A stretch of DNA of 50,417 bases from a bacterium. GTDB taxonomy: Bacteria; Edwardsbacteria; AC1; EtOH8. Both the position numbers and the translations under genes were made by a program. Below the pieces are notes generated by a model that did no database searches, had not been told where the DNA came from, and was given only the letters and a program-made list of their open reading frames with translations. The stretch lies in the NCBI GenBank assembly GCA_030655055.1, contig JAURWH010000110.1:1-50417 (forward strand), read 5' to 3'. Each line of letters starts with the position of its first letter. Position 1 is the stretch's first letter. Below are positions 1 to 50,417 of the stretch, piece by piece.

Positions 1-155
1 AACGAAACCAGTTTGGTGTTTGCTGTCCATTCGTTTGTTAGGCAAGCCAGCATTACTCAGGACAAGTATTAGTGTTTATCGTTCACTGTTCATAGGTTAT
101 TGTCTTTTGTCCCCCAGGCCCCAATATCAAATCCCAATTTCCAGTTCACTAATAT

Positions 156-608
156 ATGCCGTTCTGGGAGATCCTAAATAACAAACTGCTGTGGGCCGTG
201 GCCGCCAGCGGGCTGTCCACCCAGATACTGAAGGCCTTTGCCTCGGTCATCTGGGAGGGGAGGCTCAACTGGAAGCGGACCCTGGAGCCCGGCGGGATGC
301 CCAGCTCCCACGCCGCTTCCTCGGCCACCCTGGCCACCATGATAGGCTTAAGCGCCGGGTTCGACAGCTGGCTGTTTGCCCTGTCGGCCTATGTGGCCTT
401 CGTGGTGATGTACGACGCGGCCGGGGTGCGGCGGGCGGTGGGCCGCCAGGCCGTGGCCCTGAACCGGATACTGGAAAGCCGGACACTTAAGAAGAGGACC
501 CAGGGCCTGCAGATCATAGAACTGCTGGGCCACACCCCGATCGAGGTTTTTGCCGGATGCATCCTGGGCATCGGCTGGGGCATTTTATTTCACTACCTGA
601 TAGGATGA
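156..608 (+). CDS. Divergent PAP2 family membrane protein (DUF212 / YuiD-like)
   Basis: 150-aa ORF with GGMPSSHAASSATLAT, MYDAAGVRRAVGRQA and LLGHTPIEVFAG motifs typical of YuiD/DUF212; hydrophobic helices. Confidence 0.8.
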   Translation: MPFWEILNNKLLWAVAASGLSTQILKAFASVIWEGRLNWKRTLEPGGMPSSHAASSATLATMIGLSAGFDSWLFALSAYVAFVVMYDAAGVRRAVGRQAVALNRILESRTLKKRTQGLQIIELLGHTPIEVFAGCILGIGWGILFHYLIG

Positions 609-611
609 ACC

Positions 612-2483
612 ATGATCCTGGATAACATAAATAATCCAGCCGACCTGAAAAAACTGAACCTGCCGCAGCTGCAGCAGCTGGCGGGCGAGGTGCGCCGGCA
701 TATCATCAGCGTGGTTTCCAAGAACGGCGGGCACCTGGCGCCCAGCCTGGGAACGGTGGAGCTGACCATAGCCCTGCACTATGTCTTTGACACTCCGGAG
801 GACAAGCTGATCTGGGACGTGGGCCACCAGACCTACGCCCACAAGATCCTGACCGGCAGAAAAAATGAATTCTGCACGATCCGGACCTACCAGGGCCTGA
901 GCGGATTTCCCAAGCGGGCTGAAAGCTGCTACGACTGCTTTGACACCGGACACGCCTCCACCTCCATCTCGGCGGCCCTGGGGATGGCCTGCGCCCGGGA
1001 CCTGGCCGGGGAAAAATTCCGGGTGGCGGCCATCATCGGCGACGGATCGCTGACCGGTGGACTGGCCTTTGAGGGACTGAACCATGCCGGCCAGCTGAAA
1101 AAGAATATGCTGGTGGTTTTGAACGACAACCGGATGGCCATCTCCAAACGGGTGGGAGCCCTGGGCCAGTACCTGACCCGGATTACCACCGCTCCGGCCT
1201 ATACCAGTTTTGAGAAAAACCTTTGGGACCTTTTGGGCAAACTGCCCAAGAACTTCGGCCAGCCGACCAGGGTGATGTTCCGCCGTTTGCGCCAGGGATT
1301 CAAGAACCTGATCGTTCCGGGCCTGACCTTTGAAGAGCTGGGCTACCATTACGAAGGGCCGGTGGACGGCCACGACCTGGAGGCTTTGATCAAGATCCTG
1401 TCCCGGATCAAGGATCTGCCCGGCCCCACCATGCTCCACGTGCTGACCACCAAGGGCAAAGGATATGCCCCGGCCGAGAACAACGCCGAAAAATTCCACG
1501 GGGTGGGGGCCTTTGATCCGGAGACAGGCAACTCCCGCACCCAGTCTGATATTCCCTCCTACACCGAGGTCTTCGGCCAGACCCTTACCGAATTGGGCCG
1601 CAAAGATCCACGGATCGTGGCCATCACCGCGGCCATGCCCGAGGGCACCGGCCTGGACATCTTCCGGGACGCCATTCCGGAAAGGTTCTACGACGTGGGC
1701 ATCGCCGAACAGCACGCCCTGACCTTTGCCGCCGGCCTGGCCGCCCGGGGTTTTCGGCCGGTGGTGGCCATCTACTCCACCTTTTTACAGCGGGGCTACG
1801 ACCAGATCATTCACGACATCTCCCTCCAGAAACTGCCGGTGGTGCTGGCCATCGACCGGGCCGGGCTGGTGGGCGAGGACGGCCCCACCCATCACGGGCC
1901 TTTTGACATCTCTTATCTGCGCTGCATTCCCAACCTGCTTTTGATGGCCCCCAAGGATGAGCAGGAATTAAGGGACATGCTGGTGACCGCCCTCAAACAT
2001 CAGGGTCCCTCGGCCATCCGCTATCCCCGGGGCAGCGGTTTCGGAGTAAAGCTGACCGCCCCACAGGAACTGCCTTTGGGCCGGGCCGAAAAACTGCGGG
2101 AGGGAAAGGACGGAGCCATATTGGGGTTGGGCATCGGAGCCACTTTAGGCCGGCAGGCGGCAGAATTGCTGGCAGCAAAGGGTTTGGAGATAGAAGTCTG
2201 GAACGCCAGGTTTGCCAGCCCACTGGACGAAGAAACCATCGGCGGCATCATGGCCCGCCATAAAAAAGTGCTGACTATTGAAGAGAACGTTCTGGCCGGA
2301 GGTTTCGGTTCTTCAGTCTTAGAACTGGCCAACCGGCAGCAACTGAAAACCGATATCCAGCGGCTGGGCCTGCCCGACAGTTTCGTGGAGGCCGGGCCCC
2401 GGTCGCTGCTGTTGGAAAAGAACGGCCTCAGCGTTTCGGGCATCGCGGCTTCGGCGGAAAAATACTTTAAGGCCCGGCCATGA
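612..2483 (+). CDS. dxs: 1-deoxy-D-xylulose-5-phosphate synthase
   Basis: 623 aa; GHLAPSLGTVELTIALHYVF and GHQTYAHKILTGR N-terminal signatures, ThDP-binding GDGSLTGG, full-length transketolase-like architecture. Confidence 0.97.
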   Translation: MILDNINNPADLKKLNLPQLQQLAGEVRRHIISVVSKNGGHLAPSLGTVELTIALHYVFDTPEDKLIWDVGHQTYAHKILTGRKNEFCTIRTYQGLSGFPKRAESCYDCFDTGHASTSISAALGMACARDLAGEKFRVAAIIGDGSLTGGLAFEGLNHAGQLKKNMLVVLNDNRMAISKRVGALGQYLTRITTAPAYTSFEKNLWDLLGKLPKNFGQPTRVMFRRLRQGFKNLIVPGLTFEELGYHYEGPVDGHDLEALIKILSRIKDLPGPTMLHVLTTKGKGYAPAENNAEKFHGVGAFDPETGNSRTQSDIPSYTEVFGQTLTELGRKDPRIVAITAAMPEGTGLDIFRDAIPERFYDVGIAEQHALTFAAGLAARGFRPVVAIYSTFLQRGYDQIIHDISLQKLPVVLAIDRAGLVGEDGPTHHGPFDISYLRCIPNLLLMAPKDEQELRDMLVTALKHQGPSAIRYPRGSGFGVKLTAPQELPLGRAEKLREGKDGAILGLGIGATLGRQAAELLAAKGLEIEVWNARFASPLDEETIGGIMARHKKVLTIEENVLAGGFGSSVLELANRQQLKTDIQRLGLPDSFVEAGPRSLLLEKNGLSVSGIAASAEKYFKARP

Positions 2484-3358
2484 GCAGCGCACTGCCGGAA
2501 GATTCAGTTTACATCATCAACAAGCCGCCGGGACCTACCTCCTTTGCCCAGGTAGCCAGCCTCAGGCGGCTTTTGGGCATCAAGAAGGCTGGGCATGCCG
2601 GAACCCTTGATCCCGAAGCTTCCGGCATCCTGATAGTGCTGACCGGCCAGGCCACCAGGGCCGCCAAGTTCTTTGAAGGACTGGACAAGGAATACCTGGC
2701 CGTCATCAAACTGGGGATAACCACCGATACCTACGACCTTAGCGGACAGGTGCTTTCCACTTCAGACGTTCCAGTATTCAGCCGGGCCGAAATAGAGAAA
2801 GCGCTGAGCAATTTTCAGGGCCATATCATGCAGGTCCCGCCGGCTTTCTCGGCCATCAAAAAGGACGGCCAGCCGTTGTACAAGGCGGCCCGCCAGGGAA
2901 TAGAGGTGGAACTGGTTCCCCGTCCGGTGGAGATCCAGCGGATCGATCTTAAATCGATCGATCTGCCGGAGATCACCATTTCAGTCAAATGCTCCAAAGG
3001 CACCTACATCCGCTCGCTGGCCTTCGATCTGGGAAAAAAATTGGGCTGCGGAGCGGCCCTGGCCAAACTGGTCAGAACCGCAGTGGGAGAATTCACCCTG
3101 GACCGGGCCGTGCCCGGAAACTCCGGCAGAGCAGAGTTTGAGTCCGGGGCCGTCTCCATTGACCAGGCCCTGTACTTTTTGGATGCCTTGGAACTTTCCC
3201 CGGAACAGGTTCAAAGGATAGGCCACGGCAATCCGGTGGAATATCCCCATCCCGATTCCGGACAGATCAAGGCCCGCTACCAGGGCCAAATACTGGCCCT
3301 GGGCCGGATCCAGGACAATATCTTCAAGCCGCAGACTGTATTGGCGGCCCAATGCTGA
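2480..3358 (+). CDS. truB: tRNA pseudouridine(55) synthase
   Basis: 292 aa; KPPGPTSF and GHAGTLDPEASGIL (catalytic Asp) motifs; 4-nt overlap with the dxs stop. Confidence 0.95.
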   Translation: MSSALPEDSVYIINKPPGPTSFAQVASLRRLLGIKKAGHAGTLDPEASGILIVLTGQATRAAKFFEGLDKEYLAVIKLGITTDTYDLSGQVLSTSDVPVFSRAEIEKALSNFQGHIMQVPPAFSAIKKDGQPLYKAARQGIEVELVPRPVEIQRIDLKSIDLPEITISVKCSKGTYIRSLAFDLGKKLGCGAALAKLVRTAVGEFTLDRAVPGNSGRAEFESGAVSIDQALYFLDALELSPEQVQRIGHGNPVEYPHPDSGQIKARYQGQILALGRIQDNIFKPQTVLAAQC

Positions 3359-4293
3359 CCATCACCCGCCTGAATAATTTCGGCCGGGAGCATCCCGGTG
3401 CGGTGGTGACCCTGGGGGTTTTCGACGGACTGCACCGGGGCCACCAGGTCCTGATAAAAAAACTGATCACCCGGGCCCAAGCGGCCGGACACCAGAGCGT
3501 GGTCCTTACTTTTGAACCCCATCCCCAAAAGGTGCTCCGCCGCGCCAGCCGGCCTTTCATCCTGACCACCGGGACGGAGAAGATGCTGCTGCTTTCCCGG
3601 ATGGGAGCGGATGTGATGGCCGTGATCCGGTTCTCCAAAAGCATGGCCGACATGGACCCGGAGCAGTTCGTAAAAAATATATTAGTTCAAAAGCTGGGAG
3701 CCGCAACAGTGATCTGCGGCCAGGATTGCGGGTTCGGGGCAGGCCGCCGGGGAGATATCTCACTATTGAAGACGCTGGGGCTGAAATACGGATTTAAGGT
3801 GGAGGGGATAGCCGCCTGCCAGTCACGGCAAAAGAAGATCGGCAGCACTCTGATCCGGAAGCAGATCCAAGACGGCCTTTTCAACCAGGCGGTAAAATTG
3901 CTGGGCCACCCCTACCTGATCAGCGGCCGGGTGGTGAAGGGTCGGGGGATGGGAAGGAAACTGGGTTATCCCACCGCCAACCTAAAAGTCGGCGATAGAC
4001 TGAAACTCATCCCGGGGGACGGGGTCTATGCCGCCAGGGCTTTGGCGGGCAAAAAGAACTATGACGGGATGCTTTATATAGGAAGCCGGCCGACCTTCGG
4101 CGGCAGAAGCGCACGGGCCATTGAATTCAATGCCTTCGGGAACCCCGGTAACCTTTACGGAAAGGAACTGATCCTGGAGGTCCACCAGTTCATCCGGCCC
4201 GGCAAGAAGTACGGCAGCCCGGGGGAACTGAAGAAGGCCATTGCCGGGGATCAGATAAAAATAAAGAAATATTTCCAGCCGGCAAAAGGATAA
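3352..4293 (+). CDS. ribF: Bifunctional riboflavin kinase / FMN adenylyltransferase
   Basis: 313 aa; GVFDGLHRGHQ adenylyltransferase motif and GRVVKGRGMGRKLGYPTANL kinase motif; overlaps the truB stop. Confidence 0.93.
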   Translation: MLTITRLNNFGREHPGAVVTLGVFDGLHRGHQVLIKKLITRAQAAGHQSVVLTFEPHPQKVLRRASRPFILTTGTEKMLLLSRMGADVMAVIRFSKSMADMDPEQFVKNILVQKLGAATVICGQDCGFGAGRRGDISLLKTLGLKYGFKVEGIAACQSRQKKIGSTLIRKQIQDGLFNQAVKLLGHPYLISGRVVKGRGMGRKLGYPTANLKVGDRLKLIPGDGVYAARALAGKKNYDGMLYIGSRPTFGGRSARAIEFNAFGNPGNLYGKELILEVHQFIRPGKKYGSPGELKKAIAGDQIKIKKYFQPAKG

Positions 4294-4348
4294 CCGGTTC
4301 AACGACAAGTTAAAACAAAATATATTAATATAATCGGGAGTCACCCCC

Positions 4349-5554
4349 ATGATCAAAGATCTATCGGCCTTCTATTCCAAGAACGCCCTCAACATGAAGC
4401 GTTCCGAGATCCGCGAGCTCTTGAAGTTCACCCGCCAGCCGGGCATCATCAGTTTTGCCGGCGGCCTGCCGGCCCCCGACACGTTCCCGGTTCAGGAGAT
4501 AGAGGAGATCTCCTGCCGGCTGCTGCGGGAAAAAGGGGCCATGGCCCTGCAGTACGGCACCACCGAGGGCGAGGCTCCCCTGCGCGAGGAACTGGCCAAA
4601 TGGATGTCCCAGGAAAAGCCGGGCATCAAGCCGGAGAACATCTTCATCACCTCCGGCTCCCAGCAGGGGCTGGACATCGTGTCCAAGGTGTTTTTGGATC
4701 CCGGCGACACCGTGATCGTGGAGCTTCCCAGCTACGTGGGCGGGCTGCAGGCCTTCACTGCCTACCGGGCCAAGATGGTGGGCGTGCCACAGGATGATGA
4801 GGGAATGCGGATGGACAAGCTGGAAAAGGTGCTGGCCGCCATGGCCAAGAAGAACAAGAAGCCGAAGTTCATCTACGTGGTGCCGGATTTCCAGAATCCG
4901 TCCGGGATCACCATGAGCCTGGAGCGCCGGAAGAAACTGCTGGAGCTGGCTTACCAGTATGAAGTGCCTATCGTGGAAGACAGTCCCTACCGTGATCTGC
5001 GCTTTACCGGGGAGCCGGTGCCGCCCATCTACAGTCTGGATACCCAGAACCAGGTGATAGTGCTGGGGACCTTCTCCAAGATCTTCTGTCCCGGACTGCG
5101 CCTGGCCTGGATCACCGCCCCGGCCGAGTGGATGGACCGGATGATAGTGGCCAAGCAGAGCATGGACCTTTGCAGCCCCTCGTTCAACCAGCTGATCACC
5201 GCCGAATACATGAAGCAGGGTCTGCTGCAGCCCCAGATCGAGCGGATCAAGATACTCTACGGCCAGAAGCGCCAGGTGATGCTGAAGGCCCTCAAAAAAC
5301 ACATGCCCAAGGGCGTCAAGTGGACCAAGCCCGAGGGCGGGCTGTTCCTGTGGATCAAGCTTCCCAAGAACATGAGCGCCAACGAGCTGTTTCCCAAGGC
5401 CATCGAAGAAAAGGTGGCTTATGTGGTGGGCACCGCCTTCCATTGCGACGGCAAGGGCCAGAATGCCATGCGGATGAATTTCTCCTATCCCACCGAGGCC
5501 CAGATCGAGGAAGGGATCCTGAGGCTGGCCAACATGATCAAGAAGAATATGTGA
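4349..5554 (+). CDS. PLP-dependent aminotransferase, class I/II (2-aminoadipate/aspartate transaminase-like)
   Basis: 401 aa; GGLPAPDTFP, TSGSQQGLD, PDFQNPSG and SFSKIFCPGLRLAW (PLP lysine context) motifs. Confidence 0.85.
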   Translation: MIKDLSAFYSKNALNMKRSEIRELLKFTRQPGIISFAGGLPAPDTFPVQEIEEISCRLLREKGAMALQYGTTEGEAPLREELAKWMSQEKPGIKPENIFITSGSQQGLDIVSKVFLDPGDTVIVELPSYVGGLQAFTAYRAKMVGVPQDDEGMRMDKLEKVLAAMAKKNKKPKFIYVVPDFQNPSGITMSLERRKKLLELAYQYEVPIVEDSPYRDLRFTGEPVPPIYSLDTQNQVIVLGTFSKIFCPGLRLAWITAPAEWMDRMIVAKQSMDLCSPSFNQLITAEYMKQGLLQPQIERIKILYGQKRQVMLKALKKHMPKGVKWTKPEGGLFLWIKLPKNMSANELFPKAIEEKVAYVVGTAFHCDGKGQNAMRMNFSYPTEAQIEEGILRLANMIKKNM

Positions 5555-5652
5555 TCTGGCCCGGAATACAGAATATTGAAGTCTGAATACCGGATGGTTG
5601 TTCTGTATTCCGTCTCCAAAATTCAATATTCAAGCGTTTAAGAGGAGAGAGT

Positions 5653-7203
5653 ATGGCTGAGAAACGCGAACAATGGGGCTCCAAACTGGGGGTCATTCTG
5701 GCCGTGGCCGGAAGCGCGGTGGGGCTGGGGAACTTCTTACGTTTCCCGGCCAAGGCGGTGCTCAACGGCGGCGGGGCCTTTATGATCCCCTATTTCGTTG
5801 CCTTTCTGCTGTTGGGAATTCCCCTGATGTGGGTGGAATGGACCCTGGGCCGGATGGGAGGCGAACGCGGCCACGGGACCGCTCCCGGCATGTTCGACAA
5901 GCTGGACGGGACCGGGCGCTGGGCCAAATACCTGGGGACCATCGGGGTGCTGGGCCCGTTCGTCATCCTGATCTATTACATGTACATCGAATCCTGGACC
6001 CTGGCCTATGCCTGGTATTCCTTCACCGGGCACCTGCCGTTCGGGGCCGGCCAGGCCGAGATGAAAGCCTTCCTGTCGGGCTTTCAGGGCCTGGCTCAGA
6101 ACCAGTACTTCTCGTCACTGGCCCCGGCCCTGACATTCTTTGCTATCACCTTTTTATTCAATTATTACTTCATCTATAAGGGGATCCAGGGGGGAATAGA
6201 AAAACTTTCCAAGTACGGAATGCCGGTGCTGATAGCCATAGGTATCCTGCTGGCCATCCGGGTACTGTCACTGGGAACCCCGGACCCGGCGTTGCCGGAA
6301 CTTTCGGTGAAGAACGCCCTGGGCTTCGTTTGGAACCCGGACTTCTCCCAACTCTCCAATGCCAGGGTCTGGATAGAAGCCGCCGGCCAGATATTCTTCA
6401 CCCTGTCGGTGGGGATCGGAGTGATACTGACCTATGCCAGCTATCTAAAGAAAAACGACGACGTAGTGCTGTCGGGGCTGACCGCTTCGGCCACCAACGA
6501 ATTCTGCGAGGTGATACTGGGAGGCTCCATAGTGATCCCGGCGGCCTTCATCTTCCTGGGCGGGGCATCCGGGGCCCTGACCGCGGCCCAGAGTGGCACA
6601 TTCAACCTGGGCTTTGTGACCATGCCCATGATCTTCGGGAAAATTCCCCTGGGCTTCATCTTCTCCGGGCTGTGGTTCCTGCTGCTGTTCATCGCCGGCA
6701 TCACCTCCTCGGTATCCCTGATCCAGCCGGCCATCTCGTTCCTGGAGGACGAGCTGAAGTGGAGCCGGAAAAGGTCGGTGCTGGTGCTGGGAGCCGTCTC
6801 GTTGGCGGCCTGCCTGCCCGCCATCTTCTTCCTGGGCCACGGCTTCGTGGACGAACTGGACTTCTGGGGCGGCACCCTGTTCCTGGTGGTGTTCGCCGCC
6901 ATCGAGATCATCCTGTTCTCCTGGGTATTCGGGATAGAAAAAGGGTGGAAGGAGATGCAGCAGGGAGCCCAGATGAAGATCCCCAAGTTCTACAAACCCA
7001 TCATCAAATACGTGACCCCGGCCTATCTGCTGATCCTGCTGGGTGTGTGGTCCTATCAGCAGTTCTGGCCGTTCATCGCGATGAAGGGGGTGGCCCCGGC
7101 CGACCAGCCGTACCAGTGGGCCGCCCGGGGGCTGGTGTTTGGTTTGTGGGCGGTGATCATATGGCTGGTGGCCTGGGCCTGGAAGCGTAAGAAAACTGCT
7201 TGA
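5653..7203 (+). CDS. Sodium-dependent transporter, neurotransmitter:sodium symporter (NSS/SNF) family
   Basis: 516 aa; N-terminal REQWGSKLGVILAVAGSAVGLGNFLRFP signature; about 11-12 hydrophobic segments; AGGAGA RBS upstream. Confidence 0.9.
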   Translation: MAEKREQWGSKLGVILAVAGSAVGLGNFLRFPAKAVLNGGGAFMIPYFVAFLLLGIPLMWVEWTLGRMGGERGHGTAPGMFDKLDGTGRWAKYLGTIGVLGPFVILIYYMYIESWTLAYAWYSFTGHLPFGAGQAEMKAFLSGFQGLAQNQYFSSLAPALTFFAITFLFNYYFIYKGIQGGIEKLSKYGMPVLIAIGILLAIRVLSLGTPDPALPELSVKNALGFVWNPDFSQLSNARVWIEAAGQIFFTLSVGIGVILTYASYLKKNDDVVLSGLTASATNEFCEVILGGSIVIPAAFIFLGGASGALTAAQSGTFNLGFVTMPMIFGKIPLGFIFSGLWFLLLFIAGITSSVSLIQPAISFLEDELKWSRKRSVLVLGAVSLAACLPAIFFLGHGFVDELDFWGGTLFLVVFAAIEIILFSWVFGIEKGWKEMQQGAQMKIPKFYKPIIKYVTPAYLLILLGVWSYQQFWPFIAMKGVAPADQPYQWAARGLVFGLWAVIIWLVAWAWKRKKTA

Positions 7204-7229
7204 ATTGTAAATATTAGGAGGTCATAAAA

Positions 7230-7325
7230 ATGAACGCTTGGGGTGTCCTATTCATGGCCCTTTCCTGGGGTCTGATAATATTCTTGACAGTTTACAGCTT
7301 TGTCCTGGTACTCAAAGGGAAATAA
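7230..7325 (+). CDS. 31-aa single-pass membrane peptide, candidate small subunit of the upstream NSS transporter (MetS-like)
   Basis: ATG at 7230 lies 8 nt after a consensus AGGAGG (7216-7221). Translation is MNAWGVLFMALSWGLIIFLTVYSFVLVLKGK*. It starts 27 nt after the transporter stop. It is below the size cutoff of the supplied ORF track. Confidence 0.5.
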   Translation: MNAWGVLFMALSWGLIIFLTVYSFVLVLKGK

Positions 7326-7386
7326 TACCATTCCGTATCTAACCGGTGGATCAACTCGCTGAAAGGCGTAACAATAATTACAGAAC

Positions 7387-7824
7387 ATGTTGCAAATGGC
7401 GCTGATAGTCAACCAGAACATAATGATATCCGAGGACGAGCTGGCCGAGGAATTCATCCGGGCTTCGGGTCCGGGTGGCCAGAACGTCAACAAGGTGGCC
7501 ACCGCGGTCAAGCTTAAGTTCAATGCGGCCGGCAGCCTTTCACTGACGGCGGAGGTGAAGCAGAGGCTGTTTTCCCTTTACCGGAACCGGATCAACCTGG
7601 ATGGTTTTCTGGTGATCGACGCCCGCAACCACCGGACCCGTGAGGCCAACCGCCAGGAAGCCAGGGAGCGCCTGGCGGAGCTCATCAGGCTGGCGGCCAT
7701 AAGGCCCAAGCTCCGCCGGAAGACCAAGCCCACCTATGCTTCCAGGGCCAGGAGGGTGGATGATAAAAAGAAAAAAGGGCAGACCAAGTCCCTGCGGAAA
7801 AAGGTGGGGAATTCCGGCGACTGA
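7387..7824 (+). CDS. arfB: Alternative ribosome-rescue factor ArfB (peptidyl-tRNA hydrolase, GGQ domain)
   Basis: 145 aa; ASGPGGQNVNKVATAV GGQ motif and Lys/Arg-rich C-terminal tail as in E. coli YaeJ/ArfB; the start could also be the Met at 7396. Confidence 0.85.
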   Translation: MLQMALIVNQNIMISEDELAEEFIRASGPGGQNVNKVATAVKLKFNAAGSLSLTAEVKQRLFSLYRNRINLDGFLVIDARNHRTREANRQEARERLAELIRLAAIRPKLRRKTKPTYASRARRVDDKKKKGQTKSLRKKVGNSGD

Positions 7825-7863
7825 CAGGTCAGGTCTTTCGGGAAACGCCTATTTAAGGAACAG

Positions 7864-9273
7864 ATGTCCAACCCCCGGTATCACATAAAAAAACTGTGGC
7901 TGGAGTCCGGCGGGCAGTGCTATGCCTATTCGGTCTGTCTCAGCAAGGCCGACGTGCTGGAGCTGTCGGGCGAATGGCAGCAGGCCGAAGAACTATTCCG
8001 GAAGAACCTGGAGTTCGCCAAACTGGCCGGGGCCCAAAGCCAGACGGCCGACTCCCAGATAAAACTGTTCCGGATAATGCGGTACATGGGAAAGGTCCAT
8101 GATCCCCTGGTCTCGCTGAACGAAGCCCTGGCCATTTATACCGAGTTGGGTGACCAGTCCGGGATCAGTCAGACGATCAACAACCTCGGGCTGGTGTATG
8201 CCGCCCAGGGAAAACACCAGAAGGCCGAGGAATGTTTCAATGATCTGATAGCCAGGAGCAAGCGCTTTGGGGACAGCAAGCACCTGATCAGCGGGCTGGG
8301 CAATCTCAGCCAGGTTCAAATGAGCCGGGGCCGGTTCGACCAGGCCCTGGAATGCCTGGAGCAGTGCGCCGAGGCCTCTTTGCGGGAGAACGACACCCTG
8401 TTCCTGAGCATCACCTACGGAACCATGGGCAACGTCTACTTCTTCCAGGACCGCCTGGACAGGTCCTATGAATATTACAAGAAACAGCTGGACCTGGCCC
8501 GGCGGCTGGGAGACCCCGCCAACCAAAGCATAGCGGTGGGCAATATGGGCAACATCTTCTACCGCCAGGGGAAGTACCAAGAGGCCTTGGACTGTTACCG
8601 GGCCAAACTGGAGATCTCCCAAAAGCTGGATTACAAGACCGGAATCAGCCAGTCCTGCGGCAATCTGGGGATAGTGCATACCGAGCAGGAGCAGTATCAA
8701 ACGGCGCTGGAATATTTTGAAAAACAGCGGAGCATCTCCGAAGAGGCCGGAGATCCCGAGGGCCGGGAGGGGGGATGCTGCGGGCTGGGAATGGTATACG
8801 CCAAGACCGGGGAATACGGGAGGTCACGGGAATATTTCCTGAAAGCGGTGGAGATAGACCTGGAGGCCGGTTTTGACAAGGAGCTGGACTCAAATTATCT
8901 CCAGCTGGCCGAAGTATGTTTCAAGGCCGGGGACAAGACCGGGGCCTTGGACCATCTGGAAAAGGCGAAGCTTTCGGCCCAAAAAAATAAAAGCGACGAT
9001 ATCTTGGCCAAAGCGGAGATACTGGCAGTAAAAATAGCGGCCGGGAACGACCTGTCCCGGACTGAAAAGATTTTTTTGGAGATCCTCAACAAACAACCAG
9101 GAAATATATTGGAAGCGCTGGTTTGCTACGAACTCTGCGGCATCACGGGTGACAAGGATCAAAAAACCCGGGCAATAGGGCTGTTGCAGGAACTGTACGA
9201 CCAGACATTCGATCATGATTATAAGCGGATGAAAACGGAACTGGAGAGGGGAAAAAATGACAGACAAGGTTAA
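7864..9273 (+). CDS. Tetratricopeptide repeat protein
   Basis: 469 aa; repeated 40-aa units of the form G.S...NLG.VY...G.Y..A...... (NLGLVYAAQGKHQKAEE, NMGNIFYRQGKYQEALD, NLGIVHTEQEQYQTALE). Confidence 0.8.
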   Translation: MSNPRYHIKKLWLESGGQCYAYSVCLSKADVLELSGEWQQAEELFRKNLEFAKLAGAQSQTADSQIKLFRIMRYMGKVHDPLVSLNEALAIYTELGDQSGISQTINNLGLVYAAQGKHQKAEECFNDLIARSKRFGDSKHLISGLGNLSQVQMSRGRFDQALECLEQCAEASLRENDTLFLSITYGTMGNVYFFQDRLDRSYEYYKKQLDLARRLGDPANQSIAVGNMGNIFYRQGKYQEALDCYRAKLEISQKLDYKTGISQSCGNLGIVHTEQEQYQTALEYFEKQRSISEEAGDPEGREGGCCGLGMVYAKTGEYGRSREYFLKAVEIDLEAGFDKELDSNYLQLAEVCFKAGDKTGALDHLEKAKLSAQKNKSDDILAKAEILAVKIAAGNDLSRTEKIFLEILNKQPGNILEALVCYELCGITGDKDQKTRAIGLLQELYDQTFDHDYKRMKTELERGKNDRQG

Positions 9274-10186
9274 GGCCATGCCTTCGCACCACGGGATCAA
9301 ACAGGCGGTTAAGTCCCGGACAGCCGACCCCACCATCCGGCTACTGCTGGAACGGGGAAGCTGCCGTATCTTTACGGACAAGAAGATCCCAGCCAAGGTG
9401 CTGGAGCAGGTGCTCGAAGCCGGGTTGCGCGCGCCCACCGGGGGGAACCTGCAGCCTTATTCCATCATCAGGATAGAGAACCAGGCCACCAACGCCAAGC
9501 TGGCCAAGCGCTGCGGACAGCCCTTTGTGGGCCAGGCCCCGGTCAATCTGCTGTTCTGCATCGACTGGCGCAGGCTGGAGCGCTGGTCAAAACTTTCCGA
9601 TGCACCTTTCACCGCCGCCAGTTCCTTCCGTCATTTCTGGATCTCGTTCCAGGACACCATCATCAGCGCCCAGAACATCTGCACCGCGGCCGACGCCCTG
9701 GGCCTGGGCTGCTGCTACATCGGGACGGTGCTGGAGTTCTTTCCGGCGCTCAAGAAAATGTTCAAACTGCCCCAGGGAGTCTTCCCGGTGGTGCTGCTTT
9801 GCCTGGGATATCCCAAGGCAAAACCTGTGCCCCGCAAAAAACTTCCGGTCAAGGTCATGGTCCATTCCGAAAGATACCGGGACTTAAGCGACCGGGAACT
9901 GGTCAAGGCTTTTGACGAAAAATATCCCGGGATGAAGGTGTCCCTCACCCCGGAAAGGCTCAAGGACATGGAGAGGGTCTGCCGCAATACCGGCGGCCCG
10001 GCCCTGGTCAAAAGGGCCCTGGCCAGGATCCAAAAACAGGGATACATCAACCCGGCCCAGCGCTACTTTGGCCTGCACTACAGCGCCGACTACATGCCGG
10101 AAGGCAATGACGGGTATCTGAAAATGATGGAGAAGTTCGGGTTCCATTGGTTCAAGAAATACGTTCCTTACGGGAAGAAGGCATGA
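9257..10186 (+). CDS. Nitroreductase family protein with C-terminal extension
   Basis: 309 aa; SCRIFTDKKIP...LEAGLRAPTGGNLQPYS N-terminal nitroreductase signature; 17-nt overlap with the TPR gene. Confidence 0.75.
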   Translation: MTDKVKAMPSHHGIKQAVKSRTADPTIRLLLERGSCRIFTDKKIPAKVLEQVLEAGLRAPTGGNLQPYSIIRIENQATNAKLAKRCGQPFVGQAPVNLLFCIDWRRLERWSKLSDAPFTAASSFRHFWISFQDTIISAQNICTAADALGLGCCYIGTVLEFFPALKKMFKLPQGVFPVVLLCLGYPKAKPVPRKKLPVKVMVHSERYRDLSDRELVKAFDEKYPGMKVSLTPERLKDMERVCRNTGGPALVKRALARIQKQGYINPAQRYFGLHYSADYMPEGNDGYLKMMEKFGFHWFKKYVPYGKKA

Positions 10187-10809
10187 GATACTGGCGCCAT
10201 GGTCTGATACTCTTCGCCGCAGCGCTGACGGTATCCTGCTCCCCGGCCTATGTTCAGAGAAAGGAGCCGGCCGGCGAGGAGATGCAGGCCCGGCTGGCTT
10301 TGGTCAATTATGCCAAAAGTCTTATAGGCGTGAAGCGGTTGAGCGAGCTGGATAAAAGGTTCAAGAACGACTGCTCGGGATTTGTCAACGGAGTTTATGC
10401 CGTGATGGGCCGGAAGATAAAGTATGATTTCGTCCGCCAGGGGCGGCCGCTCTCGGAGTCGTTGTACCTGACACTCAACGACAAGAATCTGGCCTATCGG
10501 GAAATGCCGCCCCGGCCGGCCGATGCGGTGTTCTTTAAGAACACTTTGGAGAACAGCTACGACAAGATCACTCATGTGGGCTTGGTGGAGGAGGTGCAGG
10601 AGGACGGGACAGTGATCATTCTGCACTACGGTTCGGGCCGGGTGGGCCGGATCAAGATGAACCTGCGGCATCCCTATGACTACAAGAACGACAGGGGTGA
10701 GATAATAAACGATTACCTGCGAAAAAGGGGGGAGCGCCAAAGCAGGGAGGATCTGGCCGGTGCGCTGTATTTTATGTTCGGGGATGCGATCAGGTATACG
10801 ACGCCATAG
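10183..10809 (+). CDS. NlpC/P60-like cell-wall hydrolase lipoprotein
   Basis: Start placed at ATG 10183 (ATGA overlap with the upstream stop), giving MRYWRHGLILFAAALTVSC as a lipobox-like signal; DCSGFVNGVY catalytic Cys context and ITHVGLV His context. Confidence 0.65.
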   Translation: MRYWRHGLILFAAALTVSCSPAYVQRKEPAGEEMQARLALVNYAKSLIGVKRLSELDKRFKNDCSGFVNGVYAVMGRKIKYDFVRQGRPLSESLYLTLNDKNLAYREMPPRPADAVFFKNTLENSYDKITHVGLVEEVQEDGTVIILHYGSGRVGRIKMNLRHPYDYKNDRGEIINDYLRKRGERQSREDLAGALYFMFGDAIRYTTP

Positions 10810-10824
10810 AAATAATATTAAATT

Positions 10825-10862
10825 AAAAAGCCCGAAGGATTTTATCCTTCGGGCTCTTCTTG
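10825..10862. terminator. Bidirectional rho-independent terminator between convergent genes
   Basis: 12-bp perfect stem AGCCCGAAGGAT / ATCCTTCGGGCT (10829-10840 / 10844-10855) with a 3-nt loop; A-run upstream and T-rich run downstream. Confidence 0.65.
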
Positions 10863-10872
10863 TTTCACAAAG

Positions 10873-11673
10873 CTATTTCTGCGACACCCCCGGACACTTG
10901 GTGCACTGCATGCACCGGATGCACTTGGCCGAGACCGGGTCCTTTCTGATATCAATGTCTACCGGGCAGATCTTACGGCAGTCGGCCGGCAGGTGCGGAG
11001 CGTGATGGTTCACCTTGATCTGCAGCAGGGACACCCGGTTGAACAAACCGAAGATGGCTCCCAGCGGGCAGATGAACCGGCAGAAGGGGCGCTTGATGTA
11101 GATGGCGGCCGCGATGGTCCCGGCCAGCAATCCGACCTTGACCCAGAACAGCCAGCCGGTCATCCCCAGTATAGTCGAATACTGCCCCAGTGCCTTGGTC
11201 TTGAAGAAGGCCCAGCCTACTATCGGTATCCCCGCCTCCAGTGTGCCGGCCGGGCAGAGTTTGCTGAACCAGGGTTCCTTGGTGATTGCCGGAATTAGAA
11301 TGGCCACGCCGATCAAAGACACATACCGCCCCCAACCCAGCCAGGAGGGCATGGCCAGCTTGGCCCTTCTTATTTTGGCCAGCAGGTCCTGGAACAGGCC
11401 GAAGGGGCACAAATAGCCGCAGGCCCAGCGCCCCGCCAGGCCGCCCACCAGGAAAAGTATCCCCAGCAGGAAGAAGGGGAAGACCCCGATGATCACGAAG
11501 TGCTGCAGGGTCCCGATGGGACAGGCGAAACTTGCCGCCGGGCAGGCGTAGCAGTTAAGCGAAGGACAGGGCAGGTATTTCAGATAGGGCGCCAAAAAAT
11601 AGCTGTTGGTAACTATCACGGCGGCAATCTGAAGATACAGCCTTTTAACGGGGATGCTCAGGTTCTTGAACAT
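10873..11673 (-). CDS. Membrane-bound 4Fe-4S binding protein (NapH/MauN-like polyferredoxin)
   Basis: 266 aa; repeated CP.G motifs (CPIGTLQ, CPFGLFQD, CPAGTLEAG, CPLGAIFG) in hydrophobic segments, plus C-terminal CRKICPVDIDI...CIRCMQCTKCP ferredoxin motifs. Confidence 0.75.
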   Translation of the reverse strand: MFKNLSIPVKRLYLQIAAVIVTNSYFLAPYLKYLPCPSLNCYACPAASFACPIGTLQHFVIIGVFPFFLLGILFLVGGLAGRWACGYLCPFGLFQDLLAKIRRAKLAMPSWLGWGRYVSLIGVAILIPAITKEPWFSKLCPAGTLEAGIPIVGWAFFKTKALGQYSTILGMTGWLFWVKVGLLAGTIAAAIYIKRPFCRFICPLGAIFGLFNRVSLLQIKVNHHAPHLPADCRKICPVDIDIRKDPVSAKCIRCMQCTKCPGVSQK

Positions 11674-11679
11674 GGCGTT

Positions 11680-12438
11680 TTACGGTTGGTTGAAGAAATA
11701 GTTACCCTTGCGGTCCACCATTATCTGGGGAATGGGTTTGTTGGTTCCAAAGAAATCATAACCCTGCTTCAGGTTGTTCCAGAATCTCAGGAGAACCGGG
11801 TCTTCCCGGTGTTCCTCCAGCAGTTGTTGGTAGCCTGGCCCCTCCATCCGGCAGGGAAATATGTGGACGGGGATCTTTTCCTGTCCGCCGTTTCTGGCTT
11901 CCAGTGCGATCAGATACAGTTCCTTGATCCCCTCGTCGGTGATGGGAATGCAGCCGATGGTCACGCAGTCGCCGTGGATGTAAATGGCGCTGCCGGGATC
12001 GTCCCGGTCGCTTAAAAGCTGGTCGGAGCGGTTGGGGTAGTTCAGGCCCAGCGACAAATGAAAATTGCTTTGGGGGTTGAAATGATTGATGGTGTAAAAC
12101 CCTTCGGGGACCTGGCCGTCGCCGCGCTTTCGCTTGGGACCCAGATCTCCGGATGAGGCGCAGACCGGGTATTCTTTCACCCGGGTCATGGCCTTTCCGG
12201 CAGGATCGGCAGCCCAGAGCTCCAGCAGACCTTCCTGTTTGAATATCCTGATCAAGATCTCCTTTGGGGGATAGGTAAGTTCATGGGCTTTGAACAGTGC
12301 TTTTGCTCCCGGTTCCTTCTGGACATAAGCCTGCCGCACCCGGGAGTTCCTCAGCTGTTCTCTCTTAAATCCGGTCTGGGCCGAAGCCGCTACAATTAAC
12401 AAGGCCAGCGACAGGGTTAAAAGAAGATAGGTCTTCAT
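11680..12438 (-). CDS. L,D-transpeptidase family protein (YafK/YkuD-like)
   Basis: Start taken at MKTYLLLTLSLALLIVAASA (signal peptide); catalytic-type IYIHGD...IGCIPITDEGIKELY motif. Confidence 0.7.
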   Translation of the reverse strand: MKTYLLLTLSLALLIVAASAQTGFKREQLRNSRVRQAYVQKEPGAKALFKAHELTYPPKEILIRIFKQEGLLELWAADPAGKAMTRVKEYPVCASSGDLGPKRKRGDGQVPEGFYTINHFNPQSNFHLSLGLNYPNRSDQLLSDRDDPGSAIYIHGDCVTIGCIPITDEGIKELYLIALEARNGGQEKIPVHIFPCRMEGPGYQQLLEEHREDPVLLRFWNNLKQGYDFFGTNKPIPQIMVDRKGNYFFNQP

Positions 12439-12929
12439 TCTACGGTCAATGCAGTTATTGCTTGTTTGCATCTAGGGTAAAGCTTCAATAGTTCTTTCCG
12501 GCTGCCTTGCCGGTAATCGGCGAAATCGAATCCCGGGAAAACGGTTGTTCCCAGCAACGCAAAGCGGCCGCCTTTTACAAGCCGCGAGCCCTGCCAGACG
12601 TTCTTGGGAACCAGGAACTGAGGATGCTGGCCTTTTTCGATGTCCGGCCCAAGGATCACCTTCCGGGACCTGCCGCCGGGGTATAGCAGCAGCATCTCCA
12701 CCGGATCGCCGAGATAAAAGTGAAAGATCTCATCGGAACAAACCAGGTGCATGGCCGAAAATCTATCCGGCGTTATCAGATAGTAAATTGAGGTTCCTAT
12801 GCTGCGTTCGACCCCGGGCCCGCCGCCCACTTTCAAGGCCGAACGGTAGGTCTCCCGGTAAAGCCCGCCTTCCTGGGGCAGGGGCTTGAGCTTTAGAAAC
12901 TTCATTATCCTTTGGACTGTCAGCATCAA
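12435..12929 (-). CDS. Cupin superfamily protein (DUF985)
   Basis: 164 aa; LKPLPQEGGLYRETYRS matches the DUF985 motif (PHPEGGYFRETYRS-like); 4-nt overlaps with both neighbours. Confidence 0.75.
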   Translation of the reverse strand: MMLTVQRIMKFLKLKPLPQEGGLYRETYRSALKVGGGPGVERSIGTSIYYLITPDRFSAMHLVCSDEIFHFYLGDPVEMLLLYPGGRSRKVILGPDIEKGQHPQFLVPKNVWQGSRLVKGGRFALLGTTVFPGFDFADYRQGSRKELLKLYPRCKQAITALTVE

Positions 12930-13315
12930 CGATTCCCAATTGCTTTAATTGCCAGCCATGCCAACAAAGCCAGGCTTAACAGCCAGACCAGCACCACCAC
13001 GGTGGCGGCCTTGCGGCCCAGCGAACCTGTTCCCTGAAATTTCTGCCAGGCTTTCTGCCGGCATTCCTTCATTATATCAGCCGGAATGAGCCTGACCGAA
13101 AGGGCGACCCCCAAAGGCACCAGCACCAGGTCATCCAGATAGCCGATCACCGGGATGAAATCCGGGATCAGGTCAATGGGGCTGACGGCGTAGGCCACGG
13201 TGGCCGCCGCCACCGCCTTGGCGTACCAGGGGACCCTCGGGTCCCTATAGGCCAGGTACAGTGCGTAGGTCTCTTTCTTGAGGTCTTCGGCCTTTTGTCT
13301 CAGCGCTTTAAGCAT
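12926..13315 (-). CDS. DUF1232 (YkvA-like) membrane protein
   Basis: 129 aa; YAVSPIDLIPDFIPVIGYLDDLVLVP is the DUF1232 core signature. Confidence 0.8.
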   Translation of the reverse strand: MLKALRQKAEDLKKETYALYLAYRDPRVPWYAKAVAAATVAYAVSPIDLIPDFIPVIGYLDDLVLVPLGVALSVRLIPADIMKECRQKAWQKFQGTGSLGRKAATVVVLVWLLSLALLAWLAIKAIGNR

Positions 13316-13371
13316 TATCTTCCAATTATATATGGCCGGGGCGAATTATGCAACCAAAACAAAAATAAATT

Positions 13372-13400
13372 TTGACAAATCACATCCCTTGGGTTATAAT
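13372..13400 (+). promoter_or_regulatory. Consensus sigma-70-type promoter (TTGACA-17-TATAAT) placed for a leaderless transcript
   Basis: TTGACA at 13372-13377, exact 17-nt spacer, TATAAT at 13395-13400; the ATG of the downstream gene is at 13407. Confidence 0.55.
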
Positions 13401-13406
13401 CAAATC

Positions 13407-14576
13407 ATGAAATACAAATACATAGTTTTGGGGGCTGGCCGCCAGGGTGTGGCCATAGCCTATGACCTGGCAAAGTTCTGCCAGGCCGGGCCGGTCATAT
13501 TGGCCGACTACGATCTGAAGCTGGCCCAGACCGGGGCGGCCAGGGTCAACAAGCTGGTAAAGCCGGGGATCTCCAGGGCGGTCAAGGCCGACGCCGGGGA
13601 TCCGGCCGCGCTCAAAAAGCTGTTTGCCGGGGCCGATTGCGTGGTCAGCGCCGTGCCCTACCACTACAACTACGGCGTGGCCAAAGCCGCGGTGGAGGCC
13701 GGAGCCAATTTCTGCGACCTGGGCGGTAATACGGATGTGGTGCTGAAAGAACTATCGCTCCACAAGCAGGCCAAGGCCAAGGGCATCACCATCGTGCCGG
13801 ACACCGGGCTGATGCCGGGCATGGGCAACACCCTGGCCGCCTACTTCATCAACAAGCTGGACAAGGTGGACGAGATCCACATGCGCTGCGGTGGCCTGCC
13901 CCAAAAGCCCAAGGGCCCGCTTAATTACAAATTAGTTTTCTCGGTGGAGGGCCTGATCAACGAGTATTTCGGTGATGCCTACATAGTCAGGAACGGCAAG
14001 GTGGCCAAGGTCCCGACCTTCGCCGGTCTGGAGGTCATAGAGTTCCCCAGGCCGGTGGGAAAATGCGAGGCCTTCGTTACCAGCGGCGGAACCTCCACCG
14101 CGCCCTGGACCTTTGCCGGCCGGGTCAAGGAATACGACTACAAGACGGTTCGCTATCCGGGGCACCACCAGAAGATCAAGACCCTGCTGGAGCTGGGCTT
14201 CTTCGACCAGGCCCCGCTGGAGGTCAAGGGGCAGAAGGTGATACCCCGCCGCTTAAGCCACGCCCTGATCACCAAAGCCATTGATTTCCCCAAGGACAAG
14301 GACCTGATAGTGCTGCGGGTAACGGCCCTGGGAAAGCTGAACGGCAAAAAGGTGGAGGCCAAGATAGACATCATTGATTTCCAGGACGACCGGACCGGGT
14401 TCACCGCCATGGAGCGGACCACGGGGTTCCCGGCGGCCATAGTGGCCCATCACTTAGTGCAAGGGCTGGCGCCCAAGGGCGCGGTGCCGCTGGAGAGGTC
14501 CATAGACCCGGTGCTGTTCATTAGGGATTTCAAGAAACGGGGGATTGCGGTCAAGGAGACCGTCAGGAAGATATGA
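13407..14576 (+). CDS. Saccharopine dehydrogenase family oxidoreductase
   Basis: Start at MKYKYIVLGAGRQGVAIAYDL (Rossmann GxGxxG). The track ORF begins at 13278, but that extension overlaps the divergent gene and the promoter. SAVPYHYNYGVAKAAVEAGANFCDLGG motif. Confidence 0.85.
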   Translation: MKYKYIVLGAGRQGVAIAYDLAKFCQAGPVILADYDLKLAQTGAARVNKLVKPGISRAVKADAGDPAALKKLFAGADCVVSAVPYHYNYGVAKAAVEAGANFCDLGGNTDVVLKELSLHKQAKAKGITIVPDTGLMPGMGNTLAAYFINKLDKVDEIHMRCGGLPQKPKGPLNYKLVFSVEGLINEYFGDAYIVRNGKVAKVPTFAGLEVIEFPRPVGKCEAFVTSGGTSTAPWTFAGRVKEYDYKTVRYPGHHQKIKTLLELGFFDQAPLEVKGQKVIPRRLSHALITKAIDFPKDKDLIVLRVTALGKLNGKKVEAKIDIIDFQDDRTGFTAMERTTGFPAAIVAHHLVQGLAPKGAVPLERSIDPVLFIRDFKKRGIAVKETVRKI

Positions 14577-14612
14577 AGAAGGTAAGATAAAACCTGTTAA
14601 CAAATATAAATC

Positions 14613-14645
14613 AAACCCGGCGTATTTTAAATACGCCGGGTTTTT
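14613..14645. terminator. Bidirectional rho-independent terminator
   Basis: 10-bp perfect stem CCCGGCGTAT / ATACGCCGGG (14616-14625 / 14631-14640), flanked by AAA and TTTTT. Confidence 0.7.
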
Positions 14646-14675
14646 CAGTGCTGTTTTGAGATCATTTTATTAAGA

Positions 14676-15017
14676 TCAAACTGATCTCAGGGCTTTGCTT
14701 TTCCGAACATCACGCAATGGTAACTTAGAATACGGTTGTTTTCTCGCTGTCTGTGTATTGGTCTTAGAATGTAATTTATATTTTCCAGGATTCTCGAGAT
14801 TATCTATTTCCAAATCAACATCCAGGTCTGGCCAATATAAGTGGTAACCATGCAGCAACTGGACATTTTGTATGGAATTCAAGGTCTGGTCTTTGAAATA
14901 AGGATACTGGAGAAAACTCAGAAAGTATTCTTTTTCTTTTACAAAGAGCCAAATGCCGAAGGGCGTGATATTTTCAACGCTCAATAAAATGCTTTTGCCA
15001 GGCGGTAATGATTTCAT
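14676..15017 (-). CDS. DUF2442 domain protein
   Basis: 113 aa; FGIWLFVKEKEYFLSFLQYPYFKDQTLNSIQNVQLLHGYHLYWPDLDVDLEIDNL fits the DUF2442 pattern (..W..lD.D...); AT-rich gene. Confidence 0.7.
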   Translation of the reverse strand: MKSLPPGKSILLSVENITPFGIWLFVKEKEYFLSFLQYPYFKDQTLNSIQNVQLLHGYHLYWPDLDVDLEIDNLENPGKYKLHSKTNTQTARKQPYSKLPLRDVRKSKALRSV

Positions 15018-15228
15018 CTTTGTGTTTCTCCACGATATTCTGAATATCCTTCAGTTTTCTTTGGTTTAATCCATGATTTACTGCCAGCGAGACGATGGGC
15101 TCAAGCCAGAATTTGGCTTCTCCGGTTTCGCAGGTAACATGGATGTGTATGCGTTCTTCCTCATTAGAGAGGAAATAAAAGCGATACCCTTTTTCCCGGA
15201 ATATTGACGGACTCATGCTTATAAACAA
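14974..15228 (-). CDS. DUF4160 domain protein
   Basis: 84 aa (likely start MSPSIF at 15216); GYRFYFLSNEEERIHIHV...EAKFWLEP fits the DUF4160 pattern; overlaps the downstream DUF2442 ORF by 44 nt. Confidence 0.7.
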   Translation of the reverse strand: MFISMSPSIFREKGYRFYFLSNEEERIHIHVTCETGEAKFWLEPIVSLAVNHGLNQRKLKDIQNIVEKHKDEIITAWQKHFIER

Positions 15229-15247
15229 GATAGATTGTTAAGTTAGT

Positions 15248-17512
15248 TCAGCCCTTCAAAACATTCCACCATTTATGCTGCCGGTCCCGTTTTTTCTTGG
15301 CGCCGTCATCGGCATAATAATAATTATAATGGTAATAATAATCGTAACTGCCGGCCAGACCGGAGAGCTCGATCTTATTCAGCACCACGCCCAAAATATT
15401 GGCCTTGAGGTTGGTCAGAATGGTCTTGGCCCGAAGCAGGGCCCGTTTGTCGGTGGCGTGAGACTTGACCACCAGCACCAGCCCGTCCACCTGGGGGCTT
15501 AAGACCGCGGTGTCGGTGACCGTGATCACCGGCGGGCTGTCGAACAGCACCAGGTCAAATTGCTGGCTTAAGAGTTTGATCAGGTCGCGCATTCTCTGCG
15601 AGCCCAGCAGTTCCGAGGGGTTGGGCGGGATGGCTCCGCAGGTCAAAATGGAAAGGTTCTCCACCCCCGAGGGCTTGACCACTTTTTCCAGGGCCAGGCG
15701 TTCGGCCAGCAGGTTGCTTAACCCCGGTTCCCGCTCCAGTCCGAACAGCGAGTGGACCACCGGTCTTCTAAGGTCGGCGTCCACCAGCAGGGTGCGGATG
15801 CCGGACAGGGCGGTGGTGATGGCAATATTGGCGGCCGAGGTGGACTTGCCTTCGGAGGGCGCGGCCGAGGATATGACCACGGTCTTCAAGGGGTCGTCGA
15901 TCCGGGAGAACTGGATGTTGGTCCTTAGGGAGCGGTAGGCTTCCGAAACGTGGGAGCGGGGGGTGTATTTGGTGACCAGGGTGGCCGAGATCCGGGCCAC
16001 CTCGTCCGACCCATTCTTGCGAAATGTTTTGCCCTCCTCGGAATGAATGGCCGGGATCAGTCCCAGCACCGGCATCCCAAAGTTGTGCTCGATGTCCTCC
16101 ACCGTTTTCACCGAATTATCAAGCGAATCCAAAAAGAACGACAGCCCCACTCCCAGGGTCAAGCCCACCACCAGCCCGATGGCGAAGTTCAGCACCTTGC
16201 GTGGTTTGATGGGGAACTGGGGCGGCTGGGCCCGGTCTATCACCCGGACGTTCCCGATCTTGCCGGCCTCGGTGATCTTGGCCTCCTCGTGCTTCATCAG
16301 CAGCAGCCGGTAAACGCTTTCACCCACCTCCTTGGCCCGCAGCAGACGGGCCAGCTGCAGTTCCTTGTTGGGAAGCTTGGAAAGGCCGAAATCGTACTGG
16401 GACAGGATGGTCTTTAAGGCTGTTTCCCTGGCTGTCATGGTGGCCCGCTGGATCTCCAGCGGCGGGATCTGGTCCAGCAGCGACTGGATCTGGGGCATCG
16501 GCGAAAGCCGGTTCTTCTGGGTTATCTTCTGCAGTTCCTCCAGCAGCCGGGACTTGACATTGGCGATCTGGACATTAAGGTTCTTGATCTGGGGGTGGTC
16601 GGGAGCATAGCCCTTGACCTGCAGTTTGATGATCTCCATCTGCAGATTTACCAGGCTGCTGCGCAGGCTGTCGGCCATGGAGCCGGCGCTTAAGGGCAGG
16701 CTGTTCTCGGTCAAGGCGCCCTGGTCCTTAAGCTGGTCGTAGATGGCGGTCAGCCGGCCTTCGATGCTCTGGCGTTCGGTGGAGGCCGCGATCATCTGCT
16801 TGTCGGCCTCGGTGGCCCGGGACAGGATCTCCTTGCCTTCGTCGGAGAGCGAGACCACCTGGTTCTGGGACTTGAAATTTTTGATGGCCTCTTCGGCGGT
16901 ATTGAGGGTGGACTCCACCGAGGGCAGCTGGGCCTCTATGAATTTGCGGGTGGAGGAGGCCTGTTCCCGCTTGACCGAAGCGCTCCGTTCCTTGATGACC
17001 TCGGCCACCAGGTTGGCGATATTGGAGGAGGCTTCCGGGGTGGGACCCTGTACTTTCACCAGGATCACGTCGGAATCACGGATGGGTTCGGCGGTGATGC
17101 TTTTTTTGATGATCTGGGTCAGCCGGTAGCTTTGTTGTTGGGGGCTCAGGCTGCGGTCCCGTCCCCGCAGCAGCAAAGGTGAATATTCCGGGTCCAGAAG
17201 CCGGACCACTTCCTCGGCCAAGCTGCGGGACTTGATCTCCTCGATCTGGTTCACTATATAGCTCTTGCGGGAGAAGGCCTCGGAGATGTCGAAGGAGGGG
17301 AGCGGCTCCCGGCTTTGCTCAAAGATGATGGTGGTTTGGGCCTCGTAGACCGGGGGCATGGTGAAATTTGCCAGGACTATTGGCAGCACCACCCCCAGCA
17401 GACAGGCCGTTATCAGCAGCCTGCGCCGCCACAAAAGGTCTATCAGCTCGTAAATGTTGGACTCGCTGGTCCGGGTCTTTAAATCCTGGTTCAAATGTTT
17501 GGCTTTCATCAA
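15248..17512 (-). CDS. Polysaccharide co-polymerase / tyrosine autokinase (Wzc, PCP-2a-like), copy 1
   Basis: 754 aa; N-terminal TM plus Wzz-like coiled periplasmic region and a second TM (FAIGLVVGLTLGVGLSFF); kinase Walker A SSAAPSEGKSTSAANIA, A' LLVDADLRRP, B DLVLFDSPPV; Tyr cluster YDYYYHYNYYY at the C-terminus. Confidence 0.9.
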   Translation of the reverse strand: MMKAKHLNQDLKTRTSESNIYELIDLLWRRRLLITACLLGVVLPIVLANFTMPPVYEAQTTIIFEQSREPLPSFDISEAFSRKSYIVNQIEEIKSRSLAEEVVRLLDPEYSPLLLRGRDRSLSPQQQSYRLTQIIKKSITAEPIRDSDVILVKVQGPTPEASSNIANLVAEVIKERSASVKREQASSTRKFIEAQLPSVESTLNTAEEAIKNFKSQNQVVSLSDEGKEILSRATEADKQMIAASTERQSIEGRLTAIYDQLKDQGALTENSLPLSAGSMADSLRSSLVNLQMEIIKLQVKGYAPDHPQIKNLNVQIANVKSRLLEELQKITQKNRLSPMPQIQSLLDQIPPLEIQRATMTARETALKTILSQYDFGLSKLPNKELQLARLLRAKEVGESVYRLLLMKHEEAKITEAGKIGNVRVIDRAQPPQFPIKPRKVLNFAIGLVVGLTLGVGLSFFLDSLDNSVKTVEDIEHNFGMPVLGLIPAIHSEEGKTFRKNGSDEVARISATLVTKYTPRSHVSEAYRSLRTNIQFSRIDDPLKTVVISSAAPSEGKSTSAANIAITTALSGIRTLLVDADLRRPVVHSLFGLEREPGLSNLLAERLALEKVVKPSGVENLSILTCGAIPPNPSELLGSQRMRDLIKLLSQQFDLVLFDSPPVITVTDTAVLSPQVDGLVLVVKSHATDKRALLRAKTILTNLKANILGVVLNKIELSGLAGSYDYYYHYNYYYADDGAKKKRDRQHKWWNVLKG

Positions 17513-17591
17513 AGATGTTGATAATTGGGCAAAAAGTCAAATCTCTTAACGGACCTTCTTCTCTGTTCGATTTCTGGGAACCTTTGCCGGA

Positions 17592-18062
17592 TCAACGGTT
17601 CCGGGAGATAAGATAGTAAACGTTGGCGATGACTGCCATGTCAGCCACGAACGAGATCGCATCCTTCCAGAAAAAGCGGGCATTGCGGGGGACCATCACG
17701 GCATCGCCGGGCCGCATCACCAACAGGGAATCGGCGCGTTCCCTGCCCAGATACTTATCCAGATTTACTTTTTTGGTGCGGGGCATCTGCCCCAATGCGT
17801 GCGAGATCTTGACCCGTCCCAAAGCCGCATACTGGGTCGGTCCGCCAGCCTTGGAGATCACGTCCAGTATGGTGGAACCGTCCGGCACCCGGTAGACCCC
17901 GGGGGTGTTGACCTCCCCCCAAACATGGACCTCTATCTCCAGCTGCTGGTTTTGACCCAGGTAAAAAGCATCTTTTTTGAAGTCGGCCTGCTGGGCAAGA
18001 ACATTCCCGGCCAAGAGTATCAGAGCGGTCCAAAGAATTCCGGTTAGAAATGGTTTGTTCAT
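17592..18062 (-). CDS. Short SLBB-domain polysaccharide-export (OPX-like) protein, copy 1
   Basis: 156 aa; signal peptide; VWGEVNTPGVYRVPDGSTILDVISKAGGPT SLBB signature; GDAVMVP; hydrophobic C-terminal helix ISFVADMAVIANVYYLI. Confidence 0.7.
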   Translation of the reverse strand: MNKPFLTGILWTALILLAGNVLAQQADFKKDAFYLGQNQQLEIEVHVWGEVNTPGVYRVPDGSTILDVISKAGGPTQYAALGRVKISHALGQMPRTKKVNLDKYLGRERADSLLVMRPGDAVMVPRNARFFWKDAISFVADMAVIANVYYLISRNR

Positions 18063-18183
18063 TGTTGCACCTAATCAGAAAGACGCAGGGGCAAATAGAT
18101 GGGTTAAGTTACCCTTGGCAGCCTTGGCGTCTTTGCGGTTCAAATTATCCCATGCGGATTGCAAGGAATGTAATAAGCTACTG

Positions 18184-19917
18184 TTACTTGCCCTTTTTCA
18201 AACGGTCTTTGGTCTTGCCCAGATATTCCTTGGCCTTGGCGTGGCCGGGGTCTGCCGCCAGCACCTGCTTGAAGGTTTTTTCAGCCGGGGCATATTCCTC
18301 GTTCATGAATTGTTGAACACCTTTCTTGTAAAGCGCGGTCACGTCCTCCGCCGATATCTTGGCAGGTTTAGCAACGGCCGGCGGGGTTGGCTTGGGGGTG
18401 GCAGCGGCTTTTGGCTTTTCCGCAGCCGGTGCCGCCGGAGCGGCAGGAGCGGGTGGCTGATAAGCCACCGGGGCGGGGGGCTGGGCAGCGGGGGTCCTGG
18501 TCTTCCTGCCCGAGGCCGGAGCCGGCGGCAGGGCCGCCGCCACGATCTCTTTCTCCATCGTTATCTGGCGCTCGGTCTCGGCCTTGTCCTTGAGGGTCAG
18601 TTCTTCTTCAAAGGGACGGTATCCCTCCAGAGTTACCGATATTTTATATTTTCCCGGAGGAACCACCGTTCCGAACTGCCCGGTAACGGGATCGACGCTG
18701 ACATCTCCGGCCCGGCTGCTGTTAAAGGAAACTGTGGCCGGCAGAGGCTGGCCCGAGGCCCGGTCCACCACCTTGCCCTTGAAGCCGGCGGTCTTCCGCT
18801 TCAGGGTCAGGTCCCATTTCTCCACCTTGCCTTCCTTGACATTGATCTTGCGCTCCAGCCAGCGGTAACCGTTGGCGTATATGTGGACCTTGTACTCGCC
18901 CGGGGGAAGCTTGGCCTGGTAATCTCCGGCCTCGTTGCTGACCAGTCCCGGAAGGTCGGAGCCGGGGAAGGTGATCATGCCCTTCATGGGAACCCCGGTC
19001 TCGCGGTCCTTGATCAGGCCGGCCACCGCGCCGCCGATCGTCCCGGAGACGGCCTTGCCCGCGGCGGCGGGGAAATCAAATCCCAGGATCAGCTGCCAGG
19101 GGGCGGAGGCCCGGGTCAGTCCAATGTCGCAGGCCAGGTTGATCCCTAAGAACGGCAGGGGGGAATACCTGAGGCCGGGGGTCACCCGCAGTTCTGTCCG
19201 GTCTGCCCCCCGTCCCCGCAAGACCAGATCATCGGGGACCGAATCTTTTTGGGCTCCCAGCCGGTATTCACCCGAGGCTTCCAGAAAGGCGGAAAGGTTT
19301 TCCTTGAATGAATACTCGGCCCCGGCCCCGAAAGGTAGTTGGGGGCGCTCCTCGCCCCGGGTCAGAAAGCCGGCATTGATGAAGACCATGGTCTGTCCCA
19401 GGTTGATGTCGGTCAATAATTTTGCGCCGAAGTCCAGCTTCCCGGTCTGGGACGGGCCGTCCTGGTATTTTTCCTTATTCATCGGTACTGAAATTGTGGG
19501 CATGAACCCCAGGTCCAATTTTCCGGCCATCAAAGGCAGGCAGTACTTTGCCGATATCACCGCATCGCCGGGACAGCCCAGGCTCTTGTCGGCTGAGGCG
19601 CTGTCCAGGACCGCCACCGTCCATTGCTCGGCATGGCCCACTCCGGCCGCCATCAGGGAAAGGTTCTTTACCGGTACATAATACAGGGTGTTAAAGCTCC
19701 AGGCATCAAGCAGGGCGTCCTGGTTTCCCGACTGCCCGTAGTAGTTCTGCCCGGAATAGGATGTCAGGGCCGCCAGGCTGCGCCCCCCATATCCGATCCC
19801 GGTCTTGGCCGACTGCAGATGGATAAGTCCCGGACCCCCAAAGACAGGGTAGCGGGCGGCCCCAGCCAGCGAAGCTAAAGCGAAGGTCAGACCCAGTAAA
19901 ATGTACGGCCTTTTCAT
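18184..19917 (-). CDS. Secreted protein X1: N-terminal beta-barrel-like domain, 2x CarboxypepD_reg-like domains, Pro/Ala-rich linker, C-terminal single-TPR-like tail
   Basis: 577 aa; signal peptide MKRPYILLGLTFALASLAGA; about 290 aa of alternating-hydrophobic strands ending GFDFP; two G.V.D..tG.P...V.......D..G.Y......PG.Y modules; PPAPVAYQPPAPAAPAAPAA linker; YKKGVQQFMNEEYAPAEKTFKQVLAADPGHAKAKEYLG tail. Confidence 0.6.
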   Translation of the reverse strand: MKRPYILLGLTFALASLAGAARYPVFGGPGLIHLQSAKTGIGYGGRSLAALTSYSGQNYYGQSGNQDALLDAWSFNTLYYVPVKNLSLMAAGVGHAEQWTVAVLDSASADKSLGCPGDAVISAKYCLPLMAGKLDLGFMPTISVPMNKEKYQDGPSQTGKLDFGAKLLTDINLGQTMVFINAGFLTRGEERPQLPFGAGAEYSFKENLSAFLEASGEYRLGAQKDSVPDDLVLRGRGADRTELRVTPGLRYSPLPFLGINLACDIGLTRASAPWQLILGFDFPAAAGKAVSGTIGGAVAGLIKDRETGVPMKGMITFPGSDLPGLVSNEAGDYQAKLPPGEYKVHIYANGYRWLERKINVKEGKVEKWDLTLKRKTAGFKGKVVDRASGQPLPATVSFNSSRAGDVSVDPVTGQFGTVVPPGKYKISVTLEGYRPFEEELTLKDKAETERQITMEKEIVAAALPPAPASGRKTRTPAAQPPAPVAYQPPAPAAPAAPAAEKPKAAATPKPTPPAVAKPAKISAEDVTALYKKGVQQFMNEEYAPAEKTFKQVLAADPGHAKAKEYLGKTKDRLKKGK

Positions 19918-20001
19918 TTTTAAACCCTTAAATTTTGAGATACCTTGATTACATTATTTGTACGGCGCCGCCAATGGCCGGTGTTCCGTGGGACCGGAAA
20001 T

Positions 20002-21687
20002 TTATCCTTTTGATTTTTTCAGACGGTCCCTGGTCTTGCCCAGATAATCCTTGGCCTTGGCATGTCCGGGGTCGGCTGCCAGCACCTGCTTGAAAGTCTG
20101 TTCGGCTGGGGCATATTCCTCGTTCATGAACTGCTGGACGCCCTTTTTGTAAAGTGCAGTCACTTCCTCGGCCGACATCTTGGGGGCGGCCGGGGTGACT
20201 GGTTTAGCCGCTGTTGTTGCCACTATTGGTTTAGTCGCGACAGGCTTGGGTTTGACCTGGGCAGAGGTAACTGACGGTGTCACCGGCTTGGGCGGAACCG
20301 CCGCCTGAACCAGGGGCTGCAGGGAGACATTCTGCTGCAGGTCCTCCTTGTCCTTGATGGTCAAGGCAATATTTTGAGAGATGTAACCGGGAGCGCCCAC
20401 CGTCAAGGTATAATTTCCGGGAACCAGCTTGGCCAGATACTGGCCCGAGAGAGGATCGGTGTTGAAGAGTTGCTGGCCGTCGGTCCCAAAGGACAGGGAG
20501 GCCATCATTGGTTTTTGTCCGGAGGCATCGGTGACTTTCAGTGTCAGCTGCCCCAGTTTTTTATTGAGGTCCAGCGCCCAGCCGGCATCCTGTCCGGCTT
20601 TTACTTCCAGCTCCCTGGTGATGGTGCGGTATCCGTCGGCTTTGACCTGCACCTTGTACCGGCCGGGTTTGAGTTTAAGCCGGTAGCTTCCTTTGGCGTC
20701 GCTGATGACGGCCGGGATATCCTGGCCGGGGAAGGAGATGATCCCCTTGATGGCGGCTCCGGAAGAGTTATCCTTGATGATGCCGGCCACCGCTCCCCAC
20801 AGCGGAGTCACCAGCGACCTGCCGGCCGCCGCCGGGAAATCTATCCCGATGACAGCCTGCCAGGGGGCCGCGGCCCGGCTTAGCCCGATGTCGCAGGCCA
20901 GGTTCAGCCCCAGGTAAGAGACCGGGGCAAAGCGCAGTCCTGGGGTGACCCTGGCCTCATTCCGGTCGGCTCCCCGTCCCCGCAGGATCTGGTCAGTGCT
21001 CAAAGAATCTTTTTGGGCGCCCATCCGCAGTTCGGCCGAAACTTCCAAAAATCCCGAGAAGTTCGGGCTGAATCCATACTCCAATCCCAGTCCCAATGGC
21101 AGCTGGGGGCGCTGGTCGCCCCGGGTTAAAAAACCCGCGTTCACTAAAACCGTCAGGTCGGTATAATTGAAGTCCGATAATATCTTTCCCCCGAAATCCA
21201 GCTTGCCGCTTTGCGACGGGGAATCCTGATATTTGGTGCGGCTCATCGGTATTGTGACCATGGGCATCAGCCCCAGGTCCCACCGGCCGTTCTGCAGGCT
21301 CCACTGGTATTTCAGGGCCACCAGGGCATCTCCGGGACAGCCCAGGGATCTGTCGATGGTTTGCGTGGATGAGACCGGACTTTTCACCGTCCATTGTTCG
21401 GCGTGGGCCAGTCCGTTGCCGATCACTGCCATCCCTGGCATCGGGGAGTAGCTGATGGAATTGTGATTCCACAGGTCCGTGAAGGCATCATCCGTCCCCT
21501 GCAGGCCGTAGAAGGTCTGGTTGGAATACGAGGATACCGCGGCCAGGCTGCGGTATCCGAATCCCGGACCGGCCTTGGCCGACTGCAGGTGCACCAGTCC
21601 CGGTCCCCCCAACAAGGGGAACTGGGTGGCCAGGGCGGCGGAGGCCGCCAGCCCCAGGCACAAAGACAGGAATAATTTTCGTTTCAT
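20002..21687 (-). CDS. Secreted protein X2, paralog of X1 with the same architecture
   Basis: Start taken at MKRKLFLSLCLGLAASAALA (ATG 21687, GGAGG RBS upstream; the track ORF extends to 21768); collinear with X1; last ~58 aa nearly identical to X1. Confidence 0.6.
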   Translation of the reverse strand: MKRKLFLSLCLGLAASAALATQFPLLGGPGLVHLQSAKAGPGFGYRSLAAVSSYSNQTFYGLQGTDDAFTDLWNHNSISYSPMPGMAVIGNGLAHAEQWTVKSPVSSTQTIDRSLGCPGDALVALKYQWSLQNGRWDLGLMPMVTIPMSRTKYQDSPSQSGKLDFGGKILSDFNYTDLTVLVNAGFLTRGDQRPQLPLGLGLEYGFSPNFSGFLEVSAELRMGAQKDSLSTDQILRGRGADRNEARVTPGLRFAPVSYLGLNLACDIGLSRAAAPWQAVIGIDFPAAAGRSLVTPLWGAVAGIIKDNSSGAAIKGIISFPGQDIPAVISDAKGSYRLKLKPGRYKVQVKADGYRTITRELEVKAGQDAGWALDLNKKLGQLTLKVTDASGQKPMMASLSFGTDGQQLFNTDPLSGQYLAKLVPGNYTLTVGAPGYISQNIALTIKDKEDLQQNVSLQPLVQAAVPPKPVTPSVTSAQVKPKPVATKPIVATTAAKPVTPAAPKMSAEEVTALYKKGVQQFMNEEYAPAEQTFKQVLAADPGHAKAKDYLGKTRDRLKKSKG

Positions 21688-21778
21688 TGAAAAACCTCCC
21701 CTCCCACATTGTTTTTGGGGGATTGAGTTTAAAAACTGCAGCTGTTGCCTGCGGAAATAATTGATCAAATATGAAGGC

Positions 21779-24010
21779 CTATTTTTTATTCTTGCGTTTC
21801 CCCTTTTCCCCCTTTTTTCGCTGGCCGTCCTCGTAGTAATAGTGGTAGTAATAACTGTAACCGGCCAGCATGTCGGAACTGATGTTGTTCAGCACCGTGC
21901 CGGCGATCTTGGCCTTGACGTTGGTCAAAAGACCCTTGGCCCGCCTGGCGGCCTCGCGGTCGGTTTTGCCCGAGTGTATAACCAGCACCACGCAGTCGGC
22001 TTCGGCTGCCAGTACCGCGGCATCGGTGACGGTGATCACCGGGGGGCAGTCAAGGATAACCAGGTCGCAGCAGTTCTTCATCTCCTGGATCAGGCGCTTC
22101 ATCTTCTGCGAGCTCAACAACTCGGAAGGGTTTGGAGGAATGGTGCCGGCCGGCAGAATGAAAAGGTTTTCAATGTCGGTGGAGACCATGGCCTTCTGCA
22201 GGTCGCCGCCCTTCACCAACAGTTCGGTCAGCCCCGGTTCCTGGGGTATGCCGAAAACTCCGTTGACCATGGGGCGCCGGAGGTCGGCGTCCACGATCAA
22301 AGTGCGGGATCCGACCTGGGCCATGGTGATGGCCAGGTTGGCGGCGGTGGTGGTCTTACCTTCCGACGGCCCGGAGGAGGTCACCAGGATGGTCTTCATC
22401 GGGGCGTCGGGGTTCAGGAACTGCAGGTTGGTGCGCAGTATCCTATAAGCTTCCGAAATGGGCGATTTGGGCAGGTGGTGGCTGATCAGCCGTTCGGCAA
22501 TGGAAGTGGCACCATTGGTGGTCCTGCCGTTTCCCGCCTGGCTGGCCACATCCTCCTGGTCTATGGCCGGGATCAGACCCAGCACCGGCAGGGCCAAAAA
22601 CTGTTCGATGTCGTGAATGTTCTTCAGCGAGGTATCCATGTATTCCATCAGCAACACCAGTCCTATTCCCAAAGCCAGCCCCAGCATTCCGCCGAACAGG
22701 ATGTTGAGTTTGCGCCGGGGGCCCACCGGCTCCTTGGGAACCTGGGCCTGGTCGATTATCTTGACGTTGCCCAGTTTGCCGGCTTCGGAGATGCGGACCT
22801 CTTCGTATTTCTCCATCAGCATCTTGTAGATATTGTCGTCCAGCTCAAACTGGCGGGTCAGCCGGGCCAGCTCCACCTCCTTGGGCGGGATGGCTTTCAA
22901 TTTCTCCAGATAACCGTCCACCACCCTTTGCTGGGCCAGCTCCTTGGCCTTGTAGGTCTCAATTTCCACCTGAAGGTCCAGGATCTTTACCACCAATTCC
23001 TCCGACAGCATTATCGGGTCAATGCCCCCGTTCTTCTGGGCCACGATCTTGGAGATCTCTTCCTTAAGCCGGGATTTGGTATTCTCAATTTTTTTGTTCA
23101 GTTCCTTCATCTTGGGATGGTCGGCCGGAAATCCCTGGGAGGTCATGGTGGCCATCTGGGTCTGCAGGGTCAGAAGGTCCTGTCGCAGGCCGGAAGCCAG
23201 AGGGGAAGAGACCTGGGACACATTCTCCAGCATGTTCTTTTTCTGGAAGTCCAATTGGTCCTGGAGATAGGCCAGCCTTTTTTCCGCCGATTCCCGCTCC
23301 ACTTTGGTCAGGTTGTACTGTGATTCAAATCCGGTGAGCTTGTCGATCAGAAATTTTGATTCGTCGGAAAGCGAAACCACCTGGTTGGTCTGCTTGAAAA
23401 GGCGCAGCTGGTTTTCCCCGCCGAACAATCTTTTTTCTATCACCGGCAGCTGGACCTCCAGAAAGCGCCGCACCTCCGAAAATTCTCCCCGGCTGTAGCT
23501 TAAGTTCCGGGCGATGTAAGCCTGGCCCACGGTATTGGCGATGGCCGCCGCCTGGGCCGGATCGCTGCTGGTGGCTATCACCGTTATGATGTCGGTGGTC
23601 CGGGAAGCAAGCACGGTGGTGGAAAACATGATGTTCTCGGTCAGCAGGGTGTCGGCCAGGAAGCCCAGCTCCCGGGCATCCGGGCGGGCCTTCAATATCA
23701 GGGCCGCCTCGCCGGCCAGGCTGCGGCTGCGGATGATCTCCACCTGGTTGTTGATCATGTTGCGGCTCTGTTCGGTCTCCATCATCATACCCAATATGGG
23801 CTTGTTGTCCCGCTGGACCAAAAGGCTGACGCTGGCTTCGTAGATGTTGGGCTGGCGGAAAGAAAAGATGATGGAGGAAAGGAGCACCGTCAGAAATGCC
23901 CCCAGCACTATCCACCGCCGCCGCATTATTATCCGCAACAGGTCCTGTAATCCCGGCTGGGAGGACTCGGTGGAGGTCATTTTACCTTGAGTTGAATTAT
24001 TTTTCATCAT
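21779..24010 (-). CDS. Polysaccharide co-polymerase / tyrosine autokinase (Wzc, PCP-2a-like), copy 2
   Basis: 743 aa; same architecture as copy 1; Walker A SSGPSEGKTTTAANLA, A' LIVDADLRRP, B DLVILDCPPV; C-terminal YSYYYHYYY followed by a Lys-rich tail. Confidence 0.9.
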   Translation of the reverse strand: MMKNNSTQGKMTSTESSQPGLQDLLRIIMRRRWIVLGAFLTVLLSSIIFSFRQPNIYEASVSLLVQRDNKPILGMMMETEQSRNMINNQVEIIRSRSLAGEAALILKARPDARELGFLADTLLTENIMFSTTVLASRTTDIITVIATSSDPAQAAAIANTVGQAYIARNLSYSRGEFSEVRRFLEVQLPVIEKRLFGGENQLRLFKQTNQVVSLSDESKFLIDKLTGFESQYNLTKVERESAEKRLAYLQDQLDFQKKNMLENVSQVSSPLASGLRQDLLTLQTQMATMTSQGFPADHPKMKELNKKIENTKSRLKEEISKIVAQKNGGIDPIMLSEELVVKILDLQVEIETYKAKELAQQRVVDGYLEKLKAIPPKEVELARLTRQFELDDNIYKMLMEKYEEVRISEAGKLGNVKIIDQAQVPKEPVGPRRKLNILFGGMLGLALGIGLVLLMEYMDTSLKNIHDIEQFLALPVLGLIPAIDQEDVASQAGNGRTTNGATSIAERLISHHLPKSPISEAYRILRTNLQFLNPDAPMKTILVTSSGPSEGKTTTAANLAITMAQVGSRTLIVDADLRRPMVNGVFGIPQEPGLTELLVKGGDLQKAMVSTDIENLFILPAGTIPPNPSELLSSQKMKRLIQEMKNCCDLVILDCPPVITVTDAAVLAAEADCVVLVIHSGKTDREAARRAKGLLTNVKAKIAGTVLNNISSDMLAGYSYYYHYYYEDGQRKKGEKGKRKNKK

Positions 24011-24017
24011 ATTACAG

Positions 24018-24557
24018 TTACCTCACTCCGGCTACGACCAGATAAGCGGTGACCACCACCGCTGCCTGGCTTAAAAAAGATACCGCCCGCATCGTTTTGT
24101 GATAAAGGGTGGTGGGTACAATCACTACGTCGCCCTGTTCCATCATAGGCACCAGCGACTTGTCGGCCTTTCCGACATATTTGGAAATGTTAACCTTCTG
24201 GGTCTGTCCTGGGCCGTAAACCCCACGTACCAGTTTTACCCTGGAAAGGGCGGCATCCTCGGTGGGGCCGCCGGCATAAGAAATCAGGCCCACCACATCG
24301 GTGGCCACCGGCACCCGGTAGCGGCCAGGCCGGGTGACCTGTCCCCATATCTGGACCTCGATCAATACTTCGCGCTCATAGATGTCCCCGGAGGTTCCGG
24401 CCTGTCCTTGAGCCCGTTCCAAGTATCCGCCGGCCTGGGAAAAAGCCAGGCTGGCTCCGCCGAAAAGCCAGCAGGCTATCAGGGATGCCGCCTTAAATCT
24501 CAAGTTTAAAAATCTCACCGCCCAAAGTCTCCTTAATGTAGCGTTGAATTGTTGCAA
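24018..24557 (-). CDS. Short SLBB-domain polysaccharide-export (OPX-like) protein, copy 2
   Basis: 179 aa (TTG start as called by the track; start uncertain); IWGQVTRPGRYRVPVATDVVGLISYAGGPT SLBB signature; GDVVIVP; hydrophobic C-terminal helix AAVVVTAYLVVAGV. Confidence 0.7.
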   Translation of the reverse strand: MQQFNATLRRLWAVRFLNLRFKAASLIACWLFGGASLAFSQAGGYLERAQGQAGTSGDIYEREVLIEVQIWGQVTRPGRYRVPVATDVVGLISYAGGPTEDAALSRVKLVRGVYGPGQTQKVNISKYVGKADKSLVPMMEQGDVVIVPTTLYHKTMRAVSFLSQAAVVVTAYLVVAGVR

Positions 24558-24590
24558 ACCCTTTTAGGACAAACAGGTTATAATCAAATA

Positions 24591-24619
24591 AAATTAACAC
24601 ATTTCAAGGGCAATGTCAA
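24591..24619 (-). promoter_or_regulatory. Candidate sigma-70-type promoter for the minus-strand export-gene block
   Basis: On the minus strand: TTGACA (24619-24614), 17-nt spacer, TAATTT (24596-24591); about 35 nt upstream of the TTG at 24557. Confidence 0.3.
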
Positions 24620-24640
24620 CAACTAAAAGCATAATTTTTT

Positions 24641-24678
24641 AAATAAAAATGCCTTCCAGCAATTTGCGGGAAGGCATT
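24641..24678 (-). terminator. Rho-independent terminator of the lipocalin gene
   Basis: Stem ATGCCTTCC / GGAAGGCAT (24649-24657 / 24669-24677); on the minus strand it is followed by a TTTTTATTT run. Confidence 0.6.
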
Positions 24679-24728
24679 AGATCTGGCAGGATACACAAAG
24701 GGTCCTGCCGTTTCATTTTGTCAATGAT

Positions 24729-25256
24729 TCAGTCTGTTTTTTGCGGAGTCTTTTTAAGGTTAGTTAGGTCATAACCGTGTACTTCCTGCAGCCGCCTTAA
24801 CAGGTCCCCATACAGCCCCTCATCCATCTTCGGGGTTCGGCAGAGGATCCACAGATAATTGCGGTTGGGGTGTCCTACCACGGCATACTGGTACCCAACG
24901 GAATCCAACTCTATCACCCAATAGGCACCGGAGAAGGGCCAGAAGAACTGGACCTTAAGCCTGGCATTGGTCTCTTTATCAACTACCCAGGCCTTTCCAT
25001 GGACCTGTTTGTACTTTCCGTTCAAAGAATCCTTGTAGCATTGGTTGAGCACGTCTATCTTTCCGTCCGGCCGCAGGCTGTAAGTGGCGGTGACCCCGGT
25101 GCAGCCCTTCTGGAACCGCTGGGGGATGGTGGCGATCTCGTACCAGGTGCCCAGGTAGCAGTTCAGGTCAACCTTGGGAACGGTCTGAAGGGGCTTTGTC
25201 TGGGCCAGAGATAGAATCGGGACAACGGTGAAAATCAGAAGCAACAGATTTTTCAT
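24729..25256 (-). CDS. blc: Bacterial lipocalin (Blc-like)
   Basis: Start at MKNLLLLIFTVVPILSLAQT (ATG 25256, GGAGGT RBS at 25261-25266); YLGTWYEIATIPQRFQKGC lipocalin SCR1 motif. Confidence 0.85.
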   Translation of the reverse strand: MKNLLLLIFTVVPILSLAQTKPLQTVPKVDLNCYLGTWYEIATIPQRFQKGCTGVTATYSLRPDGKIDVLNQCYKDSLNGKYKQVHGKAWVVDKETNARLKVQFFWPFSGAYWVIELDSVGYQYAVVGHPNRNYLWILCRTPKMDEGLYGDLLRRLQEVHGYDLTNLKKTPQKTD

Positions 25257-25326
25257 GATCACCTCCAAAATAATATTTTTGTTGGGGAACACAACACATT
25301 TTAAAAATTTATACATACGGACAAAA

Positions 25327-27324
25327 TCAGGCCAGATGCTTTTTTATCTTCTCCGCCACCTGCTCCGGCGTAAAGCCGAATTCCAGGGCCAGAACCTTGT
25401 CCGGGGCGCTGGCGCCAAAATGTTCGATACCGATGAACAGGCCGTCCTGGCCGATCACCTGCCGCCACAAGGCTCCGCGCCCGGCCTCCAGAGCTATCTT
25501 CAAAGAGTCCTTGGGAATTACAGTATTCCGGTATTCCTCACTTTGCTCTAAAAACAATTCCAGACAGGGCACCGAGACTACCGAGACCTCTAGCCCCTGC
25601 GAAGCCAGCAGTTTGGCGGCTTCCACCGTCAGGCCTGTCTCCGATCCGCTGGCCATCAGGGTTATTTTGCGGCCCTGGCCGTAAACATGGACATTATATG
25701 CGCCCCGCAGGACTTCGCCGGGCTTAAAGTTTTCAGAACGCTCCAGCACCGGCAGCTTCTGCCGGGTCAGTACCAGGGCGGTCGGGCCATCCGTTTTCTG
25801 CAGGGCCAGGGTCCAGGCGGCGGCGGTCTCCAGGGCATCGGCCGGCCGGATCACCTGCAGGTTGGGTATCAGCCTTAAAGTTGAAACATGTTCGATAGGC
25901 TGGTGGGTGGGTCCATCCTCGCCCACATAAAAAGAGTCGTGGGTGAAAATGTAAATTGCCGGCAGTTTCATCAGCGCCGAAAGGCGGACGGCCGGGCGGC
26001 AGTAATCCGAGAACACCAGGAAGGTGGAGCCGAAGGGGATGAAAAATCCGTAAAGCGACATTCCGTTCATCATAGCTCCCATGGCGTGCTCCCGGATCCC
26101 GAAATGGATGTTGCGTCCGCTGAAATCTTCAGCCGAAACATGGGCCGAGCCCTTGATGTCGGAATTGGTGGAGCCGGCCAGATCGGCCGAGCCGCCAATC
26201 AGCGAGGGAACGATCCCGGCGATCTTCTGGATCATCTCACCGGAAAGACTGCGGGTGGCTGCCGGTTCGTCTTTAATGGCGGATGACAAAATGCCGTAAA
26301 TGTCCGCCGGGATCTCTTTTTTCTCCAGCTTGTCCCAAAGGCCGGCCTTTTCAGGGTTCTGCAATCTCCATGCGGCAAGATGCTTCTGCCACTTGTTGTA
26401 TTCCCGTTTACTCCGGGAGATCTTCTTTTGGCACAGCGATCTCACCTCGTCCGGTATGTAAAACGTCTGATCCGGCCAGCCCAGGTTCTTACGGGTGGCG
26501 GCCACCTCGTCCCTGCCCAGCGGCGAGCCGTGGGCCGAGGACAGATCGTGTTTGTTGGGGCTGCCCTGGGCGATGTGTGTCCGGGCCAGGATCAGCGAAG
26601 GTTTATCCGAAACCTTCTGGGCTTTTTTGACGGCCTTGTTAATGGCCTGGTGATCGTGGCCGTCGATGCCCTGGATGTGCCAGCCAAGGGCCTTGAACCT
26701 GGCTCCCACATCCTCGGAAAAGCTGACATCCGTCCGTCCGTCAATGGTGATGCGATTGTCGTCGTAAATATAGATTATGTTCCCAAGTTTTAAGTGCCCG
26801 GCCAGCGAGGCCGCTTCGGAAGAAATGCCTTCCATCAGGTCTCCGTCCGAGACCAGGGCATAAATGTAATGATCCAGTATTTCCTGCTTTTCAAGCCCCA
26901 GCCGGGCGGTAGCCATCTTCTGGGCCAAAGCCATGCCCACGCCGTTGGCAAATCCCTGTCCCAGCGGGCCGGTGGTAACCTCCACTCCCGGGGTGTGCCC
27001 GGCTTCGGGATGGCCCGGGGTCAAGCTTCCCAACTGGCGGAAATTCTTCAGTTCCTCCAATGAGACATCGTATCCGAAAAGATGCAGCAGCCCGTACAGC
27101 AGGGCCGAGCCGTGGCCGGCCGACAGGATGAAGCGGTCCCGTCCCGGCCACTTGGGGTCTTTGGGGTTGAACCGTAAAAAGTCGTGCCACAGCACAAAGG
27201 CAAAATCAGCCGCGCCCATCGGAAGCCCGGGATGGCCGGAATTGGCCTGCTCCACCTCGTCCACCGCCAGCATGCGCAAAGTATCGGCGGCTTTTTGATA
27301 TTGTTGGTTTGTTAATTTACTCAT
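25327..27324 (-). CDS. tkt: Transketolase
   Basis: Start at [37 protein letters not shown] (the track ORF extends to 27405); ThDP motif VSDGDLMEG; full three-domain length. Confidence 0.95.
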
Positions 27325-27462
27325 AATATATAAATTTGTTGATGGTGTTTTCTTTCCGGTAATCATATCACTTTTTCCGGTAACTTTGCAAACAAAAAGC
27401 GTCATTAATGAAAAACGTTCAGGAAAGGACGCCCCCTATAAATTTTATGGATACCCACCCCC

Positions 27463-27491
27463 TTGACAAGCATATATATCACTGTTATCAT
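27463..27491 (+). promoter_or_regulatory. Candidate sigma-70-type promoter of the sigma-54 activator gene
   Basis: TTGACA 27463-27468, 17-nt spacer, TATCAT 27486-27491; 35 nt upstream of ATG 27527. Confidence 0.45.
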
Positions 27492-27526
27492 TGGGTAAGA
27501 AAATATAAAAAAAGGATATAAACCCC

Positions 27527-29038
27527 ATGAACGACCAAAAATCCCGCCAGGAGCTGGAATTTTTGCTGTCCTTCAGCAAATCGCTTTCATCCACCCTGGA
27601 TCAAAGCCAGCTGTTGGACATCATCATTGAATCGGCCAAGACGCTGACTGCGGCCGAAGCCAGCTCCCTGCTGCTGCTGGAACAGGCCACCCAGAACCTG
27701 CATTTTGCCCATGCCACCGGCGAGGTCTCGGAGGAGCTGAAAAAACTATCCATCCCCATGGGACAGGGCATCGCCGGGTGGGTGGCCCGGGAGCAAAAGC
27801 CCCAGATAGTGAACCAGACCGAGCAGGATGAACGCTGGTACAAGGGCATCGATGAAAAGACCAAGTTCACCACCAAGTCCCTGTTATGCGTACCGTTGCT
27901 TTCCAATGGCCAGACCATCGGCGTTATAGAGGTGCTGAATAAAAAGGACGGCCAGCAGTTTGACCAGCAGGACCAGGAACTGCTTTTGAAGTTCGCGGAT
28001 CTTGCGGCCCAGGTGCTGGAGAACGCAGACAAATACAGCCGCTTAAAGGATGAGAATGTTCAACTGCGCGATGAGCTGGCCAGCCGCTATACCATCACCG
28101 GGAAAAGCCAGGCGGTGGAAGAGGTGCTGGGCCTAGCCCGCAAGGTGGCTTCCGGAAATACCACAGTGTTGTTGCAGGGCGAGAACGGGACCGGCAAGGA
28201 ACTGCTGGCCCGTTTCATCCATTACCAAAGCCCCCGGGCCGAAAAGGCTTTTGTGGCCGTCAACAGCGCCGCCATCCCGGTGGAACTGCTGGAATCCGAG
28301 TTGTTCGGACACGAGAAGGGCGCCTTTACCGGGGCCAGCTGCCGGCGCAAGGGCCGGTTTGAAATGGCGGCCGGCGGCACCATCTTCCTAGATGAAGTGG
28401 GGGACCTGCCCCAGGCAATTCAGGCCAAGATCCTGAGGGTTTTGCAGGAGAGGGAATTCGAGCGGCTGGGCAGCAGCGAAACCATCAAAGTGGATGTCAG
28501 GATCATCGCCGCCACCAACAAGGACCTGCTGCAACTGGTGAAAGCCGGGTTGTTCCGGGAGGACTTGTATTACCGCTTGAACGTTTTTCAAATATTCCTG
28601 CCGCCCCTGCGCCAAAGGACGGAGGACATCCCGGTCCTGGCCGGGCATTTTCTGGAACGTTTTGGCCGGGAGACCAAAAAACAGGTGCGGGGATTTACAG
28701 AAGAGGCAGCCAAGGCCATGCAGAGTTATTCCTGGCCGGGAAACATCCGCGAACTGCAGAATGCGGTGGAGAGGGCGGTGGTGCTTAGTTCCGGCCAAAC
28801 CATAACCCTGCAGAACCTGCCCCGGCTGGTGGACGATACTTCCACCAGGGATGGCATTCCGCCGACCATGACCTGGGACGGCGCCCAGGATGTATTCAAG
28901 CGGGAATACATGATAAAAGCGCTGGAGTCGAATAATTGGAATCAAAGAAAAACCGCAAAAATATTGGACATTCAGCCATCGTATCTTTCCCGCCTTTTAA
29001 GAGAGCTTAACATTATCCGCCCCCGCAACAGAGAGTGA
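27527..29038 (+). CDS. Sigma-54-dependent transcriptional activator (GAF sensor, AAA+ domain, Fis-type HTH)
   Basis: 503 aa; N-terminal GAF-like region (GIAGWVAREQKP...CVPL...GVIEVLNK); Walker A GENGTGKE; GAFTGA loop (GHEKGAFTGA); Walker B IFLDEVGDL; C-terminal WNQRKTAKILDIQPSYLSRLLRELNI HTH. Confidence 0.92.
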   Translation: MNDQKSRQELEFLLSFSKSLSSTLDQSQLLDIIIESAKTLTAAEASSLLLLEQATQNLHFAHATGEVSEELKKLSIPMGQGIAGWVAREQKPQIVNQTEQDERWYKGIDEKTKFTTKSLLCVPLLSNGQTIGVIEVLNKKDGQQFDQQDQELLLKFADLAAQVLENADKYSRLKDENVQLRDELASRYTITGKSQAVEEVLGLARKVASGNTTVLLQGENGTGKELLARFIHYQSPRAEKAFVAVNSAAIPVELLESELFGHEKGAFTGASCRRKGRFEMAAGGTIFLDEVGDLPQAIQAKILRVLQEREFERLGSSETIKVDVRIIAATNKDLLQLVKAGLFREDLYYRLNVFQIFLPPLRQRTEDIPVLAGHFLERFGRETKKQVRGFTEEAAKAMQSYSWPGNIRELQNAVERAVVLSSGQTITLQNLPRLVDDTSTRDGIPPTMTWDGAQDVFKREYMIKALESNNWNQRKTAKILDIQPSYLSRLLRELNIIRPRNRE

Positions 29039-29081
29039 GTTATTGGTGTCATTCCCGAGGCTGTTTCTTCAGAATATCTAT

Positions 29082-29116
29082 AAAAAGGGCCTTAACAAAG
29101 GGTAAGGCCCTTTTTA
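29082..29116 (+). terminator. Rho-independent terminator after the activator gene
   Basis: AAAAAGGGCCTTA / TAAGGCCCTTTTT perfect arms (29082-29094 / 29103-29115) with an 8-nt loop; T-run follows. Confidence 0.7.
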
Positions 29117-29465
29117 TGTGCAAATACCAGTTAACCTATGTAAAATTTACATCTTATTGTAACTATTTGATACATATGGCATTGATAACTGAGAAATGAA
29201 AAAGTTACACTTTGTGAATTTATAAATATACAACAATTAGAAGTATAACTTGTTGAAGCAATAGGCATATATAAACCAAAATGTAAATAAAATAAAACAG
29301 GTATGGGAAATGCATTATAAATACAGATTGGACAAATATTACTAAAAATAGACAGTATATTTTTTTATTGACATTATATAAAAATAGAACTAATTTGTTT
29401 ATTGCTGAAATTTGACAATCAACGCAAGTTGTTTTATATCAATATGATATAAAATAGTAACAAGT

Positions 29466-29481
29466 TGGCATAGTTTTTGCA
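29466..29481 (+). promoter_or_regulatory. Sigma-54 (-24/-12) promoter
   Basis: TGGCAT-AGTTT-TTGCA matches TGGCAC-N5-TTGCW at 15 of 16 defined/spacing positions, with GG and GC exactly 12 nt apart; 39 nt upstream of ATG 29520; directly downstream of a sigma-54 activator gene. Confidence 0.7.
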
Positions 29482-29519
29482 ATATATAGTTCTTAAATGG
29501 TTCTTAATAAGAGATAACT

Positions 29520-29900
29520 ATGCATTGTGATAATGAAAATAAAGATATAGGGTCTTTCATCAAAAGATCAATTCACAGTTTTACTGCGCTGGACATTGTT
29601 TTGCATTATGCCAGACAACCAAACGCGCAGGAAACCCCCAAAAGCATTTCCAAGCTTTTGGGAAAAAGTCATGATGAAATCAGCTGTTGTTTGGAACAAT
29701 TCGTCGAGGCCAAAGTCCTGCAGCGGGTGAAAAAGAAAGGCGAGCACTGGTACCTTCCCTCCTCCGACATAAATAAATCCGAGATACTAAAATTGCTTAA
29801 ACAGTGTTTGGACGACAAAGATAAAAGAATAAAAATGCTCTCGATGGCCTTAGCATCCATTAGGGAAAAAACCCCCGGTAAAAGGAGAAAAACCTCATGA
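29520..29900 (+). CDS. Small hypothetical protein, winged-helix-like
   Basis: 126 aa; AT-rich gene; FTALDIVLHYARQPNAQETPKSISKLLGKSHDEISCCLEQFVEAKVLQRVKKKGEHWY resembles a MarR/ArsR-type wHTH; ATGA overlap with the next gene. Confidence 0.45.
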   Translation: MHCDNENKDIGSFIKRSIHSFTALDIVLHYARQPNAQETPKSISKLLGKSHDEISCCLEQFVEAKVLQRVKKKGEHWYLPSSDINKSEILKLLKQCLDDKDKRIKMLSMALASIREKTPGKRRKTS

Positions 29901-32900
29901 AAAAAATAGTTGGTCTATTTTTTGCGTTAATGGCACTGGCTTCTTCAGCCATGGCTGCCTCGGACACAGTCAAAATATTTTTGTGGGACAACGATGCCGG
30001 TGAGACGGCCCAAAAATCCCCGGCCGCAGTGATGGACGAGAACTACGGTTCCCGCTATGTATGGGCCGACAGCCGGGACGGTAATTTCAACATCTACGGA
30101 CGGATCTGGGAACGGAAACCGGAAGCGGCTACAGACGCTTTTCTAGTCAACCGGATCCGGGTGGATGAGCACCTTCAGGACCAGCCCGATGTGGCCGGGA
30201 CCACGGGGGATTTCTTCTTCGTGGTCTGGCAGGATTCGCTGCTGAAGACCGGTGAACTGTATCAGCCGTATGTCTGCAAGCTGGACAAACTGGGAAAACC
30301 GATGACAGACGAGGTCCGGGTGACCGAGAAGCCGGTGGGCAACGCCAAGTATCCCAAGATCGCCGTCAACAAAAGGACCCAGGATTTCGTGGTGGTCTGG
30401 CAGGACAACCGGGACGGGTCCTGGGACGTCTGGGGGCGCTTGTTCGACAACAAGTGCGAACCGATTTCGCCGGACATCAAGCTCAACGATGACGGACTGA
30501 AGGTTCCCCATGTCCTGCCGGCGGTCAGCTTCACCGATGCCGGAATAGCTGTGGCCTGGCAGGACAACCGGGACGGGACTAGCAAATCCGATATCTTCTA
30601 CCGGTATTTCAAGCCTGACTTCTCTCCGCTCATGGCCGGCAAACGGGTCAACAGCGATGTGGAACGGTTCCACGTTACCCCCTCGGTGGCGGCCTCCGAC
30701 ACCGGGTACTTCACCGTGGTCTGGCTCAGTTTCGAAAACCACCTTTACGGAGACGTCTTCGCCCAGCGCTTCTATCCCGATGGCACCGCTAACCAGGCCA
30801 ACATCAAGGTCAACCTCTCGACGGCCCCGGTGGCCTGCCGGATCCCCACCGTGACCATGGGCATCGATAACGTTTCCTTCTGGACCAGCTGGGCTGATTC
30901 CGCCATTAGCACCGACAAGTACCAGATCCGGGCCAGATACTACGACCGCTATGGACGCTTCAACACCACGGTCAAGACGGTCAACCAAAACCCTGCCAAC
31001 GGCCAGTGGGCCCCGGATGTCTGCCGCTTTGGCAGCTGGTTCTCGGTGGCCTGGCTTGATTCCAGCCGGGCCAACGGCCGCGGGGATGTCTTCGGCCAGT
31101 ATTACGTCCTGAATCAGGATAAGGATGACACCCTGGATGCGGTGGAAGTGAATTATAATGTCACCGCCGACAAGGCCGCCGGCCGCACTATCTGGTACCA
31201 CCCCAAGAAGGATTATGACAACCCCGCCACTTCCGGCTGGAACGAGGACCCCATCGCCGAGCCGGAATCCCTGTATATCCCGCTGGATTCGGCCTATGTG
31301 CTGGCCCTTAAGGAACGGAACATCCCCAACCAGCAGTTCGTCCAGATCACCAATACCAGCGTGCTGGAATACATGTGGCGCGACAAACAGGGAAAGCTGA
31401 ACAGCAGCGCCGAGTACAACCTGTGCCTGCTGGACCTGGGTTATGCCGAGGACGGCTCCAGCGCCGGCACCATCGAGGACGAGCAGATAGACACGCTGAT
31501 AGCCTTCGCCAACACCGCCGACAAATGCCTGCTGGCGGCCGGCAACGATTTTGGCGAGATGTATTATACGGACTCCCTGTTCGACTTCTTCGGCTCCAAA
31601 TACGTGGGGCCGGGGAACCCCGCCGAGACCGGCAACATCCAGAAGATCAACGGCATCGCCGGGACCTTCACCGAGGGGATGTATTTCAACTACCCCTTCC
31701 AGCAGGCACCGGACAATTCCGTCGACATCATCGAACCCTACGCAACAGGCAGCCAGTTATTAATGCAAAGCGATGGAAGCAAGTTAACCTGGGGCCGGGC
31801 CACCTCCTACTCCGATTATTACAAAGGGGCCAAAGCCTCCAATCATAACAATGTCTATCTGACCTTCTCCATTGGCTCACTGACCAACGGGGTGTTTCCC
31901 AGCACCGCCTCGGAACTGACCCGCCGGATCCTGGCCTACCAGGGCTTCAACGTGGAACCGGAGCCGATAGTGGACCTGGTGGATTCGGTCTACACCGGCG
32001 CCACAGAAGGCTCGATCGAACTTTCCTGGATGGCGGTCAGCGATGACAATGTCGCTGAAAAAGCCACCAAGTATTGGTTGAAATATACCAAATACAATTC
32101 CACAGCCTCCGATCTGGGAAAGATGAGTTCTGAGGTAGATTTTATCGATACCGGTATGACCTATTATCAAGCCTGGACACCAGCGGCCGCAGATGTCCGT
32201 GAGAAAAAAATTGTATATGGGTTTGCTCCGGCTGACACAGTGATCTTTTCCCTTAAGGCCGGTGATGAATCTTCGCCAGTCCGGTGGGGTACCTTGGGCA
32301 ACGAACCAAGGATAGTGGTCTATGGCGACACGGTTACACCGCATGCTGTCCGGCTGGGGTATGGCACAAGCCCAAATTTTAATGGATGTGTCAATGACTT
32401 CTGCAAGAGCGAACGGATGGGCACCCGGCTCAGTGATACACTGTTCACTACCTGGGATGCCTCCAATCTGTACCTGGGCTACGGCGGCTGTGACTGGCGG
32501 ACAGCCGGTGACATGTTCATCTATTTCGACACCAGAACCGGAGGTGCAGATTCCACCTGTACATACAATACAGGGGATTCATGTTCCGGTTTCGATCCCG
32601 CTTTCCGGCCGGATTTCTGTCTGATAATTGAGAACGGGACCACCGCGGTCCTGAAAAAGGCCACCGGCAGCAAGACCTGGGTGGACTCAATAGCCTCCTA
32701 CAGCACCAGCTATCTGTCGCTGGACAGCATCAACAAGTACAATTATTTGGAAGTCCAGGTCCCGTTTGCCTATTTAAAATACACGGTCGGAAATGTCTTT
32801 AAATACCTGGTGCTCTGCAACAATGAAACCACCGAGCATTCCTGGAATGCCTTCCCCATCACCAACAACATCGGCAAGGATGCCAAGGCTCCAGTAGCCA

Positions 32901-33556
32901 AGTATCCCTATTTCTATCAGATCAACAGCCTTACTTCCGGGTTGTCACCCAGGACAGCAGCCCAGGCTTTGGCCGTAGAACTTTCCGAGTTTGCCTGCCA
33001 GGGCGGGAGCGAGGGGATAACTTTGACCTGGCAAACCGCCAGCGAGAATAACAATTATGAATGGCTGATAGAACGATCAACCAGTCCGGAAGAAGACTTT
33101 CAGAATGTAACTACCATCAAAGCCGAGGAAGGCTCACCGACCGGCCGCCAGTACAGCTACACCGACGCGGCGGTATTGCCCAATACCACTTACTATTATC
33201 GCCTGGGGGACAAGGATCTGAGCGGGCAGGTGACCTGGCACGGGCCGGTGATGGCGGTAAGCGGCGGCCTGGTCTACGACAAACTGCAGTTGATGCCCTG
33301 CCACCCCAACCCGTCTTCGGGGGCGGTTGCCATAAAGTATGCCCTGCACAAATCAGGAACGGTGGCGTTAAATATTTACGATATCTGTGGGCGGAGGGTG
33401 AATACTTTAGACCAGGGTCAAAAACAAAGTGGAGCTTACAGCCTGACCTGGAAGGGCGACGACAGCCAGGGAAGGATGCTGCCGGCCGGAGTGTACTTTT
33501 ACCAGCTTAATTTTAACGGAGCCAGCCTTACCCAAAGAATGGTATTGTTGAGATAA
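29897..33556 (+). CDS. Large secreted protein: seven-repeat propeller-like N-terminal region, Fn3-like and CBM9/DOMON-like middle, T9SS type-A (Por_Secre_tail/FlgD-Ig-like) C-terminal sorting domain
   Basis: 1219 aa; signal peptide MKKIVGLFFALMALASSAMA; seven copies of a [VA]W.D.R.G..D[IV][FYW]G motif; C-terminal HPNPSSGAVAIKYALHKSGTVALNIYDICGRRVNTL...LTWKGDDSQGRMLPAGVYFYQL is the T9SS CTD pattern. Confidence 0.8.
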   Translation: MKKIVGLFFALMALASSAMAASDTVKIFLWDNDAGETAQKSPAAVMDENYGSRYVWADSRDGNFNIYGRIWERKPEAATDAFLVNRIRVDEHLQDQPDVAGTTGDFFFVVWQDSLLKTGELYQPYVCKLDKLGKPMTDEVRVTEKPVGNAKYPKIAVNKRTQDFVVVWQDNRDGSWDVWGRLFDNKCEPISPDIKLNDDGLKVPHVLPAVSFTDAGIAVAWQDNRDGTSKSDIFYRYFKPDFSPLMAGKRVNSDVERFHVTPSVAASDTGYFTVVWLSFENHLYGDVFAQRFYPDGTANQANIKVNLSTAPVACRIPTVTMGIDNVSFWTSWADSAISTDKYQIRARYYDRYGRFNTTVKTVNQNPANGQWAPDVCRFGSWFSVAWLDSSRANGRGDVFGQYYVLNQDKDDTLDAVEVNYNVTADKAAGRTIWYHPKKDYDNPATSGWNEDPIAEPESLYIPLDSAYVLALKERNIPNQQFVQITNTSVLEYMWRDKQGKLNSSAEYNLCLLDLGYAEDGSSAGTIEDEQIDTLIAFANTADKCLLAAGNDFGEMYYTDSLFDFFGSKYVGPGNPAETGNIQKINGIAGTFTEGMYFNYPFQQAPDNSVDIIEPYATGSQLLMQSDGSKLTWGRATSYSDYYKGAKASNHNNVYLTFSIGSLTNGVFPSTASELTRRILAYQGFNVEPEPIVDLVDSVYTGATEGSIELSWMAVSDDNVAEKATKYWLKYTKYNSTASDLGKMSSEVDFIDTGMTYYQAWTPAAADVREKKIVYGFAPADTVIFSLKAGDESSPVRWGTLGNEPRIVVYGDTVTPHAVRLGYGTSPNFNGCVNDFCKSERMGTRLSDTLFTTWDASNLYLGYGGCDWRTAGDMFIYFDTRTGGADSTCTYNTGDSCSGFDPAFRPDFCLIIENGTTAVLKKATGSKTWVDSIASYSTSYLSLDSINKYNYLEVQVPFAYLKYTVGNVFKYLVLCNNETTEHSWNAFPITNNIGKDAKAPVAKYPYFYQINSLTSGLSPRTAAQALAVELSEFACQGGSEGITLTWQTASENNNYEWLIERSTSPEEDFQNVTTIKAEEGSPTGRQYSYTDAAVLPNTTYYYRLGDKDLSGQVTWHGPVMAVSGGLVYDKLQLMPCHPNPSSGAVAIKYALHKSGTVALNIYDICGRRVNTLDQGQKQSGAYSLTWKGDDSQGRMLPAGVYFYQLNFNGASLTQRMVLLR

Positions 33557-33572
33557 TAGAATTCAGGCAATT

Positions 33573-33605
33573 AAAAAAGGGCGACCAAATGGTCGCCCTT
33601 TTTTA
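33573..33605. terminator. Bidirectional rho-independent terminator between convergent genes
   Basis: AAAAAA-GGGCGACC-AAAT-GGTCGCCC-TTTTTT; perfect 8-bp GC-rich stem (33579-33586 / 33591-33598). Confidence 0.75.
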
Positions 33606-33622
33606 TTCCTTCCGGGAACAAT

Positions 33623-36600
33623 TCAATCAAAAACAAGTTTGCGGCCGGTGTTTTCTATGAAACCCTTGCCAATGTCTCGGGGTAAGGTGCTTTTCATCTG
33701 CCGGATCACGCTCCTGGCCTTCTCCAGCTCTTTTTCCGCCGGTTCTTTATTTTCCTTGAGGCCCCAAAGTTTGCTCAGATAATAGCTGGTCTGCCATAGA
33801 ATTTCCGGGGATCCGGTTGTCTTGGCAATTTCCGAAGCATCCTTTAAGTAGTCTTCGGTTTCCCGGATGTTGCCTCCGGTCAGGGCTTTTTGGGCAAACA
33901 GCAGATAGATACGGCCCAAAAGGAATTTGTCCTTAAGCTCCTGGGCCAGAACCAGCGATTCGGAAAGCGGCTGGGCCATTTCGACAGATTCGCCCTTCAT
34001 CTTCATAAGGGCGGACAGGTTCAAAAGTCCGTATGCCATTTCCCTTTTATTCTGGGTTTTTTCGGCCAGCCCCAGCAGACGATTAACATGTTCTTCGGCT
34101 CCGGACAGGTCCCCAGTCTCCAGTTTAAATTCCACCAGCCCCCGGGCTGCGGCCAGTATCACCTCAGGGTCCCGTACTTTGCGGGCCTCGTCAAGGGCTT
34201 CGTTGATATTTTTATCAGCCTGTTCCAGTTGACCCAAAGTATGGTAAAGGGATCCCAGATTGGCTTTGACATAGGCCAGCATGCGCGTATCCCCCAGCTT
34301 GCCGGAAATAGTGGCTGCCTGAGTAAACTCCGCCAGGGCCAGGGGGTATTTCCCCTGCAAGGCAAGGTCCAAACCTAAATTCCTTCGGATCTCAACTTCG
34401 GTGTTGCAATCCTTTATTTCCAGGGAAATATTCAGGGCGGCAGTGTGCTGTTCGATCGCTGCCCCGGCATCGCCCCAGATCTGCTGGATGATACCAATGT
34501 TGCAGTAAATGTTCATCAGTTGGTGGATCTCACCAATCTCCCTGGCGGTTTTTAAAGCCTGCTCATAATGGCCATAGGCGGCCGGATAGTTCCCCATAAT
34601 GAACTGGATGTTTCCCAGGTTGAATCCGGCCAAAGACTCAATCCTCCGGTCGCCGATCTTCCTGGCTGTGGCTATCGCCGTAGAAAAACATTCTTCGGCC
34701 GGGGCGTTTTCCCCCATCAACAGCAGGTTTATTGCCAGATTATTGTTGTAAGAGGCTATGCCTTCAAGGTATTTGGTCTTCTCTGACATCTCCAAGGCCT
34801 GCTTGTTGAATTCCACCGCTTTGGGGATATCTCCCATTAATTCGTAAGCCTTTCCCAGGCTGCCGCAGGCCCGGGCGGTTTCCTTTTCTTCCCCCAAAGA
34901 CTGATAGATTGACAAAGCCTTGGTAAAATAATTTATAGCTTCCTCTGTTCTGCCGCTTCGCAGGAAAATATGACCACTGTTGTTCAGGGCCATGGCTTTG
35001 TCCAGCTGATCGTTCTTGCTTTCGGCCTGGTGCAACACATTCTCCAGAGTCTCCCGGGCCCTGTCAACCTGCCCCAGCATGTCGTAGACTATTCCAGCCG
35101 AGAGCAGATACTTCCTTTCGGCCTTGTCGTCCTTCTCCCGCTGGGCTATCTTGGAGGCGGTGATGAAGTTCTTGAGCGCCTGGTCCCGCTGGCCTACTAG
35201 CCGGAATATCGCTCCCTGGGCCCCCAGCAGCTCGGCGGTCTCAGTCAGGTTCTGCCGGCTTTCCTTGAGCAGCTTGATGACCTCCAGCCCCTTGCGGTAG
35301 AACTCCACCGCTTCGGGGTTGGCATACAGGCCCCGGGCCTTGTCGCCGGCCCGGTGCAGGTAGTTCACCGCCTTGTCGCTGTCCTTGCTGTGGTAGTAAT
35401 GGTGGGCCAGATCTTCGTAATGGGAATAGAGGTCCTTCTGGTGCTCCCGTTCCAGGGCCTGGGCGGCCTGGCCGTGAAGCTCCCTGCGCCGGCCCTTAAG
35501 CAGGGTGGAGTATGCGGCCTCGTGGGTGGTGGTGGAGTGGAACTCGTAGGTCCGTTTTCCCTCCAACAGTTTGGAATACAAAAGCCCTTCAAAATGCTCC
35601 AGGTTGTCCAGCACGGGCTGGATCTGTTCCGGGTTCTGACCAGAGAGCTTGCCCAGCAGGCGGCTATCGAATTCCTTTCCGATCACCGCGGCATACTGCA
35701 GGGTGCGGCGGAACTCTTCGGAAAGCTTGTCGATCCTGCCCAGCACCATGGCGGCCACAGTGTTGGGGAGGGATATTTTTTCAAAACGCTTTGAGGCCTG
35801 CAGATTGGGGCCGTCCCTTTTGACCAGCCGGCGGGAGAGCAGGTTGCGGATGGTCTCCTCGATGAACAGGGGGTTGCCCTCGGTCCGCTCCTCGATCTTC
35901 TTCAGCACCTCTTCGCTGACATCCTGGACCTGGGCCAGGCCGGAGACCATCTGCAGGGTCTCCCGGACATCCAGTTTTTTCAGCACCAGGCTCAGGCAGT
36001 TGGGCCGGGCTATGAAGGGCAGGGCAAGTTCCGGGCGGTAGTCGCAGCAGATCAGCACCGGCTGGTTTTCCAGGTCGGTGACCAGATGCTCCAGCAATTC
36101 CAAAGTAATGGTATCGGCCCAATGCAGGTCCTCAAAGGCCAAAACCAGAGGCTGTTTGGAAGAGATTTTAGAATAAAGCCGGGAGAAGGACTCAAAGGTC
36201 TTCCGCTTGCGTTTTTCCGGATCAAGGGCTTCGGTTTCGGGATACGGCAATCCCAGCAGCGAGCCCAGGTAGGGTTCGAACTCCAGCAGGTCCAATGTTT
36301 GGAGGCAGGACTGCAGTTTTTCCGACTTCCTGCCGCCGGCATCGGATTCGGCGATGCCGGTCAAAAGATTCAGCTGGCGCAGGAAGGGCAGATAGGCCAC
36401 CCCGGATGCGTAGGAGTAGCACTTGCCCTTGATGAATTTATAGTTCTCCTCCCTGGTCAAAAGCTCCAGCTCCTTGGCCAGGCGGGATTTTCCCAGTCCC
36501 GGTTCTCCGGTAATGGCCACGATCTGTCCGGCCCCGGCTTTGGTCCGCTGAACCGACTGACGGATCCCGTCCATCTCGGCCTGGCGGCCCACCATCTTGA

Positions 36601-37399
36601 TGGAGCCGGAACGAAGGGCTCCGGCCTTTTCTTCGGCCTCCATCCGCCCCAGGATCAGGTATACGTTCTGGGGCTTTGACTTTCCCTTGACCATCACCGG
36701 CTTAAGTTTTTTCAGCCGGATCTTTCCCTTGACCCTCTTATAAGTGTTTTCGCCGATCACGCATTCCCGGGAGTTGGCCACCTTCTCCAGCCGGGCCGCC
36801 AGGTTGACGGCGTCGCCGATCACGGTGTATTCCATCCTTTCCCGCGATCCCACGTTCAGGGCCACCACCTCGCCGGAATTGAGGCCGATGCTCATAGCCA
36901 GCGCCATCTTGCGCTCGGCGGCGAAACGGTCCATGGCCTCCAGCATCTCAATGGCTGCCAGGCAGGCCCGCAGCGGGTCGTCCTCGTGGACCACCGGCGC
37001 CCCGAACAGTACCATCAAAGCGTCGCCCATGAACTTGTCGATATGGCCCCCGTAGCGGGAGGCGATCTCGACCATGGCGTCAAAATACTGGTTGACCACC
37101 TCCACCACCTGCTCCGGGTCCATGGTCTCGGACATGGAGGTGAACCCGGAAAGATCCCCGAACAGAATGGTCACCGGGCGGCGCTCGCCCTCCACCTGGG
37201 TGCCTTCGGGGTTGAGCAGGATCTTGTCAATTATCCTTTGGGGCAGGTAACGTTCGATGGAGCTGACAATTTTCTCCACCTGGTCCAGCCGCACAAACAC
37301 CGTCTGTTCCTGCTGCTCCGGGGCAACAGACTGTTCCTTGCGGGTGATCTGATCCAGCCGCTGCAGTATCTTTCCGACCAGTTCGCTTCGTTCCATCAT
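33623..37399 (-). CDS. Class III adenylate/guanylate cyclase fused to a STAND-type (AAA_16) NTPase and a long TPR array
   Basis: 1258 aa; cyclase motifs ILFGDLSGFTSMSE, KFMGDALMVLFGAP and GDAVNLAARLE; P-loop ITGEPGLGKSRLAKEL; Walker B-like LVLAFEDLHWAD; more than 10 TPR-like units in the C-terminal half. Confidence 0.88.
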   Translation of the reverse strand: MMERSELVGKILQRLDQITRKEQSVAPEQQEQTVFVRLDQVEKIVSSIERYLPQRIIDKILLNPEGTQVEGERRPVTILFGDLSGFTSMSETMDPEQVVEVVNQYFDAMVEIASRYGGHIDKFMGDALMVLFGAPVVHEDDPLRACLAAIEMLEAMDRFAAERKMALAMSIGLNSGEVVALNVGSRERMEYTVIGDAVNLAARLEKVANSRECVIGENTYKRVKGKIRLKKLKPVMVKGKSKPQNVYLILGRMEAEEKAGALRSGSIKMVGRQAEMDGIRQSVQRTKAGAGQIVAITGEPGLGKSRLAKELELLTREENYKFIKGKCYSYASGVAYLPFLRQLNLLTGIAESDAGGRKSEKLQSCLQTLDLLEFEPYLGSLLGLPYPETEALDPEKRKRKTFESFSRLYSKISSKQPLVLAFEDLHWADTITLELLEHLVTDLENQPVLICCDYRPELALPFIARPNCLSLVLKKLDVRETLQMVSGLAQVQDVSEEVLKKIEERTEGNPLFIEETIRNLLSRRLVKRDGPNLQASKRFEKISLPNTVAAMVLGRIDKLSEEFRRTLQYAAVIGKEFDSRLLGKLSGQNPEQIQPVLDNLEHFEGLLYSKLLEGKRTYEFHSTTTHEAAYSTLLKGRRRELHGQAAQALEREHQKDLYSHYEDLAHHYYHSKDSDKAVNYLHRAGDKARGLYANPEAVEFYRKGLEVIKLLKESRQNLTETAELLGAQGAIFRLVGQRDQALKNFITASKIAQREKDDKAERKYLLSAGIVYDMLGQVDRARETLENVLHQAESKNDQLDKAMALNNSGHIFLRSGRTEEAINYFTKALSIYQSLGEEKETARACGSLGKAYELMGDIPKAVEFNKQALEMSEKTKYLEGIASYNNNLAINLLLMGENAPAEECFSTAIATARKIGDRRIESLAGFNLGNIQFIMGNYPAAYGHYEQALKTAREIGEIHQLMNIYCNIGIIQQIWGDAGAAIEQHTAALNISLEIKDCNTEVEIRRNLGLDLALQGKYPLALAEFTQAATISGKLGDTRMLAYVKANLGSLYHTLGQLEQADKNINEALDEARKVRDPEVILAAARGLVEFKLETGDLSGAEEHVNRLLGLAEKTQNKREMAYGLLNLSALMKMKGESVEMAQPLSESLVLAQELKDKFLLGRIYLLFAQKALTGGNIRETEDYLKDASEIAKTTGSPEILWQTSYYLSKLWGLKENKEPAEKELEKARSVIRQMKSTLPRDIGKGFIENTGRKLVFD

Positions 37400-37411
37400 A
37401 AAAAGCTCCCG

Positions 37412-37747
37412 TTACAGGGTGGTTGTTCTTTTGCCGCTGCGGCGCTCTTCCTGTTCGATGGCCAGCATCAGCTTTTTCATCTGATATTCCTGGCTGGCAA
37501 AGTGGCTCTCCAGTTTCTGCCCCCAGGCGTGAACCCGGTCGGTCAGTTCCACCGCCTGCTCATCGCTGATCAGGCCGTCGTGCCGGGCGTCCAGGATCTT
37601 GTTCATCAGCTTGGGGCCGAAATCCAGGTCGCTCTGCCGCTTCAGCCGCTCCAGCACCTTGACCATTCCCAGGTAGTGCCGGTAGCTTGAACTGCCGGAT
37701 CTAGCCGGGGCCTCCGGGATGACCCCAGGGTTAAGTTTCTTGTTCAT
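37412..37747 (-). CDS. Hypothetical small helical protein, co-oriented 12 nt upstream of the cyclase gene
   Basis: 111-aa ORF with no recognisable motif; coding status supported only by position and length. Confidence 0.45.
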   Translation of the reverse strand: MNKKLNPGVIPEAPARSGSSSYRHYLGMVKVLERLKRQSDLDFGPKLMNKILDARHDGLISDEQAVELTDRVHAWGQKLESHFASQEYQMKKLMLAIEQEERRSGKRTTTL

Positions 37748-37839
37748 GGCCTTAAAATAAATGTTTTCAGGGGGCCTTATCGGCTTGACAGGGAGAGAGA
37801 CTTTTGATATGCTATGATGTCCGGGTGATCAACCGACCA

Positions 37840-38295
37840 CTAGGCCGGCTTCAAGCTTTTGAATTTTTCGTCGGTGGAGCGCAGCCGGCCCAGGGCCACT
37901 TTCAGCAGGGCCACCAGGATCTTGGAGGTGATGCCGGGATCGGTCAGCAGCATCTGGTCGAAGACCTTTTTGGTGATCACCACCAGTTCGGCATCCTCGG
38001 TTATCCGGGCGGTGGCCGAGCGGGGCTGGGCGTCCACCAGGGACATCTCCCCGAAAAAACTGCCGGGGTTCAGGGACGCCAAAAGCATGTCGTCCTTGCC
38101 GGGGACCGACTTGTATATGCCCACCTGGCCGGAATGGATCAGATACATCACCTCGCCCGGCGTGCCCTCAAAGAAAAGGGTCCGGCCCTGGCGGTAGCTG
38201 CGCAGGAAGATCAGCTTGGCTATCCGCTCCAGCTCCTCCGGGGTCAGCGAGGAGAAAAGATGGTTGTTGGTCAGGGCTTCGATGATCTGGGACAT
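37840..38295 (-). CDS. Stand-alone cyclic nucleotide-binding domain protein (CNB1)
   Basis: 151 aa; FFGEMSLVDAQPRSATA phosphate-binding-cassette motif; no output domain. Confidence 0.85.
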   Translation of the reverse strand: MSQIIEALTNNHLFSSLTPEELERIAKLIFLRSYRQGRTLFFEGTPGEVMYLIHSGQVGIYKSVPGKDDMLLASLNPGSFFGEMSLVDAQPRSATARITEDAELVVITKKVFDQMLLTDPGITSKILVALLKVALGRLRSTDEKFKSLKPA

Positions 38296-38366
38296 ATGAG
38301 CAGACTCCTTGGTTTTAATATTCTGAAGTTCTTAAAAATCCATCACTTCATCAAACAGGAGGGGAA

Positions 38367-38825
38367 ATGAGCTCCATCACCAACCTCAGGGATTTTTTGC
38401 TGTTCCAGGAACTGGCCGAAGACGAGATGATGCGCCTGACCCAGCTTTTTTCCACCGAGGCCGAGGACTTCCTGCCCGGCGCCATCATCTGCCAGAAGGA
38501 CGCCCCCGGCGACAGCATGTACCTGATCAAGAGCGGCAAGGTCCAGATCAGCCTGCCCACCGACCAGGGAGACGTGGTGCTGGCCGAGCTGGGGCCGGGA
38601 AAGTTCTTCGGCGAAATGTCATTATTGGACAAGGCCCCCCGTTCGGCCAATGTCAATGCGGTGGAGAACACCGAACTGTACATCCTGACCCGCAAGCACA
38701 TTGCTTTTCTGATGGACAAGGAGGCCAAGATAGCGGCCAAGATGATGCTGGCCATGTCCCGGATCCTTTCGGCCCGGATCAGGGTGATGGATGACCGGAT
38801 CCAGGATTCGTTTGCCACGGAATAG
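38367..38825 (+). CDS. Stand-alone cyclic nucleotide-binding domain protein (CNB2)
   Basis: 152 aa; FFGEMSLLDKAPRSANV motif; AGGAGG RBS; divergent from CNB1 across 71 bp. Confidence 0.85.
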   Translation: MSSITNLRDFLLFQELAEDEMMRLTQLFSTEAEDFLPGAIICQKDAPGDSMYLIKSGKVQISLPTDQGDVVLAELGPGKFFGEMSLLDKAPRSANVNAVENTELYILTRKHIAFLMDKEAKIAAKMMLAMSRILSARIRVMDDRIQDSFATE

Positions 38826-39528
38826 CGCCGTTCAATGGCCAGAACAGGTCCCGGTCCGTCAGTTCCAGCTTCCCGGCCAGTTCCAGCGAATAGTCCAGCC
38901 GGCACATTTTGTCCGCGCCGTGCCCGTCCGAACCCAGGGAAAACTTCAATCCGGCCTCTTTGGCCATCGTTGCCAGCTTAAGGTCCGGCACCAGCCACCG
39001 GGAGCTGAGCTCGATGGCCAAATTGCATTTCAGGGCCAGTTCCACCAATTTCGTCCGCCATCCGTCAGTTATGGCGTCCTTCTGTTCCCGGAAATTGCAG
39101 GGCAAAAGGCCGGGATGGGCCAGAATGTCAAAAGAATATCTTTGGGCCTGGCGGGCGATTATTTCCAGCATCTCATCCAGCAGCCGGGCCAGGTCAATTT
39201 CGGTGATCTGGGGATCGAAAAAATCCATCGGTCCGGCCGAATGAACCCCGCCGACAAGATAATGGCAGAGCTTCAACTCCTCCGGAGAAACAGGGATCTC
39301 ACGCCCCAGGTCCAGTTCCACGGCCCGGTAGACCGGAAGGTCCTGAATGGCAGAAAGGTATCTTTCAAACCGGTCTTGGCTGTCCAGTTGGAAGTTTCCC
39401 GGTCCGCAGTGGTCGGCCAGGCCCACCCGGTACCCCTTGTCCGAAGCGATTTGCAAAACTTCCCGGGGGGAAAGCCGGCCGTCTGAAAAAACGGTATGGG
39501 TATGTAAGTCGGCGATGGTTTTAATCAT
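38779..39528 (-). CDS. PHP-domain metal-dependent phosphoesterase
   Basis: Start at MIKTIADLHTHTVFSDGRLSP (the track ORF extends to 39567); C-terminal LGSDGHG His cluster; 3' end overlaps CNB2 by 47 nt. Confidence 0.8.
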   Translation of the reverse strand: MIKTIADLHTHTVFSDGRLSPREVLQIASDKGYRVGLADHCGPGNFQLDSQDRFERYLSAIQDLPVYRAVELDLGREIPVSPEELKLCHYLVGGVHSAGPMDFFDPQITEIDLARLLDEMLEIIARQAQRYSFDILAHPGLLPCNFREQKDAITDGWRTKLVELALKCNLAIELSSRWLVPDLKLATMAKEAGLKFSLGSDGHGADKMCRLDYSLELAGKLELTDRDLFWPLNGAIPWQTNPGSGHPSP

Positions 39529-39627
39529 ACAACATTTAATGATAAGTCTAAATTGGGTCAAAGTCAAACAAAATATGCGTAAATTTTGCTTGTTTTTTCC
39601 GGCAGTTTGGGTTATCCTAATAGTGCA

Positions 39628-40698
39628 ATGAATTTTTCAGATATCATAAAGATCGCTTTCCTTTGGCCGGTCTCCCTGCTTTACGGGTTGATAATGGAGG
39701 TGAGGGCGGGCGCTTATAAGACAGGTTTGTTCAGGAGCCATAAGGCTGCGGTCCCGGTCATCTCCATCGGCAACATCGTTGCCGGCGGCACCGGCAAGAC
39801 GCCGATGGCCATTTACGTGGCGCAGATCCTGATGGGCCAGGGCCTTCGAACGGCGGTGCTGTCGCGGGGATACAGAAGAAAATCAAAAACAAAAGATCAA
39901 ATATCAAAATCGCTGGTTGTTAGCGATGGGCTTAATGTACTGTGTCCCGTAGCTGAGGCCGGAGATGAGCCTTACCTGATTGCATCCCGTCTGCTGGGAA
40001 CGAAGGAGCGGCCGGGCGCAATGATCATCGTCGGCCGGGACCGGGTGGCCGGTGCGGAGAAGGCAGTGGAGCTGGGGGCGCAGGTCATAGTGCTGGATGA
40101 TGGGTTCCAACACCTGCGGCTGCAACGCGACCTGGACATCGTGCTGCTGGACGGACAGAGGCCGTATGACAACGGCTGGCTGCTGCCGGTTGGGATGCTG
40201 CGGGAGCCGGTCAGAGCGCTGCGCCGGGCTGATGCCATTGTGCTGACCAGGTGCAACAACCTGAATTCAGAATTCAGAATTCTGAATTCTGAAGCCGCAA
40301 GGTTTAAGACCCGGCATAAGACCGGACAGCCTTATAAATTTGGAGACAGGTCTGCTCCCGGCCTGGAAGCACTGAAGAGCTCCAGGATAATTTTATTCTC
40401 CGGCATTGCCCGGCCGGAATCCTTTGAGCAGAGCGTCAGGCAGGCCGGGCTTTCATTTGCCTCCCACATTAAATATCCCGACCATCATCATTATACCCGG
40501 GACAACTTAACGCACATCGCCGGAAAGGCCCAGGGTTGCGATTTTCTGCTGACCACCGATAAGGACGCGGTAAAGCTTCCGCCCGGCATCGATCTTGGAA
40601 AGCCGTTGCTGGTATTGCCGGTGGAGATAGAGTTCATGGATGAAGAACAGAAACAAAGATTCAACCGATCAGTAATGGATGGGGTTAAACTAAAATGA
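39628..40698 (+). CDS. lpxK: Tetraacyldisaccharide 4'-kinase
   Basis: Start at MNFSDIIKIAFLWPVSLLYG; P-loop ISIGNIVAGGTGKTPMA; VLSRGY and LDDGFQH motifs. Confidence 0.9.
   Translation: MNFSDIIKIAFLWPVSLLYGLIMEVRAGAYKTGLFRSHKAAVPVISIGNIVAGGTGKTPMAIYVAQILMGQGLRTAVLSRGYRRKSKTKDQISKSLVVSDGLNVLCPVAEAGDEPYLIASRLLGTKERPGAMIIVGRDRVAGAEKAVELGAQVIVLDDGFQHLRLQRDLDIVLLDGQRPYDNGWLLPVGMLREPVRALRRADAIVLTRCNNLNSEFRILNSEAARFKTRHKTGQPYKFGDRSAPGLEALKSSRIILFSGIARPESFEQSVRQAGLSFASHIKYPDHHHYTRDNLTHIAGKAQGCDFLLTTDKDAVKLPPGIDLGKPLLVLPVEIEFMDEEQKQRFNRSVMDGVKLK
40266..40293. repeat. 28-bp perfect palindrome made of heptad-spaced GAATTC units, inside lpxK
   Basis: TTCAGAATTCAGAATTCTGAATTCTGAA is its own reverse complement; GAATTC occurs at 40263, 40270, 40277 and 40284; it is in frame and encodes LNSEFRILNSE. 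Confidence 0.9.
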
Positions 40699-41630
40699 CG
40701 CTGGCCGAGTACCAAAAACTCCCGAACGAAAAGCTTTACGGCATCATAGCCGACCTGAAGCGGCAAAAGGATGCGGTCTTTCTGGTTCATAATTACCAGA
40801 CCCTGGAGGTGCAGAAGATCGCCGATTTCCTCGGAGATTCCCTGGCCCTGGCCCAGGCCGCGGTACTGGTCCAGGCCAGGATCATTGTCTTTTGCGGGGT
40901 GCACTTCATGGCCGAAAGCGCCAAGATACTGAACCCGTTAAAAAAGGTCATCATGCCCGACCGGGGCGCCGGCTGCCCCATGGCCGACATGATCACGGCC
41001 GATTCCCTGATCGCCGCCAAAAAACAATACGGTGATCCGCTGGTGGTGGCCTATGTCAACAGCTCGGCGGCGGTGAAGGCCCAGAGCCACATCTGCTGCA
41101 CCTCCTCCAATGCGGTGAAAGTGGTGAACTCCCTTCCCCGTGACCGGCAGATACTGTTCGTGCCGGACAGGAATCTTGGTTCCTATGCCGCCCGAATGGC
41201 GGGCCGGGAACTGATCCTGTGGCCGGGGTTCTGCCATGTCCACAACCGTTTCACGGTCGAGGACGTTAAGGCCGCCCGGGAGGATCATCCCGGCGCCCGG
41301 CTGATCGTGCACCCCGAATGCCGGCCGGAGGTGACGGAACTGGCCGACGAAGCGGCCTCCACTTCTGGGATGGTCAAGGCGGTCGGCGAACAAAGCGGGA
41401 CCGGTGAGTGGATAATCGGGACCGAGATGGGCCTGGTGGACCAGTTAAGTCAAAGCCACCCCGGCAAAGGGATATATCCGCTGGCCCGCCATGCTGTCTG
41501 CCGGAACATGAAAATGACCACGCTAGCCAAGGTGGCTTGGGCTTTGGAGAATGAGGAAAATGAGATCATCCTGCCGGAGGAAACGGCAGGGAAGGCCAAA
41601 GAGGCCTTGGACCGGATGCTGGCGGTTTAA
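40695..41630 (+). CDS. nadA: Quinolinate synthase
   Basis: 311 aa; VHNYQ, CGVHFMAESAKIL, GAGCPMADM and HPEC motifs; ATGA overlap with lpxK. Confidence 0.93.
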   Translation: MTLAEYQKLPNEKLYGIIADLKRQKDAVFLVHNYQTLEVQKIADFLGDSLALAQAAVLVQARIIVFCGVHFMAESAKILNPLKKVIMPDRGAGCPMADMITADSLIAAKKQYGDPLVVAYVNSSAAVKAQSHICCTSSNAVKVVNSLPRDRQILFVPDRNLGSYAARMAGRELILWPGFCHVHNRFTVEDVKAAREDHPGARLIVHPECRPEVTELADEAASTSGMVKAVGEQSGTGEWIIGTEMGLVDQLSQSHPGKGIYPLARHAVCRNMKMTTLAKVAWALENEENEIILPEETAGKAKEALDRMLAV

Positions 41631-41661
41631 AGTCCAAATGCTCATATCCTGCATTTACATC

Positions 41662-41690
41662 TTGACTTAAGCCTGTTTTTTTGGTAAACT
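41662..41690 (+). promoter_or_regulatory. Candidate sigma-70-type promoter of tRNA-Ala
   Basis: TTGACT 41662-41667, 17-nt spacer, TAAACT 41685-41690; the tRNA starts 23 nt downstream. Confidence 0.5.
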
Positions 41691-41712
41691 TATATTCTGT
41701 TTAATTTTATCT

Positions 41713-41790
41713 GGGCCTGTAGCGCAGTTTTGGTAGCGCGCCTGACTGGCAGTCAGGAGGTCAGGGGTTCGATTCCCCTCAGGTCCACCA
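41713..41790 (+). tRNA. tRNA-Ala (anticodon GGC), CCA encoded
   Basis: Cloverleaf folded by hand: acceptor GGGCCTG/CAGGTCC with the G3:U70 Ala identity pair, D stem GCGC/GCGC, anticodon stem CCTGA/TCAGG with loop CTGGCAG, T arm AGGGG-TTCGATT-CCCCT, then ACCA. Confidence 0.93.
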
Positions 41791-41882
41791 GTTTTATTAG
41801 AACTCCGGGCAGCGAAGCTGCAGGGTTCTCCGCCGGCAGCCGGGTATAGCAGCAATGCGGCGGCGGATGCGCCGGAGGCGCA

Positions 41883-41907
41883 GATTCCCCTCAGGTCCAC
41901 CAGTTTT
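41883..41907 (+). repeat. 25-bp perfect direct repeat of the tRNA-Ala 3' end (att-like)
   Basis: GATTCCCCTCAGGTCCACCAGTTTT at 41771-41795 (T-loop to 5 nt past CCA) recurs exactly at 41883-41907. Confidence 0.9.
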
Positions 41908-41991
41908 TCCCGGTCCCATAACCACGCTTGTCGGTTTTACAAAAACCGGTCAACAATTCAATTCAACAAGCGTAAGATATTTAAACATCCA

Positions 41992-42025
41992 GGGCACAAG
42001 TATCAACGCTTGTGCTCATCTTTTT
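41992..42025 (+). terminator. Candidate rho-independent terminator
   Basis: GCACAAG / CTTGTGC stem (41994-42000 / 42009-42015), followed by TCATCTTTTT. Confidence 0.4.
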
Positions 42026-42039
42026 ATCCGGAGGCGCCA

Positions 42040-42471
42040 ATGCCAAGAATAGTCAAATGGATCTTATGGATTTTGCTGGGTTTTGCCCTGTACATGTCCA
42101 TAAAAATACTTTTGCCCTATATTCGTTTTGCCGATATCAAGGGAAAGATGGAGGAAGCAGCACTGGTTTCCAACGGCGAATCTGACCTTGGTATTGCCAT
42201 CAAACTTTCCGAAACCGCCCTGCTGGATAAGCTTCCGATAGCCGGAGATTATTTTTATCAGGTGGTCGGGGAGGACGGTAAAAAGTATTTCTATGAACCG
42301 GAGAGCCCGGAACAGCAGAAAGAATATCAGGAATTGGCCAAGCAGTATTTTCTGGAACACATGACCCGCACTCCCCAGGGACTGGCGATAGAGATCAGCT
42401 ACACGGTGGAGATATACTTTCCGTTCAACATCTATATCCATAGAATAAACTTCGCACACAGGGAGGGCTGA
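42040..42471 (+). CDS. Hypothetical N-terminally membrane-anchored protein
   Basis: Start at MPRIVKWILWILLGFALYMSI (GGAGG RBS 7 nt upstream); no recognised motif. Confidence 0.5.
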   Translation: MPRIVKWILWILLGFALYMSIKILLPYIRFADIKGKMEEAALVSNGESDLGIAIKLSETALLDKLPIAGDYFYQVVGEDGKKYFYEPESPEQQKEYQELAKQYFLEHMTRTPQGLAIEISYTVEIYFPFNIYIHRINFAHREG

Positions 42472-42512
42472 ACTCAGCCACCACAGTCTTAAATAACGGC
42501 CTTAACCGGCAG

Positions 42513-43010
42513 GTGCTGGTGCTGAATCAGAACTATGAACCGCTATCGGTCTGTAATGCCCGCCGGGCCCTTCTGATGCTGTACCGCCAGAAAGCAGAAA
42601 TAGTAGAGCAAAGCGAGCACCTGGTGCGCAGCCTGCATCAGAGATTCACAGTGCCCAGCGTGGTCCGGCTTAACTGTTACATTAAGCGGCCCCGCCAGAA
42701 CGTCCGTCTGAGCAAACAGAACATCGTCCGCCGCGATAACCGCACCTGCCAGTATTGCGGCACCACCCAGGGCGCAATGACCGCCGATCACGTCATCCCC
42801 AAAAGCCAGGGCGGGGAGGACAGCTGGGAGAACCTGGTCTGCGCCTGCGTGTCCTGTAACAACAAAAAGGGCGATCGCAGTTTGGTTCAGGTTAAAATGA
42901 ACCTGCTGCGCCGGCCTAAAAATCCGCATTACATAACCTTCATCCAATATCATCTGGGGCTGCCGGACCAGCGGTGGCGGCCCTACCTGTTCTTGGGCAA
43001 CAACCGGTAA
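42513..43010 (+). CDS. HNH endonuclease (McrA-like, stand-alone)
   Basis: 165 aa (GTG start); CQYCG...ADHVIPKSQGGEDSWENLVCACVSCNNKKG HNH/zinc motif. Confidence 0.85.
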   Translation: MLVLNQNYEPLSVCNARRALLMLYRQKAEIVEQSEHLVRSLHQRFTVPSVVRLNCYIKRPRQNVRLSKQNIVRRDNRTCQYCGTTQGAMTADHVIPKSQGGEDSWENLVCACVSCNNKKGDRSLVQVKMNLLRRPKNPHYITFIQYHLGLPDQRWRPYLFLGNNR

Positions 43011-43028
43011 ATAAAGATTTAAAAAAAA

Positions 43029-44618
43029 TTGACGCTTCGCCTGAATAAAATAATACTGTCAGCCTTGGCCATTATTTTGGGCGGGGCGTTGCTTTTTTCC
43101 ACCGGAGAGGCGGCCAAAGCAAAAAAAACCAAGGCTTCCAAAACAGCCAAACGGCGGCAGTCGGTGGTTTATATGCCCAAGCCCACCGGAGACATTCAGG
43201 ATGACCTGGATAAGCTGTTTGACCAGAAGCTGCCCCGGCTGGGCCGGTGGGGCATCGCGGTGATGGACCTGGAAAGCGGCGACATCATTTACCAGCACAA
43301 TTCCCAAAGCAAGTTCATCCCGGCCTCAAATGCCAAGCTTTTCACCACGGCGGCGGCGCTGGAACAGCTGGGCCCCAACTATTCCTACCAGACCGAGATC
43401 TTCGCTCTGGGCGAGATAGATTCCTTTGGGGTGCTGCACGGGGACCTGATCATCAAAGGCTCGGGAGACCCCACCATCAGCGAACTGGCTTTGCTGGAGG
43501 AGTGGGCCGACAGCCTGAAATCGCAGGGGATCACGGCGGTGGACGGGGATATTATCGGCGACGAGGGGAATTTTATACCCGAGAAGATAGTTTCCATGGT
43601 GCCCCGGGCCACCAACAAGATGGTGAAGTCAAAAAAACGGATGGCCTGGCAGATCTCCGGGCTTTCCTACCGCGACAATCTGGTGGCGGTCACAATTTCC
43701 GGGGGGCAGCTGGGCAAGCCGTTAAGGGTCTCCACCGACCCCCCCATGACCATCAAGATAAAAAACCTCAGCCGCACCATCAAGGGGAGCAGCAGCACCG
43801 CCACCCGCAAGGTCAAGGACAAGAGCGGCAAAATGGTCACCAAGTCCCGCAAGGTCTACAATGTGGGCAAGGCCTATGCCAGCTTCGACGGCGAGGCGCT
43901 GAAGATAACCGGGACCCTGGCCCAGGGTTCCAGCAAAAGATTTTTGTTCACGGCCAAGGATCCCCAGGGCCATTTTGCCAGGGTGTTTGCTGCGGTGCTG
44001 CAGGACAAGGGCGTCACGGTCTCGGGCCAGGGTCTGGCCCTGACCGACAAGCCCATAGCCTTGAAACAGCAGGCCGAACTGATCTACGCCAATTATTCCC
44101 CCCCGCTTTCCGAGATCATCAAGATCATCAATAAGAACAGCCACAATCTTTATGCCGAGGCCCTTCTCAACACCATAGGCTCCGAGATGGGGGGCGAAGG
44201 CAGCCGCCAGCAGGGTTCGCTCTCCGAGCGGGTGATCACCGCGCAGATGGGACTGGGAACCATCGATCTTTACGACGGCTGCGGCCTTTCCCGGCTGAAT
44301 ACGGTCTCCCCCCAGCAGGTGGTGAGTTTGCTGAAGTTCATGTCAAATCAGCCTTACTGGGAGGATTTTTATAATTCCCTGGCCATCGGAGGAATAGACG
44401 GAACCCTGACCAGCCGGCTTTCCGGGCCCAAGGTCTCGGGCCGGGTCTACGCCAAGACAGGATCGATCGGCGGGGTTTCGGCCCTGTCCGGTTACCTGAC
44501 CGCCAAGAACGGAAAGATGTTCGCCTTCTCCATCATGGTCAATAATATCTACCGGGCCAAGCTGGCCCGCCGGATTGAGGACTACATCTGCCAGATGCTG
44601 GTGGAATACCTGGGTTAA
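43029..44618 (+). CDS. dacB: D-alanyl-D-alanine carboxypeptidase/endopeptidase (PBP4, peptidase S13)
   Basis: 529 aa (TTG start); signal/anchor; SxxK ASNAKLFTTAAAL and KTG (AKTGSIGGVSALSGY) motifs. Confidence 0.88.
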   Translation: MTLRLNKIILSALAIILGGALLFSTGEAAKAKKTKASKTAKRRQSVVYMPKPTGDIQDDLDKLFDQKLPRLGRWGIAVMDLESGDIIYQHNSQSKFIPASNAKLFTTAAALEQLGPNYSYQTEIFALGEIDSFGVLHGDLIIKGSGDPTISELALLEEWADSLKSQGITAVDGDIIGDEGNFIPEKIVSMVPRATNKMVKSKKRMAWQISGLSYRDNLVAVTISGGQLGKPLRVSTDPPMTIKIKNLSRTIKGSSSTATRKVKDKSGKMVTKSRKVYNVGKAYASFDGEALKITGTLAQGSSKRFLFTAKDPQGHFARVFAAVLQDKGVTVSGQGLALTDKPIALKQQAELIYANYSPPLSEIIKIINKNSHNLYAEALLNTIGSEMGGEGSRQQGSLSERVITAQMGLGTIDLYDGCGLSRLNTVSPQQVVSLLKFMSNQPYWEDFYNSLAIGGIDGTLTSRLSGPKVSGRVYAKTGSIGGVSALSGYLTAKNGKMFAFSIMVNNIYRAKLARRIEDYICQMLVEYLG

Positions 44619-44669
44619 AAACCATTACGGCGAATCATACAAACCCAATAAACAGGAGGAATAAAGCCC

Positions 44670-45845
44670 ATGCTTAAAATGTATTTTAATTTTAAGGACG
44701 TGTTCAGGGCGGCCCGGCTTGGTTTTTCGCCCAAAAAGATCTGGACTTTTTTCTGCGGTCTGTTATTGGGTCTGGCAATTTACAACCTGTTCAGCTACCT
44801 GGCCCATGCCGCAGCCGGACGTTCTTTGGCCGACACCTGGGCCATGTTCGGGCTGCTGCCGCTGCCCTGGTCGGATTTTGGCCCGGGGGCCTGGATCCTC
44901 TGGTTTCTGGGGGCCGCCGGACTGGGCGTCAGCTATATGCTGGCCTCGTCCGTGGTGGCCAGGATCACCGCCGAACAGCTCTCGGGCAATGAATTTTACG
45001 AGGTCAAGGAAGCGGTCGCTTTTGTAAAACAGGGCTGGAAGGCGGTGCTGGGCGCGCCGCTGGTGATAGTTACTTTCATTGGCTTTTTGGTCTTGGGCGG
45101 ACTGGTCCTGGGGCTGTGGGGCCGGATACCCTATCTGGGCGAGCTGACGGTCTCGGCCCTGGCCATTCCGGTCTATCTGGTCTGTCTTTTCATCGTCTTT
45201 CTGCTGGCGGCCCTGATGGTGGCCCTGTTCTACTCGCCGATCGTGGCCGGGGCGGCCAAGAGCGACACCTTTGACAACCTTTTTGAGATCTTCTCCACCA
45301 TGACCTCCCAGCCCTGGCGTTTGGTGGTGTACAGCGGACTGCTGAAATTGATAGTTCTGTTGGGCTTCGGGGTCTTTGCCCTGTTCAGTCATCATGCGGT
45401 AATGATCTCCTACAAACTGCTGGGGGTCTTCATGGGGCAAAGGTTTTTGGACCTGGGCGCCGCCGCCTTCAATCTTTATACCCCGCCGATGGTGCTGAAT
45501 GTAATGCTGGGCGCCTTGCAGGGATGGGGTTTTGACCAGGGGCTGTATCTGTTGAACACTCCGGCCCTCAACTGGTCGGGTCACGTTTCAGCCTTTTTAA
45601 TGGGAATGTCGCTGAACCTGGTCCGGCTGCTGGTGATCTCCTATGCCGCCGCCGCCACGGTGGTGGGCCAGACCATCATTTACGGGATCATAGTGATGAG
45701 GCGCGACGACCGGAACATATTTGAGCGCCAGGAGGAAAAAGGGACTGAAGAATGTCCTCCGGTGATGGAAGAAAATGAGGCCAAGGTTGTAAAGATGGTA
45801 AAAAAAGCGGCGGCGGTCAAAAAGCCGGCCAAAGCCAGGAAATAA
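44670..45845 (+). CDS. Hypothetical polytopic membrane protein
   Basis: 391 aa; AGGAGG RBS; at least 7 hydrophobic segments; Lys-rich C-terminal tail; no recognised motif. Confidence 0.55.
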   Translation: MLKMYFNFKDVFRAARLGFSPKKIWTFFCGLLLGLAIYNLFSYLAHAAAGRSLADTWAMFGLLPLPWSDFGPGAWILWFLGAAGLGVSYMLASSVVARITAEQLSGNEFYEVKEAVAFVKQGWKAVLGAPLVIVTFIGFLVLGGLVLGLWGRIPYLGELTVSALAIPVYLVCLFIVFLLAALMVALFYSPIVAGAAKSDTFDNLFEIFSTMTSQPWRLVVYSGLLKLIVLLGFGVFALFSHHAVMISYKLLGVFMGQRFLDLGAAAFNLYTPPMVLNVMLGALQGWGFDQGLYLLNTPALNWSGHVSAFLMGMSLNLVRLLVISYAAAATVVGQTIIYGIIVMRRDDRNIFERQEEKGTEECPPVMEENEAKVVKMVKKAAAVKKPAKARK

Positions 45846-45865
45846 ACATCCGAAGATGGCAATAT

Positions 45866-45896
45866 AAAAAACCCCCGCTTATGGCGGGGGTTTTTT
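45866..45896. terminator. Bidirectional rho-independent terminator
   Basis: AAAAAA-CCCCCGC-TTATG-GCGGGGG-TTTTTT between convergent genes. Confidence 0.75.
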
Positions 45897-45929
45897 GCAT
45901 GGTGCCTATCTGAAACGAAGGGGAACCTT

Positions 45930-47615
45930 TTATTTGGCCGCGTTTATCACCACGGCTATCCGGTCGGCGATCACAGACCCGTTGATCGTAGCCCGTACTA
46001 TTACCCAGCCGGTGATTTGATTTGCCGGGCGTCCGGCCGTAAACAATCCTGATTGGCTAATTGTTCCGAATTGCTGGTTGGCGGGGTCGGTGAGCCATTT
46101 CAGTTCTATGGCAGGCTGTTGGTTTCCCCCAGCGTCGGTGATGATAGCCGTGAAGGAATGGCTGCCGCCTGATGGAACCAGGATGGTTCCTGATTCCGTA
46201 ATTCTTATCTTATATTCAGAGATGCTTACAGTGGCCCCGCCTTGTCCCCCTCCTTGGCCGGTCGGAACCTGGGCTATTATCATGCCCTTTTTGGGGCTGT
46301 CTATTTGGTTGTTGGGTGTAAAGAGGCCGCTTTGGTTTATATGCCCAAGTCCGTCAGGAAAAACTTTCCATATCACCTTTACTTCCGGCATAAGCCTGCC
46401 TTCGGCCGACGAGATGGTGGCGGTGAACTGTTGCTGTTGATTGGAAGGCAGTATGGCCCGCAGCGGGTCCACTTTCACCCGCAACGGCTGGCCCGGCTTT
46501 ATCCTGACTGAGGCTGCTGCCTGGCCCTGGCCGAACTGGGGTGGAAGCGAGGCCACCACTTTTCCCTGGCCGTCCTTTTGTCCGGCGGTGAATATGCCCT
46601 GGGGAGAAACCTCTCCCAGTTTTTCCGGGATCACCTTCCAGACCCAGTAGGGAGGAGTGACCGGGTTGCCGCTGTTGTCAAAAGCCTCGGCGGTGAACTC
46701 CAGGGACTGTCCCGGTTCCAGCGCCGATTGCCTCGGTTTTACCTTAATGGTATAACGCCGGGTCTTTTCGGACACCACCACCAGGGATTTGGCGGTTCCC
46801 GAGCCGGTTTCATTTTTGGCCTGCACCTTGACCGTTCCCACTCCAGGGTTTTTGCCGGCAGTGAAATTTCCGGAACCGTCTATGGTGCCCAGCGCCAGAG
46901 GCGCCACCTGATATTCCAGCTCGGCCGCAACCGGGTTTCCATCACGATCTCTGACGGAGACCGAAAATACTGCATTTTCGCCGGGCTTAAGATCTGCCTT
47001 GGCCGGGGTCATCTCCACCATCAGTTTTTGGGGCTTTAGTTTTGGTCCCACGGTTATTTTGGCCTGTCCGAGGCCTTTGAACTTCTCAGACTTGGCCAGG
47101 GCCACTATCCGGCCGGTTCCCGGGGTTAAGGCGGTAAAATTACCGTTTTCATCAATGGTTCCCAGGCCGGCCGGCACCACCTGCCAGGAGATGGCCGCCT
47201 CTGATGCCGGCTCGCCGTTCAAATAGCGGACTTCGGCCGAAAGTTTTATGGCCGACCCCGGTTCCATCCGGGCCGAGCCGGGGATTACTTTGACGGTCAA
47301 TCCCGCCGTCTTGCCGCCTGCGACCCTGATCAGGGCATGGCCCAAAATCATTTTATCGCCCTGCTGCACCGAGGCCCGCACTATTCCCTGTCCGGCCGAT
47401 CTTCCGGCGGTAAATCGTCCGCTGGCATCAATGGATCCCAAAGACGGGGGAAGCACCTGCCAGCGGACAGCGGCCTGCTCCTGGCCCGGCACCGAGAACT
47501 GGACCTTTCCGTTGGGCATCACCCCGGCCGGATTGGGGGACACTTCCAGCTGCTGGGCCAGGGCCATCCCTGCAGCCGAAGCCAAAAGTAAAATGACCAG
47601 GATCAGTTTTTTCAT
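45930..47615 (-). CDS. Secreted protein with six bacterial Ig-like (Big_2) repeats
   Basis: 561 aa; signal peptide MKKLILVILLLASAAGMALA; six ~80-aa units each containing ..W.V.P..LG.ID..G.FTA...G.G.V.A. Confidence 0.8.
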   Translation of the reverse strand: MKKLILVILLLASAAGMALAQQLEVSPNPAGVMPNGKVQFSVPGQEQAAVRWQVLPPSLGSIDASGRFTAGRSAGQGIVRASVQQGDKMILGHALIRVAGGKTAGLTVKVIPGSARMEPGSAIKLSAEVRYLNGEPASEAAISWQVVPAGLGTIDENGNFTALTPGTGRIVALAKSEKFKGLGQAKITVGPKLKPQKLMVEMTPAKADLKPGENAVFSVSVRDRDGNPVAAELEYQVAPLALGTIDGSGNFTAGKNPGVGTVKVQAKNETGSGTAKSLVVVSEKTRRYTIKVKPRQSALEPGQSLEFTAEAFDNSGNPVTPPYWVWKVIPEKLGEVSPQGIFTAGQKDGQGKVVASLPPQFGQGQAAASVRIKPGQPLRVKVDPLRAILPSNQQQQFTATISSAEGRLMPEVKVIWKVFPDGLGHINQSGLFTPNNQIDSPKKGMIIAQVPTGQGGGQGGATVSISEYKIRITESGTILVPSGGSHSFTAIITDAGGNQQPAIELKWLTDPANQQFGTISQSGLFTAGRPANQITGWVIVRATINGSVIADRIAVVINAAK

Positions 47616-48334
47616 GAGCGTTCCTCCAGCAGATAAAAGCTCCAGCTTTTGTTGGTCTCCCGGCCGTCCCGGCCGGTCAGGGATACCAGCACCACGTGCT
47701 GGCCGGGCGCCAGGGCATTTGGGGAGATGGTCAGATAGTCTTCCTTCATCTGGTATTGGGCGGAAGCCAGGGGCCGGTCGTCAATGCTTACCTTTATGCG
47801 GTCGCGGGTTTGAACGGCCGGATAAAAGGAGGCCACGATGTTCAGATCCCGGCTTTCGGCCACATCCTGCTCTCCGGGCCAGACCGGATAGATCCGGCTG
47901 GCCTCGATGATTTTCTGCTCAACGGCGGCGAGGTTAATTTCGGGTCTGACGGGAACATTGTCCGGGCCAGCGGCTGGCGAAGGCTGTTGGATCACAGCCT
48001 GGGGGGCAAAAATATTTTCCGGCACCGGCGCCCGTAAAAACAGGGTCAGCACGGCGGCGATCATCAGGGCCGAGGCGGCCAGGGAAAGCCGGGCCGGCCG
48101 CAACTCGAAAAGCTTCGGTCTGACTTCGGCCCGGTTTATCCTGGCCCAAAGCCTGGCCTGGAAATAGGGGGGAAGTTCAACGCTGGGCTGGTTCCGCAGC
48201 AGCGATTCCAGTTCGCTTTGTCCCGATGCCAGAGCCCGGCAGTCCGGGCATTCCCGGACATGGCTTTGGGCCTGGGGCGGCAAAGCGGCGCCGGGATTGT
48301 CCCGGAAAAATATTTCAATTTGCTGACAGTTCAT
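47612..48334 (-). CDS. Anti-sigma factor (zf-HC2), single-pass
   Basis: 240 aa; N-terminal HVRECPDCRAL zinc-finger motif; central TM LSLAASALMIAAVLTLFL; overlaps both neighbours. Confidence 0.8.
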   Translation of the reverse strand: MNCQQIEIFFRDNPGAALPPQAQSHVRECPDCRALASGQSELESLLRNQPSVELPPYFQARLWARINRAEVRPKLFELRPARLSLAASALMIAAVLTLFLRAPVPENIFAPQAVIQQPSPAAGPDNVPVRPEINLAAVEQKIIEASRIYPVWPGEQDVAESRDLNIVASFYPAVQTRDRIKVSIDDRPLASAQYQMKEDYLTISPNALAPGQHVVLVSLTGRDGRETNKSWSFYLLEERS

Positions 48335-48878
48335 TTCTTCCTCCCTGATTATTGGCGGCCTTCAAGCCGTTAAGCTTTTGAGCCAGGATCTGGCGGCCCC
48401 GCCACAAGCGTGATTTTACGGTGCCCGGAGAGCAGTTCAAAATTTTGGCGATATCGTCGCAGGCCTGATCCTCAAAGTAATACAGCACTACGGTCTCCTT
48501 GAATTCCACCGGCAGTTCGGACACCGCCTGCCGGATCATCTTATCCTGGGATAATTTTTCGATCTTTTCCATCTGCTCCAGGGCCCCGGGGTCGGACACC
48601 TCTTCCTCCGGGGTTCTTTCGCCCAGGCCAAAGAAGGACATCACCTTTTGTTTCCTTAAATGCCGGCGGTGATGGTTGACCGCTATCCGGTAAAGCCAGG
48701 TAAAGAAATCGGATTCACCCCGGAACTTGGAGTACTCCTTGTAAGCGATCAGGAAAACCTCCTGGGCCAGGTCCTGGGCCAGGTCATAATCGCCCGTCAA
48801 ACGAAAGAGCAAATTAAAAAGCCGCTTATCGTATTTCTGGACTATCTGGTCAAATGCTATATTGCTGTTTTCCGTCAT
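48315..48878 (-). CDS. ECF-type RNA polymerase sigma factor
   Basis: 187 aa; region 2 DLAQEVFLIAY...WLYRIAVN; region 4 DDIAKILNCSPGTVKSRLWRGR. Confidence 0.9.
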   Translation of the reverse strand: MTENSNIAFDQIVQKYDKRLFNLLFRLTGDYDLAQDLAQEVFLIAYKEYSKFRGESDFFTWLYRIAVNHHRRHLRKQKVMSFFGLGERTPEEEVSDPGALEQMEKIEKLSQDKMIRQAVSELPVEFKETVVLYYFEDQACDDIAKILNCSPGTVKSRLWRGRQILAQKLNGLKAANNQGGRNELSAN

Positions 48879-48890
48879 ATTGGTATTAAG

Positions 48891-48919
48891 TTAGAGCCGT
48901 TTTAACCCCGTCTAGTTCC
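48891..48919 (-). promoter_or_regulatory. Candidate ECF-type autoregulated promoter
   Basis: On the minus strand: GGAACT (48919-48914), then 18 nt, then TCTAA (48895-48891); only 12 nt separate the -10 element from ATG 48878. Confidence 0.35.
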
Positions 48920-49035
48920 CGGAGAAGGGCATTATTTGAATGCGGTGCCCAATCAAGCCATAACACATTTATATTACTGGACTTGGCGGCCTATTTCATC
49001 TGGTTCCAAATGGTGGTTTGGGGCTCCCGGGAGGC

Positions 49036-50417
49036 TTAAAACCGATAGCCAAAATCAACCCAGGCCAGGCGCTGGTGATACGATTTTGACGGGTCCAGAC
49101 GGTCGGTTTTGTTTATCTGCTTGGCCCCCAGTTCCAGGGAAAACCTGGTTCCCAGGCTGGCGGTGCCCTTGATATACCCCGTGTGCTTGAATTGGTCGAC
49201 GGTGTTCAGATCATCCCGGAGCTGATAATACTGGTATCCGGAATTGATCTGCCAGGCTCTTCCGGAAGAAAAGTTAATGTCCAGATTGGCTGAATGGGAC
49301 CGGGTCAGCCGGTCGCTTTGGCTGGCGGAATATGAATAGAGGGGCGTGGCCCGGAGCCGTTTCCATTTTAAACTAAAACTGGTTCCCAGACTGCGGCTCC
49401 GGTAGATGTAGCCGGTGTAGGGCCGGAGGTTGCCGTCAAAATTCAGGGAAAAACCGGAGAACCACCGGTCCGGGCTAAGGCCGGCCACCCGCAGCGAGGC
49501 CCCGGCCTTGTAGCTGTTGCCGGCGGCGGAATCGGTGAATATCTTATAGGCCGAGGCGTAGGCCCTGGTGCTTAATCTTTTGTTCCAATCGGATTCCTGG
49601 TCCAGCGCCAGTTCATTCTTGGCCGCCTCGGCGTAAGGGTTGCCAAAACTGTAGAAATACTGGCCCAGTGAAATGTACCGGGCTTCCCAAAGGTGCCTTT
49701 CCCGCCGGAGTTTTATCCCGGCCGAGTAGCCCTGGCCGTTAACTGTTTCCCCGGTGTCGGGGACCAGCCGGGTGCCGATATACTCCCCTGACAACAGCAG
49801 GGTCTTGAAGGGATAGGACAGAGACATTATCATCAGCCGGTTCTGGCCGGGGTGCAGGGTATCCACGGATATTACGGTATCGGAAATACCCAGCAGGGAG
49901 TCGGTGTAGATGTAGGAACTGGTCTTATATCTGACCGAATCCGGCAGGGAGGAAGGATCATCGGACCCGGAATAATATCCGGCCGCAAAGACCAGGCTGT
50001 CCCGCAGTTCCAGCCAGCCCTGGCCGCCGTAAATGTACTGGGCAAAGGTCTGGTAACCGGTGTCGGCCGGCTGGGAGCGGCAGGCCAGCAGGTCAACCTT
50101 AAGGCGGCCATTCTTGAATGACCCGGCTCCGCCCAGCGGAGAAAGCCCGGAAAAAGCCAGTTCCGAAAGCCGGGGGTAGAATTCTCCCAGGTTCAGCTCC
50201 CACCGCGGGTGGTAAAACTGCAGCTGGCCGTGCGGGTCCCGGTCGTAAGACGGATCGTAGGACAGATTCCCGTTAAAGTTTCCCCGGCCCAACAGCCCCG
50301 AAAGCGACAGCTCGGCCCTGGGCAGAAAACCGATAGGGGAGGAAAGACCCAGCCCGGCGGTGTCGACGCTGCAGTCAGAGTATTGCCAGCCCAGGCTGGC
50401 CCAGGCCTCCCAGGGCC
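49036..50417 (-). CDS. Outer-membrane beta-barrel-like protein, 5' end beyond the window edge
   Basis: The frame stays open from 50292 to 50417 (checked by hand); alternating aromatic/polar strands; C-terminal ...WVDFGYRF with a terminal Phe typical of the OMP beta-signal. Confidence 0.55.
   Translation of the reverse strand, partial: PWEAWASLGWQYSDCSVDTAGLGLSSPIGFLPRAELSLSGLLGRGNFNGNLSYDPSYDRDPHGQLQFYHPRWELNLGEFYPRLSELAFSGLSPLGGAGSFKNGRLKVDLLACRSQPADTGYQTFAQYIYGGQGWLELRDSLVFAAGYYSGSDDPSSLPDSVRYKTSSYIYTDSLLGISDTVISVDTLHPGQNRLMIMSLSYPFKTLLLSGEYIGTRLVPDTGETVNGQGYSAGIKLRRERHLWEARYISLGQYFYSFGNPYAEAAKNELALDQESDWNKRLSTRAYASAYKIFTDSAAGNSYKAGASLRVAGLSPDRWFSGFSLNFDGNLRPYTGYIYRSRSLGTSFSLKWKRLRATPLYSYSASQSDRLTRSHSANLDINFSSGRAWQINSGYQYYQLRDDLNTVDQFKHTGYIKGTASLGTRFSLELGAKQINKTDRLDPSKSYHQRLAWVDFGYRF

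Follow-up and report, generated by a model that had tools for sequence, protein, structure and literature searches.

The described export systems closest to the locus analyzed here are WzaB-WzpB-WzcB and EpsY-EpsX-EpsV of Myxococcus xanthus, in which a Class-3 (D1D2) OPX protein and a separate 18-stranded, AlgE/PgaA-like barrel form a composite translocon that works with a PCP-2a protein (PMC9601211, PMC9603273, PMC12819527). The ternary complex of PCP, short OPX protein and barrel has been demonstrated for WzcB-WzaB-WzpB (PMC12819527), and in many short-OPX/barrel couples the PCP is the only polysaccharide gene nearby (PMC9601211). In the group 1 capsule system of Escherichia coli (2j58, 7nhr, 9r64), the Class-1 OPX protein Wza is a four-domain lipoprotein, the amphipathic D4 helices of which form the outer membrane pore. 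The synthase-dependent systems (PgaA, BcsC, AlgK/AlgE) combine barrels of 16-18 strands with a long N-terminal TPR array and use neither a PCP kinase nor an SLBB protein.

The window, i.e., the whole stretch of DNA analyzed, is an entire contig of 50,417 bp from an uncultured TA06/Edwardsbacteria-type bacterium. Like the M. xanthus systems, it encodes a Wzc-type PCP kinase (denoted C), a short SLBB periplasmic protein that does not span the outer membrane (A) and a separately encoded, predicted outer membrane barrel (X), with the OPX-like and barrel genes in synteny.

Organization of the locus

Six minus-strand open reading frames were confirmed in the order A2-C2-X2-X1-A1-C1 (Table 1), at the positions and with the domains given in the first-pass annotation: profile-HMM searches against Pfam and NCBIfam recovered SLBB in A, Wzz, GNVR and kinase domains in C, and CarboxypepD_reg/PEGA in X. 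The flanks that it named, lipocalin and transketolase on one side and DUF4160/DUF2442 on the other, are also recognized by Pfam. Because the paralogs share 51% (X1/X2), 41% (C1/C2) and 38% (A1/A2) identity, the six genes are old duplicates and not assembly artefacts. The gap between A2 and C2 is 7 nt, no convincing terminators were seen between the six genes, and a consensus match located just upstream of A2 is a possible promoter for the whole block. X2 might alternatively start at a TTG at 21768.

Table 1. Genes of the block and their parts, with positions in the 50,417-bp contig.
Feature	Position	Strand	Basis
A2, SLBB-only protein, 179 aa	24018-24557	-	ORF and SLBB match
C2, PCP-2a / BY-kinase (Wzc-like), 743 aa	21779-24010	-	Pfam/NCBIfam
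X2, predicted barrel protein, 561 aa from ATG	20002-21687	-	ORF; architecture via identity to X1
X1, predicted barrel protein, 577 aa	18184-19917	-	ORF, AF2 model
A1, SLBB-only protein, 156 aa	17592-18062	-	ORF, SLBB match, model
C1, PCP-2a / BY-kinase (Wzc-like), 754 aa	15248-17512	-	Pfam/NCBIfam, Wzc alignment
Candidate block promoter, sigma-70-like -35/-10 (TTGAAA-16-GATTAT)	24580-24607	-	consensus match only
X1 signal peptide, GGPGLxHLQSAK motif and predicted 12-stranded beta-barrel, residues 1-292	19042-19917	-	AF2, Foldseek, conservation
X1 two transthyretin/CarboxypepD_reg-PEGA Ig-like domains, residues 296-455	18553-19032	-	Pfam, AF2
X1 disordered Pro/Ala-rich hinge, residues 456-520	18358-18552	-	AF2, homolog comparison
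X1 three-helix TPR-like tail, residues 521-577, pLDDT above 90	18187-18357	-	AF2
C1 C-terminal Tyr cluster Y723-Y733, YDYYYHYNYYY	15314-15346	-	translation
C2 C-terminal Tyr cluster Y718-Y726, YSYYYHYYY	21833-21859	-	translation
A1 C-terminal helix, residues 128-156, putative membrane anchor	17595-17681	-	Kyte-Doolittle 1.6, hydrophobic moment 0.06

The kinases

Both C proteins are intact tyrosine autokinases of the Wzc type (PCP-2a). Both match Wzz, GNVR and AAA_31/ParA in Pfam and the tyrosine autokinase model TIGR01007 in NCBIfam (E 1e-60 to 1e-63), and the Walker A, A' and B motifs align in register with those of the solved E. coli Wzc (E 5e-61). C1 has transmembrane helices at residues ~29-56 and 439-465 and intact Walker A, A' and B motifs, and its Tyr-cluster tail reads SYDYYYHYNYYY in translation; in C2, the transmembrane helices are at ~31-53 and 434-458, the periplasmic domain comprises ~380 aa and the kinase is cytoplasmic. 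The Wzc alignment and the translations agree with the motifs and tails originally noted for both kinases. The full architecture and the catalytic motifs are those of the E. coli system but, unlike in the latter, neither the Wzb phosphatase nor Wzx/Wzy genes are adjacent.

The SLBB proteins

The sole Pfam/NCBIfam matches of A1 and A2 are SLBB/SLBB_2. In A2, a signal peptide precedes a single SLBB domain, and the C-terminal helix is hydrophobic. A1 has an SPase-I type signal without a lipobox and, at residues 42-124, an OPX-type SLBB domain; a conserved RNARFFWKD motif then leads into a hydrophobic helix that ends in RNR. For the SLBB domain of the A1 model, the best PDB match is the Class-3 OPX protein WzaB (9n9a; E 3e-7, 32% identity, rmsd 1.9 A), followed by Wza (7xff, 2j58) and Wza-Wzc complexes (9r64), with the SLBB domains of ComEA and NuoF scoring far below. 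It superposes on D2/D3 of Wza at ~2 A rmsd, and Wza likewise has an SLBB domain followed by a C-terminal helix. Of the domains of OPX proteins, D2 resembles the modeled fold most.

Nevertheless, A differs from the M. xanthus OPX proteins in lacking the D1 domain and the lipid anchor and in having the C-terminal hydrophobic helix, and from Wza in having a single domain and a non-amphipathic helix. Pfam/NCBIfam searches of A1 and A2 found no Poly_export domain, Pfam gave no match to Wza_C (PF18412), and inspection of the signal region found no lipobox. Across the family, the helix has a Kyte-Doolittle value of 1.5-2.0 (1.2 in the two most divergent members), a hydrophobic moment of 0.06-0.19 and an RNR/RNK end; judging from these properties, it is probably a non-amphipathic stop-transfer anchor in the inner membrane. 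These features rule out A as an OPX protein in the published sense. Of the mini-OPX identity that had been proposed for it, the OPX-type SLBB fold stands, whereas the Poly_export domain and the lipid anchor are missing.

The predicted barrel proteins

Each X protein contains two CarboxypepD_reg/PEGA domains recognized by Pfam, preceded by an N-terminal part of ~290 aa without a Pfam match. The AF2 models are of moderate confidence (pLDDT 72-76) and, for X1, predict that this part is an outer membrane beta-barrel of 12 long strands which, in Foldseek, matches FapF and the COG4313 channel Pput2725 (5o65, 4rl8; TM 0.6-0.69, ~270-290 columns), with the same strand number and size; BcsC is a weak match at rank 49. 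The membrane barrel anticipated in the first-pass annotation is thereby supported, but its barrel-TPR label fits only in part, the "TPR" being merely a three-helix unit. By this 12-stranded, FapF/COG4313-like model, X is not a porin of the Wzp/EpsX/AlgE type with 16-18 strands. The M. xanthus barrel also lacks the long periplasmic Ig-Ig-hinge-TPR arm of X. The resemblance to FapF and COG4313 has its own limits: the identity is merely 11-13%, with no match to a Pfam family, X has no fap operon context, and it carries C-terminal Ig/TPR domains whereas FapF has an N-terminal coiled coil and a plug. Since X2 is 51% identical to the modeled X1, its layout is likely the same, with a signal peptide, a predicted 12-strand outer membrane barrel, two Ig-like domains, a Pro-rich linker and a three-helix TPR-like tail.

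The barrel part of X1 closes with a conserved WQxxLGxDFPAAAG motif and, as in OmpA, an aromatic beta-signal-like motif (LGFDF) terminates the last strand, with an Ala/Pro hinge coming next. Unlike the 8-stranded OmpA, X has 12 strands, two Ig-like domains and a TPR-like tail, and X1 and X2 lack the OmpA domain; however, a genuine OmpA domain (PF00691) is present in X homologs at 29% identity, inserted after the Ig domains and before the TPR tail, i.e., in the position of the X1 hinge, and TPR_1/TPR_2 matches fall on the equivalent tail of distant homologs. Because this peptidoglycan-binding domain occupies the hinge position, the Ig-like domains, hinge and TPR-like tail of X are likely to be periplasmic. 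A barrel joined to a periplasmic helical-repeat module that bridges toward the inner membrane machinery is also found in PgaA, BcsC and AlgK/AlgE, which differ in the features described above.

The tails of X1 and X2 are 88% identical in the window, and within-genome comparison of the paralogs gives 86-96% identity for the tails vs. 57-59% for the barrels. In the close relative L001, the tails carry substitutions common to both paralogs. In the relatives, the X1 and X2 tails show concerted evolution.

Phyletic range and neighborhoods

A word-based search yielded 85 clusters at 90% identity for X and 61 for A, nearly all from TA06/Edwardsbacteria, and the X barrel is carried by ~9 clusters at 50% identity among 1.84 billion representatives. 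By this measure, X and A are confined to TA06/Edwardsbacteria relatives in nearly all clusters, and the X, A and C families have this narrow range in common and are usually adjacent. In the neighborhood census, X and A are in the same block at every locus with usable flanks and are adjoined by C in 12 of the 16 distinct genomes, so that the conservation of the neighborhood, raised as a question at the outset, is supported to this extent.

The two A-C-X sets that had been proposed as units, however, do not hold. The trees of A and C are congruent, the A1 clade going with the C1 clade and the A2 clade always with the C2 clade, and the two genes overlap by 4 nt in L009 and L012. The close relative L004 retains X2-X1-A1-C1 and lacks A2-C2, and five loci from four species (L002, L003/L006, L007, L008, L026) have X-X-A without an adjacent kinase. 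In four genomes, X-X-A of this kind is located in a housekeeping context (mnmE, gltX, glnS); in the sole locus mapped, the kinase gene is next to dnaA-dnaN, at a distance of 40 kb. The co-evolving units are the A-C pairs and the tandem X-X pair. The persistence of X2 without A2-C2 and the concerted evolution of the tails are compatible with the mixed assemblies that had been envisaged. Points in favor of shared use of the X pair are the gene set of L004 and the tail identities together with the shared L001 substitutions.

Polymer assembly genes

Among 39 further ORFs that were scanned with Pfam and that cover the plausible genes of the window, none is a glycosyltransferase, PGT, Wzx, Wzy or LMW-PTP (Wzb) by this criterion, as had been stated for these 50 kb. 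A PHP-domain ORF (38779-39567, minus strand) resembles HisJ/PolX-type PHP proteins and was rejected as CpsB for that reason. An unannotated polytopic membrane ORF ~20 kb away (44670-45845, plus strand) has six hydrophobic stretches, two of them long enough for two transmembrane helices (6-8 helices altogether), and no Pfam or PDB match; that it is a cryptic Wzy is formally possible. In Pfam-annotated L001, no assembly genes were found within 10 kb of the block.

X-A-C loci have Polysacc_deac_2 upstream and an NAD-epimerase/dehydratase and a GFO_IDH_MocA oxidoreductase downstream. L023 and L025 share the gene order X, A, UDP-GlcNAc 2-epimerase, Wzc and UDP-sugar dehydrogenase, and L025 continues with DegT aminotransferases, acetyltransferases, a 456-aa membrane protein with 10 transmembrane segments and a GT-A-like gene. 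Altogether, at least five loci have sugar-nucleotide enzymes beside or within the module. The uncoupling from polymer assembly inferred in the first-pass annotation thus holds for this contig and the 10-kb flanks in L001 but, because the module of a sister lineage heads a cluster of sugar-nucleotide, membrane-protein and GT genes, is lineage-specific.

Functional interpretation

We lean, if only slightly, toward the view that the block encodes a stripped-down, lineage-specific apparatus for trans-envelope polysaccharide export in two partly redundant copies. An inner membrane Wzc oligomer would work with a ring or collar of the cognate A protein, tethered to the inner membrane via its C-terminal helix, and the periplasmic SLBB domain of A would handle the nascent chain. 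X, with its barrel in the outer membrane, would supply the exit and the anchor; its periplasmic arm would pass the peptidoglycan and dock on the A/Wzc assembly, making up for the D1 domain and lipid anchor that ordinary OPX proteins have and A lacks. The two X proteins probably cooperate, either by forming a hetero-oligomer or via a tail partner common to both, and might serve either A-C pair, whereas the polymer would be assembled by Wzx/Wzy-type genes elsewhere in the genome.

Several considerations count against export of this kind. To our knowledge, every established polysaccharide porin has 16-18 strands, which is unfavorable for a 12-strand barrel as a glycan exit; FapF moves polypeptides and COG4313 proteins hydrophobic molecules. 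Oligomerization of WzaB needs the lipid anchor that A lacks, and if the A helix sits in the inner membrane, A could not contact the outer membrane directly. Further points against it are that neither assembly genes nor a phosphatase are visible on this contig and that the AF2 models reach moderate confidence at most.

With its barrel, Pro/Ala hinge and periplasmic domain, X has the layout of OmpA and, given the OmpA domain of its distant homologs and a barrel of merely 12 strands, could be a structural tether or docking platform that links the outer membrane, the peptidoglycan and the inner membrane machine without being an exit pore. Wzc and A would then act in polymerization and chain-length control, and the polymer would leave via another porin or stay periplasmic or cell-wall-associated. 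The kinase-free X-X-A loci amid housekeeping genes (L002, L003, L007, L008, L026) and the envelope-biogenesis context of L023 and L025, where X follows shortly after an Omp85/BamA gene (directly in L025), point the same way. Nevertheless, X is always accompanied by A, the protein with the OPX-type SLBB domain, and usually also by Wzc. The annotated neighborhoods showed no other porin gene of the 16-18-strand kind, and a gated channel would be consistent with both the conserved N-terminal GGPGLxHLQSAK segment and the FapF-like fold. We consider this set of proposals, taken jointly, unlikely.

It appears quite improbable that X, A and C handle a non-polysaccharide polymer, such as a protein fiber or poly-gamma-glutamate, or that Wzc is mainly a signaling kinase and its adjacency incidental. 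The amyloid exporter FapF is the best structural match of the X barrel, a PGA_cap (CapA-like) gene is divergently upstream of X-A-C in three species and this contig has no detected glycosyltransferases, but the Wzz/GNVR domains and SLBB folds of the OPX type occur specifically in glycan pathways, the sugar-nucleotide enzymes accompany the module, neither fap-like genes nor cap synthetase genes were observed, and A and C co-diversify, which argues against incidental adjacency. It is also very doubtful that A is a minimal Class-1-like OPX protein with C-terminal helices forming a Wza_C-like outer membrane pore and X as an accessory (e.g., a Wzi-like anchor or lectin): the SLBB domain is directly followed by a 27-residue helix, in the order of D3-D4 in Wza, and no other part of the family is conserved as strongly as this helix, with its conserved Asp and Asn, but it is uniformly hydrophobic with the end typical of an inner membrane stop-transfer anchor, Wza_C and the lipobox are missing, and a single SLBB domain without D1 would leave outer-membrane-embedded A out of reach of Wzc.

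The occurrence of X-X-A in a housekeeping context without a kinase fits a more general envelope role for X and A. Returning to polysaccharide export, the module is most likely a variant of the composite OPX/barrel translocon, encoded away from the polymer-building genes, which published surveys were unable to detect because they were seeded on PF02563.

The six-gene block and its kinases

The six minus-strand ORFs described in the first-pass annotation are all present, with the same boundaries, in the order A2-C2-X2-X1-A1-C1, where A is an SLBB protein, C is a Wzc-like kinase, X is a predicted outer membrane barrel protein, and the numerals denote paralogs (see the table of features below). 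Profile searches against Pfam and NCBIfam assign SLBB domains to the A proteins, Wzz (PF02706), GNVR (PF13807) and P-loop domains to the C proteins (C1, 754 aa; C2, 743 aa) and CarboxypepD_reg/PEGA domains to the X proteins. The paralogous pairs appear to be old, given the identity of 51% between X1 and X2, 41% between C1 and C2, and 38% between A1 and A2. There is a sigma-70-like promoter match ahead of A2, and no convincing terminators were found between the six genes.

Both kinases match the BY-kinase model TIGR01007 at 203–212 bits (cut-off 108), and C1 aligns with the solved Escherichia coli Wzc with E = 5e-61. The Walker A, A' and B motifs are in register with those of E. coli Wzc and the Tyr-cluster tails are present in both proteins, as originally reported. 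Two transmembrane helices enclose a periplasmic domain of ~380 aa. Judging from sequence, C1 and C2 have the PCP-2a/BY-kinase architecture of Wzc and Etk (PCP hereafter refers to the Wzc-type partner of OPX proteins).

Features of the window and of the encoded proteins. Positions are nucleotides of the window unless residues (aa) or another locus are indicated
Feature	Position	Strand	Description
DUF2442/DUF4160 gene pair	14676-15228	-	flanked by C1 and the saccharopine dehydrogenase gene
Six-gene block	15248-24557	-	A2-C2-X2-X1-A1-C1
X1 mature N-terminus (aa 22-38)	~19806-19854	-	RYPxxGGPGLxHLQSAK
Sigma-54 activator gene	27527-29038
Sigma-54-type site	29466-29481	+	TGGCATAGTTTTTGCA, 1 mismatch
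ORF	29520-29900		small, DUF4423-like
ORF	29897-33556		1219 aa, T9SS C-terminal sorting domain
Cyclase gene	33623-37399	-	1258 aa, adenylate/guanylate cyclase-AAA_16-TPR
cNMP-binding protein gene	37840-38295	-	small
PHP ORF	38779-39567	-	262 aa, adjoins lpxK
Polytopic ORF	44670-45845	+	391 aa, follows a gene for a PBP4-type D-Ala-D-Ala carboxypeptidase
X1 barrel	aa ~42-282		12 long antiparallel strands (AF2)
X1 Ig-like sandwiches	aa 296-455		two (AF2)
X1 hinge	aa 460-520		disordered, Pro/Ala (AF2)
X1 three-helix unit	aa 523-576		confident (AF2)
A SLBB domain	aa 42-124		AF2
A C-terminal helix	aa 128-154		AF2
C1 transmembrane helices	aa 29-56, 439-465
C2 transmembrane helices	aa 31-53, 434-458
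Remote C1-type Wzc gene	L024 10001-12259		directly after dnaA-dnaN

Other genes of the contig

The 39 further ORFs scanned are the plausible genes of the window, i.e., of the entire 50,417-bp contig, and, in agreement with the initial claim that polymer assembly genes are missing here, none of them encodes a glycosyltransferase (GT), a phosphoglycosyl transferase, Wzx, Wzy or an LMW-PTP. No gene for a CpsB-type or LMW-PTP phosphatase turned up on the contig. The PHP ORF was rejected as a CpsB-type Tyr phosphatase given that its NCBIfam matches are to HisJ/PolX-type PHP proteins, all far under the cut-offs; because further long ORFs on either strand overlap its frame, the gene call itself is uncertain. 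The polytopic ORF contains six hydrophobic stretches, two of which are long enough for two transmembrane helices (6–8 in total), and produced no match in Pfam (E<=5), NCBIfam (E<=0.01) or among PDB sequences; conceivably, it could be a cryptic Wzy-like (or Wzx) protein.

The DUF2442/DUF4160 pair is missing from the otherwise syntenic locus of a close relative (L001, one of the 26 loci, L001–L026, fetched from related genomes) and hence looks like a small, toxin-antitoxin-like islet inserted in the window genome. Control of the block by the neighboring sigma-54 activator was considered and rejected: there is no sigma-54-like site near the block, and such matches are overall fewer than expected by chance. 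The sole near-consensus site in the window lies just downstream of the activator gene and precedes the ORFs for the DUF4423-like and T9SS-sorted proteins, a layout suggestive of an operon for secreted proteins that is under sigma-54 control and unconnected with the block. The cyclase and the cNMP-binding protein may form a cyclic-nucleotide signaling pair.

X proteins: a predicted 12-strand barrel with a periplasmic arm

In X1 (577 aa) and X2 (561 aa), the two CarboxypepD_reg/PEGA domains are located behind an N-terminal region of ~290 aa that has no Pfam family match. The AF2 model of X1, built with 40 homologs (pLDDT 75.7; ~80 in the barrel), predicts a 12-strand barrel in this region, in line with the original proposal that it is a membrane barrel. 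In a Foldseek search of the PDB, the barrel matches the 12-stranded FapF channel (E = 3e-9; TM-score 0.6–0.69, normalized to the target) and also the COG4313 channel, at a sequence identity of 11–13%; there was no match to the 16–18-strand polysaccharide porins, and BcsC came up only at rank 49. Thus, as far as the model goes, X would share the barrel fold of FapF and COG4313, but belongs neither to their sequence family nor to the fapA-F or hydrocarbon-degradation context; no fap genes were found in the X neighborhoods examined.

The last strand of the barrel ends in a conserved LGxDF-PAAAG motif which, we presume, resembles the barrel-to-hinge junction of OmpA. Homologs with 29% identity (L023, 697 aa; L025, 701 aa; P0272; P0273) retain the X architecture, with an OmpA domain (PF00691) replacing the hinge and TPR_1/TPR_2 matches on the tail. 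The presence of this peptidoglycan-binding domain in distant homologs places everything after the X barrel in the periplasm. Against this background, X could be an OmpA-like tether or dock, as opposed to a pore, an alternative that we consider unlikely; in the reading preferred here, the barrel is a putative pore.

The most conserved stretch of X is the mature N-terminus, located ahead of the first barrel strand and modeled with low confidence; by analogy with the plug helix of FapF, it may serve as a plug or as a docking peptide. Within the six-gene genomes, the tails of X1 and X2 are 86–96% identical, the barrels 57–59%, and the Ig domains 37–40%; together with the substitutions common to both paralogs in L001, these sequence comparisons point to concerted evolution of the tails. 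Short stand-alone relatives (L017–L019, e.g., P0084 of 374 aa), encoded in the same genomes, show the reversed order, with N-terminal CarboxypepD_reg Ig-like domains and a C-terminal PF13505 OMP barrel, and match X via the Ig-like domains alone; no homolog of X, A or C was found within 10 kb of them.

SLBB proteins lacking the Poly_export domain

In Pfam and NCBIfam, A1 (156 aa) and A2 (179 aa) match SLBB/SLBB_2 only (PF10531 in A1/A2, E = 6e-13 and 1e-10), with no match to Poly_export (PF02563) at E<=0.01, and the NCBIfam OPX models align to them over the SLBB part only. In an alignment of 28 members, the single SLBB domain follows only ~15–20 residues after the signal peptide, which is of the SPase-I type, with AQ/SQ-type sites; most members have no Cys at or near the cleavage region, i.e., no lipobox. 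The top PDB match of the A model (pLDDT 72) in Foldseek is the Class-3 OPX protein WzaB (9n9a; 32% identity, rmsd 1.9 A), followed by Wza and Wza-Wzc complexes, with the SLBB domains of ComEA and NuoF far behind, which identifies the A domain as an OPX-type SLBB. OPX proteins are defined by a Poly_export domain (D1) followed by SLBB (D2), the N-terminal Poly_export/PES domain (PF02563) being common to all of them (PMC9603273). Hence the designation of A as a mini-OPX protein holds for the fold, but the absence of Poly_export puts A outside the published definition. An N-terminal lipobox and acylation are a feature of Class 1 OPX proteins and are also required for WzaB function (PMC12819527).

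The C-terminus of A is extremely conserved across the same alignment (PRNARFFWKDAxxxxADxAxIxNVYYLISRNR). Its terminal helix has a Kyte-Doolittle hydropathy of 1.5–2.0 (1.2 in the two most divergent members), a hydrophobic moment of 0.06–0.19 and a basic C-terminus, and there is no match to Wza_C (PF18412) in A1 or A2. Uniform hydrophobicity and the low moment disfavor an amphipathic pore helix of the Wza_C type, as in Class 1 OPX proteins; by its sequence, the helix would better fit an inner-membrane stop-transfer anchor. It is accordingly quite improbable that A builds a Wza-like helical pore in the outer membrane, with X as an accessory: the helix is not amphipathic and the lipid anchor is absent. 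The conserved RNARFFW motif can be likened to the RR and FF motifs of WzaB (PMC12819527), although this is only an analogy.

Distribution and gene neighborhoods

The 85 clusters of X and the 61 of A come from the same organisms, which carry the labels candidate division TA06, Candidatus Edwardsbacteria or UBP2. Searched exhaustively with a profile, 1.84 billion representatives yielded only 10 clusters with the X barrel, one of them an artifact, so X is a very narrow family. The artifact, P0271 (4320 aa, 32 barrel-profile matches), is an Ala/Thr/Val/Ser-rich Ig-repeat autotransporter that was rejected as an X homolog on account of its composition. A literature search on the envelope or exopolysaccharide biology of TA06/Edwardsbacteria turned up nothing relevant.

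Gene arrangements at X loci, drawn from 26 loci, some of which duplicate each other
Arrangement	Loci	Remarks
A2-C2-X2-X1-A1-C1	window, L001, L005	identical flanks in L001
lipocalin-X2-X1-A1-C1	L004	without A2-C2
A-C-X-A-C	L012	one X
X-A-C	L010/L022, L011/L020, L015/L021, L016
A-C-X	L009, L014	at contig ends
X-X-A	L002, L003/L006, L007, L008, L026	without kinase, among mnmE, gltX, glnS

X and A share a block at all loci with usable flanks, and in 12 of the 16 genomes C lies next to them. In one Edwardsbacteria genome with the kinase-less arrangement (L026), a C1-type Wzc is encoded ~40 kb off on the same 706-kb contig. Downstream of this kinase gene comes one for a GFO_IDH_MocA oxidoreductase, and the position of the kinase directly after dnaA-dnaN is unusual for a capsule-type kinase.

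Neighbor-joining trees divide both A and C into two clades that are congruent between the families: A2 invariably goes with C2, often with a 4-nt overlap, and A1 with C1. The two kinds of X copy, a-type and b-type, travel as a pair, whether or not A2-C2 is present. The natural units are therefore the A-C pairs and the X-X pair, and the division of the block into two triplets (A2-C2-X2 and X1-A1-C1) proposed in the first-pass annotation is at odds with both the neighborhood census and the trees.

Link to polysaccharide and proposed mechanism

The X-A-C loci are preceded by genes for Polysacc_deac_2 and PGA_cap proteins and followed by genes for an NAD-epimerase/dehydratase and a GFO_IDH_MocA oxidoreductase. 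In a sister lineage (L023, L025), the Wzc of which shares 51% identity with C1, the genes are arranged as (BamA)-X-A-UDP-GlcNAc 2-epimerase-Wzc-UDP-sugar dehydrogenase, followed by an oxidoreductase/hexapeptide acetyltransferase and, in L025, by genes for DegT aminotransferases, a 456-aa protein with 10 transmembrane segments (the size of a flippase or polymerase) and a weak GT-A-like protein; presumably, this resembles a cluster for a diacetamido-uronic-acid (Wbp-like) pathway. These contexts suggest that the module belongs to glycan biosynthesis and that its separation from assembly genes in the window is probably a lineage-specific rearrangement: the uncoupling noted originally applies to the window contig and to the Pfam-annotated L001, but not to the sister lineage. 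Uncoupled export modules are not unprecedented, given that a PCP is the only nearest polysaccharide gene in 287 of 486 short-OPX/barrel couples (Schwabe et al.; PMC9601211). Given the sugar-gene contexts and the co-diversification of A with C, a substrate other than a polysaccharide, or a merely incidental adjacency of the kinase, is very unlikely.

We propose a partnership between each Wzc oligomer and the cognate A protein, the SLBB domain of which would be periplasmic, on an inner-membrane anchor. The outer membrane barrel would come from X, along with an arm that spans the periplasm, docks on the A/Wzc assembly and stands in for the D1 domain and lipid anchor of an ordinary OPX protein. 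X1 and X2 probably act together, possibly as a heteromer able to serve either A-C pair, and the polymer assembly genes would be encoded elsewhere in the genome. As a whole, this mechanism, in which all contacts between the proteins are conjectural, appears to us slightly better than an even bet.

Relation to known export systems

Among known systems, the Class-3 OPX/porin/PCP translocon of Myxococcus xanthus comes closest in function (PMC9601211, PMC9603273, PMC12819527). The block shares with this composite OPX/beta-barrel translocon (Wzp/EpsX) the synteny of genes for a barrel, a short OPX-like protein and a PCP, but neither the Poly_export domain nor the 16–18-strand (AlgE/PgaA-like) porin, both of which define that system, is present. 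The PCP partner and the OPX-type SLBB fold are kept, D1 and the lipid anchor are dropped, and the porin is replaced by a predicted 12-strand barrel that carries a periplasmic arm of its own. From these predictions, the block would work like the composite translocon while being built from different parts.

It is possible, if doubtful, that this amounts to a fourth architecture of polysaccharide export in diderms. In such an architecture, the periplasmic conduit would consist of the arm with which X spans the periplasm (12-strand barrel and Ig-Ig-hinge/OmpA-TPR) and of a Wzc-bound, D2-only SLBB collar anchored in the inner membrane, in place of an OPX lipoprotein anchored in the outer membrane, and a shared hetero-oligomeric X1/X2 exit would serve two Wzc/SLBB pairs, hence two polymers, with the assembly genes elsewhere. 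The makeup of the block would surprise specialists, but it introduces no new principle and is that of a predicted system from uncultured bacteria.

The composite OPX/porin translocon was recognized only in 2022, with biophysical proof in 2026, and all surveys of it have been seeded on the Poly_export domain and 16–18-strand porins; surveys seeded on Poly_export cannot see a module of the type described here. The natural variants (six genes, X-A-C, A-C-X-A-C, X-X-A with a remote kinase, with or without the OmpA domain) make up a comparative series for the essential contacts. If the module functions as proposed, the minimal needs of PCP-coupled export would be looser than current models assume, and domain-seeded censuses would under-count export systems in uncultured phyla.
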